Shown: positions 1 to 64,000 of the stretch, in pieces
Numbering within the stretch: the first letter of the stretch is position 1
Layout of the letters: each line of letters begins with the position of its first letter
Source: Candidatus Obscuribacterales bacterium
GTDB taxonomy: Bacteria > Cyanobacteriota > Vampirovibrionia > Obscuribacterales > Obscuribacteraceae
Length of the DNA: 64,000 nt
Direction of reading: 5' to 3'
NCBI GenBank assembly: GCA_031292355.1
Contig: JARLHI010000040.1
Span: 36,090 to 100,089 of the forward strand
The notes under the pieces: model-generated
The model's input: only the letters and a program-made list of their open reading frames with translations
Told to the model about the DNA's origin: nothing
Databases searched by the model: none
Position numbers and translations under genes: made by a program

Positions 1-236
1 AGCGCGTTGTGTGTTTTTTTCTTCCGATCTTCAGTGACTGATTTTTCAGAACCGGCTGGCTCCGGCGTTATCTTAAAATCGCGCTTACGCTTATATTCCT
101 GCAGCATGTATCTCTCTCCGAGAGTGCTTATTGTAGGATATTTGACGTCCCGAAAACAAAGTCGGTTCCACGCCGACAGTCATGTGCTAAATTGTGGACT
201 TAGCCACTCAGCCTTTATGCGAGTCCTTTGCCTTGA

Positions 237-248
237 CTTTGCCTAAAA
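237..248 (+). repeat. conserved intergenic 12-mer CTTTGCCTAAAA, site 1
   Basis: Exact 12-mer. Context TTGACTTTGCCTAAAAAGATATAATTG. Confidence 0.6.
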
Positions 249-404
249 AGATATAATTGAAAAAATGTCGGCAAGAATCGCCTCGCTTGGGAGACGAAAC
301 TTGCCGATTCTTTCAGACTCTGTCCGGCCCTTTGCTGTTTTTCTTCTTTTTGTTTTCGAAGGTTTTGGCGACACCGAGAACGGTTTCCGATTGTCTTTCT
401 CTGT

Positions 405-800
405 TTAGTCAGCAGTTGAAACCTTCAACTGCCACTTTTTGATCACCTGTGACGCGAGGTGATTAGCTCCGCCGCTGAAAGCACCGATGCCAAAGAACAA
501 CAGGCTAGGTTGAAAGAAAAATTGCCACGATATTGCTTGGTGCAGGTGTAACATTGTGCAAACGGCGAGGCAAAACCAGAACACAGATAGACACACAGCC
601 GAGACCAGAACGCTATTGCGCAAAGATGGCGACACCCAGGATCTGAAATTGTTGTTCCAGGTCCAGGTTAAATAACCAAGTGCGGCACCAAATAGCGAAG
701 CGAAGAAACATTGACTAGGAGCGCTCTGCATAAAGTAGCTGAAGAGACCGTAGCCGAGAGAGGCTGCAAGCATGCTTGCAAGCAAAGGGACAAACTTCAT
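405..800 (-). CDS. small polytopic membrane protein, unknown function
   Basis: ORF 405..845 re-started at the internal ATG (MKFVPLL) preceded by AAGAGGAA. Several hydrophobic helices. Confidence 0.5.
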   Translation of the reverse strand: MKFVPLLASMLAASLGYGLFSYFMQSAPSQCFFASLFGAALGYLTWTWNNNFRSWVSPSLRNSVLVSAVCLSVFWFCLAVCTMLHLHQAISWQFFFQPSLLFFGIGAFSGGANHLASQVIKKWQLKVSTAD

Positions 801-866
801 AGTTGGATTCCTCTTGTTGCGACTGCGAAACGCAATGTAGGGCACTGCATTTGGTGTTAGGTGAAT

Positions 867-1154
867 TTAGATTCCGATGATCTTCCTCTGTTCGCAGGTC
901 AGCTGGTCGATTACTGAGTCGCGATGGGTTCGGTAGATCGGGCGGGGCGAAGTAATTTCATAGGCTATTTCGCCGATGACGACGCAATCGATTTCGCGTG
1001 GCTCGATATTGCCGCCCCATACGTCTTTACCTTTGCCGACTGCAACTGCTACGGCCCTGTCATAAAAACGTCCGATATGCTTGACTCCCCCTTTGCCTTC
1101 GACTGTGTCCAGCGGTTCGAAGACATCATAGGCTTGAATGATTTCGGTGGCCAT
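867..1154 (-). CDS. hypothetical protein (95 aa)
   Basis: ATG preceded by GGAG about 7 nt upstream. Same strand as the flanking genes. No recognisable motif. Confidence 0.45.
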   Translation of the reverse strand: MATEIIQAYDVFEPLDTVEGKGGVKHIGRFYDRAVAVAVGKGKDVWGGNIEPREIDCVVIGEIAYEITSPRPIYRTHRDSVIDQLTCEQRKIIGI

Positions 1155-1442
1155 AAGGAGACTCCATCATTTGAGTGGTTCCTGGCGTAGATTTGGTAAC
1201 TGGTATAACTGGTGGTTTTTTTTTAGAGGCTCGGATGGAGAAGAGAAAAGACGAATTGACAACTTCAAGCTAGGCTGTAAATAGCGGCGATTGCAAGCAG
1301 TCTTATCGTTTCTAACTCGAATACTGCTAGCTGACGAGACACCGGCACGGCAATTGTCGCAAAAACTGGTATGTGGCATCGTATTTTCGCTAATGATAAT
1401 GATATTGAATGGCAGCATCAGTTGAGCTGAGAGGGCGCCTTG

Positions 1443-2240
1443 CTAAGCCACTTTGCCAGAGCCACTCTTTGTACGCTTAGAAATATTGTTCATGCTCGCT
1501 TTCAAAGCCGCCATCAGATCAATAGCCTGTGTCGGTGCTGTCACTTTCGGTTGTTTCAAGGTGGTACCTTTTAACTTTGCAGCTATCAGCTTTTTTAGAG
1601 CAGCTTGATATTTGTCTTTGAATTTCTTTGGTTCAAACGTTGAAGTCATCGCCCCAATCAACGAACTGGCCATCTTTTTTTCTTGTGCTGAAATCGATAC
1701 TGAAGATTTAGGAGCATCTTCCATCGATTTAATTTCGTCTGCATAAAGCAAAGTTTGAAGCATCAAAGTCTTGCCCATTGGCCGCAAAGCGCACAACCGC
1801 TCTTTATTGCGGAAGGCGATAGTGGCTATTCCTGCCATGTTTTTGGACGACAATGCGTCGACCAACAGTCTATAAGGTTTAAGCCCAGCCTTATCTACTT
1901 CTAAATAGTAAGTCGAGTCGTAGTAGATGGGGTCAATTTCTTGCAATTCCACAAAATTAGACACGTCTATAGTGTGCTTGCTTGGCAGTGGTAGTTGTTC
2001 AAAATCTGCGGCTGTCAACTCAATGTACTCGTTTTTCGCGTACTCAAAGCCTTTGACGATTTCTTCCCATTCTACGTTTCGCTTACAATGCGGGCAATAT
2101 CGCAACTCTTTAATTCGCGTGTCGCACTTTTTATGCAGTTGATGGAAGTTGACACCGTGACTCTCGGTGGCTGTGTGTAGCTTTACCGGAATGCTCACCA
2201 TGCCGAAGCTAATAACGCCAGTCCACATCGATCTGCCCAT
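1443..2240 (-). CDS. ku: Ku (non-homologous end joining DNA-end-binding protein)
   Basis: N-terminus MGRSMWTGVISFGMVSIPVKLHTAT matches the bacterial Ku signature (…WKG.ISFGLV.IPVKL..A.). Start re-placed at the ATG after GAAAAAGGAGGAAACTTT. No LigD gene in the window. Confidence 0.85.
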   Translation of the reverse strand: MGRSMWTGVISFGMVSIPVKLHTATESHGVNFHQLHKKCDTRIKELRYCPHCKRNVEWEEIVKGFEYAKNEYIELTAADFEQLPLPSKHTIDVSNFVELQEIDPIYYDSTYYLEVDKAGLKPYRLLVDALSSKNMAGIATIAFRNKERLCALRPMGKTLMLQTLLYADEIKSMEDAPKSSVSISAQEKKMASSLIGAMTSTFEPKKFKDKYQAALKKLIAAKLKGTTLKQPKVTAPTQAIDLMAALKASMNNISKRTKSGSGKVA

Positions 2241-2265
2241 AAAGTTTCCTCCTTTTTCAATTCGC

Positions 2266-2790
2266 TTATGCCATGGCTTTATTGATGGCAAGCCTGGCCG
2301 CATCGCTATCCTTCCAGCCCAGTATTTTGAATTGCTCTCCCTTGCTCTGATTTTGCAAGACAAAAAACATCTCCAATTCTTTGAGGAAGTTTGGCGCTAC
2401 TTCCTGCCAGCTTTTTAATTCTCCGTACTCAATGGAATAGTTGTGCACTACAAGCACCCTATCGTTACGATAAACCTTTCCATTCTTGGTTTGCTCAGCT
2501 TCCATCACGCCGATCAGTATCGTGTGCACCAAACAACCTGCAAAAGCCGGCTGGTCCATCAAGACAATAATGTCTAAAGGATCGCCATCTTCGGCTCGCG
2601 TGGATGGCACAAATCCAAAATCGAAAGGAAAGGTGAGACCCGCGGTGAGCGCTTTTGCGCATTCGAACATCTTCGTTTGCGGCGAATACTTGTATTTATT
2701 GCGACTGCCTTTGGGCGTTTCAATGATCACATGCGTCAGGCCTTCGCTGTCAAAGGGGGGCAAGTCGTTTACTGCAGTCACTGGGTTCAC
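2266..2790 (-). CDS. ppa: family I inorganic pyrophosphatase
   Basis: 174 aa with HVIIETPKGSRNKYKY and DGDPLDIIVL motifs typical of soluble PPase. GTG start. Confidence 0.85.
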   Translation of the reverse strand: MNPVTAVNDLPPFDSEGLTHVIIETPKGSRNKYKYSPQTKMFECAKALTAGLTFPFDFGFVPSTRAEDGDPLDIIVLMDQPAFAGCLVHTILIGVMEAEQTKNGKVYRNDRVLVVHNYSIEYGELKSWQEVAPNFLKELEMFFVLQNQSKGEQFKILGWKDSDAARLAINKAMA

Positions 2791-2996
2791 CTCAAACGCT
2801 CAAGTGGCATAGACGGGACGGAGAATGCTTTGCACCACCATATGGTTAAAAGATCGTGTTTCTTACAGAATTATATGTGGACAAGCAGTTGTCTGCTGAG
2901 GTATTCATCCCTGCCTGAACATCGGGTTAACTTGCTAAGACCAAATTCTCGATGTAGACTCGGGGACGACCATTTACTACCGACGCGTATCGACAA

Positions 2997-4241
2997 TTGA
3001 TGATGTCTTCACCGCCAGCCTTAACAGGGCTATATTTATTGCGCCCAAACACAGGAGCGATGCGAAAACTCGCTCTTGGTAGCGCGACTACAATCGCCAC
3101 GCTGATGTGTATTCCGGATGCCGTCGGCATCATACCTGTGGTCCCGGATCCGCTCGCCTGGTGCATCCGCATTACTGGGCTCTGGCTTTCAGCTTTTATT
3201 TTGTGGGCTTTTGGTTTTATCGCCACTCTTTATTTTGCACGTTTTGCTGGTGGTGGTATTTTGATCAGTGCCAAAGGCATCAAATTCTCGCGCTTTGGCA
3301 AGGTTGTGGAATGGAAGAACATCAAAGCATTGACGCTGGACACACAGCCGTTATTCTCTCTAGCTTTCGGTTTGGCTGGAACAGCAAGACGATTACTCGT
3401 TTTTGAGGAGAAATCAGACAAAGCGAGTGGCAAGAAAAAGCTTGTGCCGCATCCAGTGCCTTCCTTTCAATTCTCGCCAGAGGAATTTACTTCGCTCTTT
3501 GCATACATTTGCGACAATGCGTTGCACTTTGTGCCGCATTCCACCGAAGCCTATATTTTTCAGCAAGAACAAAGTCAATTCTTACGATCGTCAGGAAAAC
3601 GTGCGGCAACTCTGAGAAAGGTCTTGTCGGTAATTATCGCCATTGGTCTCGTATTGTTTCTAGGACGGAAAGCCAGTCTTAACTATTTTTTCAATCAAGG
3701 CACGGTTAGTTTTCGACATGAAAATTATGCCGCCGCAATTAAGGATTTTCAAACGGCAACGAAAATAGATCAGACATTTGCCGCAGCTTGGGATCAACTT
3801 GCGCGTTCGGAATTTAGACGTGGAGACTCGCTCAAAGCCGAGCAACACTGGCAGCGAGCCCTGCAAATGAAGCCAGACTTGGTCGAAGCGAAAGTTGGAC
3901 TCTCTAACATTTTGATGAGTCGGGGCGAATACAAACAAGCCGAATCACTCCTTGAGCAATGTGCTCAGTTAGCTCCGCATAACTTTGCGGTCTATCTGAA
4001 TCAGGCGGTTCTCTACCAAAAGTTGGGACAGATCGATAATTCCAGAGAGCTTCTTAGCACTGTGCTTCACGAAGCGAGCAATGATCCGGATTCGCTTGCC
4101 AAAGCAGCCAGAATCTACGATGAAATTGGCGATCGAGCTGTGGCACTTGTGGTGCTTAAACAGGCCTTGAATATCGCTCCTCAAAATCGCATAGCCCTGT
4201 CTTTGATGGCTCAATTGAAGAACGAGCGTGGTGCACAATGA
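2997..4241 (+). CDS. membrane-anchored TPR-repeat protein
   Basis: N-terminal TM helices, then C-terminal TPR-like repeats (AWDQLARSEFRRGD…, …LNQAVLYQKLGQ…). The true start may be the internal ATG near 3060 (MRKLALG). Confidence 0.6.
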   Translation: MMMSSPPALTGLYLLRPNTGAMRKLALGSATTIATLMCIPDAVGIIPVVPDPLAWCIRITGLWLSAFILWAFGFIATLYFARFAGGGILISAKGIKFSRFGKVVEWKNIKALTLDTQPLFSLAFGLAGTARRLLVFEEKSDKASGKKKLVPHPVPSFQFSPEEFTSLFAYICDNALHFVPHSTEAYIFQQEQSQFLRSSGKRAATLRKVLSVIIAIGLVLFLGRKASLNYFFNQGTVSFRHENYAAAIKDFQTATKIDQTFAAAWDQLARSEFRRGDSLKAEQHWQRALQMKPDLVEAKVGLSNILMSRGEYKQAESLLEQCAQLAPHNFAVYLNQAVLYQKLGQIDNSRELLSTVLHEASNDPDSLAKAARIYDEIGDRAVALVVLKQALNIAPQNRIALSLMAQLKNERGAQ

Positions 4242-4774
4242 AGGATAAAATTGAGTCATTACTTGCCAATGAAATTCTCAAAGCGGTATTGTTCGTTTCT
4301 TTGCCATTCGCCTTAGCAGTGTTTATGGGAGCGGTCTGGGGGCTCGTCGATTGGCTTCGAACATACGGCAGTGGTACAGCCGCTTTTCCTTATTTTGATC
4401 AATCGCAAAGTGGTTTGGAATTTCACAATCGCTATCAGCCTGGCACCTTTTTCGGCTTTGTCGAAACCGCTGTTAACTGGTACAACATGTCTTTTCGCGG
4501 TGGTACTAGATTCGGTTCAGGGCTGGGTTTCATGGGGGGAGCCTTCCTGGTCATGGGCTTTTACAAAGAGCGCAAAGTTTTTGTCCGCACGGTGGCAGGC
4601 ATGACAGTGGGCGCCGAGATCGGCGCTAGATTTGCTCTTAATCTCGGTAGTGGTGTGCCGTTGTTTTTAGTGGGAGTAACAGTGGGAGCCATTATCGGCG
4701 GGCTCTATATGAGCTTTGGCGCTGCTCCATCTAAGGCGAAGACGCTGCCATTGAAAGTATTGTCACAAGTCTAA
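4238..4774 (+). CDS. polytopic membrane protein, unknown function
   Basis: ATGA stop/start overlap with the upstream TPR gene, so probably co-transcribed. Gly-rich hydrophobic helices. Confidence 0.55.
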   Translation: MKDKIESLLANEILKAVLFVSLPFALAVFMGAVWGLVDWLRTYGSGTAAFPYFDQSQSGLEFHNRYQPGTFFGFVETAVNWYNMSFRGGTRFGSGLGFMGGAFLVMGFYKERKVFVRTVAGMTVGAEIGARFALNLGSGVPLFLVGVTVGAIIGGLYMSFGAAPSKAKTLPLKVLSQV

Positions 4775-5067
4775 AATAGGCAGCCCAGCGCAGACCGCTT
4801 TTTGCAAAAAGTGGCATGCCGGTGACTGGTCAGCTAGCACTCTTTGGGCCGAGAATTGCAAGAGTGCTTGCAATAACTCCTCCTTACAACCTAGCGTGAA
4901 GACATCACTTCGTCTTTCCAATTTTATATTTGAGTCTGCAAAAACAGTAAGCACTCACTCTAATTCCAAACCTCATCAAGCACACCACTGCCTAATGGCT
5001 GTCTGGTAGCCGTCTTTGCACCGTCTGTCGAAGGCCACGCCTTGCCGCTCAATTTAACTTGTCATCG

Positions 5068-5340
5068 TCAATAAGCCCAAATCGAAGGCTTCGGGCTACG
5101 TCGGTGAATCCATGGGGGGTAAACCTGGATGCGATTTGTTTGCAAACGTTTCTGGATTCCAACGCCCAAGAGTTTGGCAGAGTCACCGGCACGGTTGCCC
5201 AGAAGCTTCTTGCCGGCGCGCCGCATATTGAGTTCGTCGACGTGGGTATACGCTATCAAACGGTTGAGGTAAGACGGATGATTCAGCAAGGACTTGAGCC
5301 CACCGTAGGCGCAAATGCTCTGGTGTAGGAGCTTGACCAA
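5068..5340 (-). pseudogene. remnant of a tyrosine recombinase/integrase C-terminus
   Basis: The minus-strand reading gives LKSLLNHPSYLNRLIAYTHVDELNMRRAGKKL, which resembles the XerC/D-integrase box II end (LLGHSS..TT.IYTHV..E.L). Only ~90 aa are open, with a stop upstream. An overlapping + strand ORF (5059..5328) is presumably a shadow. Confidence 0.4.
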
Positions 5341-5439
5341 GCGATAGCGATGAATAAACTCACTAAAAAGTGAGCAGGCAGTAAATACGTGCGGTGGTAT
5401 TCAAAACGTTCAGAAACTGGAAAAGGAAAGGGTACTGCT

Positions 5440-5676
5440 ATGGAATCGGAATCCGTTATTGGAGAACTTCTCTCGTCAACAAGAGAAATTTGCCGTCGAT
5501 ATCTACTGATTTTCCTCATTGGCGCAATCGTTGTGCCTCTCGTCTGCGGCGGCATCGAGATCCATGCAGGAGGTCCGTTCTGGCTGGGAGTGAAGTGGGG
5601 CCTTTCCGGATGGCTGTATGTTGCATTTGTCGTGTACTCGTTCGCCATGTTTAATGCCTCTCGTGGTTACAACTAG
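5440..5676 (+). CDS. small membrane protein (78 aa), hypothetical
   Basis: ATG preceded by AAAGGAAAGGG. Two hydrophobic helices. Confidence 0.35.
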   Translation: MESESVIGELLSSTREICRRYLLIFLIGAIVVPLVCGGIEIHAGGPFWLGVKWGLSGWLYVAFVVYSFAMFNASRGYN

Positions 5677-5836
5677 GGGTACAAGGCTACGAACTGCACT
5701 GTGTCGAAATGGTGATGAGAAGCCAGTCTTGGCTTCTCGTTATCGTTTTCTGTACGTGGTGGCAGCTTGGGCACCACTTGCAGAACAGGCGTTGGGTTGG
5801 CCCTGTGTCGAGCACTTATCTCTTTTTTTTTGCCAA

Positions 5837-5848
5837 CTTTGCCTAAAA
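5837..5848 (+). repeat. conserved intergenic 12-mer, site 2
   Basis: Exact 12-mer. Context CAACTTTGCCTAAAAGAG. Confidence 0.6.
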
Positions 5849-5949
5849 GAGTTCATGTTTTGACGAAATTGCATTGCGTAATTTCCCCCTTGATCACGGC
5901 GTTTTGAAAACCTAAGATGCTTTCAGACTTACACCTGAGGTTGCACAAA

Positions 5950-6183
5950 ATGGCTGACATTATTATCAATCCAGAAAAAACAGCCAGCACAGAAGCTGTG
6001 TCTCATTCTTTTTCGCCGGCTCAGAGCGAGGGTTACGCCAGTGGCGGTGCCTTCAAAATAGCTGAATCTACCGCCGCCACGCTTCCACTTTTTGTAATTT
6101 GTCCTGATGGCAACGTTGCAGGAACCGCTACCACTAAAGCAGAAATAATCAAGCTTAACGGACAGTGTCGCGAAAAGGGTTGA
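5950..6183 (+). CDS. small hypothetical protein
   Basis: ORF 5917..6183 with a plausible ATG at MADIIINPEK after GAGG. About 100 bp downstream of an occurrence of the conserved 12-mer. Confidence 0.3.
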   Translation: MADIIINPEKTASTEAVSHSFSPAQSEGYASGGAFKIAESTAATLPLFVICPDGNVAGTATTKAEIIKLNGQCREKG

Positions 6184-6184
6184 T

Positions 6185-7066
6185 CTAATGCATTAGCGCT
6201 TTGAGAGCTGTCATTTTGCTGTCTGTATCGAGCGAATCATCACGCAGAATATGACCAATTGCTCCTTTGCGATCTTCGGAGAGATTTAGTTCTCCTTGAG
6301 ATTTATTCATCAACCCCAGACTGCGAGCCATGTCTCGGGTATTTTGATCGCTCATGGCACGCGAAATATCGCCATTGTATTTGGTATTAACGGTGTCAAT
6401 GAAAGAATTAGCAAACGGCGCATTTTTGCTTGGCTTTGGCGCTTTGCCGCGGGAGTTGCCAGAGCCGTATGAGGTCGGATTGTGAGGAGAGCCAGGGCGG
6501 GCATAGTTGTTTCCGGTACTTCCTCCTGCGCCGCTGATGGGGGTTAAAAATGGGTCAGGACCTTGGGCATTGGCTTGATTCGTTGGCGTAAAATTTTGTC
6601 CGCCGTTTCTTGAAGATTGAAATGCGCTAGTGCCGTTGTTTTGTTGATTCTGGTTCTGATTTTGATTGTTGAACTGATTTGAATTGGGGTAACCATAGCG
6701 AATCACTTGTTGTGGATTGGCATTAGGATTTGGATTCGGATTATGTTCGTCGGCATTGATTTGATAAAAATTTGGATTGCCGTAGGGACTATAGCCACCG
6801 TAACCAACGCCGCCTGTGCCTCGGCTCGTTTGCTGCAGAATTTTTCCGCCCCACCAGATAGGATTAGTCTGGCCGTTTCCACCCCAGGGTGAATAACTGA
6901 AGTATCGCAACGGCTGTAAAAGCGAACTGCCAATGGCTAAGGGGTTGGCCGCCTGAGCGTGCGATGGTGCTGTACTTGAACCGAATAACAGAATGACGCC
7001 GAACAGCAAATTGATTTTTTGATTTTGCATCTTTAAATACTCGAGTGCAGACCTCTTTGATACCAT
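6185..7066 (-). CDS. secreted low-complexity Asn/Gln/Gly/Pro-rich protein
   Basis: Signal-peptide-like N-terminus (LLFGVILLFGSSTAPSHAQA). NPNPNPNANP and NNQNQNQNQQNN tracts. Gly/Tyr/Pro-rich middle region. Confidence 0.6.
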   Translation of the reverse strand: MVSKRSALEYLKMQNQKINLLFGVILLFGSSTAPSHAQAANPLAIGSSLLQPLRYFSYSPWGGNGQTNPIWWGGKILQQTSRGTGGVGYGGYSPYGNPNFYQINADEHNPNPNPNANPQQVIRYGYPNSNQFNNQNQNQNQQNNGTSAFQSSRNGGQNFTPTNQANAQGPDPFLTPISGAGGSTGNNYARPGSPHNPTSYGSGNSRGKAPKPSKNAPFANSFIDTVNTKYNGDISRAMSDQNTRDMARSLGLMNKSQGELNLSEDRKGAIGHILRDDSLDTDSKMTALKALMH

Positions 7067-7219
7067 TAAAACCGGTAACTAGCTCATTTCTTTAAGATCG
7101 TTTATGCAAGAATTTCATTTGCGCCCCAGCTTGAGCTTTATCAATGAAGCCGGGATATGTGAAAGTGCGGCACCGCAAATGGTGTCGGAAAATGCTCTGC
7201 TTAGTCCTTCCGACCTGGC

Positions 7220-8368
7220 TCAGGCGCGCAAGGCAGCGCTCACTGCTGCACCCTTTTCGCAACGATGACCGTTATCGATCAACACGCTTTCTAGAGCAGC
7301 AAGTGTCATCAAAACGTCGCGTTCGAACACATAGCCCATATGACCGATGCGGAATATTTTGCCCTTCAGCTCTTCCTGACCATCGGCGACGAGAATGCGA
7401 AATTTTTCTTTGAGTCCTTTGCGAATCACATCGACACCGATATTCGCTGGTGGATAGACAGCCGTAATCGTTGATGAAGCGCAGTCTTCGGCTACGAACA
7501 ATTCTAGATTGAGAGCTTTTAGACCTTCTCGTGTCATTTTTTGCAGCCGTTTGTGTCTGGCGAAAATTGATTCAGTGCCTTCTTCTTTCATCATCTGCAA
7601 AGCAACCTGCAAGCCCATGACGAGCGAAACGTTCGGTGTGAAGGGCGTGGTGTCGGCAGACATGGATTTTTTGTACTTGGCGGCATCGAGGTAGAAGCGC
7701 GGCGTTTTGCACAGTTTGTGAGCATCCCAGGCGCGTGGACCAAAGAAAACAAAAGACAGACCTGGAGGAAGCATCAGGGCTTTCTGACTGCCTGTAGCGA
7801 CAATATCGGCTTGCCATTCATCTATAGGAAAAGGCACGGCGCCGAAGCTGGTTACTGTATCTACAATTGATAATGCGCCATGTTTGCGAATGGCGGCGAG
7901 CATCGGTTGAATGTCGTGCACCACTCCTGTGGATGTTTCATTGTGAGTGATGATCACCGCTTTGAATTTCTTTTCTTTATCTGCTTCCAGTTTTTGCTCT
8001 AATGCTTTGACCGACACAGCTTGCCCGGCAGGAGCACTCAGACGCTCGACCTTGGCGCCTAGGGCCTCGCTCATGCGCGCCCAGCGTTCGCCGAAGACGC
8101 CATTGACGACGCAGAGAACGTCATCTGCCGGACTTATCGTGTTGAAGATGGCAAGTTCCAGAGCTGCGGTACCGGAGGCGGTCAAGACGAAAACATCGTG
8201 TTTCGTTTGACCCAGCCACTGTAAGTTTTCGACTGCGCTTTTGAGCGCTTTGGAAAAATCTGGTGTGCGATGACCAATCGGATGACGGGCAATTGCTTCA
8301 AGGACCGCATCCGGGACAGGTGTTGGTCCAGGAATCATCAAGAATTCACGTGGTTTAAGTACGCTCAT
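7220..8368 (-). CDS. class V aminotransferase (serine--pyruvate / alanine--glyoxylate aminotransferase family)
   Basis: LMIPGPTPVP N-terminal motif and overall AGXT/SgaA-like sequence. Start re-placed at MSVLKPR after GAGGAT. Confidence 0.75.
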   Translation of the reverse strand: MSVLKPREFLMIPGPTPVPDAVLEAIARHPIGHRTPDFSKALKSAVENLQWLGQTKHDVFVLTASGTAALELAIFNTISPADDVLCVVNGVFGERWARMSEALGAKVERLSAPAGQAVSVKALEQKLEADKEKKFKAVIITHNETSTGVVHDIQPMLAAIRKHGALSIVDTVTSFGAVPFPIDEWQADIVATGSQKALMLPPGLSFVFFGPRAWDAHKLCKTPRFYLDAAKYKKSMSADTTPFTPNVSLVMGLQVALQMMKEEGTESIFARHKRLQKMTREGLKALNLELFVAEDCASSTITAVYPPANIGVDVIRKGLKEKFRILVADGQEELKGKIFRIGHMGYVFERDVLMTLAALESVLIDNGHRCEKGAAVSAALRA

Positions 8369-8488
8369 GGTTATCCTCATTTAAAGCCTGGGGCTGTCCC
8401 GTGAACTCAGGATAGACTCTTTATTTCACGAGTGTCAAAGATCTGCGCGGCATCTTTGCGCAAGTTTAGAATTAGGCATAAAAAGAGA

Positions 8489-8520
8489 CCAAAAAAAAGA
8501 AGGAGTGGAGTCTCCTTCTT
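8489..8520 (-). terminator. rho-independent terminator for the 8546..8926 gene
   Basis: Perfect 9-bp stem AAGAAGGAG/CTCCTTCTT with a 6-nt loop, followed on the minus strand by a run of 8 T (A8 on the plus strand at 8491-8498). Confidence 0.7.
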
Positions 8521-8545
8521 TGAGCGTTTTTGAGAAAAAGTGGTC

Positions 8546-8926
8546 TTAGCTGATTTGCCATTCCATGGATTGGCCGCCGGCATTTAGTTGCTTGCTTACT
8601 TCAAAGACTGTTTGACGTGCCATAGAGTCGGTGAAATTGCCGTGCTGGCGGTGATATTCAATGTGTTTATCCATGGTTGCGATATCTTTTTGTTTGATGG
8701 CGGTTGCGAGTTCGTTATTGCGAGCTTCCAGTTCAAGCAAGGCTTGAACCATTGCCGCCAGGCGTTGTTCGGTGGGTGAGAGCTGTCTGCTCTGTGACCA
8801 TTCCTGGGACTCGGACAGCTTAAATCTTTCGCTGATTGATTCGTGTTTTGCACCGTATACGGTGTCGCTTAGATCGTTTCGCATATTAGATGCCATAATC
8901 GATTCACTTTTGCCCGCTTCCATCAT
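8546..8926 (-). CDS. hypothetical protein (126 aa)
   Basis: ORF followed by a strong intrinsic terminator. No recognisable domain. Confidence 0.5.
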   Translation of the reverse strand: MMEAGKSESIMASNMRNDLSDTVYGAKHESISERFKLSESQEWSQSRQLSPTEQRLAAMVQALLELEARNNELATAIKQKDIATMDKHIEYHRQHGNFTDSMARQTVFEVSKQLNAGGQSMEWQIS

Positions 8927-9032
8927 GATTCTCCCCCAGCCATAACCGCTCTTGCTTTTGCCGCTTGTTGATTGTCTTGCTTTGACAATTGAATCCTAAG
9001 CTCTCCAGAAAGGGCAGTCAATTCACTGGCTC

Positions 9033-10001
9033 TCATGTTCGACGTTTTCTAGGGGGAGGACCACCACTGAGAGGAGGTCTATTTTGAAAATCGATTTCAG
9101 AGCCTTCCTCTTGTATACCCGTTTGCGCCCCTGAATTAACGTCTTCATCGGGCTGGATTAGCTCGACAGCGGGCTCTTCATCTCCTTCTTCTTTTGCAGT
9201 CGCAGGGCTCGGAGAAACCGGTGCAGTTGTATCTTTTGGAGTTTCTTTGGTTGTACTTTCGGCTAATTGTTTTTGCTGATTCTGAAATGCAGCTAACTCA
9301 GCGTCGAATACTGAGTGGGGGATTTCCCCTCCTGAAGCTGATGTGGACAGTTCTTCATTCTTTTGTATGTCATTTGGAATTGCAGAATTGCTCTCTTCTT
9401 CTTTTTCCTCTTTGGGTGTCTGTTGATTTTCCATCGCGTTCAACAGTGAACTGGCGGCAAGTGGCGTCGCCGCTTCATCGTACTCTCCGAGCAATTCATC
9501 GAGCGGGTCGGAAAAATCCATCGGCTCATCGAAAACTTCTTCGATTGCTCCAAGTCTTGGTGAAATGATGAATGCTCTTTCAGCGAGTTCTTCTGCTTCT
9601 TTTGCATTTTGCCCATAGTCTTTTAGTGGACCGACCGCTGCACTTTCGGAAGTGGCTGATTCCTGATCTGGATTGCTTTGACTGGTACTGGATGTGGTGC
9701 TGCGCTGCAGATCTGCTTGTGGCTGCCCATTGACTATGTAACCATAATCTTTGGCGCTCAATGATTCAGCAATGAAAATTTGTAGCTCTCTATGCAAGCG
9801 TTTCAATTCGCCGGTAACACTGGTCAAATCTTGCGCTCTGGTGGCTTTCAGGTTTTTGCTACCCAAGTTAAGCCCAACTGCTGCAAGCAATTTTTCGCGA
9901 GCGTATGTTCCTACTGATCTTGCGCCAGCAGTGCGTGCCAGGCGTTGGATTTCTTGAAATTGTTCGGCTTGCAAAGTGATTGTAATTTGATGTTCGCGCA
10001 T
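9033..10001 (-). CDS. ribbon-helix-helix (CopG-like) N-terminal domain protein with long acidic disordered tail
   Basis: N-terminus ITITLQAEQFQEIQRLARTAGARSVGTYAREKLL has the RHH pattern. The remaining ~250 aa are E/D/S/T/P-rich low complexity. Confidence 0.5.
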   Translation of the reverse strand: MREHQITITLQAEQFQEIQRLARTAGARSVGTYAREKLLAAVGLNLGSKNLKATRAQDLTSVTGELKRLHRELQIFIAESLSAKDYGYIVNGQPQADLQRSTTSSTSQSNPDQESATSESAAVGPLKDYGQNAKEAEELAERAFIISPRLGAIEEVFDEPMDFSDPLDELLGEYDEAATPLAASSLLNAMENQQTPKEEKEEESNSAIPNDIQKNEELSTSASGGEIPHSVFDAELAAFQNQQKQLAESTTKETPKDTTAPVSPSPATAKEEGDEEPAVELIQPDEDVNSGAQTGIQEEGSEIDFQNRPPLSGGPPPRKRRT

Positions 10002-10139
10002 GTGATCCCACTGTTGCTATTTCTAGCAATTCTAGCGGAACATCGACTGTCGTTGTTGTTCTCTATCGTTTTAGGCAAAGTTGCGTATAAAAACTTGAGA
10101 CAGAAGATTGGCTCCGTCTCAAGCAGTCACCGTGCAATG

Positions 10140-11039
10140 CTATTTCTTGCGCTGCTCCACAAAAAGTGGATTGATGCGCAGTCGTGGTGTTGGGCGTGGA
10201 TACTGGATTACCTGGGCGTCGGGCAGATTGTCAGGATTGAAGTCCAACTGAAATGCGCCGAAAGACAGGGCATAAGCCAGCTCAGACGCAGTCAACAGAT
10301 GCTGGATGGTTGCTTCCGCAGTGACCAGATCCTGGTCTGCTGTGATGTCGGCTATCTCCATTAAGGGCAACGGTCGACCCAGGTCGTGGATGGCGTCCTG
10401 GATAAACTCGTAGCGGGTAACCCAGATCATCTGCCTGAAACTTTGCAAATTGAGTGGGAAACCAGAACCGCCGGCAAAAAGAAGACCCCAGGCAAACGTG
10501 CGGTTGGGGCACAAATTGATTCCGGCAAAGACTTCTTCGGCTGCGCCGTTTGCATTGTCTTGAGCGCTGAGAAAAACTCTCAGTATGTCCATTCCCTCGA
10601 CCTTGGACCAGCGACTTAACTGGCGTTTGAGGGCGCTTACAGCTCCGTCGACCAGACGTGGCTGAATGGACTCACGCGCTTCGGATTCTTCCGGTGTCGG
10701 TGCGGCGCGTGCGCTTATCTGCTGCCAGGTTTGAACGAGCGTTTGGGCCAATGTGGTGTCATCAGCTTGACTTATGGTTTTGAGGAAACTCTGTAAGTCG
10801 CTCAGCATGAGCCTGATAGGTTCGCGGCAGGTGAGGCGTCCGCGTGTGCGAGTCATTTGCTCATGCAACCATGGTGTGAGAATGGCGCTGAGAGCGATTG
10901 CATTTGTGATTTTGCCCTGATTGCCTTCAGCAAAATTTTCATGACTGAGGCTGTAAGTGGCAAGGGTCGTATCGGCGGCGATAGCGGTGGGAAAAAGGCG
11001 AACCTTCCGTGTTGGCGCTCGGTTCGATTTACGGGACAT
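10140..11039 (-). CDS. hypothetical protein (299 aa)
   Basis: Long ORF on the same strand as its neighbours. No recognisable motif. Confidence 0.5.
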   Translation of the reverse strand: MSRKSNRAPTRKVRLFPTAIAADTTLATYSLSHENFAEGNQGKITNAIALSAILTPWLHEQMTRTRGRLTCREPIRLMLSDLQSFLKTISQADDTTLAQTLVQTWQQISARAAPTPEESEARESIQPRLVDGAVSALKRQLSRWSKVEGMDILRVFLSAQDNANGAAEEVFAGINLCPNRTFAWGLLFAGGSGFPLNLQSFRQMIWVTRYEFIQDAIHDLGRPLPLMEIADITADQDLVTAEATIQHLLTASELAYALSFGAFQLDFNPDNLPDAQVIQYPRPTPRLRINPLFVEQRKK

Positions 11040-11164
11040 TGGGGTATTCCTGTGTGCTCGCTGTTAAAAATTTCCTTGTGAAGTCTTGCAACTCTGTCTC
11101 TTGGGGTGGTGGTTAGAGTGGCTTGAGACAGGAGAACAGGGTCTGTCTCAAGCCATTACGGTAC

Positions 11165-11992
11165 TTAGAGCGGGCAGGCATCCTCCGGCCAGAGCTCTTC
11201 AGCCTTCAGCTGGCACAGCCTGGCACGCTCCGTGTGGATGTCGCGTTTCAGTTTCCAGAGAAATGCTCGATTTGGATCCTCGGCAAAACGCTTGAGACCC
11301 TCGTTGACCAGTCTTTCCGCTTGATCGAGCTTGCCGAGCGCGATCAGATGCCAACCGGTCTGGGTCCAGGAAGCAATTCTCTCTTTATCGCCTGCGTCAT
11401 TGAGCTCGCGAGCAAGTTTGAGTCCCCGCAGTGCCCGCTTCAACGCCGTTTCGCGGTCGCCAAACCGGGCGTACATGACGCTCAGATTGGTGAGATTGCC
11501 GCTTAGGGAAGACAAGTCGCCCTGGCGTTCGATGACGACGATTTGCTTCTCGTACCAGTTGAGCGCCTCCTGGCGGCGTCGTTGGAGGTTCTTCGAGCGC
11601 GCTTTGGAGAAGAAGCAGATGCCCCAGAGGTTTTCGTACGCTTCAGCGAGATCCGCACTAGCCGGTGCAAACTTTTCGAAGAGCCTGGCCGCCTCGATGA
11701 GCAGCGTACGCGCCTGCCAGTCTTTCTTCTCTTCTCGCAACTTTTTCGCCTTTTCGACGAGCATCTGCGCTCCGAGAAAGTCTGGGCCCCAGTAAGTCGC
11801 GCGGCCGGAAGGGATTTCCTTGCCGTCGACGATTCGGTACAGCTGCACCACGCCGCTGGTCTTGGGCGGCGGATTCCATTCCACAGCAGGCGTATCGCCG
11901 ATTGCGAAATCCTGCTTCAGCACTTCGGTGCCGTTGAACGTGGCCCTGATGGTCACGGGCTTCGAGATTGGTTTTTCGTAGTTCATGCGCAT
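11165..11992 (-). CDS. hypothetical TPR-like helical-repeat protein
   Basis: ORF 11165..12028 with a probable ATG at MRMNYEK after TGAGGA. C-terminal half has TPR-like repeats (AEAYENLWGICFF…, LSVMYARFGD…). Confidence 0.5.
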   Translation of the reverse strand: MRMNYEKPISKPVTIRATFNGTEVLKQDFAIGDTPAVEWNPPPKTSGVVQLYRIVDGKEIPSGRATYWGPDFLGAQMLVEKAKKLREEKKDWQARTLLIEAARLFEKFAPASADLAEAYENLWGICFFSKARSKNLQRRRQEALNWYEKQIVVIERQGDLSSLSGNLTNLSVMYARFGDRETALKRALRGLKLARELNDAGDKERIASWTQTGWHLIALGKLDQAERLVNEGLKRFAEDPNRAFLWKLKRDIHTERARLCQLKAEELWPEDACPL

Positions 11993-12068
11993 TTGGTTAG
12001 TCCTCATGTTGCAGAATTTCTTGGCCATTGGATTTCGACCAAGGCGATTTTCAGAAGTCGCAGAGTCA

Positions 12069-12566
12069 CTAGCTTTTTGGTGCTGGTGCTTTCAACCACA
12101 AAGTGCGTTGATCGCAGTTTGATTCAGAGCGAGCCGGAAAAACTTCCCAACCCCTTTCGACGAGCAAAGAAACCGCACCTTCAACGATGGTCGGCTCAAG
12201 AGTTTCGGCTGGAAGTATGGCGACGGTCGTCACAGCCGGATTGCCACCACAGTTTTTGTGGAACAAGTCGACAAATGCAAAAGACGTCGCGAGAGTCTGC
12301 CGCTCCGGTTGAGGCATGGCCACGATGGTCTGCCAGGAGTAACCGGACCGGGAAGCCAGTTCGTGGATTTTCTTCTCGTAGCCCTGTCGTATGGAAAACA
12401 AGTCTCCGTCTGCTTCCGTTGCCTCGAAAGCCTCGCCAGTGAGAACGCACCGACGAGACCCATCCTCGAGAACGTTGACGCCGTGGTGGTGGCAACACGG
12501 GCACGCAACGACCCGACCGTCGCAATGAAGGCCCAGAAATTTGTCCTGATTTCCAATTGAGGTCAT
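12069..12566 (-). CDS. hypothetical Cys/His-rich protein
   Basis: ORF immediately downstream of adk. CPCCHHHG cluster suggests a metal site. Confidence 0.45.
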   Translation of the reverse strand: MTSIGNQDKFLGLHCDGRVVACPCCHHHGVNVLEDGSRRCVLTGEAFEATEADGDLFSIRQGYEKKIHELASRSGYSWQTIVAMPQPERQTLATSFAFVDLFHKNCGGNPAVTTVAILPAETLEPTIVEGAVSLLVERGWEVFPARSESNCDQRTLWLKAPAPKS

Positions 12567-12608
12567 GGATTACTTACTCTTTGGTTGGAGGAGGAATTCT
12601 CATTACGC

Positions 12609-13346
12609 TCAGAAAAGACTAATGACCGCCTTCAACACTGTGTCTTTTCCAGTTGTATTGTCGGCACGGACTGTTTTGAGCAAACCCTCCTTGGCGTAAA
12701 ACGCTATAAGCGGGGCTGTCTGCGTGCGATATGTGGCAAGCCTTGCTTCAACTACAGCAGGCGCGTCGTCGGGGCGCTGGTAGAGTTTGCTCTGGCAGTG
12801 ATCGCATACACCTGAGACCTTCGGGGGCAGCATCTTCAGATGAAATGTGCGCCCACATTCCTTGTTTGAGCAGGTGAGGCGATAAGCCAGCCTGTTAAGC
12901 AAATCTGGTTCAGGCACGGCGAATTCGATCACTATTGTTAGCGCAGCGCCTTGTTCTTTGAGCATGGTGCCAAGCAGTATTGCCTGATTGATATTGCGTG
13001 GAAAGCCATCGAGAATTCCTCCGCGCCAGTATTTGAATTTGAGCAACTCCTTCTTCAAGACTCCGATGGTCAGCTCATCTGGCGCGAATTTGCCTTCGTT
13101 GATCAGAGTCGAAAGGAGAACACCAATAGCGGTACCATTGGCCTGCTCGCGGCGGAAGAGATCGCCCATGCTGACGGTCGGAATTTCGAGGAAAGCAGCC
13201 AGTTCGTTTGCGATTGTGCCTTTGCCGGCTCCAGGCGGACCCACAAAGACAACAAATTTCGGTTTGCAAATAATCCAAAAAAGGCTGCGAAGTACCGTTC
13301 GAAAACGCTGTGGGTTTTCGGTGGGATATGCGGTGCGGACAAACAT
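12609..13346 (-). CDS. adk: adenylate kinase, long zinc-lid form with ~30-aa N-terminal extension
   Basis: P-loop GPPGAGKGT. LID domain CSNKECGRTF…CDHCQ carries the four-Cys zinc motif of the Gram-positive type. ILDGFPR motif. Confidence 0.85.
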   Translation of the reverse strand: MFVRTAYPTENPQRFRTVLRSLFWIICKPKFVVFVGPPGAGKGTIANELAAFLEIPTVSMGDLFRREQANGTAIGVLLSTLINEGKFAPDELTIGVLKKELLKFKYWRGGILDGFPRNINQAILLGTMLKEQGAALTIVIEFAVPEPDLLNRLAYRLTCSNKECGRTFHLKMLPPKVSGVCDHCQSKLYQRPDDAPAVVEARLATYRTQTAPLIAFYAKEGLLKTVRADNTTGKDTVLKAVISLF

Positions 13347-13631
13347 TGGAGGTCCTTGTTAGTGAAGATGGCACAGAAAAATACACCGGAGTGATGCATT
13401 TCGCGAAAAGTGAAATCAACTGCCGGATAAAGTTCGATGATGTTGAAAGGCTTGGAGTTTACGACGTGTAATAGAGATTTGTATAAGCACGCGTAGCCTG
13501 ACAAAAATTTGCTCCTCATTGCAAGCGATGAGCGTAGCTGGCCATGAAAAGAAATCAAAGCGCTTTAGATTGGTCTAGCGCGGCTAGTGTTCCACTTGGC
13601 AATTGTTGCCATTTGAGGCGACACAGCTCGA

Positions 13632-15407
13632 TTAATGGGCGAATTGTTTCTTGAAGAATTCGCCTAATTTGGCCGGTGCGGACTTCACCAGTACCTGTGA
13701 AAGCGACAAATCCTCGTGAATTGCATCCTGCCACTGTCCACTTTCAACACAGACATTGAGAATGTAAGTGTGCAAGTCAGCATCGTCATCATTGATTTTT
13801 TCGGCTTCTTTATATTCGCTCAATGATTCAGAATAACTTTTGGTTTCGAACAACATGTCGCCTAGCAAGATGTGTTCCTGAATTTCTCTTTCTTTTTTCA
13901 GTTGGCTGAGTACAATGTGGTCCGGGCGCAGATTAAGCAGTTGCAGCCCGTTGGCTAGGTGCACAATAAATTTCAACGAATTGAAGATTTTTGCTTCTTC
14001 TAGAGCCTTAGACTTATCTTCTTGCGCATAATAGATAAATCCCATACCAGCGTGAATTTGCCCAATTTCGTTTTTGGCAAGAACATTTAGATCATCGTAC
14101 TTATTTGACACTAACGAGAGCGCTTTTTGATAAGCGGCTAGGCTTTCGGTCCATCTTTTTTGCTTGCGGTAGGCATCGCCCAGTTTGCGCCATCCGCCTA
14201 TAAATTCGGGGCACAGCTGATTCATGGTTTGAATTTCTTTGAAGGCTTCGTCATCTTTTTTCTGCTCGATCAACAGGTTGATTAGGTCGACGCGAGCGCT
14301 GCCGGCCTTTGGATTAAACGTAAGCCCCTTTTTTATTGCAGCAATCGCTTGATCGAGTTTTTTCTGTCGTCTCAATGGTCGTGATAGAGAAAACTGCGCC
14401 TCGGCACTGCGTGGACGGAGCTTGATGACGTGCTCAATATACTTTTCTGATAGCTCATATTTTTGTTCGTTTTGCAGATCAAAACTCATTGTGTAATAGC
14501 TGCGACTCGTAAATCGCTTGCTGTGCAATGCTAATTTGGCCTGTTCTTTGGCAGCACTATGGTCGTGATGACCATATGCTATCGCTAAATCGTTATGCCA
14601 GACTGGATCGCCCTCGACAATGGTACCGGCTTCTTTAAGGATTTTGATTCGCTCAAGTCGGTTTTGTTCTCCTAGTTCTTGCTCCCCAGGTTTTTCTTCG
14701 AGAGCAAGTGCGGCAGCTTTCCATAACAGACTGACATAGCGGTTGTTATTAACTTGCGCTGCTTCTTTAAATTGTTTGACCGCTGCTTCTTGCAGACCAT
14801 TTCTTAGAGTGCAACGCGCTTTTGTGATGGCAAAACCGGCGTCGTTAGCCGCATTTTTTGACAAGGCCGGGTCAAGTGCATATTCTTCCAGCAGTTTGCG
14901 TGCTTTAAGTGGCGCTGTTTCTCGCAGAGCAATCATCGCTTGCACCTTGATTAGCTCAAGGTCTTGTTTGTTTTTGCACTCAGCAATCAGTGCGGCGGCG
15001 CGCTCAGGGTAACCTGCCCGCGAACAATTGTCGATTAAGGAAGCGGTAATCGCCAGATCGTCTGGAGCCAGGCGGTGAGCCATAGACAGAACTGAAACAG
15101 CGGCAATTTCGTTTTCATCAAAAAGCAAAGCGCGGCCAATCCAGGCCAGATCTCGTGCAGCTTTCTTTGCGTTATTCGCTTGTGTCAGAGATAGGCGAAC
15201 ATCATGAGCGTATAGCGGCATAAGATCCAGGATTGCTTTGCGAGGGTTCATCTGTTGCAGATCTGTGTACGCTTCTTTTTGACAATTAAGCGAAGACGAT
15301 TGTGAGTTTGTAGCGATGACGTTGTTTGTCTGTGCGCTGCTGTTAAGCGTTAAAAATCCCACCATCAAGAGGCTAAAAGTCAGATAGGTTGCTGTTTTTG
15401 CTTGCAT
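13632..15407 (-). CDS. secreted TPR-repeat protein (591 aa)
   Basis: Signal-peptide-like N-terminus (…FLTLNSSAQT), then many TPR-like 34-aa repeats. Confidence 0.65.
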   Translation of the reverse strand: MQAKTATYLTFSLLMVGFLTLNSSAQTNNVIATNSQSSSLNCQKEAYTDLQQMNPRKAILDLMPLYAHDVRLSLTQANNAKKAARDLAWIGRALLFDENEIAAVSVLSMAHRLAPDDLAITASLIDNCSRAGYPERAAALIAECKNKQDLELIKVQAMIALRETAPLKARKLLEEYALDPALSKNAANDAGFAITKARCTLRNGLQEAAVKQFKEAAQVNNNRYVSLLWKAAALALEEKPGEQELGEQNRLERIKILKEAGTIVEGDPVWHNDLAIAYGHHDHSAAKEQAKLALHSKRFTSRSYYTMSFDLQNEQKYELSEKYIEHVIKLRPRSAEAQFSLSRPLRRQKKLDQAIAAIKKGLTFNPKAGSARVDLINLLIEQKKDDEAFKEIQTMNQLCPEFIGGWRKLGDAYRKQKRWTESLAAYQKALSLVSNKYDDLNVLAKNEIGQIHAGMGFIYYAQEDKSKALEEAKIFNSLKFIVHLANGLQLLNLRPDHIVLSQLKKEREIQEHILLGDMLFETKSYSESLSEYKEAEKINDDDADLHTYILNVCVESGQWQDAIHEDLSLSQVLVKSAPAKLGEFFKKQFAH

Positions 15408-15418
15408 AGGTTGTGAGA

Positions 15419-15982
15419 TTATTTGATGCTGCGTGCTTTGTTTTTAAAGAAATCAATTAGCAGTTTCTGACAATTGTGTTCAAGTACTCCGCCTTTTACT
15501 TCTGGTAATGGATAAATGCGACCTTCGCAATAGAGATTGAAAGCCGAGCCAACCGCACCCGATTTGATATCATACGCGCCAAAAACCAGACGCGGCACAC
15601 GTGCTTGTAACAGTGCCTCTGCACACATGGGACAAGGTTCCAGTGTTGTGTATAAACAAACATCGTCCAGGCGCCAGCGATTCAGATGCGCAGCAGCCTG
15701 GCGAATAGCGATGATTTCTGCGTGCGCGGTTGGATCTTGATTTAATTCGCGTTGATTATGTGCGGAGGCGATAATGACGTTATTTCTAACGATGACACAC
15801 CCCACCGGCACGTCTGTGGCTGAATTTTCGGCTTCTGCAAGAGCCGCTTTCATCCAATTTTGGTCCGGGTTAAGCGAATTTGGGTCAGTCACGGCAAGAT
15901 TGTTCTTTTCGAAAAATGTTTTCGAGAAATTGTCCAGAAATACCTTCATCAGTATATATCCAGAAGTTAAGCGAGAAGCCAA
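15419..15982 (-). CDS. tadA: tRNA-specific adenosine deaminase
   Basis: HAE…PCPMC zinc-deaminase motifs (HAEIIAIRQAA, LEPCPMCAEAL). The true start may be the internal MKAALAEA. Confidence 0.8.
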   Translation of the reverse strand: MASRLTSGYILMKVFLDNFSKTFFEKNNLAVTDPNSLNPDQNWMKAALAEAENSATDVPVGCVIVRNNVIIASAHNQRELNQDPTAHAEIIAIRQAAAHLNRWRLDDVCLYTTLEPCPMCAEALLQARVPRLVFGAYDIKSGAVGSAFNLYCEGRIYPLPEVKGGVLEHNCQKLLIDFFKNKARSIK

Positions 15983-16726
15983 TCTGGCGAAGGGTTTTGA
16001 TTCAGGGGTGCATCAAAGCTGTTCGTTTGGTTTCAAATTAGGATTCGGGCGAGATTGGTGGGAACATTCCTTGACCTCTCTCGCCCGTATCGCCTTTCTA
16101 GCTTTTTTTTCAATTTTTTTCGGTGGTCATGGCTTTTATGCCAAAGCGTCACTGGGACTGATTGCTCTGGTGCAAAAGTCGAATGCATTACCGATTTGAT
16201 TTTTATAGCACACCGATTGCTTTTTTATGACCATCTTTAGCGAGTCTGAAGCTTTGCCGTTACACCAGGCTTATGACAAATCGATCATAAATGTGTCTGC
16301 GTCGCGCGAACTGCGCCATATCTGTGCGTGCTACATAGCTGCGCGAAGTAATCAAGCTGAACTGAAAATGTGCAAATTTGTTACATCCCTTACTGCCACG
16401 GGCCGAGCGTTTGCAGAGGTGGCCAGGAAGATCTGAACAGAGCATTAGCAGGTGCTTATGTGTTTTAAGCTCTTGATATATCTCTTTGAATTTATCTAGA
16501 TCTAAGTACAAGTTCTATACCTACTTCTCTGTTTAGCATTCCAACACAGCACAAAACGCAATTCCAATTGAAACAGAACGCCGATTGAACGAGCTTTTGC
16601 TTGTCTGTCGTCGACTGCTTCTGAAGACACCAAACGGAATTTTGTCGTTGCCGCGTGCTCACCATCTTTTGCATCACTGCTCTCAGGGTTGCCTGCTTGC
16701 AGAACTAATCCACTTGGGAGGCAATC

Positions 16727-17761
16727 ATGCCTAACATCCACATCATCTGGTCTTTCAACGGTGGCGGCACACGCGGCATCATGCAGGCGCGTGCGGTTCA
16801 ACGTCTTGAAGAACGTCTCGGTACCCAACTTGCATCCATCCAGGGCCTCAAGCATTACTTCATTGGCACATCCACCGGAGCCATTGTCGCTCTTGCGCTC
16901 ACCAAGCCCAAAGCCGATGGCACACCTCTTTACCGCGGTGGTGACATCGTCAATCTCTACTACAACGACAGCCCCACCATCTTCCCCAAAAACTTCTGGC
17001 GCCTGCTGCTTTCGCTTGTTGTTAATTGCGGCAGATATCCAGCGTCCGGCATCGAGTCTGTGTTCAAGAAGTATCTGGGTGGCACCACTCTCGGTGAACA
17101 CATGCACAATGTGATCGTTCCGGCTACGCAGACCGGGCCGATTTTCCAACCCTTTTTCTTCAAGAATTACGACAAAGACGACGCCAAGCGTCAAGCCTGG
17201 TTTGTCTGCAGAGCATCAACTGCGGCTCCGCAGTATTTCCCGCCGCTGGCTGATCCTTCGCTTGGACCGGATGGTTGCTTCATCGACGGTGGCATTGAGG
17301 TCAATGCACCGGCGATTAGCGGACTGGCCGAGGCCATGCTTAAGGCCAATGACGATGACGAATTCATCGTTGTCTCCTTCGGTACCGGAATGTATCTGCG
17401 CTCCTTCAGCTACAAGACGATGTCGCGTGCTCCCATCTGGAAGCTCCTCGGCACCGTTCTGGATATGCTGACCGGCGGTCAGGGATACATCGTCAGTTAC
17501 CAGTTGAAGCTGCTGTTGAACAAGCAGATACCGCAGATGTTCCAGCATCGCGACAGTGCCATGCGGCGCTTCTTCAACTTCGACACGATGATTCCGCCGG
17601 ACGTCGATAGCATCGATGATACGAGCAAAGCTACTTTGGATAAGCTTGTCGCGCTCGCTGACGAGATGATCGATGTCGAATTGAAAACCGACTTCGACGC
17701 GCTCTGTGAGATGCTCAAGAAGATCCACGCCGGGACTTTCAGCGTTAGAACTGGGGTCTAG
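16727..17761 (+). CDS. patatin-like phospholipase
   Basis: GGGTRG oxyanion motif, GTSTG (GxSxG) nucleophile elbow and a DGG catalytic Asp motif (FIDGGIEVNAP). The minus-strand ORFs 16502..17194 and 17216..17770 are antisense shadows. Confidence 0.8.
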   Translation: MPNIHIIWSFNGGGTRGIMQARAVQRLEERLGTQLASIQGLKHYFIGTSTGAIVALALTKPKADGTPLYRGGDIVNLYYNDSPTIFPKNFWRLLLSLVVNCGRYPASGIESVFKKYLGGTTLGEHMHNVIVPATQTGPIFQPFFFKNYDKDDAKRQAWFVCRASTAAPQYFPPLADPSLGPDGCFIDGGIEVNAPAISGLAEAMLKANDDDEFIVVSFGTGMYLRSFSYKTMSRAPIWKLLGTVLDMLTGGQGYIVSYQLKLLLNKQIPQMFQHRDSAMRRFFNFDTMIPPDVDSIDDTSKATLDKLVALADEMIDVELKTDFDALCEMLKKIHAGTFSVRTGV

Positions 17762-17932
17762 AAAATGCAAAGTCAGCGACAGTTGTTCTTATCTCATAAG
17801 ACAACTGGAGCTGACTTTGTATAAACGCAGCGCATGGTGCGTATGCGGCCGCTTGAGATAAGTAATCTCTTGAGTCGACGGTAAGAATTCGGCGCGGTGC
17901 GACCCACCATTGGTTAAGAAGGATATTCTGGA

Positions 17933-18148
17933 ATGACTTTAACGAAGACCAAGAACGTTCAGACTGTCGCTCGCGAAGTGGTCGGTAAGCCCATTCGTGA
18001 GGCGGAAGCCTTCATCACCGAGGCTGGTTTTATCAGCCGCGTGGTGATCGTTCATGGGGTCGGTATTCCCGGCGCTCATGAATATAACGATAAACGCGTC
18101 AAGCTTTTCGTCGAGAACGACGTGGTTTACGACACCCGCGTCGGTTGA
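17933..18148 (+). CDS. potato inhibitor I (MEROPS I13, CI-2/eglin-like) family serine protease inhibitor, copy 1
   Basis: 71 aa ending …RVKLFVENDVVYDTRVG, with VGKPIREAEAFI…; matches the CI-2 fold signature (…VGK..E.A…R.DRVRLFVD…PRVG). No signal peptide. Confidence 0.65.
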   Translation: MTLTKTKNVQTVAREVVGKPIREAEAFITEAGFISRVVIVHGVGIPGAHEYNDKRVKLFVENDVVYDTRVG

Positions 18149-18158
18149 GGAGGTGACA

Positions 18159-18485
18159 ATGTTTGGTCGTAATAAAACCGCCACGCGGGCGCCTCCTGTC
18201 GAGTGCAATGGGCGAATTCTCAATAGAGCCCCCTATCTGTTTGGAGGAGGCTACACCTTCATCACCGTCGCTATTCTGGTTGAACTCCCAGATGGCGGCG
18301 AGGAGGTGGTGTTGGAATATTCAAACAGTGCTTCGGTCAAGGCTCTCGCTTTGTGTAAACCCGGGCACAAGGTCAAAGTCTCGTTGGATCGTGAGAGCTC
18401 TGAAGCTCCGTGGAGTATTCAGAATTTTAAGATTGACTACGACGTCAAGGGTGAAAAGCTTGCCCTTGAGAAACTGACCGGCTGA
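18159..18485 (+). CDS. hypothetical protein (108 aa)
   Basis: ATG 10 nt after the I13 stop, preceded by GAGGAGG. ORF track frame 18054..18485, trimmed to MFGRNK. Confidence 0.5.
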   Translation: MFGRNKTATRAPPVECNGRILNRAPYLFGGGYTFITVAILVELPDGGEEVVLEYSNSASVKALALCKPGHKVKVSLDRESSEAPWSIQNFKIDYDVKGEKLALEKLTG

Positions 18486-18501
18486 GATCAGTCAAACGCT
18501 A

Positions 18502-19080
18502 GTGAAACGGGCGATGCACACTTTAGAATTGGCCGTTTCTTTATGCAGTTGGCACCATCTTTTTCCAACTAAACTTCATTGCTTGTTTATAAACTCTTCG
18601 GTCTATACGACTGAGAAAGACTACAAAGTGTCGATTTTCTCTAACACCGCTGGTGCGGCATTGTGCTTTTTGATTGTGTTTGTCATTTGCGTTGCAGCGC
18701 TTGTGGACTGGCGGCAAGCCCGTAAGGAGCGTGCGGAACTTAGACTGTCCGACGATTTGTGGCGCTTCCCAATCTCGTACAGGGCGCTTCTCAAAGATTG
18801 CGGTGCGTACATGACAGATGACGCTGTGCAAAAATATTTAAAGGCAATAGTCAAAGGCTATGAGGATTCGCGAACTCTGCTCCGAATGGGACAGGTTGAT
18901 CGCGCCTCCAAGCGTTTTGTTTATGTGCAGTGGTGCTTTCACAAGGCTCGCGAAAGTGCAGCTGCAGCAGCTTACAACGCTGAAACGGAATCTCTTTTGT
19001 TGGACGAGGCGGATGTAGACTTCGATGAAGTCGCAAGTTCTAACGCGCTTCTGGCTAGACGTCGAGCGGCCAAACAGTAA
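18502..19080 (+). CDS. hypothetical membrane protein
   Basis: One TM helix (AGAALCFLIVFVICVAALV). Start uncertain. Confidence 0.4.
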   Translation: MKRAMHTLELAVSLCSWHHLFPTKLHCLFINSSVYTTEKDYKVSIFSNTAGAALCFLIVFVICVAALVDWRQARKERAELRLSDDLWRFPISYRALLKDCGAYMTDDAVQKYLKAIVKGYEDSRTLLRMGQVDRASKRFVYVQWCFHKARESAAAAAYNAETESLLLDEADVDFDEVASSNALLARRRAAKQ

Positions 19081-19162
19081 TTCAAACGCGCCTTCTTTGG
19101 TTTTGCAAGCGCCATTTGCATGACCAGAGGAGGTTTCACGACCCCAGGTTGGAGTATAAGAG

Positions 19163-19906
19163 ATGCTGTGTACTAAACATCCCACCACGCTGAAAGGCGC
19201 CGCCGAAATCATGGACAGAGCATGCAGTGACTGCGGCAACCTGACCTACTCCGATTGCCAAATTTGCGCGCAGTGCAGCAAGGGCTATGACGAATGTCAG
19301 CGCTGTCGTGCACCGTTGAATAGTTACGTCGACCCACGCAAGCTCGCCGCATTCACGTCGCCTCTCGCTCAAGAGATTCGTAAAAACAAGCTGCTGGCCA
19401 GGGAAACCTTTCTGACCAAAAAGCATGATGCCGAGCGCAACTTTACTGTGTGCACGGCAGAATATAGAAATCTGGTGCGTGAGCAAATTGCACCACATCA
19501 GCTAATCTGCGAAAAAGCCTGCAAGCCCCACAGAGACAAAGTGGCGGCTGTGAGCGAGTCGCTGGGTGGCGAGCTGGCTGACGACAATTTGATGTTCCTG
19601 CAGAAGTCAGTGATTCATCCACGGCTCAAGGAAGCCATCGAAAAATGCGATGCGGCCTGTTTGTCTATCCAAGATAAATATGAGCATGATGTGAAGGGCT
19701 TCTTCGCGGCGTATCGCAAAGCAATAAGACCGGCGAATGCATCGTTGAAAAGGCAGGTAGCCAACGCTCAAGATGAGATGAATCAGCGAATTCGTTCGCT
19801 GGATGATCAGCTGGAAATCTTGCTATATCGTTCGACAAGAATTCGGTACATGGTCCTCGGTGCCATCAGCGATTTCTTTCGAGGCATTCTTCGTCCAAAG
19901 CGTTAG
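19163..19906 (+). CDS. zinc-ribbon (multi-CxxC) N-terminal domain protein with coiled-coil C-terminus
   Basis: CSDCGN…CQICAQCSKGYDECQRC cluster, then a helical region. Followed by a terminator. Confidence 0.55.
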   Translation: MLCTKHPTTLKGAAEIMDRACSDCGNLTYSDCQICAQCSKGYDECQRCRAPLNSYVDPRKLAAFTSPLAQEIRKNKLLARETFLTKKHDAERNFTVCTAEYRNLVREQIAPHQLICEKACKPHRDKVAAVSESLGGELADDNLMFLQKSVIHPRLKEAIEKCDAACLSIQDKYEHDVKGFFAAYRKAIRPANASLKRQVANAQDEMNQRIRSLDDQLEILLYRSTRIRYMVLGAISDFFRGILRPKR

Positions 19907-19947
19907 CCGCGTCAGGTCAACGTAGTGAAATTGAATGAGCAACAGTG

Positions 19948-19990
19948 AAACGGATGATGCGCAATCTGCATCGTCCGTTTTCTTTTATTA
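19948..19990 (+). terminator. rho-independent terminator
   Basis: 13-bp stem AAACGGATGATGC/GCATCGTCCGTTT (one mismatch) with a 7-nt loop, followed by TCTTTTATT. Confidence 0.65.
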
Positions 19991-20117
19991 CCAGTCGCAT
20001 CCCATTCGCTTCACGGAGCAAATTGGCTGAAATTGGCGGATTCCATGTTTTCCTAATAAACCCTCACACCAAAGGTGGTGCATCACCACGCGATACAAAC
20101 AGATAGAAAGACAGAAC

Positions 20118-20546
20118 ATGTATTCCCGCTTGCAACAATTCGAGACCTGTTTTACCACATTCACCGGGCAGGACTTTTTCGTAGTCTTGTTCTACATGGC
20201 GTTGGCATTTGTTGTCGCCGTCATTTTCTTTGTCGCCAATGAGCTCCTGAATTACAACCTTACGAATCTGGTGCCCCATACCGTCGACCAGGCGCGTGAA
20301 CATCACAATAGACTGAAAGATCGCATTGGCTCGGCACGAACAAACCGCAGCCCTGCGTTTGATTACGATTTTGGAGACAAATTGCTCCTAGCGGTCACCT
20401 TGTGTCTCGATGACGCCGACCGAAAGGTGGCACGCGCTCCTTCGCATATCAAAAGCTATAAGGAAGCGTGGAAAGACGTCAAACTGGCGCTGAGACAGCT
20501 TCGGGAAGTCGAGGCACTCTTCGACTACGTACCCAACGAAGATTGA
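20118..20546 (+). CDS. single-pass membrane protein, unknown function
   Basis: One TM helix (FFVVLFYMALAFVVAVIFFV). 16-nt gap to the downstream QueC-like gene. Confidence 0.5.
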   Translation: MYSRLQQFETCFTTFTGQDFFVVLFYMALAFVVAVIFFVANELLNYNLTNLVPHTVDQAREHHNRLKDRIGSARTNRSPAFDYDFGDKLLLAVTLCLDDADRKVARAPSHIKSYKEAWKDVKLALRQLREVEALFDYVPNED

Positions 20547-20562
20547 CAGTGAGGAGCTAATT

Positions 20563-21660
20563 ATGCAGGAATTGTCGATAGTGCTCAAAGAGCGTCGGCT
20601 AGAGATGAAAGGTCCAAAGGGACTGGAAAGTCTTGAGCTCGCGCAGAATTATTCTCTGACGCCGCTTTCGCGCTTTCTGTTTTCTCAGCTCGGCGCGATG
20701 TTTCTTGTTTCACCATATGTTGAGCCTCGAATTCGGACGAATTTTCAAATCTGTCCGGAGATACGCTCGCTCTTTGCTGGCATGTATGAGTCGCTTCAAC
20801 AAGCTCCTCCTCGATTCTTCTCGTCGGACGATCAGCCGTGGCAACTTCCAACTCTCCGTGAACCTTCGCTTCAGCGAGCAGCTGTTGCTCACGGAGGGGG
20901 CAAGGATTCGCTGCGCAACATCTGGTGGGCTGAAGAAGAATACGGAAGAGAAAACGTCCTAGCAGTACATGTAAGTGGGCTGAATCGAGCGGTTGCAAAA
21001 CGCGAGCATGAATATTGCGATCGTCAACAGAAAGAGTTGGGGTTTCACAACTTCAAATTTGTCGAGCTCAAGAACGGCTCGCGAAGCGCCGGACATGAAA
21101 TCATGCGCGCCAGAGACTTCTTTCTCCTGGCGTTAATCATTCCGGATGCACTCGAGTTTGGAGCTTCCACTGTTATCACCGAGGGCTATGCTGAGACAAA
21201 GGAGAATGAGCCGTTTTCTGGAAAGGTTGAGAACATGCGGTTCTTCAATCAGATATTGAGTCGGCTCAAGATTCCATGTCAGGTCGCCTGGCGCGATAGA
21301 GAAGAAGTTTACGCCGTGAAAGATCTGCTCATTCACCGCAGTGGGTGGCTCGATCACGTCGCCAACTGTTTCACCCCGGCAAAATACTTTGGTGTTTATC
21401 GTAGCTGCTGGGAGCGCAACGCACCATCACTTCGACTCTACGATTCACAGTGTGGCTCGTGTCCAAAATGCCGGACGGTAAATCTGGCGAGGATTCTTTA
21501 CGACAAGCGCACCACTGATAATTTGGCATTGTCAGATGCGCAGTATTTTCTCGCCAACACAAAAAGCTGGATGGGCAGGAATCGGGTCAAATTCGCCGAT
21601 TTCATTGACGGTAGTTTTGGCGAAGAATTTGCCAGAGCCTGTCAACGGTATTCTCGTTAG
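20563..21660 (+). CDS. QueC-like PP-loop ATP pyrophosphatase (adenine nucleotide alpha-hydrolase superfamily) with ~110-aa N-terminal extension
   Basis: PP-loop HGGGKDS (SGGxDS-like). Blocks align to QueC: IMRARDFFLLALI ~ VPGRNILFLTLA, ITEGYAETKENEPFSGK ~ ITGVCETDFSGYPDCR, and C-terminal CGSCPKCRTVNLARIL ~ CGHCAACNLRANGL. No queD/queE/queF nearby. Confidence 0.65.
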   Translation: MQELSIVLKERRLEMKGPKGLESLELAQNYSLTPLSRFLFSQLGAMFLVSPYVEPRIRTNFQICPEIRSLFAGMYESLQQAPPRFFSSDDQPWQLPTLREPSLQRAAVAHGGGKDSLRNIWWAEEEYGRENVLAVHVSGLNRAVAKREHEYCDRQQKELGFHNFKFVELKNGSRSAGHEIMRARDFFLLALIIPDALEFGASTVITEGYAETKENEPFSGKVENMRFFNQILSRLKIPCQVAWRDREEVYAVKDLLIHRSGWLDHVANCFTPAKYFGVYRSCWERNAPSLRLYDSQCGSCPKCRTVNLARILYDKRTTDNLALSDAQYFLANTKSWMGRNRVKFADFIDGSFGEEFARACQRYSR

Positions 21661-21748
21661 CTCAACGGTTTTTTAGATAGAACCTGGCTGCAGTCATCGG
21701 ATTGATGCAGACCAGGTTCCATTGCAGCATGTTTTTGTGGAGACTAAC

Positions 21749-22405
21749 ATGACCCAAAGCAAGCAACCAGCAAAGAATAAAGTGTCTTACGAACATCTTC
21801 GCGAAGTCGGCGACCGTTTAATGGCGAGTCTCAGACCGCATTTCGAAAAGCTTTATCGCGAGCACAATCCTCTCAACGTGACGTTTCTCCATCCGGGTAG
21901 CCTCATGTGCAAACAGTTGCTCTCGAAGGAAGAGCCGTGGATTACTCACGTGCACAAGGGATACTATTTGGTCCGTGCAAATTCGCTATTTGTGGTTCTC
22001 GATGAAGCGCTGCCCGAAGCTGTTTTGCCGAAGGCTTTCGAGGGCATTCCTGTGGATTATGTCGTCTATCATGCTCCGCAAAAGACTGCTTGTTATCGCG
22101 ACAAAAATATGAGAACGCCCGAGTGGAAAGCCGCCATCACCGAAGCGACAGCGCTCTGGTCGCGGCTTTGCGAAGAATTTTACTCTGCTCATGGTGACGG
22201 TGGTTCATGCGTATTGGGTGCTGGAATTGCGGTAAGGTATTTGCCTCCGCGGTGCCGTAACACAACGCTGGAAATTGTTATCCATGACTATCAAGGGTTT
22301 CGCAGCCAATCTTGCGCAGTGCACGAGGCGACCAAAATGGAAGTAATCATTTTTCTCGCAAGCAAGGGCATCGAGGCCGTTTGGGATGCAGGTCATATGG
22401 GCTGA
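21749..22405 (+). CDS. hypothetical protein (218 aa), third gene of the QueC-like operon
   Basis: ORF 21722..22405 re-started at MTQSK after GGAG. No recognisable motif. Confidence 0.5.
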   Translation: MTQSKQPAKNKVSYEHLREVGDRLMASLRPHFEKLYREHNPLNVTFLHPGSLMCKQLLSKEEPWITHVHKGYYLVRANSLFVVLDEALPEAVLPKAFEGIPVDYVVYHAPQKTACYRDKNMRTPEWKAAITEATALWSRLCEEFYSAHGDGGSCVLGAGIAVRYLPPRCRNTTLEIVIHDYQGFRSQSCAVHEATKMEVIIFLASKGIEAVWDAGHMG

Positions 22406-22489
22406 CATCTGCAAAGGTGTTGGAAAGAGCGATCTAAACGAGGGTGTAAGCGGTATTTCCAAAATGCCGCTCACATTTTTTAGAATTGA

Positions 22490-22501
22490 CTTTGCCTAAA
22501 A
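22490..22501 (+). repeat. conserved intergenic 12-mer, site 3
   Basis: Exact 12-mer. Context GAATTGACTTTGCCTAAAAAGAAG. Confidence 0.6.
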
Positions 22502-22965
22502 AGAAGTGAGTTTCACCTAACGTTTGCATCGCTAGTATCTGCTAGGCAGTCCACTATTTGTTCATCAGCGCATACCGGTTTACCTTCGCCAGTCTGATTT
22601 GCTGACCACTTCTTCCATTATCTTGAACTTCTAGGCTGTCGCTTAGCCTTATCTGTGCAGGCTTCTAGGGCTTATGTGTCGATAGCCGCGAGTTCCGTAG
22701 GAGCCGCCTATGAGTTGCGATGTCATCGTCATGACGAGCAGAATGAAGTCACACATCCAATTAAAACTAATTTGCCTGAAAGCTAACTCCATCTTCTAAT
22801 TATCTCGATCATCTAAATCAATCTAGTACTCGTAATGTGAGTGCAGGCTCGCTCGCTAGAGATCTGCTTGGGCATTAGAGACTCAATAATCTCCGCGCTT
22901 TTTTGGAACACAAGGCGCTGAGTGATGAAGACAACCTCGACCACAAACCTTTATGGAGACAAAGG

Positions 22966-23187
22966 ATGACTGATATGAATGATACGACCAACGAAGTGCA
23001 GGCGGTGGCCAGCGAAGCGATCGGTAAGACGCTTCGCGAAGCCGATGCTCTAATCTCTGCTGCTGGATTCGTGAGCAATGTGGCTTTCAATCATGGGAAG
23101 GCCATTCCCGGCATTCTCAACTTCAGAGGCGGGCGCATACAACTTCACGTCAGAGACGACATAGTCTTCGACGCAAAGGTCGGCTGA
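22966..23187 (+). CDS. potato inhibitor I (I13) family serine protease inhibitor, copy 2
   Basis: 73 aa, IGKTLREADALI…GGRIQLHVRDDIVFDAKVG. About 50% identical to copy 1, same family signature. ATG after AAAGGA. Confidence 0.65.
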   Translation: MTDMNDTTNEVQAVASEAIGKTLREADALISAAGFVSNVAFNHGKAIPGILNFRGGRIQLHVRDDIVFDAKVG

Positions 23188-23226
23188 CTGGCGAATAGCT
23201 CGAAAAGCATAAGAAAAGGAACGGTT

Positions 23227-23793
23227 ATGAAAAATGGAAATAGCAAATCCCAGTTAAGATCGCTTAATCGCGCCGCTCATCGCGTGTTTGGCGATTTGTT
23301 CTCTATCGGCGAACCACTTCCGATCAATTCTATCAGCGGCGACGAGCTTTCCAATTGCGATCCAACTGATGGATTGGCGAAGTTTGTTCAAAACTTCCAA
23401 ATGGTCATTTGTCCGGTGCTCCGACACGAACACCTTATGTGCACCTTCACAATGTTGAAGGAAGGAAGTTCCTGGGGACTACACTCGTTCACTTATGGAA
23501 CGTCGACTGAAAGTCAAGTTTTGTTCAGTCAGGTTGCCGAGTGCAAAAAAACTATAGGGCACACTGATTTTCGATTAATCGATTTCAACAGTCTAAATCG
23601 TCAGTGCTTGAGTTATAACACTCCCGCTGGTCTGAGACTTTATTGTCTTCGTTACTGGCCGAACGATCCCGACCTAATTCGGCGCAGCAGAGATCCTATC
23701 GTTTTACTGAACTTTTTCAAAGAAGAGTGGGCGAGAAAGAAGAAGATGATCGACGAGAACACTTCTTCTGATCTCGTTGGCGGCTCTAGCTAG
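23227..23793 (+). CDS. hypothetical protein (188 aa)
   Basis: ORF 40 nt after I13 copy 2. No recognisable domain. Confidence 0.5.
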   Translation: MKNGNSKSQLRSLNRAAHRVFGDLFSIGEPLPINSISGDELSNCDPTDGLAKFVQNFQMVICPVLRHEHLMCTFTMLKEGSSWGLHSFTYGTSTESQVLFSQVAECKKTIGHTDFRLIDFNSLNRQCLSYNTPAGLRLYCLRYWPNDPDLIRRSRDPIVLLNFFKEEWARKKKMIDENTSSDLVGGSS

Positions 23794-23935
23794 TTAGAAC
23801 AAACAAGATGTGTTGCACTGGCTTCGCTCGTGCAGCACATCTTAGACTAGTTCTTTTCAATTTTGAGGTTGCGACTTTGCTTTAAATGATATTTTAAGCA
23901 ATAATTCGTATGAAAAATGAGTATCCGAGCCGGTG

Positions 23936-23957
23936 CGAGAGACCCACCGGTCTCTCG
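23936..23957. terminator. bidirectional hairpin between convergent genes
   Basis: Perfect 9-bp stem CGAGAGACC/GGTCTCTCG with a CACC loop, 21 nt downstream of the minus-strand gene ending at 23981. T-richness is only moderate on both sides. Confidence 0.5.
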
Positions 23958-23980
23958 TTCCAGACTGGCTTTCTCTGAGT

Positions 23981-24367
23981 TCAGTACAGCACTGATGCTG
24001 CGCGCTCACCACCTCCGCGGCTGACGATTTCGTCTTCGAGCTTGTAGTGTTCGCTGAGAACGACGAAGCCAGTCAAAACCAAAGCGACGGTCCAGAACGA
24101 AACAACGTCCGTCCCTGACCAACTGTCCCCGGCAATGAAGCGCATCGAGAACATTACGGCGAGCATACTCACGAATGACGTTCCGAGAAGGAATTGCGAT
24201 CTTTCGAGTCGCTTCCAGGGCATGCGATCGATTTTGCGCATTGCGTCGCTCGCCTGCAGCACTTGCAAATGCGCCGCATTCGTGCGACGACTGAGGTTGT
24301 TATACAAAGCGAGTAATGGAACGCTAAAGAGCGCCACTATGACAAGAACAACAGTGTGAGGCACCAT
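23981..24367 (-). CDS. small three-helix membrane protein, last gene of the SPFH operon
   Basis: Three predicted TM helices. Directly downstream of the two SPFH genes. No NfeD-like OB region is evident. Confidence 0.5.
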   Translation of the reverse strand: MVPHTVVLVIVALFSVPLLALYNNLSRRTNAAHLQVLQASDAMRKIDRMPWKRLERSQFLLGTSFVSMLAVMFSMRFIAGDSWSGTDVVSFWTVALVLTGFVVLSEHYKLEDEIVSRGGGERAASVLY

Positions 24368-24472
24368 CGGTGTTTCCTTTTTTTATGGTTTGTCGAATCC
24401 TTGCTGTGAAGAAGAAAGGCAGTAGTACAGTCAACTTCGACTGTACCACTGCCTTTGTGGAGCAAAGATGCG

Positions 24473-25426
24473 TTACTTGCTGTCCGAACTGGCCAGCAGT
24501 TGACCGACAGCAAAGTCACTGGCGGTGCTCGAATTCTGAGGCACCATCAGCACCTTGGTCGCGGCGACGCCGATCTTGAGCAGCGTATCCATGTCGAGTT
24601 GCTTGTTCAGAATGACGAGGATCTCACGGCGAAGTGAGCGCTTTTCCTCGGCAGTCGCTTTGCCCAGACCGAGCGCTGTGCCGAGCGACTTGATGGAGTT
24701 GGCATAGGCTCTGCCGATTGCGATACGCTGCAGACCCACGCCTTCACCGCCAAGTTTCATCTTCTGCTTGTTGGCAGTCGCTCGGGCAACGGTCTGAATC
24801 TTGTTCGTCTCGCCCTGAGCCTCTGCCGTCAGCTTCTTCTGAGTCTGCTCGTAGACCGCATCACGTGCGTCTTTGACAGTCGTCGGCAGGATGATATTGT
24901 TCAGATTGACGCTGAGAATATCGTATCCATTGTCTTCGAGGAAGTGCTCGAGTTCCTCTCTGACCGCCAGAACGATGCCGGTGGTGTCGGTGAACACCTC
25001 TTCGAGGTCCATTCTGGGCGCCTTGGCGAATGCCACCTTGCCGACATGGGACTCGATTTGCTTGAGGGGCTCGCGCAGATTGAACATGGCTTCGCGTTCG
25101 CGACCCGTCTTGACCCGAATCGCGATGGTCAGTTCGAGTACGACGGGAACCTTGTCCTTTGTGGTCGTGTTGACCTTGATCACGTGCTGCTGACTTTGCA
25201 GCGACCAAGGCGCCGTCAGCGTCTCGAAGATCGGCAGTTTCAGGCAGGGACCGGAACCGACGATCTTGATGAATCTCCCCTGACGAAGCTTCGCCCGGAA
25301 GTGCTTGGGCGGAGTGATTCGAATGCTGCCGATCAGTGTGCATATGAAGAGGATCGCCAGGACGGCTGTGAGACCGAGAGTGACGTAGAAACCGATGTTC
25401 GATGAATCTTCCATTGTAGACTCCAA
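24473..25426 (-). CDS. SPFH/Band-7 (stomatin/flotillin-like) membrane protein, paralog B
   Basis: N-terminal TM, then an SPFH core (…TKDKVPVVLELTIAIRV…, NGYDILSVNLNNIILP…). About 45% identical to the upstream paralog. Confidence 0.75.
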   Translation of the reverse strand: MESTMEDSSNIGFYVTLGLTAVLAILFICTLIGSIRITPPKHFRAKLRQGRFIKIVGSGPCLKLPIFETLTAPWSLQSQQHVIKVNTTTKDKVPVVLELTIAIRVKTGREREAMFNLREPLKQIESHVGKVAFAKAPRMDLEEVFTDTTGIVLAVREELEHFLEDNGYDILSVNLNNIILPTTVKDARDAVYEQTQKKLTAEAQGETNKIQTVARATANKQKMKLGGEGVGLQRIAIGRAYANSIKSLGTALGLGKATAEEKRSLRREILVILNKQLDMDTLLKIGVAATKVLMVPQNSSTASDFAVGQLLASSDSK

Positions 25427-25498
25427 TAGTGCTTGGCTTGAACAGCCGACAGGTTTCGTTGCAGGTTTTCGCTTGTTCTTAGGTCGTGTTTAAGCGAC

Positions 25499-26458
25499 CT
25501 AGGCTGCGAGAACCCCCTTGTCGGTGACACCGAGGTTGTGCTGGAACACCAGAACCGTGCCGGTCGAAGTGCCGACCTTCACGAGAGTCGCGAGCTCGAG
25601 CTGCCGATTGAGCAACTTGGTGATCTCGTCGTGCAGTTCCTTCTTCTCTTCCTCGGGAGCGTCTTCAAGTTCGAGAGCTTCGCTCAGTTCGTTGATGGTG
25701 ACGACAGAAGCATCTGCAATCGCCATACGCTCTTCGCCGACGCCTTCACCGTCGAGCTGCCGTTCGATCTTGTCGGCTTCGGCCGCTGCGAGAACCAGAA
25801 CGGCTGCTGTTTCACCGGCAGCCTTTGCGGCGATCTGCAGCTGGGTGTTCACGTAGACCGCATCGCGCGACTTCTGAACCGAATCCGGCAGGGTGATGCC
25901 GTTGAGGTTCACCGAAAGAATGTCGTAGCCGTTGTCGTTCAGGAATTTCGAGATATCCGTCGCGATAGCGGCGATGACCTTGCCAGAGTCGCCGTAGAGG
26001 GTGTCGAGATCCATGGTGGGCACGAGCGCGAGTGCGACTTTGCCAACATGGGACTCGATCTGCGGAACGGGATCGGCCAGGTTGAACATCGCTTGTTCTT
26101 CTTTGCCGCGCTGAACCCGGATGGCGACATTGAGCAGAAGCGAAACCGCGACCTTGTCCTTGGTTGTCGTGGTGACGGTGATCGCATACTGGACGCTCTG
26201 CAGCGAGAAGGGCTCCGAGAGCGAGTGCAGAATCGGCACGACGATGCACCAGCCCTCATGGACGATCTTGACGAAGTTGCCCATTCGCATCTTAGCGCGG
26301 AACGTCATGGTCTGCGTCTTGCGAACGAATATGGCGATGAACAAGGTGGCGGCGACGAGCACCGTACCGAGTAGAAGTATGGCTGTCTGAAAAAGTTGCA
26401 TGAGAAGACTCTCCTTAAGGTTGGTTGATTTCTCTTCTGTGCTCTTTTTATTTGGCAT
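25499..26458 (-). CDS. SPFH/Band-7 membrane protein, paralog A
   Basis: Same architecture as paralog B (…TKDKVAVSLLLNVAIRV…, NGYDILSVNLNGITLP…). Confidence 0.75.
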   Translation of the reverse strand: MPNKKSTEEKSTNLKESLLMQLFQTAILLLGTVLVAATLFIAIFVRKTQTMTFRAKMRMGNFVKIVHEGWCIVVPILHSLSEPFSLQSVQYAITVTTTTKDKVAVSLLLNVAIRVQRGKEEQAMFNLADPVPQIESHVGKVALALVPTMDLDTLYGDSGKVIAAIATDISKFLNDNGYDILSVNLNGITLPDSVQKSRDAVYVNTQLQIAAKAAGETAAVLVLAAAEADKIERQLDGEGVGEERMAIADASVVTINELSEALELEDAPEEEKKELHDEITKLLNRQLELATLVKVGTSTGTVLVFQHNLGVTDKGVLAA

Positions 26459-27037
26459 GGATTCTTTGACGACGCGTTCACTCCGACAGTTTGAGGCTGC
26501 AGAAGAAGTGTCAAAGAAGGTGAGGCGCTTAGAGACTAAATGGTTGTGTGCCAGAAAAAGAGGAGAACAGAAGATAACTTACCGTATGACACTCATTCAC
26601 CTTCGTTCAACGGACTATACAAATTTAAATATGAACAACGGCCCTGGTGGGGGGGTTCCCTATTGCCCAGAAGGCTGATTGGGCTCAAGCGCGCGCACAG
26701 TCTGCAGCGATTTACGCTGATACATCGAGCCCTTGGTTAGCTCGCGCGAGGGCGTTCTATCCGTTGTCGCCAGTGGTGTACATGTGCGCGGCTTAAGGAA
26801 TGCCGCGTGCTGTGGCGCGCTTGGCAGAGTTCTGTCTCAATGATTGCTTGTTAATTTATCGTTTTCAGGCGTGATTTTAAGATGCAATTTATAAAGGCTG
26901 GATAGCATTTTTAGTCGACTTTTACTTAGGGTCAATTTACTTAACTCACTTCAACATCTTCGCGGAATAGCTAAAGCAACAGCCTTCACTTTCAATCAAA
27001 CTTTCATAACAGTACTCAAACAGAGGAGTGCGCGGTC

Positions 27038-27592
27038 ATGTATCGACTTATCGAAATTCCGTTATGCCTCATGCTCTGGTATGTGTTTTATTCGTTTTTG
27101 GAATATACAGAGCATCGCTGGTTATTGCATAAAATGCGTGTGGCTAATTCGCTTCAAAGTGAATGGCTTCGCCAGATGTGCCGCAATCACATGAAGCTTC
27201 ATCACGGACGTGACTACGAACACGATGAGCATCATCAAGACGATAATCCATTGCAACTGGCAATCGTCGGTTTCTTTCCTAGTCTTCTGGCGGCCTTTTT
27301 CGTGCATAAATTGGACGCCTTCGCGGCTAAGCTGCTTATCAGTTATGGAGCCGCCTATGCAGTGTTGTTTTATGTAGTACATCTTGAAATGCACCTCAGG
27401 CGGGGTTGGTTCTTTTCCAAAACATGGCTGTTTAGAAAGCTTGATGAACGTCATCGCGATCATCACGTTCAGCCAAATAGCAACTACAACGTCGTTCTGC
27501 CATTGTTCGATTGGATTTTCAGAACAACTGCAAGCAAACATCGCGTACTTCCAAGAATAGTCAAAGCTGTTAATGAGAGTAAAAATGGTTAG
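27038..27592 (+). CDS. fatty acid hydroxylase superfamily membrane enzyme (sterol desaturase / carotene hydroxylase-like)
   Basis: Three His boxes: HRWLLH, HHGRDYEHDEHH and HRDHH, plus the C-terminal NYNVVLPLFDWIF motif typical of the family. Transcribed divergently from the SPFH operon. Confidence 0.7.
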   Translation: MYRLIEIPLCLMLWYVFYSFLEYTEHRWLLHKMRVANSLQSEWLRQMCRNHMKLHHGRDYEHDEHHQDDNPLQLAIVGFFPSLLAAFFVHKLDAFAAKLLISYGAAYAVLFYVVHLEMHLRRGWFFSKTWLFRKLDERHRDHHVQPNSNYNVVLPLFDWIFRTTASKHRVLPRIVKAVNESKNG

Positions 27593-27626
27593 GCATGGCT
27601 TGGCTGAAATGGTTTTAGAACTCGGT

Positions 27627-27675
27627 AAGAGCGGCGAAAATGCTATATTCCGCTCTTTTTCTTTTGCTTTTTATT
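27627..27675 (+). terminator. rho-independent terminator
   Basis: 8-bp stem AAGAGCGG/CCGCTCTT, followed by TTTTCTTTTGCTTTTT. Confidence 0.7.
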
Positions 27676-28319
27676 TAGCCTAAAATAGATAAAATTAGCA
27701 ATTAACGTATTTTAAAAAGTGACACCAACGACATTTTTGCTGAGTGTAGTTGGACGTGCTTTCTTTGATTCGGGTGGGATTCGGGGCGCACCAAGAGTGT
27801 GCAACCGCGACTTCACCTCGACGCTCCGACCGACGTCGGCAAAGACATTGATAGCGTCTTTCTCTGCCACAACGTTCAGCGTTTCGGAGCCTCCCATGTC
27901 ATGGCAGACGATGCTGAAAGCATAATGCGGCGCGGCCGATAGCCAGAAGAGAAGCGTCCGGTTGGGCGGGATAGCAGCAGCAGACCAATGGCAATGAGCA
28001 CGGCCCACACAGGAAGCGGTATCTGATTTATTTGGTTGATCATGGGATGTACCTTTCGATGCCTAAGATTTGGTTCCGTCGCCGTTGTTGCGTGAGCTTC
28101 GCTAGTTCTGGTATCGCCGGTGGTGTTTCAAAATGACAAAAACCAGCAGATCGCAGGTAAACGATCTACTGGTTTTTAATGTTGGCGGAGAGGGGACTCC
28201 GGTTGTCTGAATCATGGGCAGACTATTACATTTTAACTATCAAAATAACACTGACATGACATGGAAAATCGCGCAGGCGTGCGATACTCCATTACAAAGA
28301 GAAAAACATCTCCGATAGG

Positions 28320-28955
28320 ATGCATTTAGTGCAAAAGATTGTGAAAAAACAAATCAAGAATATTTTCAGTGACGTTGGCGGCGTGCTTGCTACAAATGGA
28401 TGGGATCACATTTCTCGACGCAAGGCTGCCGAGCAATTCAATCTCGATTACGAGGAATTTGAAAGCTATCACCAGAAAGTAGCAGATTCTTTTGACGCCG
28501 GATTGATTACTTTAACTCAATATCTCAAGGCCACTGTTTTTTATGAGGCGCGCAGCTTTTCGGTTGATGATTTTTTTGCTTTTATGAAAATGCAATCGCA
28601 GGCGAATTCAGACGCTCTAGGAGTGGTTAAAGCACTGCAAGCCACTGGAAAATATCGACTGGCAACGATTAACAACGAATCATTCGAACTGAATGATTTT
28701 CGCATCAAGAAATTTGCACTAGCGGATTATTTCGAATCGTTTTTTTCATCGTGCTATATGGGTCTGAGAAAACCTGAGCCTGAGATTTATCGTCGGGCGC
28801 TGCTTATCTCCAACTCTTGCGCTGAAGATTCAGTATTTATTGATGATCGGGAAGAGAATCTGGTAGCACCGAAAGAGTTGAATATGCAAACGATTTTGTT
28901 TGTGGACGCTCAGCAATTGCGAGATTCGCTGAGCGCCATTGGTGTCGATTGCTAA
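28320..28955 (+). CDS. HAD-superfamily hydrolase (subfamily IA-like)
   Basis: Motif I FSDVGGVL (DxG). Motif IV-like FIDDREEN. Overall HAD-IA pattern. Confidence 0.7.
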   Translation: MHLVQKIVKKQIKNIFSDVGGVLATNGWDHISRRKAAEQFNLDYEEFESYHQKVADSFDAGLITLTQYLKATVFYEARSFSVDDFFAFMKMQSQANSDALGVVKALQATGKYRLATINNESFELNDFRIKKFALADYFESFFSSCYMGLRKPEPEIYRRALLISNSCAEDSVFIDDREENLVAPKELNMQTILFVDAQQLRDSLSAIGVDC

Positions 28956-30052
28956 AGCTCCTGGAGCAGCTGCAGTGTTCGGCGTCCGACTGCAATACCA
29001 CAACTATGCTTCTGACCGTGCACGCTGAGGCTCCAGAGCATAATCAGTGCCGCAGAGAGTTTCATGTAATTGCTGAAGACACGATTGTCCCGAGCCGAGG
29101 GAGTGAAGTAGCAGTCAGGCAAGCACACTGGTTCATGACCGACCTCTGCAATTTGATCCACATATCCTTGCAGAAATTTGCAAGACAAATTGGTATCGAA
29201 TGGCGCGGGCTCTTGTGAGGACAAATTGCCTGCGTACATGAGCAAGCCATATGCTAGGTCCATCAGAGGATTATCCAGACGTGTGTAATCCCAATCGATC
29301 AGCCCACAGGCATTACCATTGCGGTAGAGAATATTGCCTGGTTGAAAATCCCCATGTACAACCACTTCTTCGGCTTTAAGAGCTTTAGCGTGGATTCCGT
29401 CTTCGATTTCGGCAGCAGCCTTGCGCAAAATGGCCAGCAGTCTCTGGTGCTCCAGGCTCTCGAGACCGATGCGCGCGAGATACTTTGACCCTGCATCTGC
29501 GCACGCATCAAGCAGAAGTTGCGGCACGCTAGATGCTATCGACGTTTCTATTTCACAGCCGAGGTCAAGCAATCTGGTTTTGACGGATCGTGTCGCTGCG
29601 TGGGTTCTGGCAAGCAGGTTTCCAGCCGAATAACTGTGCGAGTCTGTCCAGGGTGGTGGAGATTGAAGCCAATCGAAAGATGGTGCGTTTGCTTCGAAAG
29701 TGGTGACACTCCAGACGGTCTTTTCCGCTCCTGAAAATCCGGTTGCAATGTGAATGTCTTTGCCAGAGGCAGTGAGTCGACGCGCGGGAACGACTATGTG
29801 GTGGTCATTTTTGGCCAGTAAGTTTTCGACCGCGGTCATCGCCGAAGATTGTCTATGAATGGAGAACGGAGTGGCCTTTAAAACAAAATCCTGGATCGTT
29901 CCATTTTGATTGCAGCGTGCTTGTACGACGATGGATGTTCCGTCGTTTTTGAGAAATCTAAGAGCCGCGCTTTCATTACTTTCGGACTCTAAGGTCAATC
30001 CGAATGCTTCGAGGCAGGGCATGCACAATATTTGAAGGGCGTTTGAGGACAT
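28952..30052 (-). CDS. aminoglycoside/choline/homoserine-kinase-type phosphotransferase family protein
   Basis: HGDFQPGNILY catalytic-loop and GLIDWDY metal-binding motifs of the APH kinase-like fold. Confidence 0.7.
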   Translation of the reverse strand: MSSNALQILCMPCLEAFGLTLESESNESAALRFLKNDGTSIVVQARCNQNGTIQDFVLKATPFSIHRQSSAMTAVENLLAKNDHHIVVPARRLTASGKDIHIATGFSGAEKTVWSVTTFEANAPSFDWLQSPPPWTDSHSYSAGNLLARTHAATRSVKTRLLDLGCEIETSIASSVPQLLLDACADAGSKYLARIGLESLEHQRLLAILRKAAAEIEDGIHAKALKAEEVVVHGDFQPGNILYRNGNACGLIDWDYTRLDNPLMDLAYGLLMYAGNLSSQEPAPFDTNLSCKFLQGYVDQIAEVGHEPVCLPDCYFTPSARDNRVFSNYMKLSAALIMLWSLSVHGQKHSCGIAVGRRTLQLLQEL

Positions 30053-30175
30053 CGAGTAGATCTTTCTTGGATGGTGTCAGTTTAACGCAAATTGAATGCC
30101 CGAAATGACAAAAAGAGAGAGTGCTCGCGCGAGATTCGGAACGCTCTCTCATTCTGTTACTTAATTAGTTGTGGG

Positions 30176-30742
30176 TTATTCGGAGGTGTCTTCGAAGGCT
30201 CTTCCGCCGGTGAGTTCCGAGCGGATCACTTTGAGAACGTCTTCGAAATCTGTCGTCGCATAGACGGCGCCGTACAGATTTCGCAATTCTTTGTCGCGGA
30301 AATCTTGCGGCGTTGGCTCTCCTTGCCCGAAGAGCTGATTGGGAAAATCTCCGTTGAGGACAGTATAGAGCTGGGCGTGAGTCGCTTCGCTGCCGTCACT
30401 GCTGGCGGTGCCCGACAATTGATCGGCTCTCAGTACAAACTGGATTTTTCTCGTGGTAGCCTTGACGCCCAAGCTAGCCAGCCAAGCAAACAGCAAAGAA
30501 GCTCGGCTGGGCACTTCGAGTGTTACATCAATGCGCCAGCTGTCGTCCTCGCTGATAGTGGTGCCGACTGAAGTTTGGATGTATGACGTCGATAGGCCAA
30601 ATATGCTTCCACCTGTTGGAACGAGCTTAATCAGTTGAGAAAGCGCATGATTCGCTGCGCCCGTCGATATTGGGGCTCCCCGATTCTCGAAGGCTTCGTC
30701 AGCGGTCGCGTAAGTTGTTTCATTAGCCGCGATGTCAGTCAC
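30176..30742 (-). CDS. hypothetical protein (188 aa), downstream of the large flotillin-like gene
   Basis: Same strand and probably co-transcribed. No motif recognised. Confidence 0.45.
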   Translation of the reverse strand: MTDIAANETTYATADEAFENRGAPISTGAANHALSQLIKLVPTGGSIFGLSTSYIQTSVGTTISEDDSWRIDVTLEVPSRASLLFAWLASLGVKATTRKIQFVLRADQLSGTASSDGSEATHAQLYTVLNGDFPNQLFGQGEPTPQDFRDKELRNLYGAVYATTDFEDVLKVIRSELTGGRAFEDTSE

Positions 30743-30913
30743 TGTGGTACCTCATGTTTGAGTTTGCAGCGCGTCGCTCAATTCGAGAGACCCGACGAGG
30801 GACCCGAAATGAGCAAAAAGGGAGAAAAAAGGTGAGACATCAAAAGATGCCCCACCTCCTTCCATTACTTATTCAACTCTGCGATACCATGTGCATGGTA
30901 CTGCGGAGTGGAA

Positions 30914-33088
30914 TTACACTACGTCGGTCTTCGGGGCGCTGGAAGCGTCCGTAGAAGCCGGCGCAGCACTGGCGTCAGCATCAGGAGCCGGAGCGACTGT
31001 GGGCTTTGCGGCAACTGCGGCGGGAGCACCACCGTCGATACCAGCGAGCTTGGGCAGCAACATGGCGCCGATGAGGTCGGCCATTGAACCACCGCCATTG
31101 CCACCACCGGTGGAAATTTGCGGCACGATAGGCACCCTGATCTCGACGAGCGCGCGCGTCTGTTCGAGACGAGCAACGTTGTCTTGACCGAGTGCGTCGG
31201 ACTTCTTGCGATAGGCTTCGGCTTCGGCAGTACCAGTCGCGAGAACGACGGCCGCTTCGGCTTCACCCTTGAGCTGAATTGCTTTCGCTGTTGCAACGCC
31301 GACTGCTTCGATGCGGGCAGCTTCACCAGAAGCCCGTTCCCTGGCAGCAAGAGCGTCGTTCTTGGCGATGAGGATGCCGGCTTCAGCCTTCCGGATGGAT
31401 GACTGCTGATCGGCTTCAGCCTTGGTGTTCTCGAGCGTGACGCGCGCCACTTCGGCGAGCTGCTGCGAGGTGTACATCTCCTTGCGTTGATCGGCAAGGT
31501 TTTTGGCCGACTGCGTATCCATCAGGTCCTTGGGCAGGTTGATGTTGGTGATCAAAACGGCAATCACCTCGATACGATAGTCACGCAGCGCGTTCTGCAC
31601 CTCGACGAGGGCACTGGCTGCTTCTTCGGCACGCTTCTTCATGTAGTTCAGCGCCGGCGACTTGGAGACCTGCGAGCGGAAAATGCCGTCCACCTGTGGG
31701 TGAATGACGTTTGCTTCCAGGGCATCGATGTCACCGAGCTTGGAGATGACGTAAGGGACGTTCTCCGGCAGCACGCGGTAGTTGACCCGAACTTCGACGG
31801 TCATCTCGAAGCCGTCATTGGAGACGACCATGAAGGGGTCGAAGTAGTTCGTCTTTTGGTCTTCCTTGGCATTGGCCCACTCGACGGTACGAGCAGACGT
31901 CGGCCATGGAATGACTTTTTCCGCGTAGGGGTTGATAGCATACTTGGCCGGCTGCAGCACTTCGCTCTGCAGACCGCGTTCGCCTCGATTGACGACATGA
32001 AGTGCGCGACCACCGCTGTTAAGCCGGTGTTCGGCGGTGTCGGTGGCCGACCCGTCGATTGTCGTGGTAGATGGTTCTGCCTTGCTGGTGGGCTCGCTGC
32101 CTGTGTAGGCAATGCGGGCGGCCACGAAGCCAGGAAGCACCTCGTACAGTTCCTTCATTTCGATTTCGAAAGCATCGGTGTTGATGTAGTATCGACCGGC
32201 ACCAAGCACGCGATCTTGTGGACCAGCAAAGCCGCCGAGGGTAACAAACTGCTGCGCGTCGGAGAAGATGTTGTCGGTCGCGGCAGGAGTGGTGGCACAT
32301 ACTTCGCCAGCAGGCAGCGGTCGGCCGATCTTGGCGATCACGATACCGACCTTGCCCTTCGGCACATCGGTGGCGGGCATCGTCTTGACGTCGAAGACTG
32401 CGGTGTTGATGTTGTAGACACCGGGCGGCAGAATCTCGATCTGTCGACCTTGCTGTCCGCCATTCTTGATGAAAGTGGCAGCATCCTGGAAGCGGTCGTG
32501 ACCTTCGACCTTGTCGCCGAGAATCTGACCGGCAGACGTCCGTAAGGGCTTACCGTCCTTGGCGTAAACGAGACCGACCTGACCTTCGGGAATGACAGTC
32601 CGATCGATGATGTCGATCTTGAACTGCAACGGATGGATGAACTTGGCGCCAGCCGTCAGCAGCTTGAGCTGCGTGCCGACGATGCCGCCGTTTTCCATGA
32701 AGCCGTTGACGTCCTGGAAGTTGTCGTGATGATCGCCAGCGGCGTCATCGGCGAAGTTGCGACCAGCCGGAAGCGGCTTGCCATCGAGCGCCGTGACGAC
32801 AGCCAGTTTTCCCTCGGGCACGATGGTGATGTCTTTCATCTCCTTGATGCGCCGATTGGGATAGGCTACGAAGTGCCATCCCTGCTTGTAGTAAGTGCGT
32901 AGCACGCCGATTTCGTTGTCGCGAGCGAGGATGCGACCGGTTTCGATGCTCTTGCCCTTGAGGGTGTTTTCGAGCAATGCGAGCTTGCCGCTGGGAACCT
33001 TGCGGACCCAACGCGTAGCGAGCCAGAGAAGCGCTGCCAGAACGACTACACCGATTCCGGTGTAGATGCCGAGATTAACGAAGTTCAT
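30914..33088 (-). CDS. large flotillin-like SPFH protein with three N-terminal ~65-aa repeats and an Ala/Glu-rich coiled-coil
   Basis: N-terminal TM. Three repeats of VPEGK.GVV.A.DGKPL…H..FQD…F…GG…. SPFH core (MTVEVRVNYRV…, YRIEVIAVLITNINLPKDL). Flotillin-like EA-repeat coiled-coil. Pro/Ala-rich tail. Confidence 0.7.
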   Translation of the reverse strand: MNFVNLGIYTGIGVVVLAALLWLATRWVRKVPSGKLALLENTLKGKSIETGRILARDNEIGVLRTYYKQGWHFVAYPNRRIKEMKDITIVPEGKLAVVTALDGKPLPAGRNFADDAAGDHHDNFQDVNGFMENGGIVGTQLKLLTAGAKFIHPLQFKIDIIDRTVIPEGQVGLVYAKDGKPLRTSAGQILGDKVEGHDRFQDAATFIKNGGQQGRQIEILPPGVYNINTAVFDVKTMPATDVPKGKVGIVIAKIGRPLPAGEVCATTPAATDNIFSDAQQFVTLGGFAGPQDRVLGAGRYYINTDAFEIEMKELYEVLPGFVAARIAYTGSEPTSKAEPSTTTIDGSATDTAEHRLNSGGRALHVVNRGERGLQSEVLQPAKYAINPYAEKVIPWPTSARTVEWANAKEDQKTNYFDPFMVVSNDGFEMTVEVRVNYRVLPENVPYVISKLGDIDALEANVIHPQVDGIFRSQVSKSPALNYMKKRAEEAASALVEVQNALRDYRIEVIAVLITNINLPKDLMDTQSAKNLADQRKEMYTSQQLAEVARVTLENTKAEADQQSSIRKAEAGILIAKNDALAARERASGEAARIEAVGVATAKAIQLKGEAEAAVVLATGTAEAEAYRKKSDALGQDNVARLEQTRALVEIRVPIVPQISTGGGNGGGSMADLIGAMLLPKLAGIDGGAPAAVAAKPTVAPAPDADASAAPASTDASSAPKTDVV

Positions 33089-33122
33089 AGCTTGTCCTTG
33101 AGATTGAAGTTACTTGGAAGAG

Positions 33123-33153
33123 TCTCTTTAGCTGCACGTCGCAGCTAAAGAGA
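33123..33153. repeat. perfect 13-bp inverted repeat (hairpin) between pncA and the flotillin-like gene
   Basis: TCTCTTTAGCTGC-ACGTC-GCAGCTAAAGAGA. No strong T-tract follows. Possibly a terminator for pncBA or an operator. Confidence 0.45.
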
Positions 33154-33196
33154 CAGGGTTGGAATAGTCCGTTTACGTTTTACACAGTTGGAACGC

Positions 33197-33853
33197 TTAC
33201 AGAATGTCCGCCGCGGTGATCAACGTGACACCATGGGCGGTGAGATCCGCGTCGTCGGCAGCGGCCATTTCAGGTGCGAGCATCGAGCAGGCATCGGTGA
33301 CAAGATATGTCTCGAAGCCTTCGTCGACCGCGTCTTTGGCGGTATAGCTGGCACAGAAAGGACGTGTGATGCCGACCACAACGACGGTCGTTACGCCCTT
33401 ACTGCGCAGCCAATCGGCGAGGTCTGTTTTCTGACCTTTCTTGTTGTCTCGGAAACCCGAGTAGCTGTCGACCTGTTTGTCGGTCCCCTTGCGGACGACG
33501 TGATCGCATCGCGAGCGGTCGAAACTCGGATGGAATTCGGCACCAGGCGTATTCGCGCGTCCGTGGACGGTCCAGAGCATCTGCTGCACGCCGTGCAGGT
33601 CGATGATCTCGCCGGGGTTTTTACCCAAGTGTTGTTCGGCGAAACTTTCGTGATCCGGCGGATGGTGGTCTGCCGTATCGACGACGAGATTGAACTTCGG
33701 TGACGCCGAAAGCTTGTTGACGTTGTGCACAATGGTTGGCGCTGTGGCGACGGGCAGCTCGCCTGTGCCAGGAATGTTTCTGTCTTCCGGAAAGAAGCAG
33801 TTCTGCCCATCCACGCGGATGAGAGCAGTGGTGCCATTGAACGAGATTGTCAT
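33197..33853 (-). CDS. pncA: nicotinamidase / isochorismatase-family hydrolase
   Basis: ALIRVDGQNCF (DxQxDF-type) motif, VVVVGIT…C catalytic Cys region. Adjacent to pncB. Confidence 0.75.
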   Translation of the reverse strand: MTISFNGTTALIRVDGQNCFFPEDRNIPGTGELPVATAPTIVHNVNKLSASPKFNLVVDTADHHPPDHESFAEQHLGKNPGEIIDLHGVQQMLWTVHGRANTPGAEFHPSFDRSRCDHVVRKGTDKQVDSYSGFRDNKKGQKTDLADWLRSKGVTTVVVVGITRPFCASYTAKDAVDEGFETYLVTDACSMLAPEMAAADDADLTAHGVTLITAADIL

Positions 33854-34002
33854 ATGACCTCTTGCTGGTTGATGATGACTGAGACAATGGTGGCAGAAAC
33901 TGGCACCATTGTCCCCGGAAATCTGTCATGTAAGTTCGCCCGGGCAGCTGAGTGCGCGAGCGAGCCGACATGCTCAGATGGTTTTGAGTGCGATCAGGCG
34001 AC

Positions 34003-35202
34003 CTAGGCTGCCTTTTTCAGCTTCAGCGTCCCGTCTATTGGCCGCCCGTGATGAGTCCAGAGTGCGACCTCGACGGCATCGGGGTCGCCGCTGGCCTTTT
34101 CGGGAGAATCGGAAAGTTTGACGACCGGCACGACGATGCCGCTATGGTCGATCACTTCCGCGAGTTTGATCACGATTTTCAGTGCCGGACTTTGGGCGCC
34201 GTAATCGTTGCTCATGGAGGTACCGATGCCAAACCAGCATTTTCCGCCCTTTTCTGCCACCCACAACTTGATGGCGATCGCTGAATCGACATCATTGCCA
34301 TCGGTGAATCCAAGCGGCTTAGTCACCCAGTTGATGCCCAGCTTCCCGTAGTGAGCGATCATCTTCTCCGCCCAGATGTAAGGATCGGCCGAGTCATGGC
34401 GAACGGAGTCGAACTGGCTCGCGAGCAATTTGTCGAAATCTCGCAGGAAAGCGTCCGTACCAAAGGTGTCCGGAAGCGCGACCCCCAGTGCACCCTGATA
34501 GACATCCATCCAGGCTCGCAGTGCGAAGCGGTTGGCGTGACGCAGTGAGAACAAGGCGGAGTGCGCCATGATCCATTCGTGGGCCATGGTGCCGAGCGCC
34601 TTCACTCCGTATTTCATCGCCAGATAAACGTTGCTCGTTCCGGTGAAATTTGGGTTGTGCTGGCAGATGCGCACAACACGCTCCTGGGCTTCGAAATGTC
34701 GGCGACGACGCGTGCCGAAATCGCCCCAGATCACGTTCGCTTCCGTCAGACGCCTGGACTTCTCGAGCATCAGCTCGTCTTGCCCATCGTCGGTCCAGTT
34801 GGTGTCGATTTCCTCGTAGTAGGTTTCGCTGATCATGGCCAGAAGCGGCACTTCCCAGAGGATGGTGCGGCACCAGAGACCAGCTATCTCCACCTGGAGC
34901 TTGCCCTTGTGCAAGCCGACTTTCACCTCCTTGGAATTGAAGCGATAGTTGGCCAGGTATTCCCAGTAGCCGCGATTGATCCACGGCATGTTTTTTTCGC
35001 ACCAAATTCGCTCTACGAGCGAAAGTTTGGCTTTTTCTGCGGCTTTGATCTTGCGCTTTAGAGCCCGCAGAGCCTCTTTGGTCCAGTTGCCCTTGGGCGC
35101 ACGATCCGTAAACCTGTATTTGACGACGATGTCTGGATACAGGCGCAGAACCGCATTCTGCATCGAAAACTTGTAGAGGTCATTGTCGAGAATTGATCGC
35201 AT
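34003..35202 (-). CDS. pncB: nicotinate phosphoribosyltransferase
   Basis: N-terminus ILDNDLYKFSMQNAV matches PncB (…DTDLYKLTMQQA…). 399 aa. Confidence 0.85.
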   Translation of the reverse strand: MRSILDNDLYKFSMQNAVLRLYPDIVVKYRFTDRAPKGNWTKEALRALKRKIKAAEKAKLSLVERIWCEKNMPWINRGYWEYLANYRFNSKEVKVGLHKGKLQVEIAGLWCRTILWEVPLLAMISETYYEEIDTNWTDDGQDELMLEKSRRLTEANVIWGDFGTRRRRHFEAQERVVRICQHNPNFTGTSNVYLAMKYGVKALGTMAHEWIMAHSALFSLRHANRFALRAWMDVYQGALGVALPDTFGTDAFLRDFDKLLASQFDSVRHDSADPYIWAEKMIAHYGKLGINWVTKPLGFTDGNDVDSAIAIKLWVAEKGGKCWFGIGTSMSNDYGAQSPALKIVIKLAEVIDHSGIVVPVVKLSDSPEKASGDPDAVEVALWTHHGRPIDGTLKLKKAA

Positions 35203-35463
35203 GTTTTGCTCTTTCAGGTTGGTGGTGGGTGCTTGCGTTTGCCTGGCTGCTGTTTGCGCAACTGGGCGGCGAAATCACTGCGAACTAAGCCTGCCGTCTT
35301 TACAGATGCGGAAGTGCAGGAGTGGTGGCTAAAAGGTTTGACTTCGTAGTGAGTGCTATGAAAATTCCGGTGGTTGAGTGTTGAAATACGATTGACCCTA
35401 CCGTGCCTACCGGAGTGATATCAAGGTGGTCGTGGCGCCGTTCACTGGTTTTGTCATTAGTAC

Positions 35464-35519
35464 CTTTAAAGAGAACCTCTTGGCAAATTTGCCGCTTTTG
35501 TAGAACTCTTTAAAGCCGT
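35464..35519. promoter_or_regulatory. nested palindrome upstream of pncB (candidate operator)
   Basis: 10-bp inverted repeat CTTTAAAGAG…CTCTTTAAAG enclosing the perfect 12-bp palindrome GGCAAATTTGCC. About 260 bp upstream of the pncB start on the minus strand. Confidence 0.35.
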
Positions 35520-35638
35520 TACAGAGAGGGATTGGTCGACAGATTCAGTTGTGTCACGGCCTTGTGAACCTAGCGATGCTTCGCGCGAGTGCAATTTTTT
35601 GTTCACGAATTGGCAAGACCGTTCCAAAAGAGAATGCA

Positions 35639-36064
35639 TCATCCCGGGGCGGCGAGGCTCGTGTGGTGCCACATGCCGAAGCCGATGGTCTGAAAGCCAT
35701 GGCGCTCATAAAAAGCCTGAAGCCACGGCTTAGAATCATCGAAGGTAAGACCGAGGTAGCGAATCTTGTAATTGCTTGCCTCAAGAATCAGCCTGTCGAC
35801 CAGGCAACCGCCGACGCCCATCTGACGTGCGGATGGATGCACTGACAGGTCGCAAATTGTTCCGTGTCGGCGATTCCCAGCGAGAAATCCGACGCCTATC
35901 AACGTGCCGGAAGCGTCTCTTGCACCGGCGACAAAAAGAGACTGCTTTAAGCAATCTTGCCACTCTTTTGCACTTTCAGCTGTGAATAGCTGTTCGCGCA
36001 CTGCAAGCACTTCCGCTGGCATGATTATGCTTGCAGATGGGTCGTTCACCGAGAATTTCAACAT
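35639..36064 (-). CDS. GNAT-family N-acetyltransferase
   Basis: Acetyl-CoA binding motif region …RQMGVGGCLVDRLILEA… and C-terminal YERHGFQ. Confidence 0.7.
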   Translation of the reverse strand: MLKFSVNDPSASIIMPAEVLAVREQLFTAESAKEWQDCLKQSLFVAGARDASGTLIGVGFLAGNRRHGTICDLSVHPSARQMGVGGCLVDRLILEASNYKIRYLGLTFDDSKPWLQAFYERHGFQTIGFGMWHHTSLAAPG

Positions 36065-36205
36065 GCTTTCCCTTTGTCTTCAGATGTTTTTTCAGTATCT
36101 TACGACGATCTTCGGGAAGGAGTGCTTCCCGGAAATAAAGAAGAGGGACGCACCTTAGATTTAAGACGCGTCCCCTAGAGTTTAGATCTCGACTGTTATC
36201 GACGA

Positions 36206-38230
36206 CTACTTGCCTGCGTTGCCTGGCGCAGCACAGGAGCTGTCCAGGTTGTCCAAGATTTTATCGACGTCGGCTTGAGAGTCGACATCGTCGTAGTGCT
36301 GTCCGTGACCGTCTGCCAGGGTGTTTCTGGAATACCCGTGGTAGGCAGGGTTGGTTTGCTGCATCAGGGCTGCAAGTACGTAGATGCAGTGATTCTTGGA
36401 CACGGAGATGAGCGGATCGCGGGCCGTTACGTTGAACAGACCGGGATGAGACGCATTCGCTGCGTTCAGCACCAGCTGCTTCGTGCCGGTCAAATTGAGC
36501 GATTCGATTTGCACCACGGTCATCGAGAGCGACGCCCGGTCAAACAGACCAATGCGTACCCAGGAATTCTGTTGCGTGCCGATTGGCTCGAAGTTGACCA
36601 CTCCCTTGAGACCCCAGTGTTTGAAGTCCTGCCAGTAGGGAGAGGCATTGGCATTGCCAGCGTCAGTCGGATTTTCCGAAAGCTCCAACTGGTTGCCGGT
36701 AATGTGCTTGGCCCAGAACGATGAGTCGTGCGCCCAAAGGTCGGCATATTGCCTGGCAAGATCGCTTGGAACGAAGGCCACACCCGGGAATTTTGCAGCC
36801 GCTTGCGACGGCAGAAGATCCTGAATGAAGCCGTGAGACGAGATGGTCATGACGCCGGAGAGATCCGGAATCATCGAGCCCAACTGGAGCTCTTTGTTGA
36901 CGAACGGAATGACGACGTAAGCGTCCTGGTCTGCCGTCAAAGCGATCATGCCGGGTTGCGGCGTGGCGCCTGGATGACGAGCATAGAATGCGCCCATGGC
37001 AAAGACACTTTCTTCGCCAAAGAGGAATTCCGTTTTGATCGGTTCGCCATAACGACCACGCTCGCCGGCATCGACGAGAACTGCTCCTTGCGTACCGCCG
37101 GTCAGAGCTAGCGGATGGGAGAGAAACAGACCCTTTCGATTCTGGATCGCGGCGAGATCGGGGTGGCGGACACATTCCCAGTAGAAGCGACTGGCACCAC
37201 CAGGTCCATCGTTGATAACGATTGGTCGAGGGGTTTTCGAGATCGTTGTGATTGTCTCCTGGTTGTTGCCCGCACAGTAATCCGAAGCCGCCAGGCGAGG
37301 AACCAGGCGGTTATTGTTCGTAGCATCGAGAGCACTTGCGTCGATTTCGGTGATCGAGACGGCGTTTGCCATCTGGTAATCGTAAATCGTCTGCGACACA
37401 TTCGAGACGAAATAGACCAGACAGAAGACGCCACCGACAGCGGTTGCTGCAAGAAACGTACGATGTGCAGCGATTCCCTGGGCGTCACCTGTGCGCCCAA
37501 GAAACGCGAGGACCGAAAGCGCAACTGCAGTTGCAATGACCAGAGTCATGCCGATGTAGCTGTGCGCCGGCCAGAAGCATGCAACGAACAAGGCGGCCAG
37601 AACCGGCGTCGTCAGCCAGTAATAGTTGGCAGTGGAGGTTTTCTGGCGGATCGAGCTGTAGCCGATGATGGCAAGAGTCGGAATCATCGACAGGACGGGC
37701 CACAGGTTGTACACATGGATTGTCAGCGGGTGCACCGCGGGCAATACCGTCGTGTACAGCACATAGTAAGCGCCGAAGACGACAGCCGGGGCCAGGAACA
37801 GCGCAAGCAGTGCCGCCACTACCTTGCGCCAGATGGCGCCTGGCGCGAGGTATGCTGCGCCCCCAGCTGCGAGCACCGCAAGCAGTGCGCACAGCACCAG
37901 AACGATTGCCGGTTGTACGAGAAAGTAGTACAGAACGGCAACCGTCAGGAACGTGAGGCTGGCCACGGCAAATTTGCGACCGAGGTAGTAAGCCCCGCCC
38001 GCTGCGACGACGAGCACGGCCGGAGTGATATAGAATGGCAGGTAACGACCCACCAGTCCAAGCACAAACGCAAGCAGCACGCCGAGGACACCCTGTTCGC
38101 ACTTGACCAAGGTGTCATGGTTGAAAGCTGGCACAGCTCTCGAAACCGGCAGGTAGCGACCGATAGCGCCGCCTGCCGTTGTAAACCAATTCAAAAGTTT
38201 GTTCATCGTTGACCTCGTGTGAGATGTCAT
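36206..38230 (-). CDS. polytopic membrane protein (~8-10 TM) with large extracytoplasmic C-terminal domain
   Basis: N-terminal ~290 aa is strongly hydrophobic. C-terminal ~380 aa is soluble. First gene downstream of the PstS-like gene in the kinase operon. Confidence 0.55.
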   Translation of the reverse strand: MTSHTRSTMNKLLNWFTTAGGAIGRYLPVSRAVPAFNHDTLVKCEQGVLGVLLAFVLGLVGRYLPFYITPAVLVVAAGGAYYLGRKFAVASLTFLTVAVLYYFLVQPAIVLVLCALLAVLAAGGAAYLAPGAIWRKVVAALLALFLAPAVVFGAYYVLYTTVLPAVHPLTIHVYNLWPVLSMIPTLAIIGYSSIRQKTSTANYYWLTTPVLAALFVACFWPAHSYIGMTLVIATAVALSVLAFLGRTGDAQGIAAHRTFLAATAVGGVFCLVYFVSNVSQTIYDYQMANAVSITEIDASALDATNNNRLVPRLAASDYCAGNNQETITTISKTPRPIVINDGPGGASRFYWECVRHPDLAAIQNRKGLFLSHPLALTGGTQGAVLVDAGERGRYGEPIKTEFLFGEESVFAMGAFYARHPGATPQPGMIALTADQDAYVVIPFVNKELQLGSMIPDLSGVMTISSHGFIQDLLPSQAAAKFPGVAFVPSDLARQYADLWAHDSSFWAKHITGNQLELSENPTDAGNANASPYWQDFKHWGLKGVVNFEPIGTQQNSWVRIGLFDRASLSMTVVQIESLNLTGTKQLVLNAANASHPGLFNVTARDPLISVSKNHCIYVLAALMQQTNPAYHGYSRNTLADGHGQHYDDVDSQADVDKILDNLDSSCAAPGNAGK

Positions 38231-38254
38231 TTTCGGTTAGAGGGACTCTGGCGC

Positions 38255-39340
38255 TTATGGCGCCAGGGCTGATTTGCCGTTCACGTCGATGGACTGGATG
38301 AGCTTAGTGGCCTGACTGACGACGTTGTCGGGCAGAGGCACGTAGTTAAGCGAGGCTTCGACCGATTGACCGTCATGCAGTCCCCAGAGCAGAAACTTCG
38401 CAAGCGAGGAAGCGGTGCTTGTGTCGTGTTGATGCTGGTGGACGATGATGTAGGTCGCGGTCACCAGCGGATACGATGAGTCGCCGCCGGCATCGATCAG
38501 ATTCAGGCGCAGATCGTCTGAACCCTGGGCTTTGAAAGCGACGCTCGCGACAGCCTGGCGGATGTTTTCGAGCGTGGGCTGCACGAAATTGCCGCTGGCG
38601 TTTTTGAGGCTGGCCATCGGCAATTTCTTCGCGACAGCGAAGTTGTAATCGGCGTAGCCGATGGAATAAGGATTGCCATTGACGGCATCGACCACCGGTC
38701 CGTTGCCACCTCTGCCGTCGCCGACAGGCCATATTGTGGCAAAAGCGGCTCCGTTAGTTGCATGCCAGTCCTGGCTTGCAACATTCAGATAGCTGGTGAA
38801 ACCGAATGTGGTGCCTGACCCGTCTCCGCGATGGAAAGCGATGATGGGGAAATTGATGTTCGCCAGGCTGGGATTGACCGCGACCAGGCGCGAATCATTC
38901 CAGTTGCGAATCTTGCCCAGATAGATGAGCGCGATTTGCTCGCCGGTCAGATTGAGAGTGCCCTTGAAGCCTGGCAGGTTGTAGGTGATGACAATGCCAC
39001 CATAAGCGGTGGGGATGTGTAGTACATCTTTGCTGCCGCCTTTGGTGTCACTGAGCTGGTCATCGTTCATCGGCACGTCCGAGCCGGCGAGATCCACGAC
39101 CCGATTTTGGAAACGACCGATGCCTGCGCCCGAGCCGATGCCGTCGAATGTCAGATTGCCCGGATTCTTCTGGAAGAAGGACTTCGCCCAGTTGTCGTAG
39201 AGCGGTTTGGCGAAGGTGGAGCCTGCACCGGTGATGGTGGTCGGCTCCGCTGCATTTGCTGGCAATGCGGAGAGCCATGCCGAAGAGAGCAGTGCGGAGC
39301 CAACCGCGGCGACAAGCAATCTCGACTTTGTCATTTTCAT
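38255..39340 (-). CDS. PstS-like phosphate-binding periplasmic protein (orphan, no pstCAB adjacent)
   Basis: Signal peptide. GAGSTFAKPLY…GIGSGAGIGRF…DLAGSDVPM matches the PstS N-terminal lobe (GAGSTF…IGSG.G…ASD). Confidence 0.75.
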   Translation of the reverse strand: MKMTKSRLLVAAVGSALLSSAWLSALPANAAEPTTITGAGSTFAKPLYDNWAKSFFQKNPGNLTFDGIGSGAGIGRFQNRVVDLAGSDVPMNDDQLSDTKGGSKDVLHIPTAYGGIVITYNLPGFKGTLNLTGEQIALIYLGKIRNWNDSRLVAVNPSLANINFPIIAFHRGDGSGTTFGFTSYLNVASQDWHATNGAAFATIWPVGDGRGGNGPVVDAVNGNPYSIGYADYNFAVAKKLPMASLKNASGNFVQPTLENIRQAVASVAFKAQGSDDLRLNLIDAGGDSSYPLVTATYIIVHQHQHDTSTASSLAKFLLWGLHDGQSVEASLNYVPLPDNVVSQATKLIQSIDVNGKSALAP

Positions 39341-39416
39341 AGAAGCCTCTTGGTGTGAGAGAAATCTGGTAGAGGCAGGGTCAACGAATTGACACTGCGC
39401 TCCTCAGAGAAATAGA

Positions 39417-40925
39417 TCAGGCCTTTGAAAGAGCACGCCATCTGGCGACGGCGCGTTCGGGGCTGGTAGCGGAACGCACGAAGAGGGTGCCCCCGAAGAC
39501 CAGCAGTTGAATTAGAAACAGGATGGCCGGAGTCAGCCATTCGAGGTTGTCGATGTCAGCAAAACCACGCTGAATCGCCGCATTCTGCTGCGCCAGGTTG
39601 ATCTGATAGGTCGAGCCCAGCGTGCCATTCTTAGCCTTCTCATCGATCAGCTGATCGAAAAGATAATTGCCTTGTCCAGGATTGCCGCCGGCCAACAGTG
39701 TGATGGCTTTGGCGTGTTGCCCCTGAAGTTCCAGGCTGCGAACTTGCTTGTCGAGGGCAAGGAAATCCGCATAGACTTTGACCGTTTTCGTGGCACCTTC
39801 GAGTTCACCCGGGAAGGTCACGTTATTCAGTTCGTCGGCGATCTCGCCAGAAAGAACGTCAGGCTTGAGCGGACCACCATCGGTGGTGGCGCTCCAACCG
39901 AGACCTCCCTTGACGTACCCGTGCGTGGCGATGGCGTTGATCGTGTCGGCAGTCTGCCCACGACCGAATTTGCCGATTTTGTCGATGTAGGCATCAAATG
40001 CCTTTTGATGTTGATCGGCGTTCGGGCGATCGAGCAGCCACAGGCTCGCTTCCGCCTTTGCCTGCAGCAGGTCGGCTCGAGTTTGCGTCAGCACTTTCAC
40101 TGAAGGATAGGCGGCTGTGCCGGCGATATAGAGGTCTTCATTCGCGTTGATGAAGGCATAGCCACAGTAGGCGAAGAAGATGAAAGCGAGGCCTGTTGCT
40201 GCCGCGAAGAACGGATTGAGACCGCGCTTGAAAGTCCGCGTTAGCAAGATGCCCTGCACATACAACATGAAGAGGACGAAGATGATGCCGACGCCGGCAG
40301 CTCCGAGTCCCACTATGAGGTGATGTACGCGCGAGGCATACTTGTCTTGCAGATGGGCGTCGTTGACCCCCGAGAGGGCATCGGCCGACGGCAACAAAAC
40401 TTCATTCACAACCGTGTTGATGTCACGAGCCGTGGACAGCACCGCCGCGTCTCCATTTTCATGGAAGACACGCGCTTTGGCTGCCAGCATCAGAAACTGC
40501 GCCCAACCTTCCTGCAGACGATTGACCGGGCCAAGTTCACCCTGAGGCTCACTGGGGTAAAGATGATCGGCATCGTCGGTGTAGGTGATGTTGTGAGCAG
40601 CCTCGGTCAGATTGGCGGCCACGAGCACTTTCGTAGCGTCGAAGTCTTTCACCAAGTCATAGTTTTCGCCAGGCTTGGCGTCGAGCTCGGTGTTCAAATC
40701 TTCGAACATGCGCCCGACGCCAGACTTGATGTTCTGAGCTAGCACTACAGACGGTGCGGCATCCACGCCGATGGTTTTGATCAAGTCGTGATCGCTATAG
40801 CGAGCGGTTTCGATGAAACCGAACGCCAGAATGAGGACGAGGAAGCTCAGAACTGGAACGCGGTTAATGCGCGCCAAGGGATGACTGTTTGTCAGCCAAC
40901 CGATCAGTGATTTTAACGACTGCAT
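39417..40925 (-). CDS. membrane protein with two TM segments flanking a large external domain, unknown function
   Basis: N-terminal TM, central soluble region, a cluster of TM helices around residue 230-290, then a second soluble region and a C-terminal TM. Confidence 0.5.
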   Translation of the reverse strand: MQSLKSLIGWLTNSHPLARINRVPVLSFLVLILAFGFIETARYSDHDLIKTIGVDAAPSVVLAQNIKSGVGRMFEDLNTELDAKPGENYDLVKDFDATKVLVAANLTEAAHNITYTDDADHLYPSEPQGELGPVNRLQEGWAQFLMLAAKARVFHENGDAAVLSTARDINTVVNEVLLPSADALSGVNDAHLQDKYASRVHHLIVGLGAAGVGIIFVLFMLYVQGILLTRTFKRGLNPFFAAATGLAFIFFAYCGYAFINANEDLYIAGTAAYPSVKVLTQTRADLLQAKAEASLWLLDRPNADQHQKAFDAYIDKIGKFGRGQTADTINAIATHGYVKGGLGWSATTDGGPLKPDVLSGEIADELNNVTFPGELEGATKTVKVYADFLALDKQVRSLELQGQHAKAITLLAGGNPGQGNYLFDQLIDEKAKNGTLGSTYQINLAQQNAAIQRGFADIDNLEWLTPAILFLIQLLVFGGTLFVRSATSPERAVARWRALSKA

Positions 40926-40959
40926 ATTTTTCTCTCCTGATTGTTTCGTTAAGAAGGGT

Positions 40960-41661
40960 TCAGTCCTGCTCGTGATAGACGATCAGAAAGAAATCACCGA
41001 TCTTGATGGCGTCACCATCTTTGAGTGCGACCGTTTGTCCTTTGGCGATTTCGACGCCGTTGACCTCCGTGAAGTTCTCGGTATCGCATTGCAGTTCATA
41101 GCCGCCGGCCGGTGTGCGATGAAAATAGCCATGCACGCGAGAGACGGTCTGGTCGCCCAGGATCGGGATAACCGGACTCATGCGACCGAACGGTACACGT
41201 ACGCCGCTCAGTGTGTAGCCCGTGCTCGGCACTGTGGGCGCCACCACATCATCAGGACGCAACGGACGCGGATCGAGATCCACGGAAACTTCGATGTAGC
41301 AGAGTTTGCAACTGGTGTTGCCAGCCGTGTTGTCTGCATTCGCCTGGGTGGAAGCGGCCGGCTGCGCGATTGCAGGCGCTTGCACTGCCGGTTGCGGTTC
41401 GGATGATGGCGCAAGCGCAGGTGTGTGCGTATCCGCATCGTCGACATGAACGACGGTGCTTGCTTGCACATTGGTGCTTGCGTCGTCAGTGGCAGGGTCG
41501 TGAACGCTTCCATCCGAATTTAATTGAACGATCGGGTCTGCGTCGCTGAAAGCATGTCCGCAGCCGCTCGAACAGAATAAGTCGTCCACCTCTGCGATCG
41601 TCTTGCAAACAGGGCAGATACGTCCCTGTTTGAGCGGAGACGAAGTCTCGTTGCTGGTCAT
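40960..41661 (-). CDS. zinc-ribbon + FHA-domain protein
   Basis: N-terminal CPVCK…FCSSGCGH. C-terminal FHA (…PFGRMSPVIPILGDQTVSRVHGYFHRT…NGVEIAKGQTVALKDGDAIKIGDFFLIVY). Start re-placed at MTSNE after GAGGAG. Confidence 0.75.
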   Translation of the reverse strand: MTSNETSSPLKQGRICPVCKTIAEVDDLFCSSGCGHAFSDADPIVQLNSDGSVHDPATDDASTNVQASTVVHVDDADTHTPALAPSSEPQPAVQAPAIAQPAASTQANADNTAGNTSCKLCYIEVSVDLDPRPLRPDDVVAPTVPSTGYTLSGVRVPFGRMSPVIPILGDQTVSRVHGYFHRTPAGGYELQCDTENFTEVNGVEIAKGQTVALKDGDAIKIGDFFLIVYHEQD

Positions 41662-41745
41662 AAAAAACTCCTCATTGGTCAAGGGGCAAGCGGACGAACA
41701 CTTGAGTGCTCGTCCGCTCATGCTGTCGCTTTTCGTAAGGAGTCC

Positions 41746-43131
41746 TTACGACTGAGTGGTGGTCGCAGCGGCGGCCGTGGTGTCGGCCGGAGCCGCCGTC
41801 GGTGCAGCGACTGCGCGCGTGCGACGAACGCTCGAACCGGCGTTGATCTTCATGCCGGTCGCGGCGTCCGTGTTCTTCAGCTTCACCTTGCCGGTTGCAG
41901 CGTCCAGAATCTCAACGAATTCCTTCAGCTGCTCAAGCAGATCGATGTCGCCGTCTTCATGCGCTGTCTTGACCAGATCGCCGAGAATATCGCTTGCGCC
42001 GCGGGTGTTGCCACCCTTGAGCAGATCGCCTGCTTCACGCATGCGGCGCTGCGAACCCTCGATGCCCTGAGCCACCTTGACGCCGCGGGTGACGCGCTGG
42101 CTGAGTGACGCTTCCTCCGAGTTGCGCGCCCACTGAGCCTTGATCGGGAACGGATCGCTCTTCACGAGCTGCCCGCCGACTTTGTATTCGAACCAGATTT
42201 TGGCTGCCATCACCGCTGGTGCGTTGCTCGGACGAGCGACTTCGAAAGCGAGGTAGAACAGACGCGTTTCGGCATCCCAGGAACCGAGGTTGACGCGGAT
42301 GAACTTCTCGCCTTCCTTGCTGCAGGCGTTTTCCAGGTCGAGGCTGACCGGGGAGCGCACGGCGATGTCCAGGATGTCGCCCATGTTGAACTTCTGGATC
42401 ACCATGGTCACCCCAGACAGAGCCTGACTGGCTGCCTGAGCTACCATGCCCTCGAAGTCGGCCTTGACTTCGGAAGGATTGGCGAGCACCACCGGCGGTG
42501 CCGAGCCGGTGCCGTCCGAGATCAAGCGCAGCTTGTCCATTTCCCAGTCGGTGCCGACGCCGCGAGCGAGGACTCGCAGAATCTGCCCCTGCTTGGCGAG
42601 ACCCTGGTAGGCAACGAGCTCTTCGCCGACTGAGACGCGATCACCGTAATCACCATCGGTGAGCAAGCCGGCGAAGCCTTCGGTCACTTTGCCGGCCTTT
42701 GCAAGAGCGCAGTAGTCCTCCCGGAAGAGCTGCAGACCGCCGGCTGTCTGGGTCGAACCCTCGAGCGCAGGCAGTTTCTGGCGCAGGGCGTGCTTGGCCG
42801 CCTCGATGTTCTGCGGCGTCGCGAGGGCCGGATGGAAGAGCCGGTGCTTGGACGAGCCGAAGAGGTAGACCGCGACGTAGTTCTGCGGCGACTTGAGCAT
42901 GGCGTCGAGGAAGGCGCACGCCCCTTCGACAGCCGCTTGAATCTTGGCGCCCTTCATGGAGACCGAGATATCCAGAATTACGGCCGCCAGACGCGGAGGC
43001 TGCACCGTCGCTGTGGCATCGAAGCCGACAGGGGTAACGAAGAAGGCGGCGTCCTGACGCGTGGCGTCGGCCTTCAGGATCTCGTTGATGTCGGTCTTGA
43101 TTTGCAGCGAGGGGGAGGCGATGTTTGACAT
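41746..43131 (-). CDS. von Willebrand factor type A (VWA) domain protein
   Basis: MIDAS motif AAVILDISVSM…, then YLFGS. Long C-terminal region. Start re-placed at MSNIASP after GGAG (the ORF track TTG start at 43218 is unlikely). Confidence 0.7.
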   Translation of the reverse strand: MSNIASPSLQIKTDINEILKADATRQDAAFFVTPVGFDATATVQPPRLAAVILDISVSMKGAKIQAAVEGACAFLDAMLKSPQNYVAVYLFGSSKHRLFHPALATPQNIEAAKHALRQKLPALEGSTQTAGGLQLFREDYCALAKAGKVTEGFAGLLTDGDYGDRVSVGEELVAYQGLAKQGQILRVLARGVGTDWEMDKLRLISDGTGSAPPVVLANPSEVKADFEGMVAQAASQALSGVTMVIQKFNMGDILDIAVRSPVSLDLENACSKEGEKFIRVNLGSWDAETRLFYLAFEVARPSNAPAVMAAKIWFEYKVGGQLVKSDPFPIKAQWARNSEEASLSQRVTRGVKVAQGIEGSQRRMREAGDLLKGGNTRGASDILGDLVKTAHEDGDIDLLEQLKEFVEILDAATGKVKLKNTDAATGMKINAGSSVRRTRAVAAPTAAPADTTAAAATTTQS

Positions 43132-43226
43132 ATTTGGCTCCATCAGTGTCATTGAGAATTGGTGATTGTCTGCAAGGAATTTGCAGACTCGATCACATTG
43201 GATACGCACGAAAGTCAAGCAGGCTT

Positions 43227-44399
43227 TTAAAAGTTGATCACAGCGATGGTGTTGTTGTCTGCACCACTTGCTCTTTTGAGGACAGCCTCGGCAAAGCCCA
43301 TGGCGCTCCTCGGATTGCTCGCAAATATCTTGGCGAACTCGCCGGACTGGGGTAAGTCCATATCATGGACGTCATTCCAGGCTCCGTCAGAACAGCCGAA
43401 GATAGACACAAGGGTTGAATCGATGGTCACAGTCGACGTCGACGGTGCATAGATCTCACCCTCAGGCACTTCACCAAGGCATTGCGTCATCGTATGCAAT
43501 TCCTTAGTAGTGAACTTCTTGTAGGCTTCTGCCGCAGAGACACCCGTCTGGTCAATCATCTCGTTGAGAAGGGTATGGTCGCGCGACAGCAGTTTGTCGG
43601 AGTAACCGCAACTCGCAGTCGAGTCACGATAGATGGCATAAAGGCGACTATCGCCGCACCACCCTAGAGACGCCACACCATCATCGATGAAGGCGACGAT
43701 GATGGTGCAAGCTGGAGCAGAGAAGTCAGCGTCGGCGTTGAGTTCGGCTGGGACTTTCAAAACCGCCGACTGGGCAGAATTGATAGCCGCAAGCACGAGT
43801 CCTTCACTGCCCTTCTGGCGACTGAGAGCAGCAATTCTCAGCGTTGCCGATGCGGCTCTGCACGCTTCTTCCGAGGCTTGTTGAGGAGCCTTAGAAGAAG
43901 AGACACCGTCTGCCACCACGAACCAGCTGATTCTCTTGCCGTCGACTACAACGGAGTCCATCGCCGCGTAATCTTCGTTGCGAGAATGGCCGATCGTGGG
44001 ATTGCCGAGATTGCTTCGTGCCACTATATTCGGTGTGACTTCGATGAAGAAGTCATCGCGACATGGTAGCACTGCTTGAACCCAGCACTTCGTGCAAAAG
44101 CCATCTTCATCGAAATTTGATGAATCGGCATTGCAGCCGACACACTTTGGCGCAATATAGTGACGGATGTTATCCGCCTCCTCTGGCACCTGGATGGCGA
44201 CTGCTGCCGCTTGCTCTGTTTTGGGCGGTTCGACTTCGACAATCGTCGCTGCCGCCGGAGTTGTCGTTGCCTTTTCGATCGAGCCGGCATCGTCTTGTGC
44301 CGAGTCGTATTCTTTGCCACACTTCGAGCAGAAAAGATCTCCTGGCTCACGCGTTGGACACGGGTCTCGTCGTGCATTGAGGTAAGGACAGGGCTCCAT
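43227..44399 (-). CDS. zinc-ribbon + PP2C-family Ser/Thr phosphatase
   Basis: N-terminal CPYLN…CPTRE…FCSKCGKEY. PP2C motifs GHSRNEDYAA, VVADGVSSS, GDSRLY, CSDGAW, DNNTIAVI. Confidence 0.75.
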   Translation of the reverse strand: MEPCPYLNARRDPCPTREPGDLFCSKCGKEYDSAQDDAGSIEKATTTPAAATIVEVEPPKTEQAAAVAIQVPEEADNIRHYIAPKCVGCNADSSNFDEDGFCTKCWVQAVLPCRDDFFIEVTPNIVARSNLGNPTIGHSRNEDYAAMDSVVVDGKRISWFVVADGVSSSKAPQQASEEACRAASATLRIAALSRQKGSEGLVLAAINSAQSAVLKVPAELNADADFSAPACTIIVAFIDDGVASLGWCGDSRLYAIYRDSTASCGYSDKLLSRDHTLLNEMIDQTGVSAAEAYKKFTTKELHTMTQCLGEVPEGEIYAPSTSTVTIDSTLVSIFGCSDGAWNDVHDMDLPQSGEFAKIFASNPRSAMGFAEAVLKRASGADNNTIAVINF

Positions 44400-44408
44400 T
44401 GATGCACC

Positions 44409-46712
44409 TCAAATGTATTTGAAGGGCCCTGCTTTGAGCGCCTCCGCGATGAGACTATTGCGTTCGTCTCCAGAGGTGTGACTGGCGCAGATGCTGAGAT
44501 GGAGATTTGCTGCGGTGCGAAGATCGTAGCTTTTGAGCTTGACGCCCATCAGTTTGATCTGAGCATCGGCTGCAACATCGCCGCTTTCGACGGCTCGTGT
44601 TCCCGCCAGATACAAATCAGCGGCCAGACGATGCCAGTCGAGATTGTCTTGCATGACACCGGCGATGATACCGGCGGCCGCAACCAATTCGTCTTTGCCT
44701 GGTTTGCTGCTCGGTAGCGTCTCGATGAGCACCCTTGCTGCCTGCATTTCAGCCGGCACGTGGGCGATCGAAGATGACGGTACTCGCTTAAGGGCTTTCA
44801 CCGCCGAAGCGCGATTGCCTTCAAGTGCCAGGCTGCGAGAGTGAACGAAGGCGGCCATGGCGAATCTGTCGGCATCGACCAATGTGACCAAGTCACAGCA
44901 GCCAATCGCTGTCGAGGTGTCGCCGACAAGCTCCGAAGCAAAGCCCAGAGCCAACTTGGCCGCGGGTTCGCCAGGCAGCTGGACGACGACCGAGCTGTAA
45001 AATTCCACAGCGCGATTGTGATCGCCCTTTGCCAGAGCCAGTAGACCGCGTAACCAAACGGTCTTCCAGTCATCCGGTTCAGACTCTGCCAGGGTGTTGA
45101 GAAGTCCTTCGGCTTCATTGTGTTCGTCGAGCTGGATCAGACAGTGAGCCAGACGAAAGCGTGCCTCGCGTGATTTCGGATGCTTGTCGGCGAGAGCCAC
45201 CAGGACGGGCTTCAACTCACTGGCTGCGGTTGCGGCTTTTAGAGCCGTCTCCACTTCTCCGCGAGCAGAATCGTCCATGTCGATTTTGAGACCAGGCAGC
45301 AAACGCCAGTTGGCTTCAGGCGAGCCGTTGCTGATGTCGCCGTCGAAGAACTCGGACTCGAGTGGCTTGGTCGCACCCGTATCGATTGCTACCACTTCTC
45401 TGAGAACGCCCCAGAGTTGTGCTTCGAATTCGGCTACGGATGAGAAGCGATCGAGCGGGTCGGGAGCCGTCGCGCGCCTGATGATTGCGGCATACGAAGG
45501 ATATTTGTCGAAGTTTTCGAGATCGTCTGGCAGCGAGTAGCGGTACATCTCTTCGAAGTCGAAGACGTTCGAAAGTACAGCCAGCACGCGTCCTAGCGAG
45601 TAGAGGTCCGACTGCTCCGACAGAATAAGGTCGACGCTTTCGTCATCGACTTCGCGCGGAGCATAGCCCTTGGTGGATGTGACATTCGGCATCAGGTTCG
45701 TAGCCAGAACGCAGCCACCGGCGTCGATCATCACCATGCGATTGCCGGTGACCATGAAGTTGCCTGGCTTGATGTCGGGGTTGAAAACCTTCGGCTTCTG
45801 CTCATGGAGGAAGCCGATGGACTGACACATGCCCAGAACATAGGCGATAGACTGCGCGACAGGTAGCGGTTCGTTGTTGTCTTCGTAGATCTGTTCGACC
45901 GTTTTTCCGTCGACCAGCTGCATGGCGATGAGCGGCTGATTCTGGTGGGTTTTGAAGCCGAAGATCTGCACCACCGACGGATGAGAAAGCTTAGCGAGCA
46001 TCTGCTTTTCGGCAATGGCCGCTTCGCGATCCATCTTGTTGTTGGTGATCACGCCCTTGACGATAGCCCAGCGTTCGACGTCGAGGTCCCAGCACAGGTA
46101 AATGTAGCCGCAACCTCCCTTGGCGATGGTGCCTTTCACTTCATATTGGTTGGCGACGATGGTGCCGGGCAACATCGCGTACGAATATGGTGAACCGCAT
46201 TTGGTGCAGACACCAGAATCCGCCAGGTTGCCGTCCTTGTCGCGACGGGTAAGAGGAACCCTCACACCGGGATGGCGCTTGCCGGTCGGATCATCGCAGA
46301 AGCGCTGCTCGACAGGCACATCCCACTTGGTCTTGATCAAGTGCAACGGATCTGTCTGCGGCACTTCGCTCACAGCGACAAAACCGCCGCCCAGGTTGCG
46401 TCGCTTTGAAGAGGAGGTTTGGCTGCTGGCACCGCCCAGACGCTTCTTGTTCAATAGCCCTTGGGCTTGTGCCGCCGGCTTGCCGATGAATCGTACGGAG
46501 CGCCTGGACGAACGCAGAGATGAGCCGCCGATTTTCGCGCTGCTGCGTGCCGAGTTCGTATTCTTCGCCACCGCTACCGCCACCGATGGCAGCAGCGTAA
46601 GGTCAACCATGGCGCCGCAGTCGTTGCAGAAGCCATCTGCGATGACACCGCCGCATTTGGCTCCATTGACTATCTGTTCACATATTGGCATGGCCATTAC
46701 TGATCTCTCCAT
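44409..46712 (-). CDS. zinc-ribbon + Ser/Thr protein kinase (non-RD type) + TPR-repeat C-terminal domain
   Basis: N-terminal CEQIVNGAKCGG…FCNDCGAM. Gly-loop AKGGCGYIY, VAIK-like AIVKG, catalytic loop NPDIKPGNFMV (HRD replaced by NPD), DAG in place of DFG, APE-like region. C-terminal TPR repeats. Confidence 0.75.
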   Translation of the reverse strand: MERSVMAMPICEQIVNGAKCGGVIADGFCNDCGAMVDLTLLPSVAVAVAKNTNSARSSAKIGGSSLRSSRRSVRFIGKPAAQAQGLLNKKRLGGASSQTSSSKRRNLGGGFVAVSEVPQTDPLHLIKTKWDVPVEQRFCDDPTGKRHPGVRVPLTRRDKDGNLADSGVCTKCGSPYSYAMLPGTIVANQYEVKGTIAKGGCGYIYLCWDLDVERWAIVKGVITNNKMDREAAIAEKQMLAKLSHPSVVQIFGFKTHQNQPLIAMQLVDGKTVEQIYEDNNEPLPVAQSIAYVLGMCQSIGFLHEQKPKVFNPDIKPGNFMVTGNRMVMIDAGGCVLATNLMPNVTSTKGYAPREVDDESVDLILSEQSDLYSLGRVLAVLSNVFDFEEMYRYSLPDDLENFDKYPSYAAIIRRATAPDPLDRFSSVAEFEAQLWGVLREVVAIDTGATKPLESEFFDGDISNGSPEANWRLLPGLKIDMDDSARGEVETALKAATAASELKPVLVALADKHPKSREARFRLAHCLIQLDEHNEAEGLLNTLAESEPDDWKTVWLRGLLALAKGDHNRAVEFYSSVVVQLPGEPAAKLALGFASELVGDTSTAIGCCDLVTLVDADRFAMAAFVHSRSLALEGNRASAVKALKRVPSSSIAHVPAEMQAARVLIETLPSSKPGKDELVAAAGIIAGVMQDNLDWHRLAADLYLAGTRAVESGDVAADAQIKLMGVKLKSYDLRTAANLHLSICASHTSGDERNSLIAEALKAGPFKYI

Positions 46713-46824
46713 TAAGGTTTGATGGACTGAATTCCAGGCAGGGTCTCAACCGGACCCTACCAGGCTAGACTTGAGCCCTCATCGGGTTTTCATTGAGACT
46801 GACCTGGAAATCAGAGCGAAAATT

Positions 46825-47865
46825 TCAGGTTTTGCTGCCGGCGTCGGCTTCGAGCCGCGCGAGCATCTCCTGGAATTTCTGCACCGCGTCCTCGGCCGCC
46901 TTCACATCGCACGGGCGCTTGCGAGCGAGCGTGAGAACGAGAGCCGCCTGACTGTTCAGCGCTTCGTTTCCACCTTCGCCGGCAAATTTGCCGCGCTCGG
47001 CTGCCCGATACAAGGTGGAAAAGAATCCCTCCACAGACTCGGGCTGAGCGGCCTGTTTGTTCTTGGCCTTGAGCGTCTTCTGACGTTCCTCCAGCAGTGC
47101 CTGGGCAGTGGAGAACCACGAATATACAGTGAGAGCCGCCTGCGGGAAATTGTTCTCGTCTGCCGCCATTTGTGCGGTGGTGAGTGTCGTCGCCAGGGCG
47201 CCTATCGCATCCTTTTGATCGACATTTTCGGCCGCCGCGCCGAGAACGATGGAAACCAGCTTGACCTGCGTCGCAACGACCCTGGTGTTGATCTTCTCGA
47301 GATCGCTGAGGAGCGTCGTGGCGTCGGCGAGCTTGTTGCGGACCGAAGTTTCGTCGGTCGAGAAAGAATCGACGGCAGTGCTTGCGGCGATGATGAGTGC
47401 CTCGAGATTCGTAGCTTCGGCCGAAACGTCGGCGTTGGGATTGGTCTTGAGGGCATCGCGGATGGTGTCAACCGCCTTGGCGCAGGCGGCGACTTCTGGT
47501 AGCTCGAGAGCGCCCTTGGCTGAGGCGATTTCTTGAACGCTCGCGAAGGTAGCGAGCTTGACGGCGAGCTGAGGAGGCATGCCGTTCGCGGCCTCGCGTA
47601 AGCTTGCTACAACGCTGGACAAATCACCGAGAGCGGCGGTGCCGGTTGTTTTCGCGCGGGCGATGATGGCATCGAGTTGAGCGAGCGCCTGTGCGCGTGC
47701 CTGCGGGTCGGTCATCGAGCGAGCTTTGTTCAAAGCGGCAGTGACGCCCGGTTCCACGGCAGTCCAGGCTTCGCGGGCGGCTGTGCTAGCTGTGCGTGCA
47801 TACTGACCGGCCTTGTGAGCAGCGCCAAGAAGGGTCTCGAAGATATCGGAAGACGACATTCGCAT
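46825..47865 (-). CDS. Ala-rich all-helical hypothetical protein, first gene of the kinase operon
   Basis: 346 aa, predicted helical and Ala-rich. 112-nt gap to the kinase gene on the same strand. Confidence 0.5.
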   Translation of the reverse strand: MRMSSSDIFETLLGAAHKAGQYARTASTAAREAWTAVEPGVTAALNKARSMTDPQARAQALAQLDAIIARAKTTGTAALGDLSSVVASLREAANGMPPQLAVKLATFASVQEIASAKGALELPEVAACAKAVDTIRDALKTNPNADVSAEATNLEALIIAASTAVDSFSTDETSVRNKLADATTLLSDLEKINTRVVATQVKLVSIVLGAAAENVDQKDAIGALATTLTTAQMAADENNFPQAALTVYSWFSTAQALLEERQKTLKAKNKQAAQPESVEGFFSTLYRAAERGKFAGEGGNEALNSQAALVLTLARKRPCDVKAAEDAVQKFQEMLARLEADAGSKT

Positions 47866-48313
47866 TCTCCATTGAGTTGAAGCGGTTGACAGTTAAAGAG
47901 TTGCTCTAGCCCCGCCCAATACATCTGGCACCAGTCACCACTATCACCAAACCAAAAGCGCAAACGACGTCGCTTAGACCAGAAGTGCTAAGAGACGATG
48001 TAAGTGATTGGTGATAAGCGCTGAGTAGTAAGTTTTTCTGCTGCGAGTAAGTATGTGGGGAGTACCTTCACCCTACAATTCTTATATGCGCAGATGCCAA
48101 GAACTTTGCGCACCTGCAACAAACTTTGGGTGAATCAGTTCGCGCTACGTTGATGAGTACAAAACTTAAACACATCAACATTTAGATACGAAATAGTGTC
48201 ATCGATGTGGCAAGGCTATTTATGCGGCTTTTCTGTGAAAAACGAAAGAGATTATAAACAGCATTGGTATGATAAAATGACGGCGCCAAGTTTAAAAATA
48301 AAGAAAAACGAAA

Positions 48314-49222
48314 CTACTCGAACACGCGAAGACTGTCTTCTAGTGCTAACTTCGCGCTAACTGATGGATCTCTTCTTTTGATAATAATTGGTGTCTGCAA
48401 AATGAAGTCTTGCTTGCCAACTTTCTTCAAGCGGCCGCCCGGCACTACGACTGCGTTCTCCGGTACTCGGCCGAAATATTCCTCGCCGGTGTTAATGTCG
48501 ACGATAGGAGTCCGCGCAGTGATAATTGTGCCGGCGCCAAGAACTGCACCAGCTTCCACAACACAGCCTTCATAGACGCCGCAACTGCCGCCGATAAAAG
48601 CACCGTCTTCGATAATGACAGGAGTGCTGTTTGGTGGTTCAAGCACGCCACCAATAACGGTGCCAGCTCCCAGGTGAACATTTTTGCCGATTTGTGCACA
48701 CGAGCCAACCAGCACGAGTGAATCAACAAGAACACCTTCATCTACATAGGCGCCAATATTGATAAAGCTGGGTGCCATTATTACTACTTTAGGGGCGACA
48801 TAGCAGCCTCTTCGTACCGATGAATACGGCAGCAGTCTGTTTGTTGCTGGTGAAAATTCCTTTAGAGGAATTTTGTCGCAAAAAGGACCTTCGTCCATTT
48901 TTACAACCGGGCGTAGTCTGAAATATAAAAGAATTGCTTTTTTGACCCAGGCGTTTACTTTCCAAATACTGGAGTCGTGGTCTCCGTAAGCTTTTTCGGC
49001 TACTCGTACACGTCCTGAATCAAGAGCCTCGATTACTTCTTCGACAATCTCCAGAGTGTTTTCTGGAAGAGTCGTCATCTCGAAATATTCTTCAATGATG
49101 TGGGCTAAGTCGGCAATTTCTTTTGGCACGGGATTTTCTCTTTTGTGGAGGACATTTACTTGCTGCGCAGCACTTGATGCAGGCGCAAAGCGGTTTGTGA
49201 CAATATGGCAGAACCTATCCAC
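48314..49222 (-). CDS. dapD: 2,3,4,5-tetrahydropyridine-2,6-dicarboxylate N-acyltransferase (DapD/DapH family)
   Basis: N-terminal IIEEYFE…LDSGRVRVAEK matches the DapD N-domain. C-terminal left-handed beta-helix hexapeptide repeats. The true start is probably the GTG near 49129, which avoids a 67-bp overlap with the upstream gene. Confidence 0.75.
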   Translation of the reverse strand: MDRFCHIVTNRFAPASSAAQQVNVLHKRENPVPKEIADLAHIIEEYFEMTTLPENTLEIVEEVIEALDSGRVRVAEKAYGDHDSSIWKVNAWVKKAILLYFRLRPVVKMDEGPFCDKIPLKEFSPATNRLLPYSSVRRGCYVAPKVVIMAPSFINIGAYVDEGVLVDSLVLVGSCAQIGKNVHLGAGTVIGGVLEPPNSTPVIIEDGAFIGGSCGVYEGCVVEAGAVLGAGTIITARTPIVDINTGEEYFGRVPENAVVVPGGRLKKVGKQDFILQTPIIIKRRDPSVSAKLALEDSLRVFE

Positions 49223-50394
49223 AAACCAGATTCATCTATATCGAATGTTGCTGTATGGTGCGGAAAATATCCTTCATGCTGACCGGGGCGCTTTAATTCG
49301 CCACCCAAAAACATGAATGCTCCTGGAGCCAGATTGGCAAACATTGAAAAATCTTCACTCCAGCCTTTTGGTTTAAGTGTGATGACGTTTTCTTCACCAA
49401 TCATTTCAATAGCTACTTCTCTCATCACATCAACAATAGTTGGATCATTAACGAGACACGGATAGCCTTCTTCGTATTCGATTTTGTAGTCTCCGCCGAG
49501 TACTCGCGCAATTGAACAGGCGCGGTCGAGTTCGTCTTTGATTTTGGCTCTGGTTTTTAAGTCGAAAGTGCGGAATGTTCCTTGCAAAATCACTTCGTCT
49601 GAGATGACATTGCCACGTTGGCTGGAGCTATGAAAGGAGCCAATGGTGACTATCGCTGGTTCGGCACCGGCAATTTTGCGAGAGACGATTTGCTGAATTG
49701 TTGAAACGATTGTGGAAGCAATGACAACAGCATCGATTGTTGTCTCAGGGAAGGCTCCATGACCGCCTTTGCCGTAAATATGGATAGTGAAGGCATCCGA
49801 CGCTGCCATAACAGGTCCTGCTGCGAGACCGATTTTGCCAGCCGGTAAGCCGCCGTCCATATGCAAACCAATCACTGCGTCGACGCCGTTCATTGCATCG
49901 TCTTCGATCATGCGTGCTGCGCCTGATTTGCCTTCAGCGTCACCTATTTCTTCGGCCGGCTGCAGGAGCATACGAATGCCGCCTTGCAAGGCGCTGCCTT
50001 GTCCTGCCAAGATTTTTGCCGTAGCCATGGCACAAGACACATGGGCATCATGTCCGCAAGCGTGCATCACTGCTGGGTTTTTCGAACGATAGGCAGTTTC
50101 GTTTTTTTCTTCTATAGGTAAGCCATCCATATCGGCGCGAATGGCTACAACAGGGCCGCTACCATGAGCTAGATCGGCTATGACGCCCGTTTTACCAACG
50201 CCCTTTTTGACTTTGAAACCGCTCGTTTCCAGCTTTTCAGCAGCAAGTTTGGCGGTTTCGAATTCTTCGAAGCCAAGTTCAGGATGCTCATGTAAATGCC
50301 TGCGCAATTTGACGATTTCGCCCTGTAATTCTTGCGCCTGGGCGGCGATTTTGGCTGACTCAGCTGCTTTATCTGAATGCGATCTCTCTGTCAT
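49156..50394 (-). CDS. M20D-family amidohydrolase (probable N-acyl-diaminopimelate deacylase)
   Basis: HEHPELGFEE…MHACGHDAH metal-binding motifs of peptidase M20D. Adjacent to dapD. Confidence 0.7.
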   Translation of the reverse strand: MTERSHSDKAAESAKIAAQAQELQGEIVKLRRHLHEHPELGFEEFETAKLAAEKLETSGFKVKKGVGKTGVIADLAHGSGPVVAIRADMDGLPIEEKNETAYRSKNPAVMHACGHDAHVSCAMATAKILAGQGSALQGGIRMLLQPAEEIGDAEGKSGAARMIEDDAMNGVDAVIGLHMDGGLPAGKIGLAAGPVMAASDAFTIHIYGKGGHGAFPETTIDAVVIASTIVSTIQQIVSRKIAGAEPAIVTIGSFHSSSQRGNVISDEVILQGTFRTFDLKTRAKIKDELDRACSIARVLGGDYKIEYEEGYPCLVNDPTIVDVMREVAIEMIGEENVITLKPKGWSEDFSMFANLAPGAFMFLGGELKRPGQHEGYFPHHTATFDIDESGLWIGSAILSQTALRLHQVLRSK

Positions 50395-50396
50395 GA

Positions 50397-50567
50397 TTAA
50401 TAACGACCGCCGCCTTTGGGACTCCAGTTAGCAAATGCTTCTTCTACTGTTCTTGTGCAAATTTTGGTAACGAGCAGACAAATTGCTTGAATTTGCTCTT
50501 CGGTAAAAGTTGCTCCGGTTTCTTCAAGGGCTTTGCGTACGATGTGTTCTGCATCAGAATGGAACAT
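50397..50567 (-). CDS. small 56-aa protein translationally coupled to the M20D gene
   Basis: Not in the ORF track (below 60 aa). ATG after GGGAGAG. Its stop lies 2 nt before the M20D ATG. Sequence MFHSDAEHIVRKALEETGATFTEEQIQAICLL…. Confidence 0.4.
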   Translation of the reverse strand: MFHSDAEHIVRKALEETGATFTEEQIQAICLLVTKICTRTVEEAFANWSPKGGGRY

Positions 50568-50765
50568 AACAGCTCTCCCGTTTGATATGGTGCGACCGCT
50601 TGAGTTTATCGCGAATAAGCTTGCTGAGAGCAGTCAAGCGCTGTTTTTGTGCATTTTCAAAAGAAGTTGCAACACGAAACGAGATTTGCTTGTCAACTAA
50701 ACCTCGGAGTTTGCTAGGCTAAGGGGCCGATGCTGTTAATAATTGGAGTAATTGCAGGTTAATTT

Positions 50766-51380
50766 ATGTCAGACGAGCCACACTTTGAAGTCGAGCGCAA
50801 ATTCCGATTGACTGATGAGGAATTCGACGTCATGCCTGCTCGTCTGGTTGAGGATTTGAATTTCGTCAAAGTGCGTGAAGTAACCGAGACAGACACTTTT
50901 TTTCCAGCGGAAAAGCCTGGAGATATGGTGCGCATCCGAGATGAAAAATGCGGCACAGATACAGTTCATTATTTGACACAGAAAACCTGGAAGATTGTTG
51001 GCGAATCAAAAGAGCGAAGCGAGCAAGAAGAAAAGCTTACCGCCAATGTGCGCAATTGCATGATTGCAGTCGGTGAGCGAATGAACGACGGCAAACCTTT
51101 GCTGACCTTGTTCAAGACCAGGACTTTTTATGAGCGTTTGCAAAAATCAGATCCTGGTGCCAAAAAAGTGTTGGTCGTGCTCGACACTCTGCCTGAATTG
51201 GGCAGTTATTCGGGGCATTATATGGAAGTGGAAATTTTGGTGCCAGAAGGAGCAAATGTAGAGGCTGCTCGAACACAGATTTTGGGTATAGCCAAGGCCT
51301 TGCTGCAAGGCGAAGAGCGGGCGCCAATGGAAATTTCGTATATGAATATGCTAATTGAGTCTAAGAAACAGACTGTATAA
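50766..51380 (+). CDS. CYTH (triphosphate tunnel metalloenzyme) domain protein
   Basis: N-terminal FEVERKF (ExExK) signature of CYTH/CyaB-ThTPase, followed by a run of acidic residues. Confidence 0.65.
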   Translation: MSDEPHFEVERKFRLTDEEFDVMPARLVEDLNFVKVREVTETDTFFPAEKPGDMVRIRDEKCGTDTVHYLTQKTWKIVGESKERSEQEEKLTANVRNCMIAVGERMNDGKPLLTLFKTRTFYERLQKSDPGAKKVLVVLDTLPELGSYSGHYMEVEILVPEGANVEAARTQILGIAKALLQGEERAPMEISYMNMLIESKKQTV

Positions 51381-51410
51381 GTGGTGTTGTCTGCAGTGGC
51401 AGTCGTGCCG

Positions 51411-51710
51411 TCATTCTTTCGGTGGCGGCTTATCCAACATAGTTTGGGTGCCTTGATTGCCTGTTAATGATGAGGTCACGGCTTTATAGAGCGAATCTCT
51501 GCATGTATAGACGCCAGCGCCAAGCGCGATAATAACCACGATTATAATCAATGGAGCGTTATTTGAGGGCGCTTTGTATTTTGGTACGATGTATTTTTGC
51601 CCGCAGCTTTTGCAGGTGGAGAAGTCCGTGACATCGACTTCGTTGCAACGATTACATCTTTTAGAAACAGCATCACTCATGAGCACGTACTCCAAATCGG
51701 TAGCCACCAT
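51411..51710 (-). CDS. zinc-ribbon + single TM small protein
   Basis: CNRCNEVDV…CKSCGQKY, then a hydrophobic helix (LIIIVVIIALGAGVY). Start uncertain (alternative ATG at 51680 after GGAG). Confidence 0.45.
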   Translation of the reverse strand: MVATDLEYVLMSDAVSKRCNRCNEVDVTDFSTCKSCGQKYIVPKYKAPSNNAPLIIIVVIIALGAGVYTCRDSLYKAVTSSLTGNQGTQTMLDKPPPKE

Positions 51711-51953
51711 TAGCGGCAACCAATTGAGTAACTGACTAACCCGTAGGTATAGCTCAAAAGAAAGCTTTTATAGATGTACTTCGATAATATCACTATTGAG
51801 CTTTGGTAACTGGAAATAACTGTTGGAATTTCATTTGTCCTTTTCGGCAAAGTCGCATCTATAAAATAGACAGTAGCGTAGTCGGACTTTTACCACGCTA
51901 CTGTCTATCAGAAAGTAAGAGTTTGAAAGTTACACAGAGTCAGTCTATGCGCA

Positions 51954-52259
51954 TTACGACTTGAGTTTCTCCTGCGCCCGCTGGTATTCCTTTTGTGCAG
52001 CGTTCTCGATGAAACTGAGCTCCGCCCAAACAGCAAAGTTCGGACCATCTTTCATTGTCTGCACTAGACGCAGGAGCCGTCGAGCCGACTTCCTCAGCTC
52101 AACATTATCGATCGCCCGGACGTCATACGCAATGGCACGACAGGCGGTGAGGGCCACTTGGAGGTACTTATCGACCTCCATCAAGACGTCTTGTGCGCGG
52201 CGCCGGTCTTCCATTGCTGCAACAGCAGATCGCGCTTTTAGATTTTTGTTGGTATTCAT
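51954..52259 (-). CDS. small hypothetical protein (101 aa)
   Basis: ORF 51954..52592 trimmed to MNTNKN after GAGGAAAGGA. The N-terminal part of the long ORF overlaps the upstream small gene. Confidence 0.5.
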   Translation of the reverse strand: MNTNKNLKARSAVAAMEDRRRAQDVLMEVDKYLQVALTACRAIAYDVRAIDNVELRKSARRLLRLVQTMKDGPNFAVWAELSFIENAAQKEYQRAQEKLKS

Positions 52260-52273
52260 GATGATTCCTTTCC

Positions 52274-52480
52274 TCAGTAAGAACGCTTGCGTGCCTGTAT
52301 GCGGGGGCCGCCGCCGATGAAAACGGTAGCCTTTTTGTCCGTGGAGCCTGGTCCGGTCGGGTGGGCTGCAACGTCTAGACGACGTTTGTCCGGGGCCAAG
52401 AATGACAGCAAGCAGAGGACGAACAAGAGTACGGCGATAATGGCTAGGAGTACGATGATGGCTACAAAGTGGGGGGACAT
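52274..52480 (-). CDS. small membrane protein (68 aa)
   Basis: ATG after AAAGGAAA. One hydrophobic helix (FVAIIVLLAIIAVLLFVLCLL). Confidence 0.45.
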   Translation of the reverse strand: MSPHFVAIIVLLAIIAVLLFVLCLLSFLAPDKRRLDVAAHPTGPGSTDKKATVFIGGGPRIQARKRSY

Positions 52481-52533
52481 GTGTTGTTTCCTTTCTTTTC
52501 TTCTCTTTTCTTTCGTGAAATGCGGGGCGCAGT

Positions 52534-53055
52534 TTATAAAACCAGTCCGGCTCCAAATGGAAACGTTGCCGACTGGGCGGCACTGGGGGCAAGAGCTAGG
52601 GCACGCTGCATGATGTTCTTTAACTCCGCCCGCAACTGAGGAGTGATATTTACTCTCCGGCGCCCAGCTGCAAGAGATTCTTTGGCACCGGCGATTGTCT
52701 CATAGGCACCCAGCACATCCAGTTGCCAAAGCTCCTTGTTGACACCTTGGAACTTTTTGCCGTATCGGGCCAAATACTGGGTCATCCGGTGAGCCGAGGC
52801 TTCGAGCATAGCTATGCGATTGGCAAACTCCTGGTCAACGTAGGATACCAGGGCAACGTTTTTTGCATAGAGAAGCATGGCGTAGTCTAATTGGGTCGGA
52901 TGGCAGCCGTTTTTCAGCTGCTCTGCATACTCCGCCTGACGAGTCAGCAAACGCTTTATATTGTCCGACAATTGGCGCTGGAATGCGATCAATTCCTTGA
53001 CCTCCTCCGAGAATGCCTGTCTTCTTGGATCTTGGTAGGTGTATCTGTTGCTCAT
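52534..53055 (-). CDS. hypothetical protein (173 aa)
   Basis: ORF 52534..53085 re-started at MSNRYTYQ after GGAGAG. Helical. First gene of a three-gene small-protein operon. Confidence 0.5.
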   Translation of the reverse strand: MSNRYTYQDPRRQAFSEEVKELIAFQRQLSDNIKRLLTRQAEYAEQLKNGCHPTQLDYAMLLYAKNVALVSYVDQEFANRIAMLEASAHRMTQYLARYGKKFQGVNKELWQLDVLGAYETIAGAKESLAAGRRRVNITPQLRAELKNIMQRALALAPSAAQSATFPFGAGLVL

Positions 53056-53517
53056 TTTTCTCTCCATTTGTTTTTGAAGGTGCACAAGTACACACCATGC
53101 AACTTACATGGTCGAGTCGAGTTTTGATTGCGATGGTGTTTAGGACTGCTGCCCAATGAAAATCTCATTCATCGCTAGGCTGCAGAAAAGCGCTGAGGCG
53201 CCCGAGTTTGATTTAAAAGAAAGATGCATTGAATGGCTTGTGGCTAACTAGAACTCCAGAAAAAAGAAATGAGACGATATGCCTCAATCCTAATAACGTC
53301 CTTGTGTCAGCTCAAGCTATTTTGCCTCGAAGAGAGCAAGAACAAGTTTAAATTGACTCTTTTACTTGAAAACCACTTTTACTAGCCAAACTGGATCGCT
53401 TCCGGTATCAACTTTTGGCCAGAAGAGAATCCTCAAGAAAAACGCGGAGGAAAACGTGGAGGAAGGCATGGTGCAGTTGTGCAATAATTGCCATCCATAA
53501 AAGCGGTCCCATTGCTC

Positions 53518-54933
53518 ATGATACCGATCATTCTTTCTGATGATGCGAATATTGCTCTCTACAAACGCATTGCGTCAGCTGTGGAGGAAGGAATTAGCCA
53601 GGCGAAACTCAGCTCTGGAACCAAAATGCCTTCCAGCAGAGAGCTTGCGGAATCTTTAAGTGTATCTCGCGGCAGCGTTGTCAGAGCCTACGAGGAGTTG
53701 ATTCACAGCGGTCACCTTTTTGCGCGGGCTGGAGGCCAAACTTTCGTTGCCGAAAAGTCCAGTCATAAGCAGACTCTGTCGAACGGTGATAGTGCGGAAG
53801 ACGACTCTGAGCAGAATCCAGAAAATGTGAGCGAGTTCGCTAAACGCTTGTCGAAATTCAGTTGGTCCTTAGGTTCTGCAGCAGACATGCCATTGTTGAA
53901 TTATGGTGCACCACCTGAATGGGCCTTACCTGTTTCTAAATGGAAATATGCTCTAAATAAAACGTGCGCTGATCTTAGTCCAGCTTCCATCGAATATGCT
54001 CCGCCACCTTTTGGTGATTTTTGGGTGCGAGAAGTGCTCTGTGAATTTCTTCGTCGGCGCAAGGGCGTTCTAGCCAATGTAGCGCAAACAATTGTCTTTG
54101 CGGATTCGGAGAGCAGTCTGGTCTATATAGCGCGTTTGCTCATAAACGTGGGTGATGTCGTTCTAGTGGAAAACCCGTGTCACGCTGGCGCTCGGGATAC
54201 ATTCCGCACACATGGTGCTCACGTGATAACGGTACCGATTGATGAAGATGGAATCAGAACAGACATCGTTGAAGAATATCTAAATAATGGTTCAGTGAAA
54301 TTGATTTATGTGTCTCCGTCCTTTCAAGACCCAGTCGGTGTCAATATGTCTTTAGCGCGCCGACAGCAGTTGTTGAAACTGGCAAATGCTCATAACGTCT
54401 GCATCGTGGAAGATGCATGGGATAGCGACTATTCTTACATCAGCCCTAATTTTCCACCGCTTTTCACGCTTAGCCAAAATTCAAATGTTTTTTTCATTTA
54501 CAGCTTTTGGAAGCTGCTGTATCCGCTTTCTATGGTTGGTTGTTTGTTAATACCGCCTCGGTACGCGGCAACGTTTGCAGCAGCAAAAGTGCAATCGAAT
54601 AGCATCAACCCTGTGATTGAGCATCGCACTCTTGCTGATTTCATCGAAAGCGGCAACCTAGAAAAACACATAAAGCTGACACGAAAGCAATTAACCATCA
54701 AGCGACAGACCATGATTGCTTTGCTTGTTGCTCTTTTCGGCAAAGATGTGCAAATAAGAAAACGTAGCTCAGCCTTCTGGCTCGTAGTGGAATTTAGTGA
54801 AGAGTTGACGCAAGGAGATATTGAAAGGATGGCGGCGGACAACAATATTGTCTTGTTCTCGACAGACTGCTACTACTTAGATCCGCGTAAAATTCCCGCT
54901 CGCGAATACATGGTTCCTTTCGCTGATTACTAA
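53518..54933 (+). CDS. MocR/GabR-type regulator (GntR HTH fused to class I aminotransferase-like domain)
   Basis: N-terminal winged HTH (…KMPSSRELAESLSVSRGSVVRAYEEL…), then a ~350-aa PLP-fold domain. Start ATG at 53518 or 53488. Confidence 0.7.
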   Translation: MIPIILSDDANIALYKRIASAVEEGISQAKLSSGTKMPSSRELAESLSVSRGSVVRAYEELIHSGHLFARAGGQTFVAEKSSHKQTLSNGDSAEDDSEQNPENVSEFAKRLSKFSWSLGSAADMPLLNYGAPPEWALPVSKWKYALNKTCADLSPASIEYAPPPFGDFWVREVLCEFLRRRKGVLANVAQTIVFADSESSLVYIARLLINVGDVVLVENPCHAGARDTFRTHGAHVITVPIDEDGIRTDIVEEYLNNGSVKLIYVSPSFQDPVGVNMSLARRQQLLKLANAHNVCIVEDAWDSDYSYISPNFPPLFTLSQNSNVFFIYSFWKLLYPLSMVGCLLIPPRYAATFAAAKVQSNSINPVIEHRTLADFIESGNLEKHIKLTRKQLTIKRQTMIALLVALFGKDVQIRKRSSAFWLVVEFSEELTQGDIERMAADNNIVLFSTDCYYLDPRKIPAREYMVPFADY

Positions 54934-55609
54934 GCGCGTTCTAGCAGGTGCGATTCAAGTTTGCTCGGCGTCGTGCTCAAATATAAACAAAAGGTGATTC
55001 TTGAGCGTGAACTCCGCTAGCGCCTATCTTGGTAAATTGAGTCTCATTACCATTTGATACGCAAACTCGCAGGTATTAAGACGCAGCAAGACCAATTGCA
55101 TCTATATACGTTGGATTGCTTTAGACATCCTGAGACTGGTGGTTTTAAGTTCGCGATCGGTTGGAACTCCATTACTCATCAAGGTTTCGGAATTTCTCCA
55201 CGCAATGCTCGCATTGCTTTGTTAATGCCTTGCAACAAGCGCTTGGAATCATTTGTTTTATGGTTCACCTCCTTGTTACGGTCAGATGTCTTTCCATCCC
55301 CAAACCTTCTCTGAGTTTCCCCGCACAATAAACAGCTGCTTGTTCTACTGAAAATTCGCTCGATCCTCAAAGGGATGGTCGGTCTCGTGTGCGGTTTGTC
55401 TATCAGTGTCAATCAGCAGCTCCAGCCTTCAACCCCTAGCTAGCTGTTGTCACCGTAAGTGTCTGTAGCGCGTTCGTGCGGCTAGCGCTGATCTGTTTGT
55501 GTGTATCCAGTCTGGATTACTACGCACGAGCAGATGTTTGCTGACCGTTTTCCTTCTCATCTACTGCAAATCATCAACCGTGTTTGCAGCTTTCACCCGG
55601 AGGTTCAAT

Positions 55610-58585
55610 ATGGCTTCTTCGTTTGCCAGGCGTCTTCTTTTGCCGCTGATGGCCGTGTTCGCGATGCTCACCCTCTCACCCATGGCCGCTTATGCCGCCG
55701 CCAGTGTGTGGGTGCCCGACTTCAATTCCGGTCAGACCGTCTACGTCGACCCTGCTCTGAGCAATGATTCGCAGTATCCAGTGCGCCTGGATGGTCTCGA
55801 ATCGAAGCTTCAGGATGCGGGGCAAAAGGAAGGAGTGCACTACTTCTTCATTTACGAGAAGTCTGTGCCCGAGGCCCAGATTCCTCCGCAATACGGCAAG
55901 CAGTACGCCGAATGGCAGCTCGATGACGTCGCCAATCGCTGGGCCGGTAAGGCAGGATTCTCTTCGAAGGATTCGGTCGTGATTCTGCTGGTGCGTTCGG
56001 CGAAGAACCCCAACGCTTTCAGCTATGCTGCCGACTCGGGCAGTCAGTGGCAGCAGGCGGGGCTGACCAAGTCCTACTACACCAATGTCCTTGCGGGCAT
56101 CAAGAAGTCCTATCTGCCCGGCGACCCCTCGGGTTTCGCTCTGGCGGTCGCTCAGGACAGCTCGTCCCACATCGGCGCCGTGAACGCGCAGGTTGCTTCT
56201 GCGGCCGCTCACAAGGCCTTCGTCTCGCATCTGCCGCTCTACATCGGCATCTTCCTGGCACTTGCTCTCCTCGCCGGCTACAGCATCTTCATGCTGGTGC
56301 GGTTCGGCAAGGCCAAGAAGCTTCTCGCCGACCTGCTCGCCGACCTCCAGCCCAAGTTCGATTCCTTCAATCAAGTCAGCATGAAGATCCAGAATTCCTA
56401 TATGGGTTTTCTTTCTGACCAGCGCGGTTGGCAGGGCAAGCTCACGGGCGTGACGCAGAAGAAGTTTTCGGCTGCGGTCGCTTCCTATTCTGATCTGACG
56501 ATTCAACGTCAGGTGGCCCTCGACCTGCTCGCAGCCGGTCAGAAGGCTCTGGAATCTGCGTCCATGTTCAAGGTCGGCGCTCTCACGACCGCTTACGATA
56601 ACCTGACCTCGACTCCTGTCGTCATCACCGGCGACGAGATCGAGTTCAAGAAGATCACCGATGCTTTCGGCGGTCTGGTCTCCAAGAAGACGTTCACGCC
56701 CGAGCAGCTGTTCGCCAATTTGAACAGCCTGTTCACCACCAGCAACTCGCTCCTTTCGGAAATCTACGATGCTTTCGAGTCGGCCAACGCCAACAAGACT
56801 GCCATCGCCGATGCCCTCAAGGCGGCGTCTGAACTGCAGCCGGAAATCGAGGCGGTCGGCCTTTCGTTCGCCCCGTATTTGACGGCTTACAACGATCTCG
56901 TCGCTCGTGCAGGTACCACCGTCGCCGGCATCAGCTCCGACCCTGTCAGCGCCGTTTCTGGTTCCACCAGTCTGCGTTCTGACGCCGAGAAGTTGAAGGC
57001 CTCCATCCAACAGGCCGTCTCTTTGAAGAAGGACGTGTTGACGGTTTCGACCGCCATCGCGGATGCGCGCACTGAAATCGCTGCCAAACGTGCTGTGGCT
57101 GTCGATTTCACATTCGTTTCGTCGGCTGATCCTGCCACCTTCGCGTTCGCCGAAGAGGGGTACAACCCCGATACGGTGCTCGCACAGGCTGATGGTTCGC
57201 TGAAGTCGTTCAGCGATGCGCTTGGGGCTGGTCGGGTCGAGGAAGCGCAGTCCGCCAAGGCGGCGGCTCTTGCTTCGGTGACTGCGGCTCTGGCGCTCGT
57301 CGCGTCATCGCTTGCGGCAAAGAAGGCAGTAGAAGAGAAAGTGCCGGTTCTTTCGGCGACATTCTCCGACTATGCTGCTTTGTCCAAGGTGGGTGTCCTG
57401 TATAAGGCGCAGTCATTCGTTGGTGCGGCGGCTATCCTCTCTGCTCTCGAGTCGCTCACCGAACTCGAGAACAATGGGGCGATGCTGTCTGCTTCGGCTG
57501 CGAAGAACCCCAAGCTCTCGGATGTCACCTTGAGCAAGGTGACGACTCTGAGCGCGCGCATCGCAGATGTGGTTTCGGCGTACAAAGGACCGTCTTTCGA
57601 TGGTGCTCGGGCGCAGGCGCTGCATGACACGGTCGCTCAGGAGTTCGAGGGTGCACAAGACGCCATCGCAGCCGATGAAAAGGTGTTCAAGTCGGCCAGC
57701 GACGCCGTTGCTTCGTTCCGTGCGGCTTATAGCCAGGCGGTCAACGTCGTCAACGACTCACGTGTCGGCCAGCATCGTCGCGACTCGTTGAGCACTCTCA
57801 ACGGCACGCTCACTTCTTTGACCGCTGCGGTGCAGTTCACCGTCGGCGCTTCGAAGGATTGGTCGACGGTTGAAGCCGATGCCGTCGCCAGCAAGTCCCA
57901 GGTCGATTCGCTCAAGGCGGCTGCCCAGGGCGATATTGATGCGGCCGTCGCCGATGCTAAGGCGCTGGCCGAATTGCAGGACGCCGAGCGCGAGCTCGCG
58001 GGTTACGGCAGCCGTCGTTACGTGCGTACGATCAACAATTACAGCTTCGGCGGTAATGTGTTCTTCGATGCTTCGCGTCCGACGTCGCAACTGTCACTCG
58101 CCCAACAGTACTACCATGCGCGCAACTATTCGGCGATGCGTCAGGCTATCGCCGAGATGCAGGAGGAAGCCTATCAGGCTGACACCTATGCATGGTGGTT
58201 GACCATGGAGTTGATGTCCGAGAGCAACAATGTCATGGCCCAGCGCTATGCGTATGAGCTCGGCTACCGTCAAGGTGGCTACGATTCTTGGTATGGCAAT
58301 CATATCGGATCGGGCATCGACTACAACCAGCCCTGGGAGCCGACTCCGGACACCAACTGGGAGCCCTCGCATGAGAGCGCTCATCTGGACCCGGATTATG
58401 TCGAACCGGCTCAGGGGCACAGCCGTGACGACGACGATGACACCACGGGCAATGCCGGTGGAGGCACCGATCGTGGCTTTGGCGGCGGTGGCAACGACGA
58501 CGACAACAACAACGTCTCGGACGACCGTGACGACACACCTGCTGACACCGGCAATTCTGGCGGTGGCACTGACGACTCGTTCTAA
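55610..58585 (+). CDS. TPM-domain (TLP18.3/Psb32/MOLO-1 family) membrane protein with ~700-aa Ala-rich helical insertion and Gly/Asp-rich C-terminal tail
   Basis: Signal peptide (…MAAYAAASVW). The N-terminal ~170 aa align block-wise with the TPM domain of YgcG-like proteins. TM helix (LPLYIGIFLALALLAGYSIFMLV). C-terminal GNAGGGTDRGFGGGGNDDD…GNSGGGTDDSF mirrors the Gly-rich tails of TPM proteins. ATG after GGAGG (the ORF track GTG at 55499 is unlikely). Confidence 0.6.
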   Translation: MASSFARRLLLPLMAVFAMLTLSPMAAYAAASVWVPDFNSGQTVYVDPALSNDSQYPVRLDGLESKLQDAGQKEGVHYFFIYEKSVPEAQIPPQYGKQYAEWQLDDVANRWAGKAGFSSKDSVVILLVRSAKNPNAFSYAADSGSQWQQAGLTKSYYTNVLAGIKKSYLPGDPSGFALAVAQDSSSHIGAVNAQVASAAAHKAFVSHLPLYIGIFLALALLAGYSIFMLVRFGKAKKLLADLLADLQPKFDSFNQVSMKIQNSYMGFLSDQRGWQGKLTGVTQKKFSAAVASYSDLTIQRQVALDLLAAGQKALESASMFKVGALTTAYDNLTSTPVVITGDEIEFKKITDAFGGLVSKKTFTPEQLFANLNSLFTTSNSLLSEIYDAFESANANKTAIADALKAASELQPEIEAVGLSFAPYLTAYNDLVARAGTTVAGISSDPVSAVSGSTSLRSDAEKLKASIQQAVSLKKDVLTVSTAIADARTEIAAKRAVAVDFTFVSSADPATFAFAEEGYNPDTVLAQADGSLKSFSDALGAGRVEEAQSAKAAALASVTAALALVASSLAAKKAVEEKVPVLSATFSDYAALSKVGVLYKAQSFVGAAAILSALESLTELENNGAMLSASAAKNPKLSDVTLSKVTTLSARIADVVSAYKGPSFDGARAQALHDTVAQEFEGAQDAIAADEKVFKSASDAVASFRAAYSQAVNVVNDSRVGQHRRDSLSTLNGTLTSLTAAVQFTVGASKDWSTVEADAVASKSQVDSLKAAAQGDIDAAVADAKALAELQDAERELAGYGSRRYVRTINNYSFGGNVFFDASRPTSQLSLAQQYYHARNYSAMRQAIAEMQEEAYQADTYAWWLTMELMSESNNVMAQRYAYELGYRQGGYDSWYGNHIGSGIDYNQPWEPTPDTNWEPSHESAHLDPDYVEPAQGHSRDDDDDTTGNAGGGTDRGFGGGGNDDDNNNVSDDRDDTPADTGNSGGGTDDSF

Positions 58586-58734
58586 CAAATTCTGCAATCC
58601 GTCCTAAGCGGTGCAGTCAAGTTCCGTAGCAACTTGAATTTCGCGTATTGGAAAGTGCCAGGCCCGGCTGGCGCTTTCTTCACAGGTGTGTCACATGAGT
58701 GGTGCATCCTCAACTTTAGAACCAGGAGATCAAT

Positions 58735-59469
58735 ATGTCTGTTGTTATCGAAGTAGTTGGTGTCGTCGCCGTTGTCGGTGGTCTGGCCTACTGGCAGATC
58801 CCGGCTGTCCGTCAGCTTTTCCGCATCAACCGCGATAAAGTCATCGCGGCGAGCTCGACTCCTCTGGAGCGCATCACCGACAACGTCAATCAAGCCATCG
58901 CCAAGCTGCCGGCTCAGCGCGCGCTGGTCGCCCAGCAGATGACGGCGGCGCAGCGGGCTCAGACCAACGCCCAGAACAAGCGTGACGAGGTCGAGGATCT
59001 GTTCAAGCAGGTGAATGTGGCGATCGGCGCGAATGCCACCGCGGCGACCATCACCACGCTGAAGCAGCGCTGGCTGACGGCCAAGGGTGCAGTCGTCGAC
59101 CTGGACAAGGTGTCCGAGGAGGCGCACAAGAGTGCCGACGACGCGCAGGCCGAACTCGAGGATCTGCTCACGTTGATCCAGCAGAGCAAGGCCGGCGCCG
59201 AGAAGCTGAAGAGCGATGCCAACTTGACCGCGATTCTGCAGCAGTCGACCCAGTTCCGCACGCAGGTCAACGACCTGAAGTCGGGGCTCGGGGCGAATGC
59301 CGCCGATGTGCAGGAAGTGCAGGACGCGCTGTCGAATGCTCGCAACGCCAACGAACTCTCCAAGGGTTCGGCTGCCGATCGCGAGATGGCCGATATCGCC
59401 AAGAAGACCCAGGCAAGCGCCGCCGATGACGCCTTCGCCGCGGAGCTCGCCGCGCGCGCCGGCAAGTAA
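58735..59469 (+). CDS. PspA/IM30 (Vipp1/ESCRT-III-like) family protein, paralog 1, with N-terminal hydrophobic extension
   Basis: Helical heptad sequence aligns with PspA (LERITDNVNQAIAKLPAQRALVAQQMTAAQRAQ…). Extra N-terminal MSVVIEVVGVVAVVGGLAYW. ATG after CAGGAG. Confidence 0.6.
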   Translation: MSVVIEVVGVVAVVGGLAYWQIPAVRQLFRINRDKVIAASSTPLERITDNVNQAIAKLPAQRALVAQQMTAAQRAQTNAQNKRDEVEDLFKQVNVAIGANATAATITTLKQRWLTAKGAVVDLDKVSEEAHKSADDAQAELEDLLTLIQQSKAGAEKLKSDANLTAILQQSTQFRTQVNDLKSGLGANAADVQEVQDALSNARNANELSKGSAADREMADIAKKTQASAADDAFAAELAARAGK

Positions 59470-59492
59470 GCACCATAAGCGGTGCTTGGACA

Positions 59493-59531
59493 AGCAGTGA
59501 TCCTGCTTTAATGAGGTAAGCAAAACTTACC
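59493..59531 (+). repeat. conserved double-hairpin 3' element, copy 1
   Basis: AGCAG-TGATC-CTGCT and GGTAAG-CAAAA-CTTACC hairpins 7 nt apart. A nearly identical copy lies after paralog 2. Confidence 0.6.
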
Positions 59532-59540
59532 TATAGACTC

Positions 59541-59589
59541 ACCAGCTCGACAGAGCCACAAGCTTCGTCGGGCTGGTGTTGTTTTTCTG
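59541..59589 (+). terminator. rho-independent terminator after pspA paralog 1
   Basis: About 10-bp stem CCAGCTCGAC/GTCGGGCTGG (one mismatch), followed by TGTTGTTTTTCTG. Confidence 0.55.
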
Positions 59590-59680
59590 CGTTCCAACAG
59601 ACTGTTCCAACCCTCTTTCTCATCGCGGCAACTTCAGCTCAACCGAGTTGAAGAAATCGAACCATCATCAGGAGTTACAC

Positions 59681-60361
59681 ATGAGCCTCGCTTCTTCTTT
59701 CCTTCAGGCTTTCCGCATCAACGGCGAAAAGGTCGTCTCGCATGGCTCGACCCCGCTCGAGCGCATCGAAGACAACGTCAAGCAGGCCGAAGCTCACCTG
59801 CCGCAGCAGCGTGCGCTGGTCGCCCAGGAGATGACGGCCGCGCAACGTGCGTCCACGAATGCGGATAACAAGCGTGCCGAAGTCGAATCGCTGTTCAAGG
59901 AAGTGCAGACTGCGATGTCCGCCTCGGCATCAGCCGCCACCGTCACCACGCTGAAGCAGCGCTGGCTGACGGCCAAGGGCGAGGTCGAAGCGCTCGACAA
60001 GATCGCTCTCGATGCCCATACGGCCGCCGACGAAGCGCAGCATGACCTCGAAGGGCTGCTCTCGTTGATCCAGCAGAGCGAACAGGGCGCCCAGAAGCTC
60101 AAGGACGACGCCAATCTGGCCGAGACCCTGAAGCACTCGACCGAGCTGCGTCAGCAGGTCAACGACCTGAAGGCCGGCCTCGGTGCGAACGCCGCCGATG
60201 TCGCCGCCGTCGAAGACGGTCTGGCCAACGCGCGCAACGCTGCCGAACTCTCCAAGGGTTCGGCTGCCGACCGCGAGATGGCTGCCATTCACGAGAAGAC
60301 CCAGGCGAGCGCCGCCGACGATGCCTTCGCCGCGGAACTCGCCGCGCGCGCCGGCAAGTAA
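59681..60361 (+). CDS. PspA/IM30 family protein, paralog 2
   Basis: About 65% identical to paralog 1 over the helical core. Identical C-terminal KGSAADREMA…AADDAFAAELAARAGK. ATG after CAGGAG (ORF track start 59576 trimmed). Confidence 0.6.
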   Translation: MSLASSFLQAFRINGEKVVSHGSTPLERIEDNVKQAEAHLPQQRALVAQEMTAAQRASTNADNKRAEVESLFKEVQTAMSASASAATVTTLKQRWLTAKGEVEALDKIALDAHTAADEAQHDLEGLLSLIQQSEQGAQKLKDDANLAETLKHSTELRQQVNDLKAGLGANAADVAAVEDGLANARNAAELSKGSAADREMAAIHEKTQASAADDAFAAELAARAGK

Positions 60362-60387
60362 GCATCGCTTTCGTTGCGAGCTAAGTA

Positions 60388-60426
60388 AGCAGTGATCCTG
60401 CTGTAACGCGGTAAGCAAAACTTACC
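60388..60426 (+). repeat. conserved double-hairpin 3' element, copy 2
   Basis: Same AGCAGTGATCCTGCT…GGTAAGCAAAACTTACC arrangement as copy 1. Confidence 0.6.
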
Positions 60427-60560
60427 CGAAGTGGGCACCGGTCTGGTTGAGTCAAAAGCTTGATTTGACCGGTGTTCCTTTCAACTGAAGTTTTTTTGGG
60501 GTGTGTTGAATATTATCGTGTGCATGTTGCATGCGATATCTCAAACTGTGAGGTACTTAT

Positions 60561-61658
60561 ATGCTAGTTCAAATGGCTATCGGCGACGCTTACGGCGCCG
60601 GTTTCGAATACGCCAGTGCCGAATTCGTCCTGGCAAATCACAGGCTTACGATGTATGTGCAGCATCCCAAGCATAAGCTGGTGCCAGGCGTTTACACGGA
60701 CGACACTCAAATGTCGATCGCCAACGCTGAGGTCATTCTCGCCGGGATACTTTCTCGGGAAGCCTTCGCTCAAGCTTATGTCGATTGCTTCAAGCGCGAT
60801 CAACGCGAGGGCTATGCAAGTGGCTTCTACAACTTTCTGTGTAGCGTCAAGGACGGTGAGGAATTCTTGTCACTGATGAAGCCTATCAGCGACAAGAGCG
60901 GTAGTGCCATGAGGGCTTTGCCGTTTGGAATTTATCCCGACATAGAAGTTGTGATTGCTCTTGCTACTTTGCAGTCGACGATCACCCACAATAGTTTCCA
61001 CGGCATCAACGCGGCAGTGGCTGCTGCTTTGATGTCACACTATTTTCTCTATCAGCTTGGTCCCAAAAGCGAACTCGGTGCTTTCATCGAAAAGCACGTG
61101 CCGGGTACGTGGGCGGAACCATATACGATACCTGTCGCCCAAAAGGGCTGGATGTCCGTTCGTTCGGCCATCACGGCTATCATGGGCAACGATTCAATGA
61201 CTGAGATTTTGCGCGCCTCTGTTGCCGTTACGGGTGATGTGGATACGGTTGCCGCACTCGCTCTGGGGGCAGCGGCGGCTTGCAGCGAGGTCAAACAAGA
61301 CTTGCCCGAGTTCCTTGAAAGGGATCTGGAGAATGGCGCTTACGGGCGAGATTTTCTCGCTGACTTAGACGCCAAGTTGATGGCCAAAATGGCAGATCTC
61401 AAAGCCGAAAAAGCTGCGTCACAGCAAGTCGCAGTCAGCGGTCCGCGAATCCTCGTGGTGCAGTCGCCAGAACAGTGGACGGGAGCGATAAACAGTCAGT
61501 CGTTTCTGGAAATTCCGACTGCGCTGGATGTGCAGAAAGAAGAAAATGCCTGGTTTGCAGCTGGAGGTGATTCCAGTGGCAAATCTTTCGTCGAGCATTT
61601 GCTCGCTCTGGGCGCGACGCGGCTGACCGTCGAAGTCTGGAATATCAACTACCAATGA
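60561..61658 (+). CDS. ADP-ribosylglycohydrolase (ARH/DraG family) with ~85-aa C-terminal extension
   Basis: N-terminal GDAYGAGFEY and YTDDTQMS metal-site motifs of ARH. C-terminal ~85 aa not assignable. Confidence 0.7.
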   Translation: MLVQMAIGDAYGAGFEYASAEFVLANHRLTMYVQHPKHKLVPGVYTDDTQMSIANAEVILAGILSREAFAQAYVDCFKRDQREGYASGFYNFLCSVKDGEEFLSLMKPISDKSGSAMRALPFGIYPDIEVVIALATLQSTITHNSFHGINAAVAAALMSHYFLYQLGPKSELGAFIEKHVPGTWAEPYTIPVAQKGWMSVRSAITAIMGNDSMTEILRASVAVTGDVDTVAALALGAAAACSEVKQDLPEFLERDLENGAYGRDFLADLDAKLMAKMADLKAEKAASQQVAVSGPRILVVQSPEQWTGAINSQSFLEIPTALDVQKEENAWFAAGGDSSGKSFVEHLLALGATRLTVEVWNINYQ

Positions 61659-61742
61659 TTGAAGTGCAGGCACTCTCATCTCGTGAGTGCCTGCTAGTCA
61701 AATCATGTGCCTGCGTTATTTAACTAGCCGGAGTAATTGAGA

Positions 61743-62405
61743 ATGAATGAACTGCAATCGAGTTTCCAAGGATGGCCGTCTGCTGTCTGGGCTCTCGCTG
61801 TGATCGTTATTGCGGTCTTAGTCTATCGCTATGCAATCAGCACCGCCGCGCAGCGTTTTCAAGCCAAGGAAGCGAACGCGGTTCGCGAACAGGCACGGGA
61901 TGCCTTGCGTCGCGAGGATAGACTGAAGCAAGAAGAAAGAAGTGCGGCAACGACGGCTACAAATCAACAGCAAAGGCGCGCAGATGAAGCGCAAGAGCGG
62001 GAGGCTCGCGCTGCTCTACTGGCGGCTCTTAGAGAGGAAGCCAAGGCAGACGTTGCTGGCAACGCACGTTGCGCCGAGGAAACGAAAAGAATACTCGCTG
62101 AAGCCGATGTTTACCTTGTGAAAATCTGCCGCTACTATGTGGTGCGCGACGAAGAGATCGATGAAAACGACGAAGACCAGGAAGACCCGCAAATCAACCT
62201 GGGCAACATGAAGGGCGACATCTCCGACAGTTATGAAAGCGCTTTGACATATTTTGCACAAGCGCAAGAGTTCGTAGCTCAAGGTGTGTACCTCGCGGCG
62301 AAGTGGAAAGCTGAAAACTGCTTGCTGGAAGCTAGATACGCTGCCGACAGAATCGCCAATCTTGACTCTCGTGCATGGAACGAAATTCAGGCTGCGGTGC
62401 GCTGA
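61743..62405 (+). CDS. membrane-anchored coiled-coil protein, hypothetical
   Basis: One N-terminal TM (VWALAVIVIAVLVY), then a charged R/E/A-rich helical region. ATG at 61743 (ORF track TTG start at 61737). Confidence 0.5.
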   Translation: MNELQSSFQGWPSAVWALAVIVIAVLVYRYAISTAAQRFQAKEANAVREQARDALRREDRLKQEERSAATTATNQQQRRADEAQEREARAALLAALREEAKADVAGNARCAEETKRILAEADVYLVKICRYYVVRDEEIDENDEDQEDPQINLGNMKGDISDSYESALTYFAQAQEFVAQGVYLAAKWKAENCLLEARYAADRIANLDSRAWNEIQAAVR

Positions 62406-62501
62406 TCTCTGAATCATAATTGAGGCAATCTGCGCGACGGGGATGGGCACGCCATTGCGTACTTGTCAACGTCGCGCAAATTGTGTTTTATTTTGAAAAG
62501 T

Positions 62502-62513
62502 CTTTGCCTAAAA
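62502..62513 (+). repeat. conserved intergenic 12-mer, site 4
   Basis: Exact 12-mer. Context AAAAGTCTTTGCCTAAAATAAT. Confidence 0.6.
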
Positions 62514-62607
62514 TAATAAAAAAGAATCGCTGAAGGAGAGGTAAAAGCGCAAGTCCTATCGCTCTCCCCTTCAGTCGATTTGATTTTGCTCAGAGTTTCT
62601 AAAGAAT

Positions 62608-63654
62608 CTAGATTCGCGCAAAGTTAAGAGCTTGTTCTAGAAATGGCTTTCTGATCTCGTCGCTTTCCAGAAATAAATCGTGCCTTGCAAATTCGCCGGC
62701 TTCGTACAACTGCAGGTTGCTCAGTTTTCTGACGCATTGCCGTTGCTTGTAGGGTTTTATGATCAGGTCAGCACCGGGACATCCCACTAAAACTGGCGTT
62801 TTTATGTCCTTTAAGTAGTGTCCAGACCAAATAATGTCCAGTGACTTTTGATATTCTTGCAGCCATTCCCAGGTTGCGCCACCAGAGCGCAATTTGGGAT
62901 TTTGCTTGGCCCAGGCGGCTTCTAGTCGCACCCGTTTTTCGTCGTGAGAGTGTGTCGCCGCCTTAGTTACTTTTGGTTCCATGAAGTCCCAGTTGCCCTG
63001 ATCGTCAAGATACTTGTTGCCATTACCTGTGGTGCACTGCCACCACGTCATAAGAGAAATCAGTGTTGGGTTTTCTTTGCTGGCAAAATCCACGGCGGGC
63101 GCAGACAGTATCGCTTTATCCACTAAACCTGGATGGTCGTGCAGAAAACGTAGAGCAATATGACCTCCGAGTGAATGTGCCATGAGAATCAGTTTTTGTT
63201 TGCCCTGAGGTTTCACAACAGTCTCAATCAATTGAGCAAGGTCATTTGCATCATGGTCAAATCCCAGAGAATAAGCTTTTTCTCGGTCATCTAAATAACG
63301 GTCAGAACCGCCTTCGCCTCGCCAGTCCATCTCGTAAACGTTCCAATGAGCTTCAAGCAAATCATTAATCAGCTCGAAATAGACCTCGCCGAATTCTGTG
63401 AAGCCGGTCACCAGGATAATTGTGCCTTTAGGTTTTTCGGCTTGCGCCTGACCATAACGAATAGAGGCGCCGTCAGCATTTTTAAAAAAATGCCACTGCC
63501 AGTTCGGTGGTTGCTGAAATCTCTTTTCTTTTAGCAGCTCTTCATCTGATACTGCTGTTTTGGTAATAGTTGCATCTGCAAGGCATGGTGCTGCCAAAAT
63601 TATTGAACAAAGCAAAACAATTGCTAGTTTATAAAAATTTGTCCAGGCTGGCAT
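62608..63654 (-). CDS. secreted alpha/beta-hydrolase (lysophospholipase-like)
   Basis: Signal peptide. GxSxG nucleophile elbow AHSLGGH. Overall alpha/beta-hydrolase length. Confidence 0.7.
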   Translation of the reverse strand: MPAWTNFYKLAIVLLCSIILAAPCLADATITKTAVSDEELLKEKRFQQPPNWQWHFFKNADGASIRYGQAQAEKPKGTIILVTGFTEFGEVYFELINDLLEAHWNVYEMDWRGEGGSDRYLDDREKAYSLGFDHDANDLAQLIETVVKPQGKQKLILMAHSLGGHIALRFLHDHPGLVDKAILSAPAVDFASKENPTLISLMTWWQCTTGNGNKYLDDQGNWDFMEPKVTKAATHSHDEKRVRLEAAWAKQNPKLRSGGATWEWLQEYQKSLDIIWSGHYLKDIKTPVLVGCPGADLIIKPYKQRQCVRKLSNLQLYEAGEFARHDLFLESDEIRKPFLEQALNFARI

Positions 63655-64000
63655 TACTTTCTTCCACTCAGTATAGGGCTCGTTCGCATTTTAGCATTAT
63701 CGCCGGTTTGCTCTTTTCCGTCAGGTAAAATGCCTTCCTCAGTCCAACGAAGATGTCGCGATGCATGAAATAAGATGCATTGATTGATTCTCTTGTGGTT
63801 TGAGTGTGACACCTTCGAAAAATGGAAAGTCGCTATGTCCATACTGGAACAGTCTTCCGTCAAGATACTATTAAGGTTTTGCTCTCTCGTAGTCAAGTTG
63901 GTTGGCCTTTATTTCTTGAGCTGATATATTCTGGTCACATTCTTGCGAATTCAGTTCAGCGCGACTATTCAGCCGATGAACTTGATGACGTGGCGTTTTG

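Follow-up and report, generated by a model that had tools for sequence, protein, structure and literature searches.

A conserved pairing of a giant, predicted bitopic membrane protein with remote PspA/IM30 relatives in Obscuribacterales

PspA/Vipp1 proteins are the bacterial ESCRT-III, and their recruitment to the membrane and the control of their polymerisation are active questions. A locus at positions 55610 to 60361 of a 64-kb stretch of DNA (the window) had been predicted to encode a TPM-domain membrane protein followed by two PspA/IM30 paralogues, together forming a membrane-maintenance module. Are these proteins what they were taken to be, and do their genes belong together? The host adds to the interest of the question: Obscuribacterales are a non-photosynthetic sister group of cyanobacteria, so that the small proteins of this locus could bear on the diversification of Vipp1-type membrane biogenesis factors.

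An ORF check of the window confirmed the three same-strand genes at these positions, with a large protein of 991 rather than 992 residues. The elements of the locus are as follows.

55499-58585, + strand: large open reading frame from the ORF list; the coding start was taken as ATG 55610, giving 991 aa.
55599-55603, + strand: GGAGG ribosome-binding site of the large gene, 6 nt before ATG 55610, read directly.
55610-58585, + strand: large gene (P4L53_09390), encoding a 991-aa predicted bitopic membrane protein; ORF with an identical NCBI protein.
58735-59469, + strand: small-1 (P4L53_09395), encoding a 244-aa, predicted membrane-anchored PspA/IM30-like protein; ORF with AGGAG upstream.
59681-60361, + strand: small-2 (P4L53_09400), encoding a 226-aa paralogue without TM helix; ORF whose ATG lies behind AGGAG.
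60443-60472, + strand: terminator-like hairpin 3' of small-2, with a 13-pair stem (weak call).

The CTGGAGG sequence is the sole conserved element across the aligned upstream regions of the large gene from five loci, and homologues of small-2 begin at the same residue as its chosen start. Intergenic gaps within the module are fairly long (149-211 bp), so separate promoters are possible. A hairpin scan of the window, whose count of terminator-like sites was not above shuffled expectation, called none in either of the two gaps separating the three genes.

The large protein can be divided into six segments.

55610-55696, + strand: signal-peptide-like N-terminus (aa 1-29, AYA↓A), from hydropathy; conserved in homologues.
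55697-56209, + strand: putative extracytoplasmic N-domain of ~170 aa (aa 30-200), TPM-like in layout, unconfirmed as TPM.
56216-56302, + strand: single TM helix (aa ~203-231; hydropathy 1.6-2.5 in windows 202-215), followed by RFGKAKK.
56303-57409, + strand: best-conserved, putatively cytoplasmic region (aa 232-600), from family alignments; motifs GYLGFLSDQxGW, ITGDEI, FGG and GNPD.
57410-58306, + strand: further Ala-rich helical region (aa 601-899), from composition; aligned across the family.
58307-58582, + strand: Asp/Gly-rich low-complexity tail, from composition, ending ...GGGTDDSF.

Sequence and hydropathy thus bear out the signal peptide, TM helix, Ala-rich region and Gly/Asp-rich tail described earlier. 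The hydrophobic signal-like segment spans residues 8-28, with its hydropathy peak at residues 8-13, and is presumably cleaved after AYA. The TM helix is aligned in all homologues, and the positive-inside rule would place the C-terminal part of the protein in the cytoplasm. Residues 232-860 are Ala-rich (18% Ala), and the tail from residue 900 contains 22% Asp and 17% Gly. Full-length homologues range from 965 to 1069 aa, with 28-35% identity for the six that were aligned; six of the seven large homologues have a Gly-rich tail whose last residue is F or Y, that of L024 ending in T. The ~700-aa region had been regarded as a giant helical insert; it is in fact conserved at full length across the family and not peculiar to this gene. 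Searches of PDB and NCBIfam gave no relative for aa 232-600, and aa 601-899 resemble neither PspA nor the small proteins to a significant degree.

The TPM assignment of the outer domain fared less well. Against Pfam TPM_phosphatase, the isolated N-domain of the window protein scores 16.4 bits (E 0.009), below the cut-off of 22.1, and the profile matches none of the six other large homologues (one of seven overall, from the window only). The full-length window proteins have no TPM match at E<0.1 in Pfam, NCBIfam, PADLOC or PHROGs. Comparisons of the N-domain with five TPM sequences by hhalign gave 3.7%, 3.3% and 0.9% (1-4% overall), only slightly above reversed and shuffled controls; a search of the PDB with the N-domain profile found nothing, and when 1447 local ORFs were searched with a TPM HMM, the large proteins were not ranked. 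The single-sequence AF2 model of the domain has a pLDDT of 36 and is unusable, which makes a fold search on it meaningless. The succession of signal peptide, domain, TM helix and Gly-rich tail is the one typical of TPM proteins, as judged by comparison with YgcG and BA41. The large protein is TPM-like in overall architecture only, and the identity of its outer domain as a TPM domain is unproven.

Alignment of the two small proteins (70% identity over 200 aa) confirmed their tandem paralogy, previously put at about 65%. A TM-grade N-terminus is found in small-1 only (maximum 19-residue hydropathy 2.14 vs 0.52 in small-2), where the helix corresponds to aa 1-23. In most members of the small family such a helix precedes the equivalent of PspA helix alpha0, the point at which small-2 starts. 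The TM helix is ancestral in the family and small-2 has lost its anchor; the hydrophobic N-terminus that had been noted in the first paralogue is not a gained extension. The family carries a motif of its own, ELSKGSxxDRE, and comprises 53 cluster representatives among 1.84 billion. Each locus has one to three tandem small genes; tandem copies stay protein-identical, with synonymous differences only, and in five lineages GC3 is higher in the small genes than anywhere else in their neighbourhood. Both features are abundance-type signals. Current annotations of the small genes read hypothetical, EzrA, SMC-like or FlaC.

Curated profiles do not place these proteins in the PspA/IM30 family. Neither small-1 nor small-2 matches PspA_IM30 at E<0.1 in Pfam or NCBIfam, nor is there a match in PADLOC or PHROGs; among 42 family members, the curated profile matches two (best E 5e-5), and generic coiled-coil families score similarly. 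Plain curated profiles, whose failure had been named in advance as grounds for rejecting the PspA and TPM assignments, fail for both. A different result was obtained with an HMM built from the 42 sequences and run against 177,635 PDB sequences: Nostoc Vipp1/PspA ranked first to fourth. The match to Nostoc Vipp1 (E 5.6e-7, with a large composition bias term in HMMER) is colinear, profile positions 23-237 aligning with Vipp1 5-216, and Synechocystis Vipp1 comes next at 1.8e-4. That the closest solved relatives are cyanobacterial Vipp1 proteins fits a host belonging to the sister lineage of cyanobacteria.

Profile-profile comparison pointed in the same direction. Aligned by hhalign with eight PspA/Vipp1 sequences, the small family gave 95.9% (E 5.9e-9) over 219 colinear columns (residues 21-244), its segment FRQxxRI... 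falling on PspA alpha0. The score fell to 3% on reversal and to 0.1% upon shuffling of columns, while circularly shifted versions still found their cognate segments; the helical region of the large protein, just as rich in Ala, reached 2% only. In the AF2 model of small-2, helices 25-80 and 85-164 form the long alpha1/alpha2-3 hairpin (pLDDT about 90) that defines the ESCRT-III core fold. The top six PDB matches to this model in Foldseek are Vipp1/PspA, and E. coli PspA 1-144 superposes on it at 2.5 A over 129 residues. Profiles and predicted structure support the view that the small proteins belong to the PspA/IM30 (ESCRT-III-like) superfamily as very divergent, remote members. The original prediction is thus upheld as regards remote homology (HMM E 5.6e-7, hhalign 95.9%) and fails as regards membership of the curated family; the result shows that an entire lineage-specific branch of the superfamily escapes curated HMMs. 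One may tentatively go further and regard the small proteins as an unrecognised, Obscuribacterales-only branch of PspA/Vipp1/ESCRT-III that is membrane-integral, occurs in tandem protein-identical copies and has an obligate ~1000-aa TM partner with a relative-less core, a proposal to which we give less credence than to the membrane module itself.

Could the PspA likeness stem from helical-hairpin composition, the small proteins be generic membrane-anchored coiled coils, such as EzrA-like division or cytoskeletal scaffolds, and the module as a whole be a structural scaffold with no role in membrane repair? JGI pipelines do label family members 'EzrA', 'chromosome segregation ATPase' or 'FlaC', many coiled-coil families match weakly, and Pfam EzrA matches four of the 42 members (best E 6.6e-7). 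However, the EzrA (PF06160) match is internal and non-colinear, covering positions 343-478 of a 557-position profile with 26.6 bits against a cut-off of 39.6, and the small protein has only 245 aa. The PspA match, in contrast, is full-length and colinear, survives the reversed and shuffled controls, ranks Vipp1 first in the PDB and is not reproduced by a comparably helical control region. We consider the coiled-coil explanation unlikely.

The gene order was then compared between lineages. A large homologue of 965-1069 aa lies directly upstream of a small gene in L003, L022, L024, L025, L026 and L027, and likewise in two further contigs; truncated large homologues occupy this position in L010, L012, L021 and L023. 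(L006-L008 and L028, where the upstream ORFs are cut, were left out of the comparison with the large protein.) The same order recurs, far beyond chance, in some ten metagenomic or MAG lineages that are independent of one another, and is kept even by the most distant small-family member (profile E 4.7e-4). Among the lineages checked, the pairing is present in every one but an Obscuribacter subfamily that sits in a Ter stress cluster without the large partner. Order and adjacency persist between lineages in which the proteins share only 23-35% identity and every other flanking gene differs. As anticipated, these data support a conserved module in which the small genes go with the large membrane protein. 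All named family members are Obscuribacterales/Melainabacteria. Among the Pfam-called neighbours in the loci examined, there is no band-7/SPFH, YdjG-like, PspB/C, PspF or LiaIF-type partner.

Two further genes follow the module in the window.

60561-61658, + strand: ADP-ribosylglycohydrolase gene, possibly accessory (Pfam PF03747, E 1.2e-27).
61737-62405, + strand: ORF for a 222-aa protein with a TM helix and a charged coiled coil, a lineage-specific neighbour.

The ADP-ribosylglycohydrolase gene is found downstream of the module in close relatives only (the window and L001). The 222-aa protein has a 62% identical homologue in L001 and is unrelated to PspA or the small family. Elsewhere, a Phage_30_3/NADAR-like gene precedes the large gene by 29 bp (L027), and a standalone protein resembling the N-domain of M17 aminopeptidases stands beside the module in four lineages. 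In SCOP, the fold of the M17 N-domain is grouped with the macro domains. The Obscuribacter subfamily mentioned above is embedded in a TerB/TerC/TerD cluster that also encodes PRTase, ATP-grasp and PELOTA proteins; there, it adjoins a 415-aa soluble protein weakly matching the cytoplasmic core of the large protein (aa 232-600; hhalign 19.8% from a single sequence, 0.4% for the reversed control).

Such neighbours (ARH, NADAR-like, M17-N/macro-like) are a hint of control by reversible ADP-ribosylation. Together with the Ter cluster and its 415-aa protein, these three recurring neighbour types could be taken to mean that the module belongs to a broader response, either Ter-like (toxic-ion or phage stress) or controlled by ADP-ribosylation, in which sensing would fall to the large protein and the effector role at the membrane to the PspA-like protein. 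This scheme overlaps with the explanation that we prefer, differing from it in trigger and control, but seems improbable: not one of these neighbours is found throughout, the M17-N/macro link is one of fold classification (SCOP), the 415-aa match is a 19.8% probability from one sequence, and the module contains no defence protein known to PADLOC. Least probable is a reading in which the large protein works on its own as a TPM-type periplasmic phosphatase or assembly factor and its adjacency is syntenic without functional coupling. TPM_phosphatase is the only (weak) Pfam lead, and the gaps leave room for separate promoters; against this reading, order and adjacency outlast divergence to 23-35% identity amid changing flanks, no terminator-like site is called between the genes, and six of the seven homologues lack the TPM signal.

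We therefore favour, with a probability of about 0.6, an Obscuribacterales-specific membrane-stress or membrane-maintenance module consisting of membrane-tethered PspA-like protein(s) and a giant bitopic partner. This model builds on the structure of the genes, the paralogy of the small proteins and their remote homology to PspA, the conservation of the adjacency and the taxonomic restriction, all described above; it proposes a topology, an interaction, a polymerisation step and a stress role. One to three tandem PspA-like proteins of ~245 aa would be tethered to the inner membrane by the TM helix just before the alpha0 equivalent. The ~1000-aa partner would expose a ~170-aa, possibly TPM-like outer domain, span the membrane once and extend a ~750-aa helical region and the Gly-rich tail into the cytoplasm. 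By analogy with B. subtilis, where YdjH anchors PspA, the cytoplasmic region might serve at the membrane as a receptor or scaffold, either nucleating PspA-like polymerisation on the cytoplasmic face or restraining it, while the outer domain might report the state of the envelope. In the window lineage, a tethered (small-1) and a soluble (small-2) subunit could co-assemble.

A permanently TM-tethered PspA variant would be a useful comparative system. With a tethered and an untethered paralogue in one lineage and a giant partner in nearly every lineage, the module could help to separate membrane targeting from polymerisation and to define the requirements of a PspA 'receptor'. Its practical impact is modest unless the function of the partner or the hint of ADP-ribosylation is borne out.

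How does the module compare with known systems? With PspA/IM30/Vipp1/LiaH (PF04012), the small family shares a helical core of ~220 aa, matched colinearly by profile over its full length, and a PspA/Vipp1-like order of alpha0-like segment, long alpha1/alpha2-3 hairpin and C-terminal helices. It departs from them by its N-terminal TM helix, by escaping the curated Pfam/NCBIfam models and by the ELSKGSxxDRE motif; more than 98% of known PspA homologues consist of a bare PspA_IM30 domain (PMC11237479). TPM proteins (PF04536; E. coli YgcG, Bizionia BA41, plant TLP18.3/Psb32) have the layout of the large protein: signal peptide, ~150-aa outer domain, TM helix and Gly-rich tail with an aromatic end (GGGGASGRW in YgcG, GGGASGGW in BA41, ...GGGTDDSF here). 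The weak Pfam/hhalign match is in the expected register and the secondary-structure order of the low-confidence model fits; the large protein differs by about 700 extra cytoplasmic residues between TM helix and tail. With Ter clusters the link is through a single Obscuribacter subfamily, the window module having no Ter genes within the 64 kb examined.

The original prediction was unsure whether a TPM-PspA linkage had been formally described. It has, by Ravi et al. 2024 (PMC11237479), who report PspA with a TPM membrane partner bearing a long coiled coil, and in the B. subtilis pspA-ydjGHI operon. This operon combines PspA with the TPM-type YdjH, YdjG and the SPFH protein YdjI; the membrane protein YdjH interacts with PspA, which depends on it for recruitment to the membrane (PMC8581546). 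As in pspA-ydjGHI, a PspA-type gene adjoins that of a bitopic membrane partner, in an adjacency that is conserved here, and the ends of YdjG and YdjH (...MGGGF and ...SRGSF, inferred from reverse primers in PMC8581546) resemble that of the large protein. In contrast to the B. subtilis operon, the gene order is reversed, with the partner first, there is no SPFH/band-7 or YdjG-like gene, and the partner is ~1000 aa long with an outer domain that is not demonstrably TPM. The module thus appears to be a known kind of membrane-stress system in a lineage-specific form rather than a wholly new one; its PspA-like protein, as opposed to B. subtilis PspA, would itself be anchored in the membrane and is often tandemly multiplied.

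The module, from a metagenome-assembled genome of Candidatus Obscuribacterales, consists of three genes on a single strand (55610-60361), each with GGAGG or AGGAG ahead of its start codon. Their products are identical to three NCBI proteins:

55610-58585, plus strand, large gene, 991 aa (P4L53_09390)
58735-59469, plus strand, small-1, 244 aa (P4L53_09395)
59681-60361, plus strand, small-2, 226 aa (P4L53_09400)

The large protein is organized as follows:

N-terminus: signal-peptide-like, ending AYA-A (sequence and hydropathy)
N-domain: about 170 aa, between the signal-like and the hydrophobic segment
Transmembrane (TM) segment: around residues 203-231, strongly hydrophobic, then RFGKAKK (hydropathy)
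Ala-rich part: about 630 residues, 18% Ala (composition)
Tail: Asp/Gly-rich, with the C-terminal end GGGTDDSF (composition)

By the positive-inside rule, the N-domain would be periplasmic and the remainder of the protein cytoplasmic. The two small proteins are 70% identical across 200 residues, and hydropathy reveals a TM-grade N-terminus in small-1 and none in small-2. Gene structure, architecture and the presence of two small paralogues had thus been accurately described in the original prediction. The small family (small-1, small-2 and their homologues), with members of about 245 aa, is characterized by an N-terminal TM helix and a long helical region, together with the FRQxxRI segment, which is conserved, and the motif ELSKGSxxDRE. 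The TM helix precedes the equivalent of alpha0 and is ancestral in the family; it was lost in small-2 and in its orthologues at three homologous loci (L001, L002 and L010).

Lengths of the large and small proteins at homologous loci (L-numbers denote loci from metagenomes or metagenome-assembled genomes):

Window: large 991 aa; small 244 and 226 aa
JGI contig XhXod0LS: large 1002 aa; small 246 and 226 aa
L003: large 1000 aa; small 246 aa
L022: large 1038 aa; small 250 and 250 aa
L024: large 1007 aa, cut at contig end; small 242 aa
Contig _uPJ3euR: large 1030 aa; small 242 aa
L025: large 999 aa; small 252, 261 and 252 aa
L026: large 965 aa; small 256 and 256 aa
L027: large 1069 aa; small 246 aa

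A homologue of about 1000 aa lies directly 5' of the small gene or genes at all nine tabulated loci. Truncated copies of the large gene occur at L010, L012, L021 and L023; L006-L008 and L028, whose upstream ORFs are cut, were left out of the large-protein comparison. Six large proteins align from end to end (alignment A7) with 28-35% identity, and the one from L027 is clearly homologous too. Conservation is highest in the stretch adjoining the membrane on its inner side (motifs GYLGFLSDQxGW, ITGDEI, FGG and GNPD), which has no relative in the PDB or NCBIfam. Since the order of large and small genes is kept across loci while the remaining flanking genes vary among lineages, the pair represents the conserved unit, as the proposal of a module had anticipated. 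All organism-named members belong to Obscuribacterales, Obscuribacter or Melainabacteria. The module is strongly conserved and taxonomically narrow.

HMM confirmation of the two proposed families, TPM_phosphatase and PspA_IM30, failed with curated libraries: searches of the full-length module proteins against Pfam, NCBIfam, PADLOC and PHROGs returned no match to either at E<0.1, nor anything specific for any of the proteins. Single-sequence searches of the PDB were likewise empty. The small family yielded 10 proteins in a word-indexed search of 5.8 billion and 53 cluster representatives in an exhaustive profile search over 1.84 billion proteins; were HMMER able to see canonical PspA from the small-family profile, thousands of matches would be expected instead of 53. 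Used as a word-indexed query in two runs, the large protein retrieved only itself, candidates being apparently swamped by low-complexity matches. A scan for the locus found nothing in genome collections and one locus in metagenomes.

It takes deep profile methods to support the small proteins as genuine, though highly diverged, PspA/IM30 superfamily members. A 42-sequence alignment of the small family was compared by hhalign to a PspA reference alignment made of E. coli PspA, Synechocystis Vipp1 and six plasmid-borne PspA/IM30 proteins from five phyla. The two matched with 95.9% probability (E 5.9e-9) over 219 colinear columns, PspA residues 3-223 pairing with small-family residues 21-244. Reversed and column-shuffled controls scored about 3% and 0.1%, respectively, and circularly shifted alignments still recovered the cognate segments. 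The helical part of the large protein, which is similarly Ala-rich, scored only 2% when compared with PspA and 18% with the small family, and the presence of PspA-like units inside this region was dismissed. When a plain small-family HMM was run against every PDB sequence, Nostoc Vipp1/PspA took ranks 1-4 over the full length (E 5.6e-7), followed by Synechocystis Vipp1 (E 1.8e-4). AF2 modelling with a 10-sequence alignment produced a helical hairpin (H25-80, H85-164; pLDDT around 90), for which the top six Foldseek matches in the PDB were Vipp1/PspA structures, at weak E values (3e-3 to 1.4e-2). The PspA/IM30 label therefore stands as remote homology and not as a match to a curated model. The EzrA label attached by some pipelines was rejected, the Pfam match being to an internal coiled-coil segment and below cut-off.

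The assignment of a TPM domain to the large protein fared less well. The best Pfam match of the isolated N-domain (residues 30-200) is TPM_phosphatase, with 16.4 bits (E 0.009) for a cut-off of 22.1, and none of six other large-protein homologues gave this match. Profiles of the N-domain (2, 6 or 7 sequences) scored 0.9-3.7% in hhalign against five TPM sequences, solved or otherwise known (YgcG, BA41, BA42, 2KW7 and 7TBR), only slightly above reversed and shuffled controls and with the alignment in the expected register. Profile searches of the PDB with the N-domain found nothing, and a TPM HMM run over 1447 local ORFs failed to pick out the large proteins. The AF2 single-sequence model of the N-domain was unusable (pLDDT 36), which makes the fold search meaningless (first Foldseek match a mycobacterial supercomplex subunit, E 0.12). 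Layout alone agrees: TPM proteins YgcG and BA41 share with the large protein a signal peptide, an outer domain of about 150 aa, a TM helix and a Gly-rich tail with an aromatic end. The TPM label is a reasonable guess, as yet unproven.

A sole exception to the pairing emerged, in Ca. Obscuribacter sp. (L029 and L030), where the small gene lies within a TerB/TerC/TerD cluster and is preceded by the gene for p415, a soluble, helical protein of 415 aa. The cluster (1637-18089) carries TerB, TerC, three TerD and a vWA-like gene, then PRTase_2/TRSP, HAD, StiP/PELOTA, C-C bond lyase and two ATPgrasp_Ter genes. p415 weakly matches the juxtamembrane core of the large protein (hhalign 19.8%, E 1.2e-3; reversed control 0.4%). 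This match hints that the cytoplasmic core (residues 232-600), rather than the outer domain, may be the working partner of the PspA-like protein.

Tandem small genes encoding identical proteins occur in three lineages (L022 10001-11789, L025 10001-12998 and L026 8942-10771). The copies differ by 0 in 753 nt in L022, by 4-7 nt in L025 and by 14 nt in L026, all differences being synonymous. The copies are separated and flanked by intergenic DNA that is for the most part unrelated, L022 alone repeating about 130 nt beyond the stop codon. Synonymous differences and unrelated flanks exclude an assembly artefact in L025 and L026, and the protein identity suggests either very strong purifying selection or gene conversion that stays within the coding sequence. 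In five lineages (the window, L003, L022, L025 and L026) the small genes have the highest GC3 of their neighbourhood (0.77-0.95), against 0.66-0.90 for the large gene and 0.4-0.7 for most neighbouring genes; no elevation is seen at the low-GC locus L027. Recent horizontal transfer was rejected as the source of the high G+C, since the CYTH, M20 peptidase and DapD-type flanks recur in a relative and GC3 is elevated in four other lineages. Expression-linked codon bias is the likelier cause. Both tandem identity and high GC3 would be in keeping with a structural protein that is abundant and stoichiometrically demanding.

Genes of three unrelated types lie beside the module, each type in different lineages:

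Window 60561-61658: ADP-ribosylglycohydrolase
L027 6064-6531: Phage_30_3 protein that matches NADAR more weakly, its gene 29 bp ahead of the large one
L003 5215-5877, L022 4807-5481, L025 4472-5125, L026 1401-1979: standalone homologue of the M17 aminopeptidase N-terminal domain

By its fold, the M17 N-domain is generally placed among macro domains; if that holds, all three types relate to ADP-ribose processing. A protein of about 180 aa with a C-terminal CxxC motif is encoded 3' of the small gene at L003 (11000-11551), L023 (4013-4552) and L028 (2121-2678), with 31-42% identity; the L003 copy gave no NCBIfam match, no Pfam match is on record, and the protein is absent from the window. Directly upstream of the module, on the same strand, lies a MocR-type regulator (53488-54933; GntR HTH plus aminotransferase-like domain), which is missing at the matching position of a related JGI contig. 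Downstream, at 61737-62405, is the gene for a protein of 222 aa in which an N-terminal TM helix is combined with a highly charged coiled coil; it gives a weak TolA-like match and has a 62% identical homologue in L001. Considered as a further PspA-like paralogue, it proved to be related neither to PspA nor to the small family. Further away, the products of a G+C-rich operon on the minus strand (36206-47865) are a PknG-like Ser/Thr kinase (rubredoxin and TPR domains), a PP2C phosphatase, vWA-C-containing, FHA and PBP-like proteins, and several proteins without matches; the kinase/phosphatase/vWA set recalls the "TerY-P triad". No gene was called in the 0.7-1.7 kb ahead of the large gene (window 54934-55609, L003 5878-6862, L022 5482-6708, L025 5126-6793, L026 5106-5771). 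Alignment of these stretches revealed no shared sequence beyond the ribosome-binding site and no conserved RNA or leader; the window's stretch gave no Rfam match and no sigma-70-like promoter in a promoter scan.

The best-supported reading is that the module is a lineage-specific membrane-stress or membrane-maintenance system. On the cytoplasmic face of the membrane, a tethered PspA-like polymer would have the large bitopic protein as its membrane receptor or scaffold, and this protein might also act as an envelope sensor. The original prediction was unsure whether a TPM-PspA linkage had been formally described; it has, in the pspA-ydjGHI operon of B. subtilis, which provides a precedent. There, the membrane foci of PspA require YdjH, an interaction partner of PspA (Scholz et al., PMC8581546). 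Unlike this operon, the module lacks SPFH or YdjG-type genes, has the reverse gene order and a partner of about 1000 aa whose outer domain is unproven, and its PspA-like protein is itself membrane-anchored, whereas the bare domain makes up >98% of known PspA homologues (PMC11237479). In conclusion, PspA with a dedicated membrane partner is already known, and the module is a different version of this arrangement rather than a new category.
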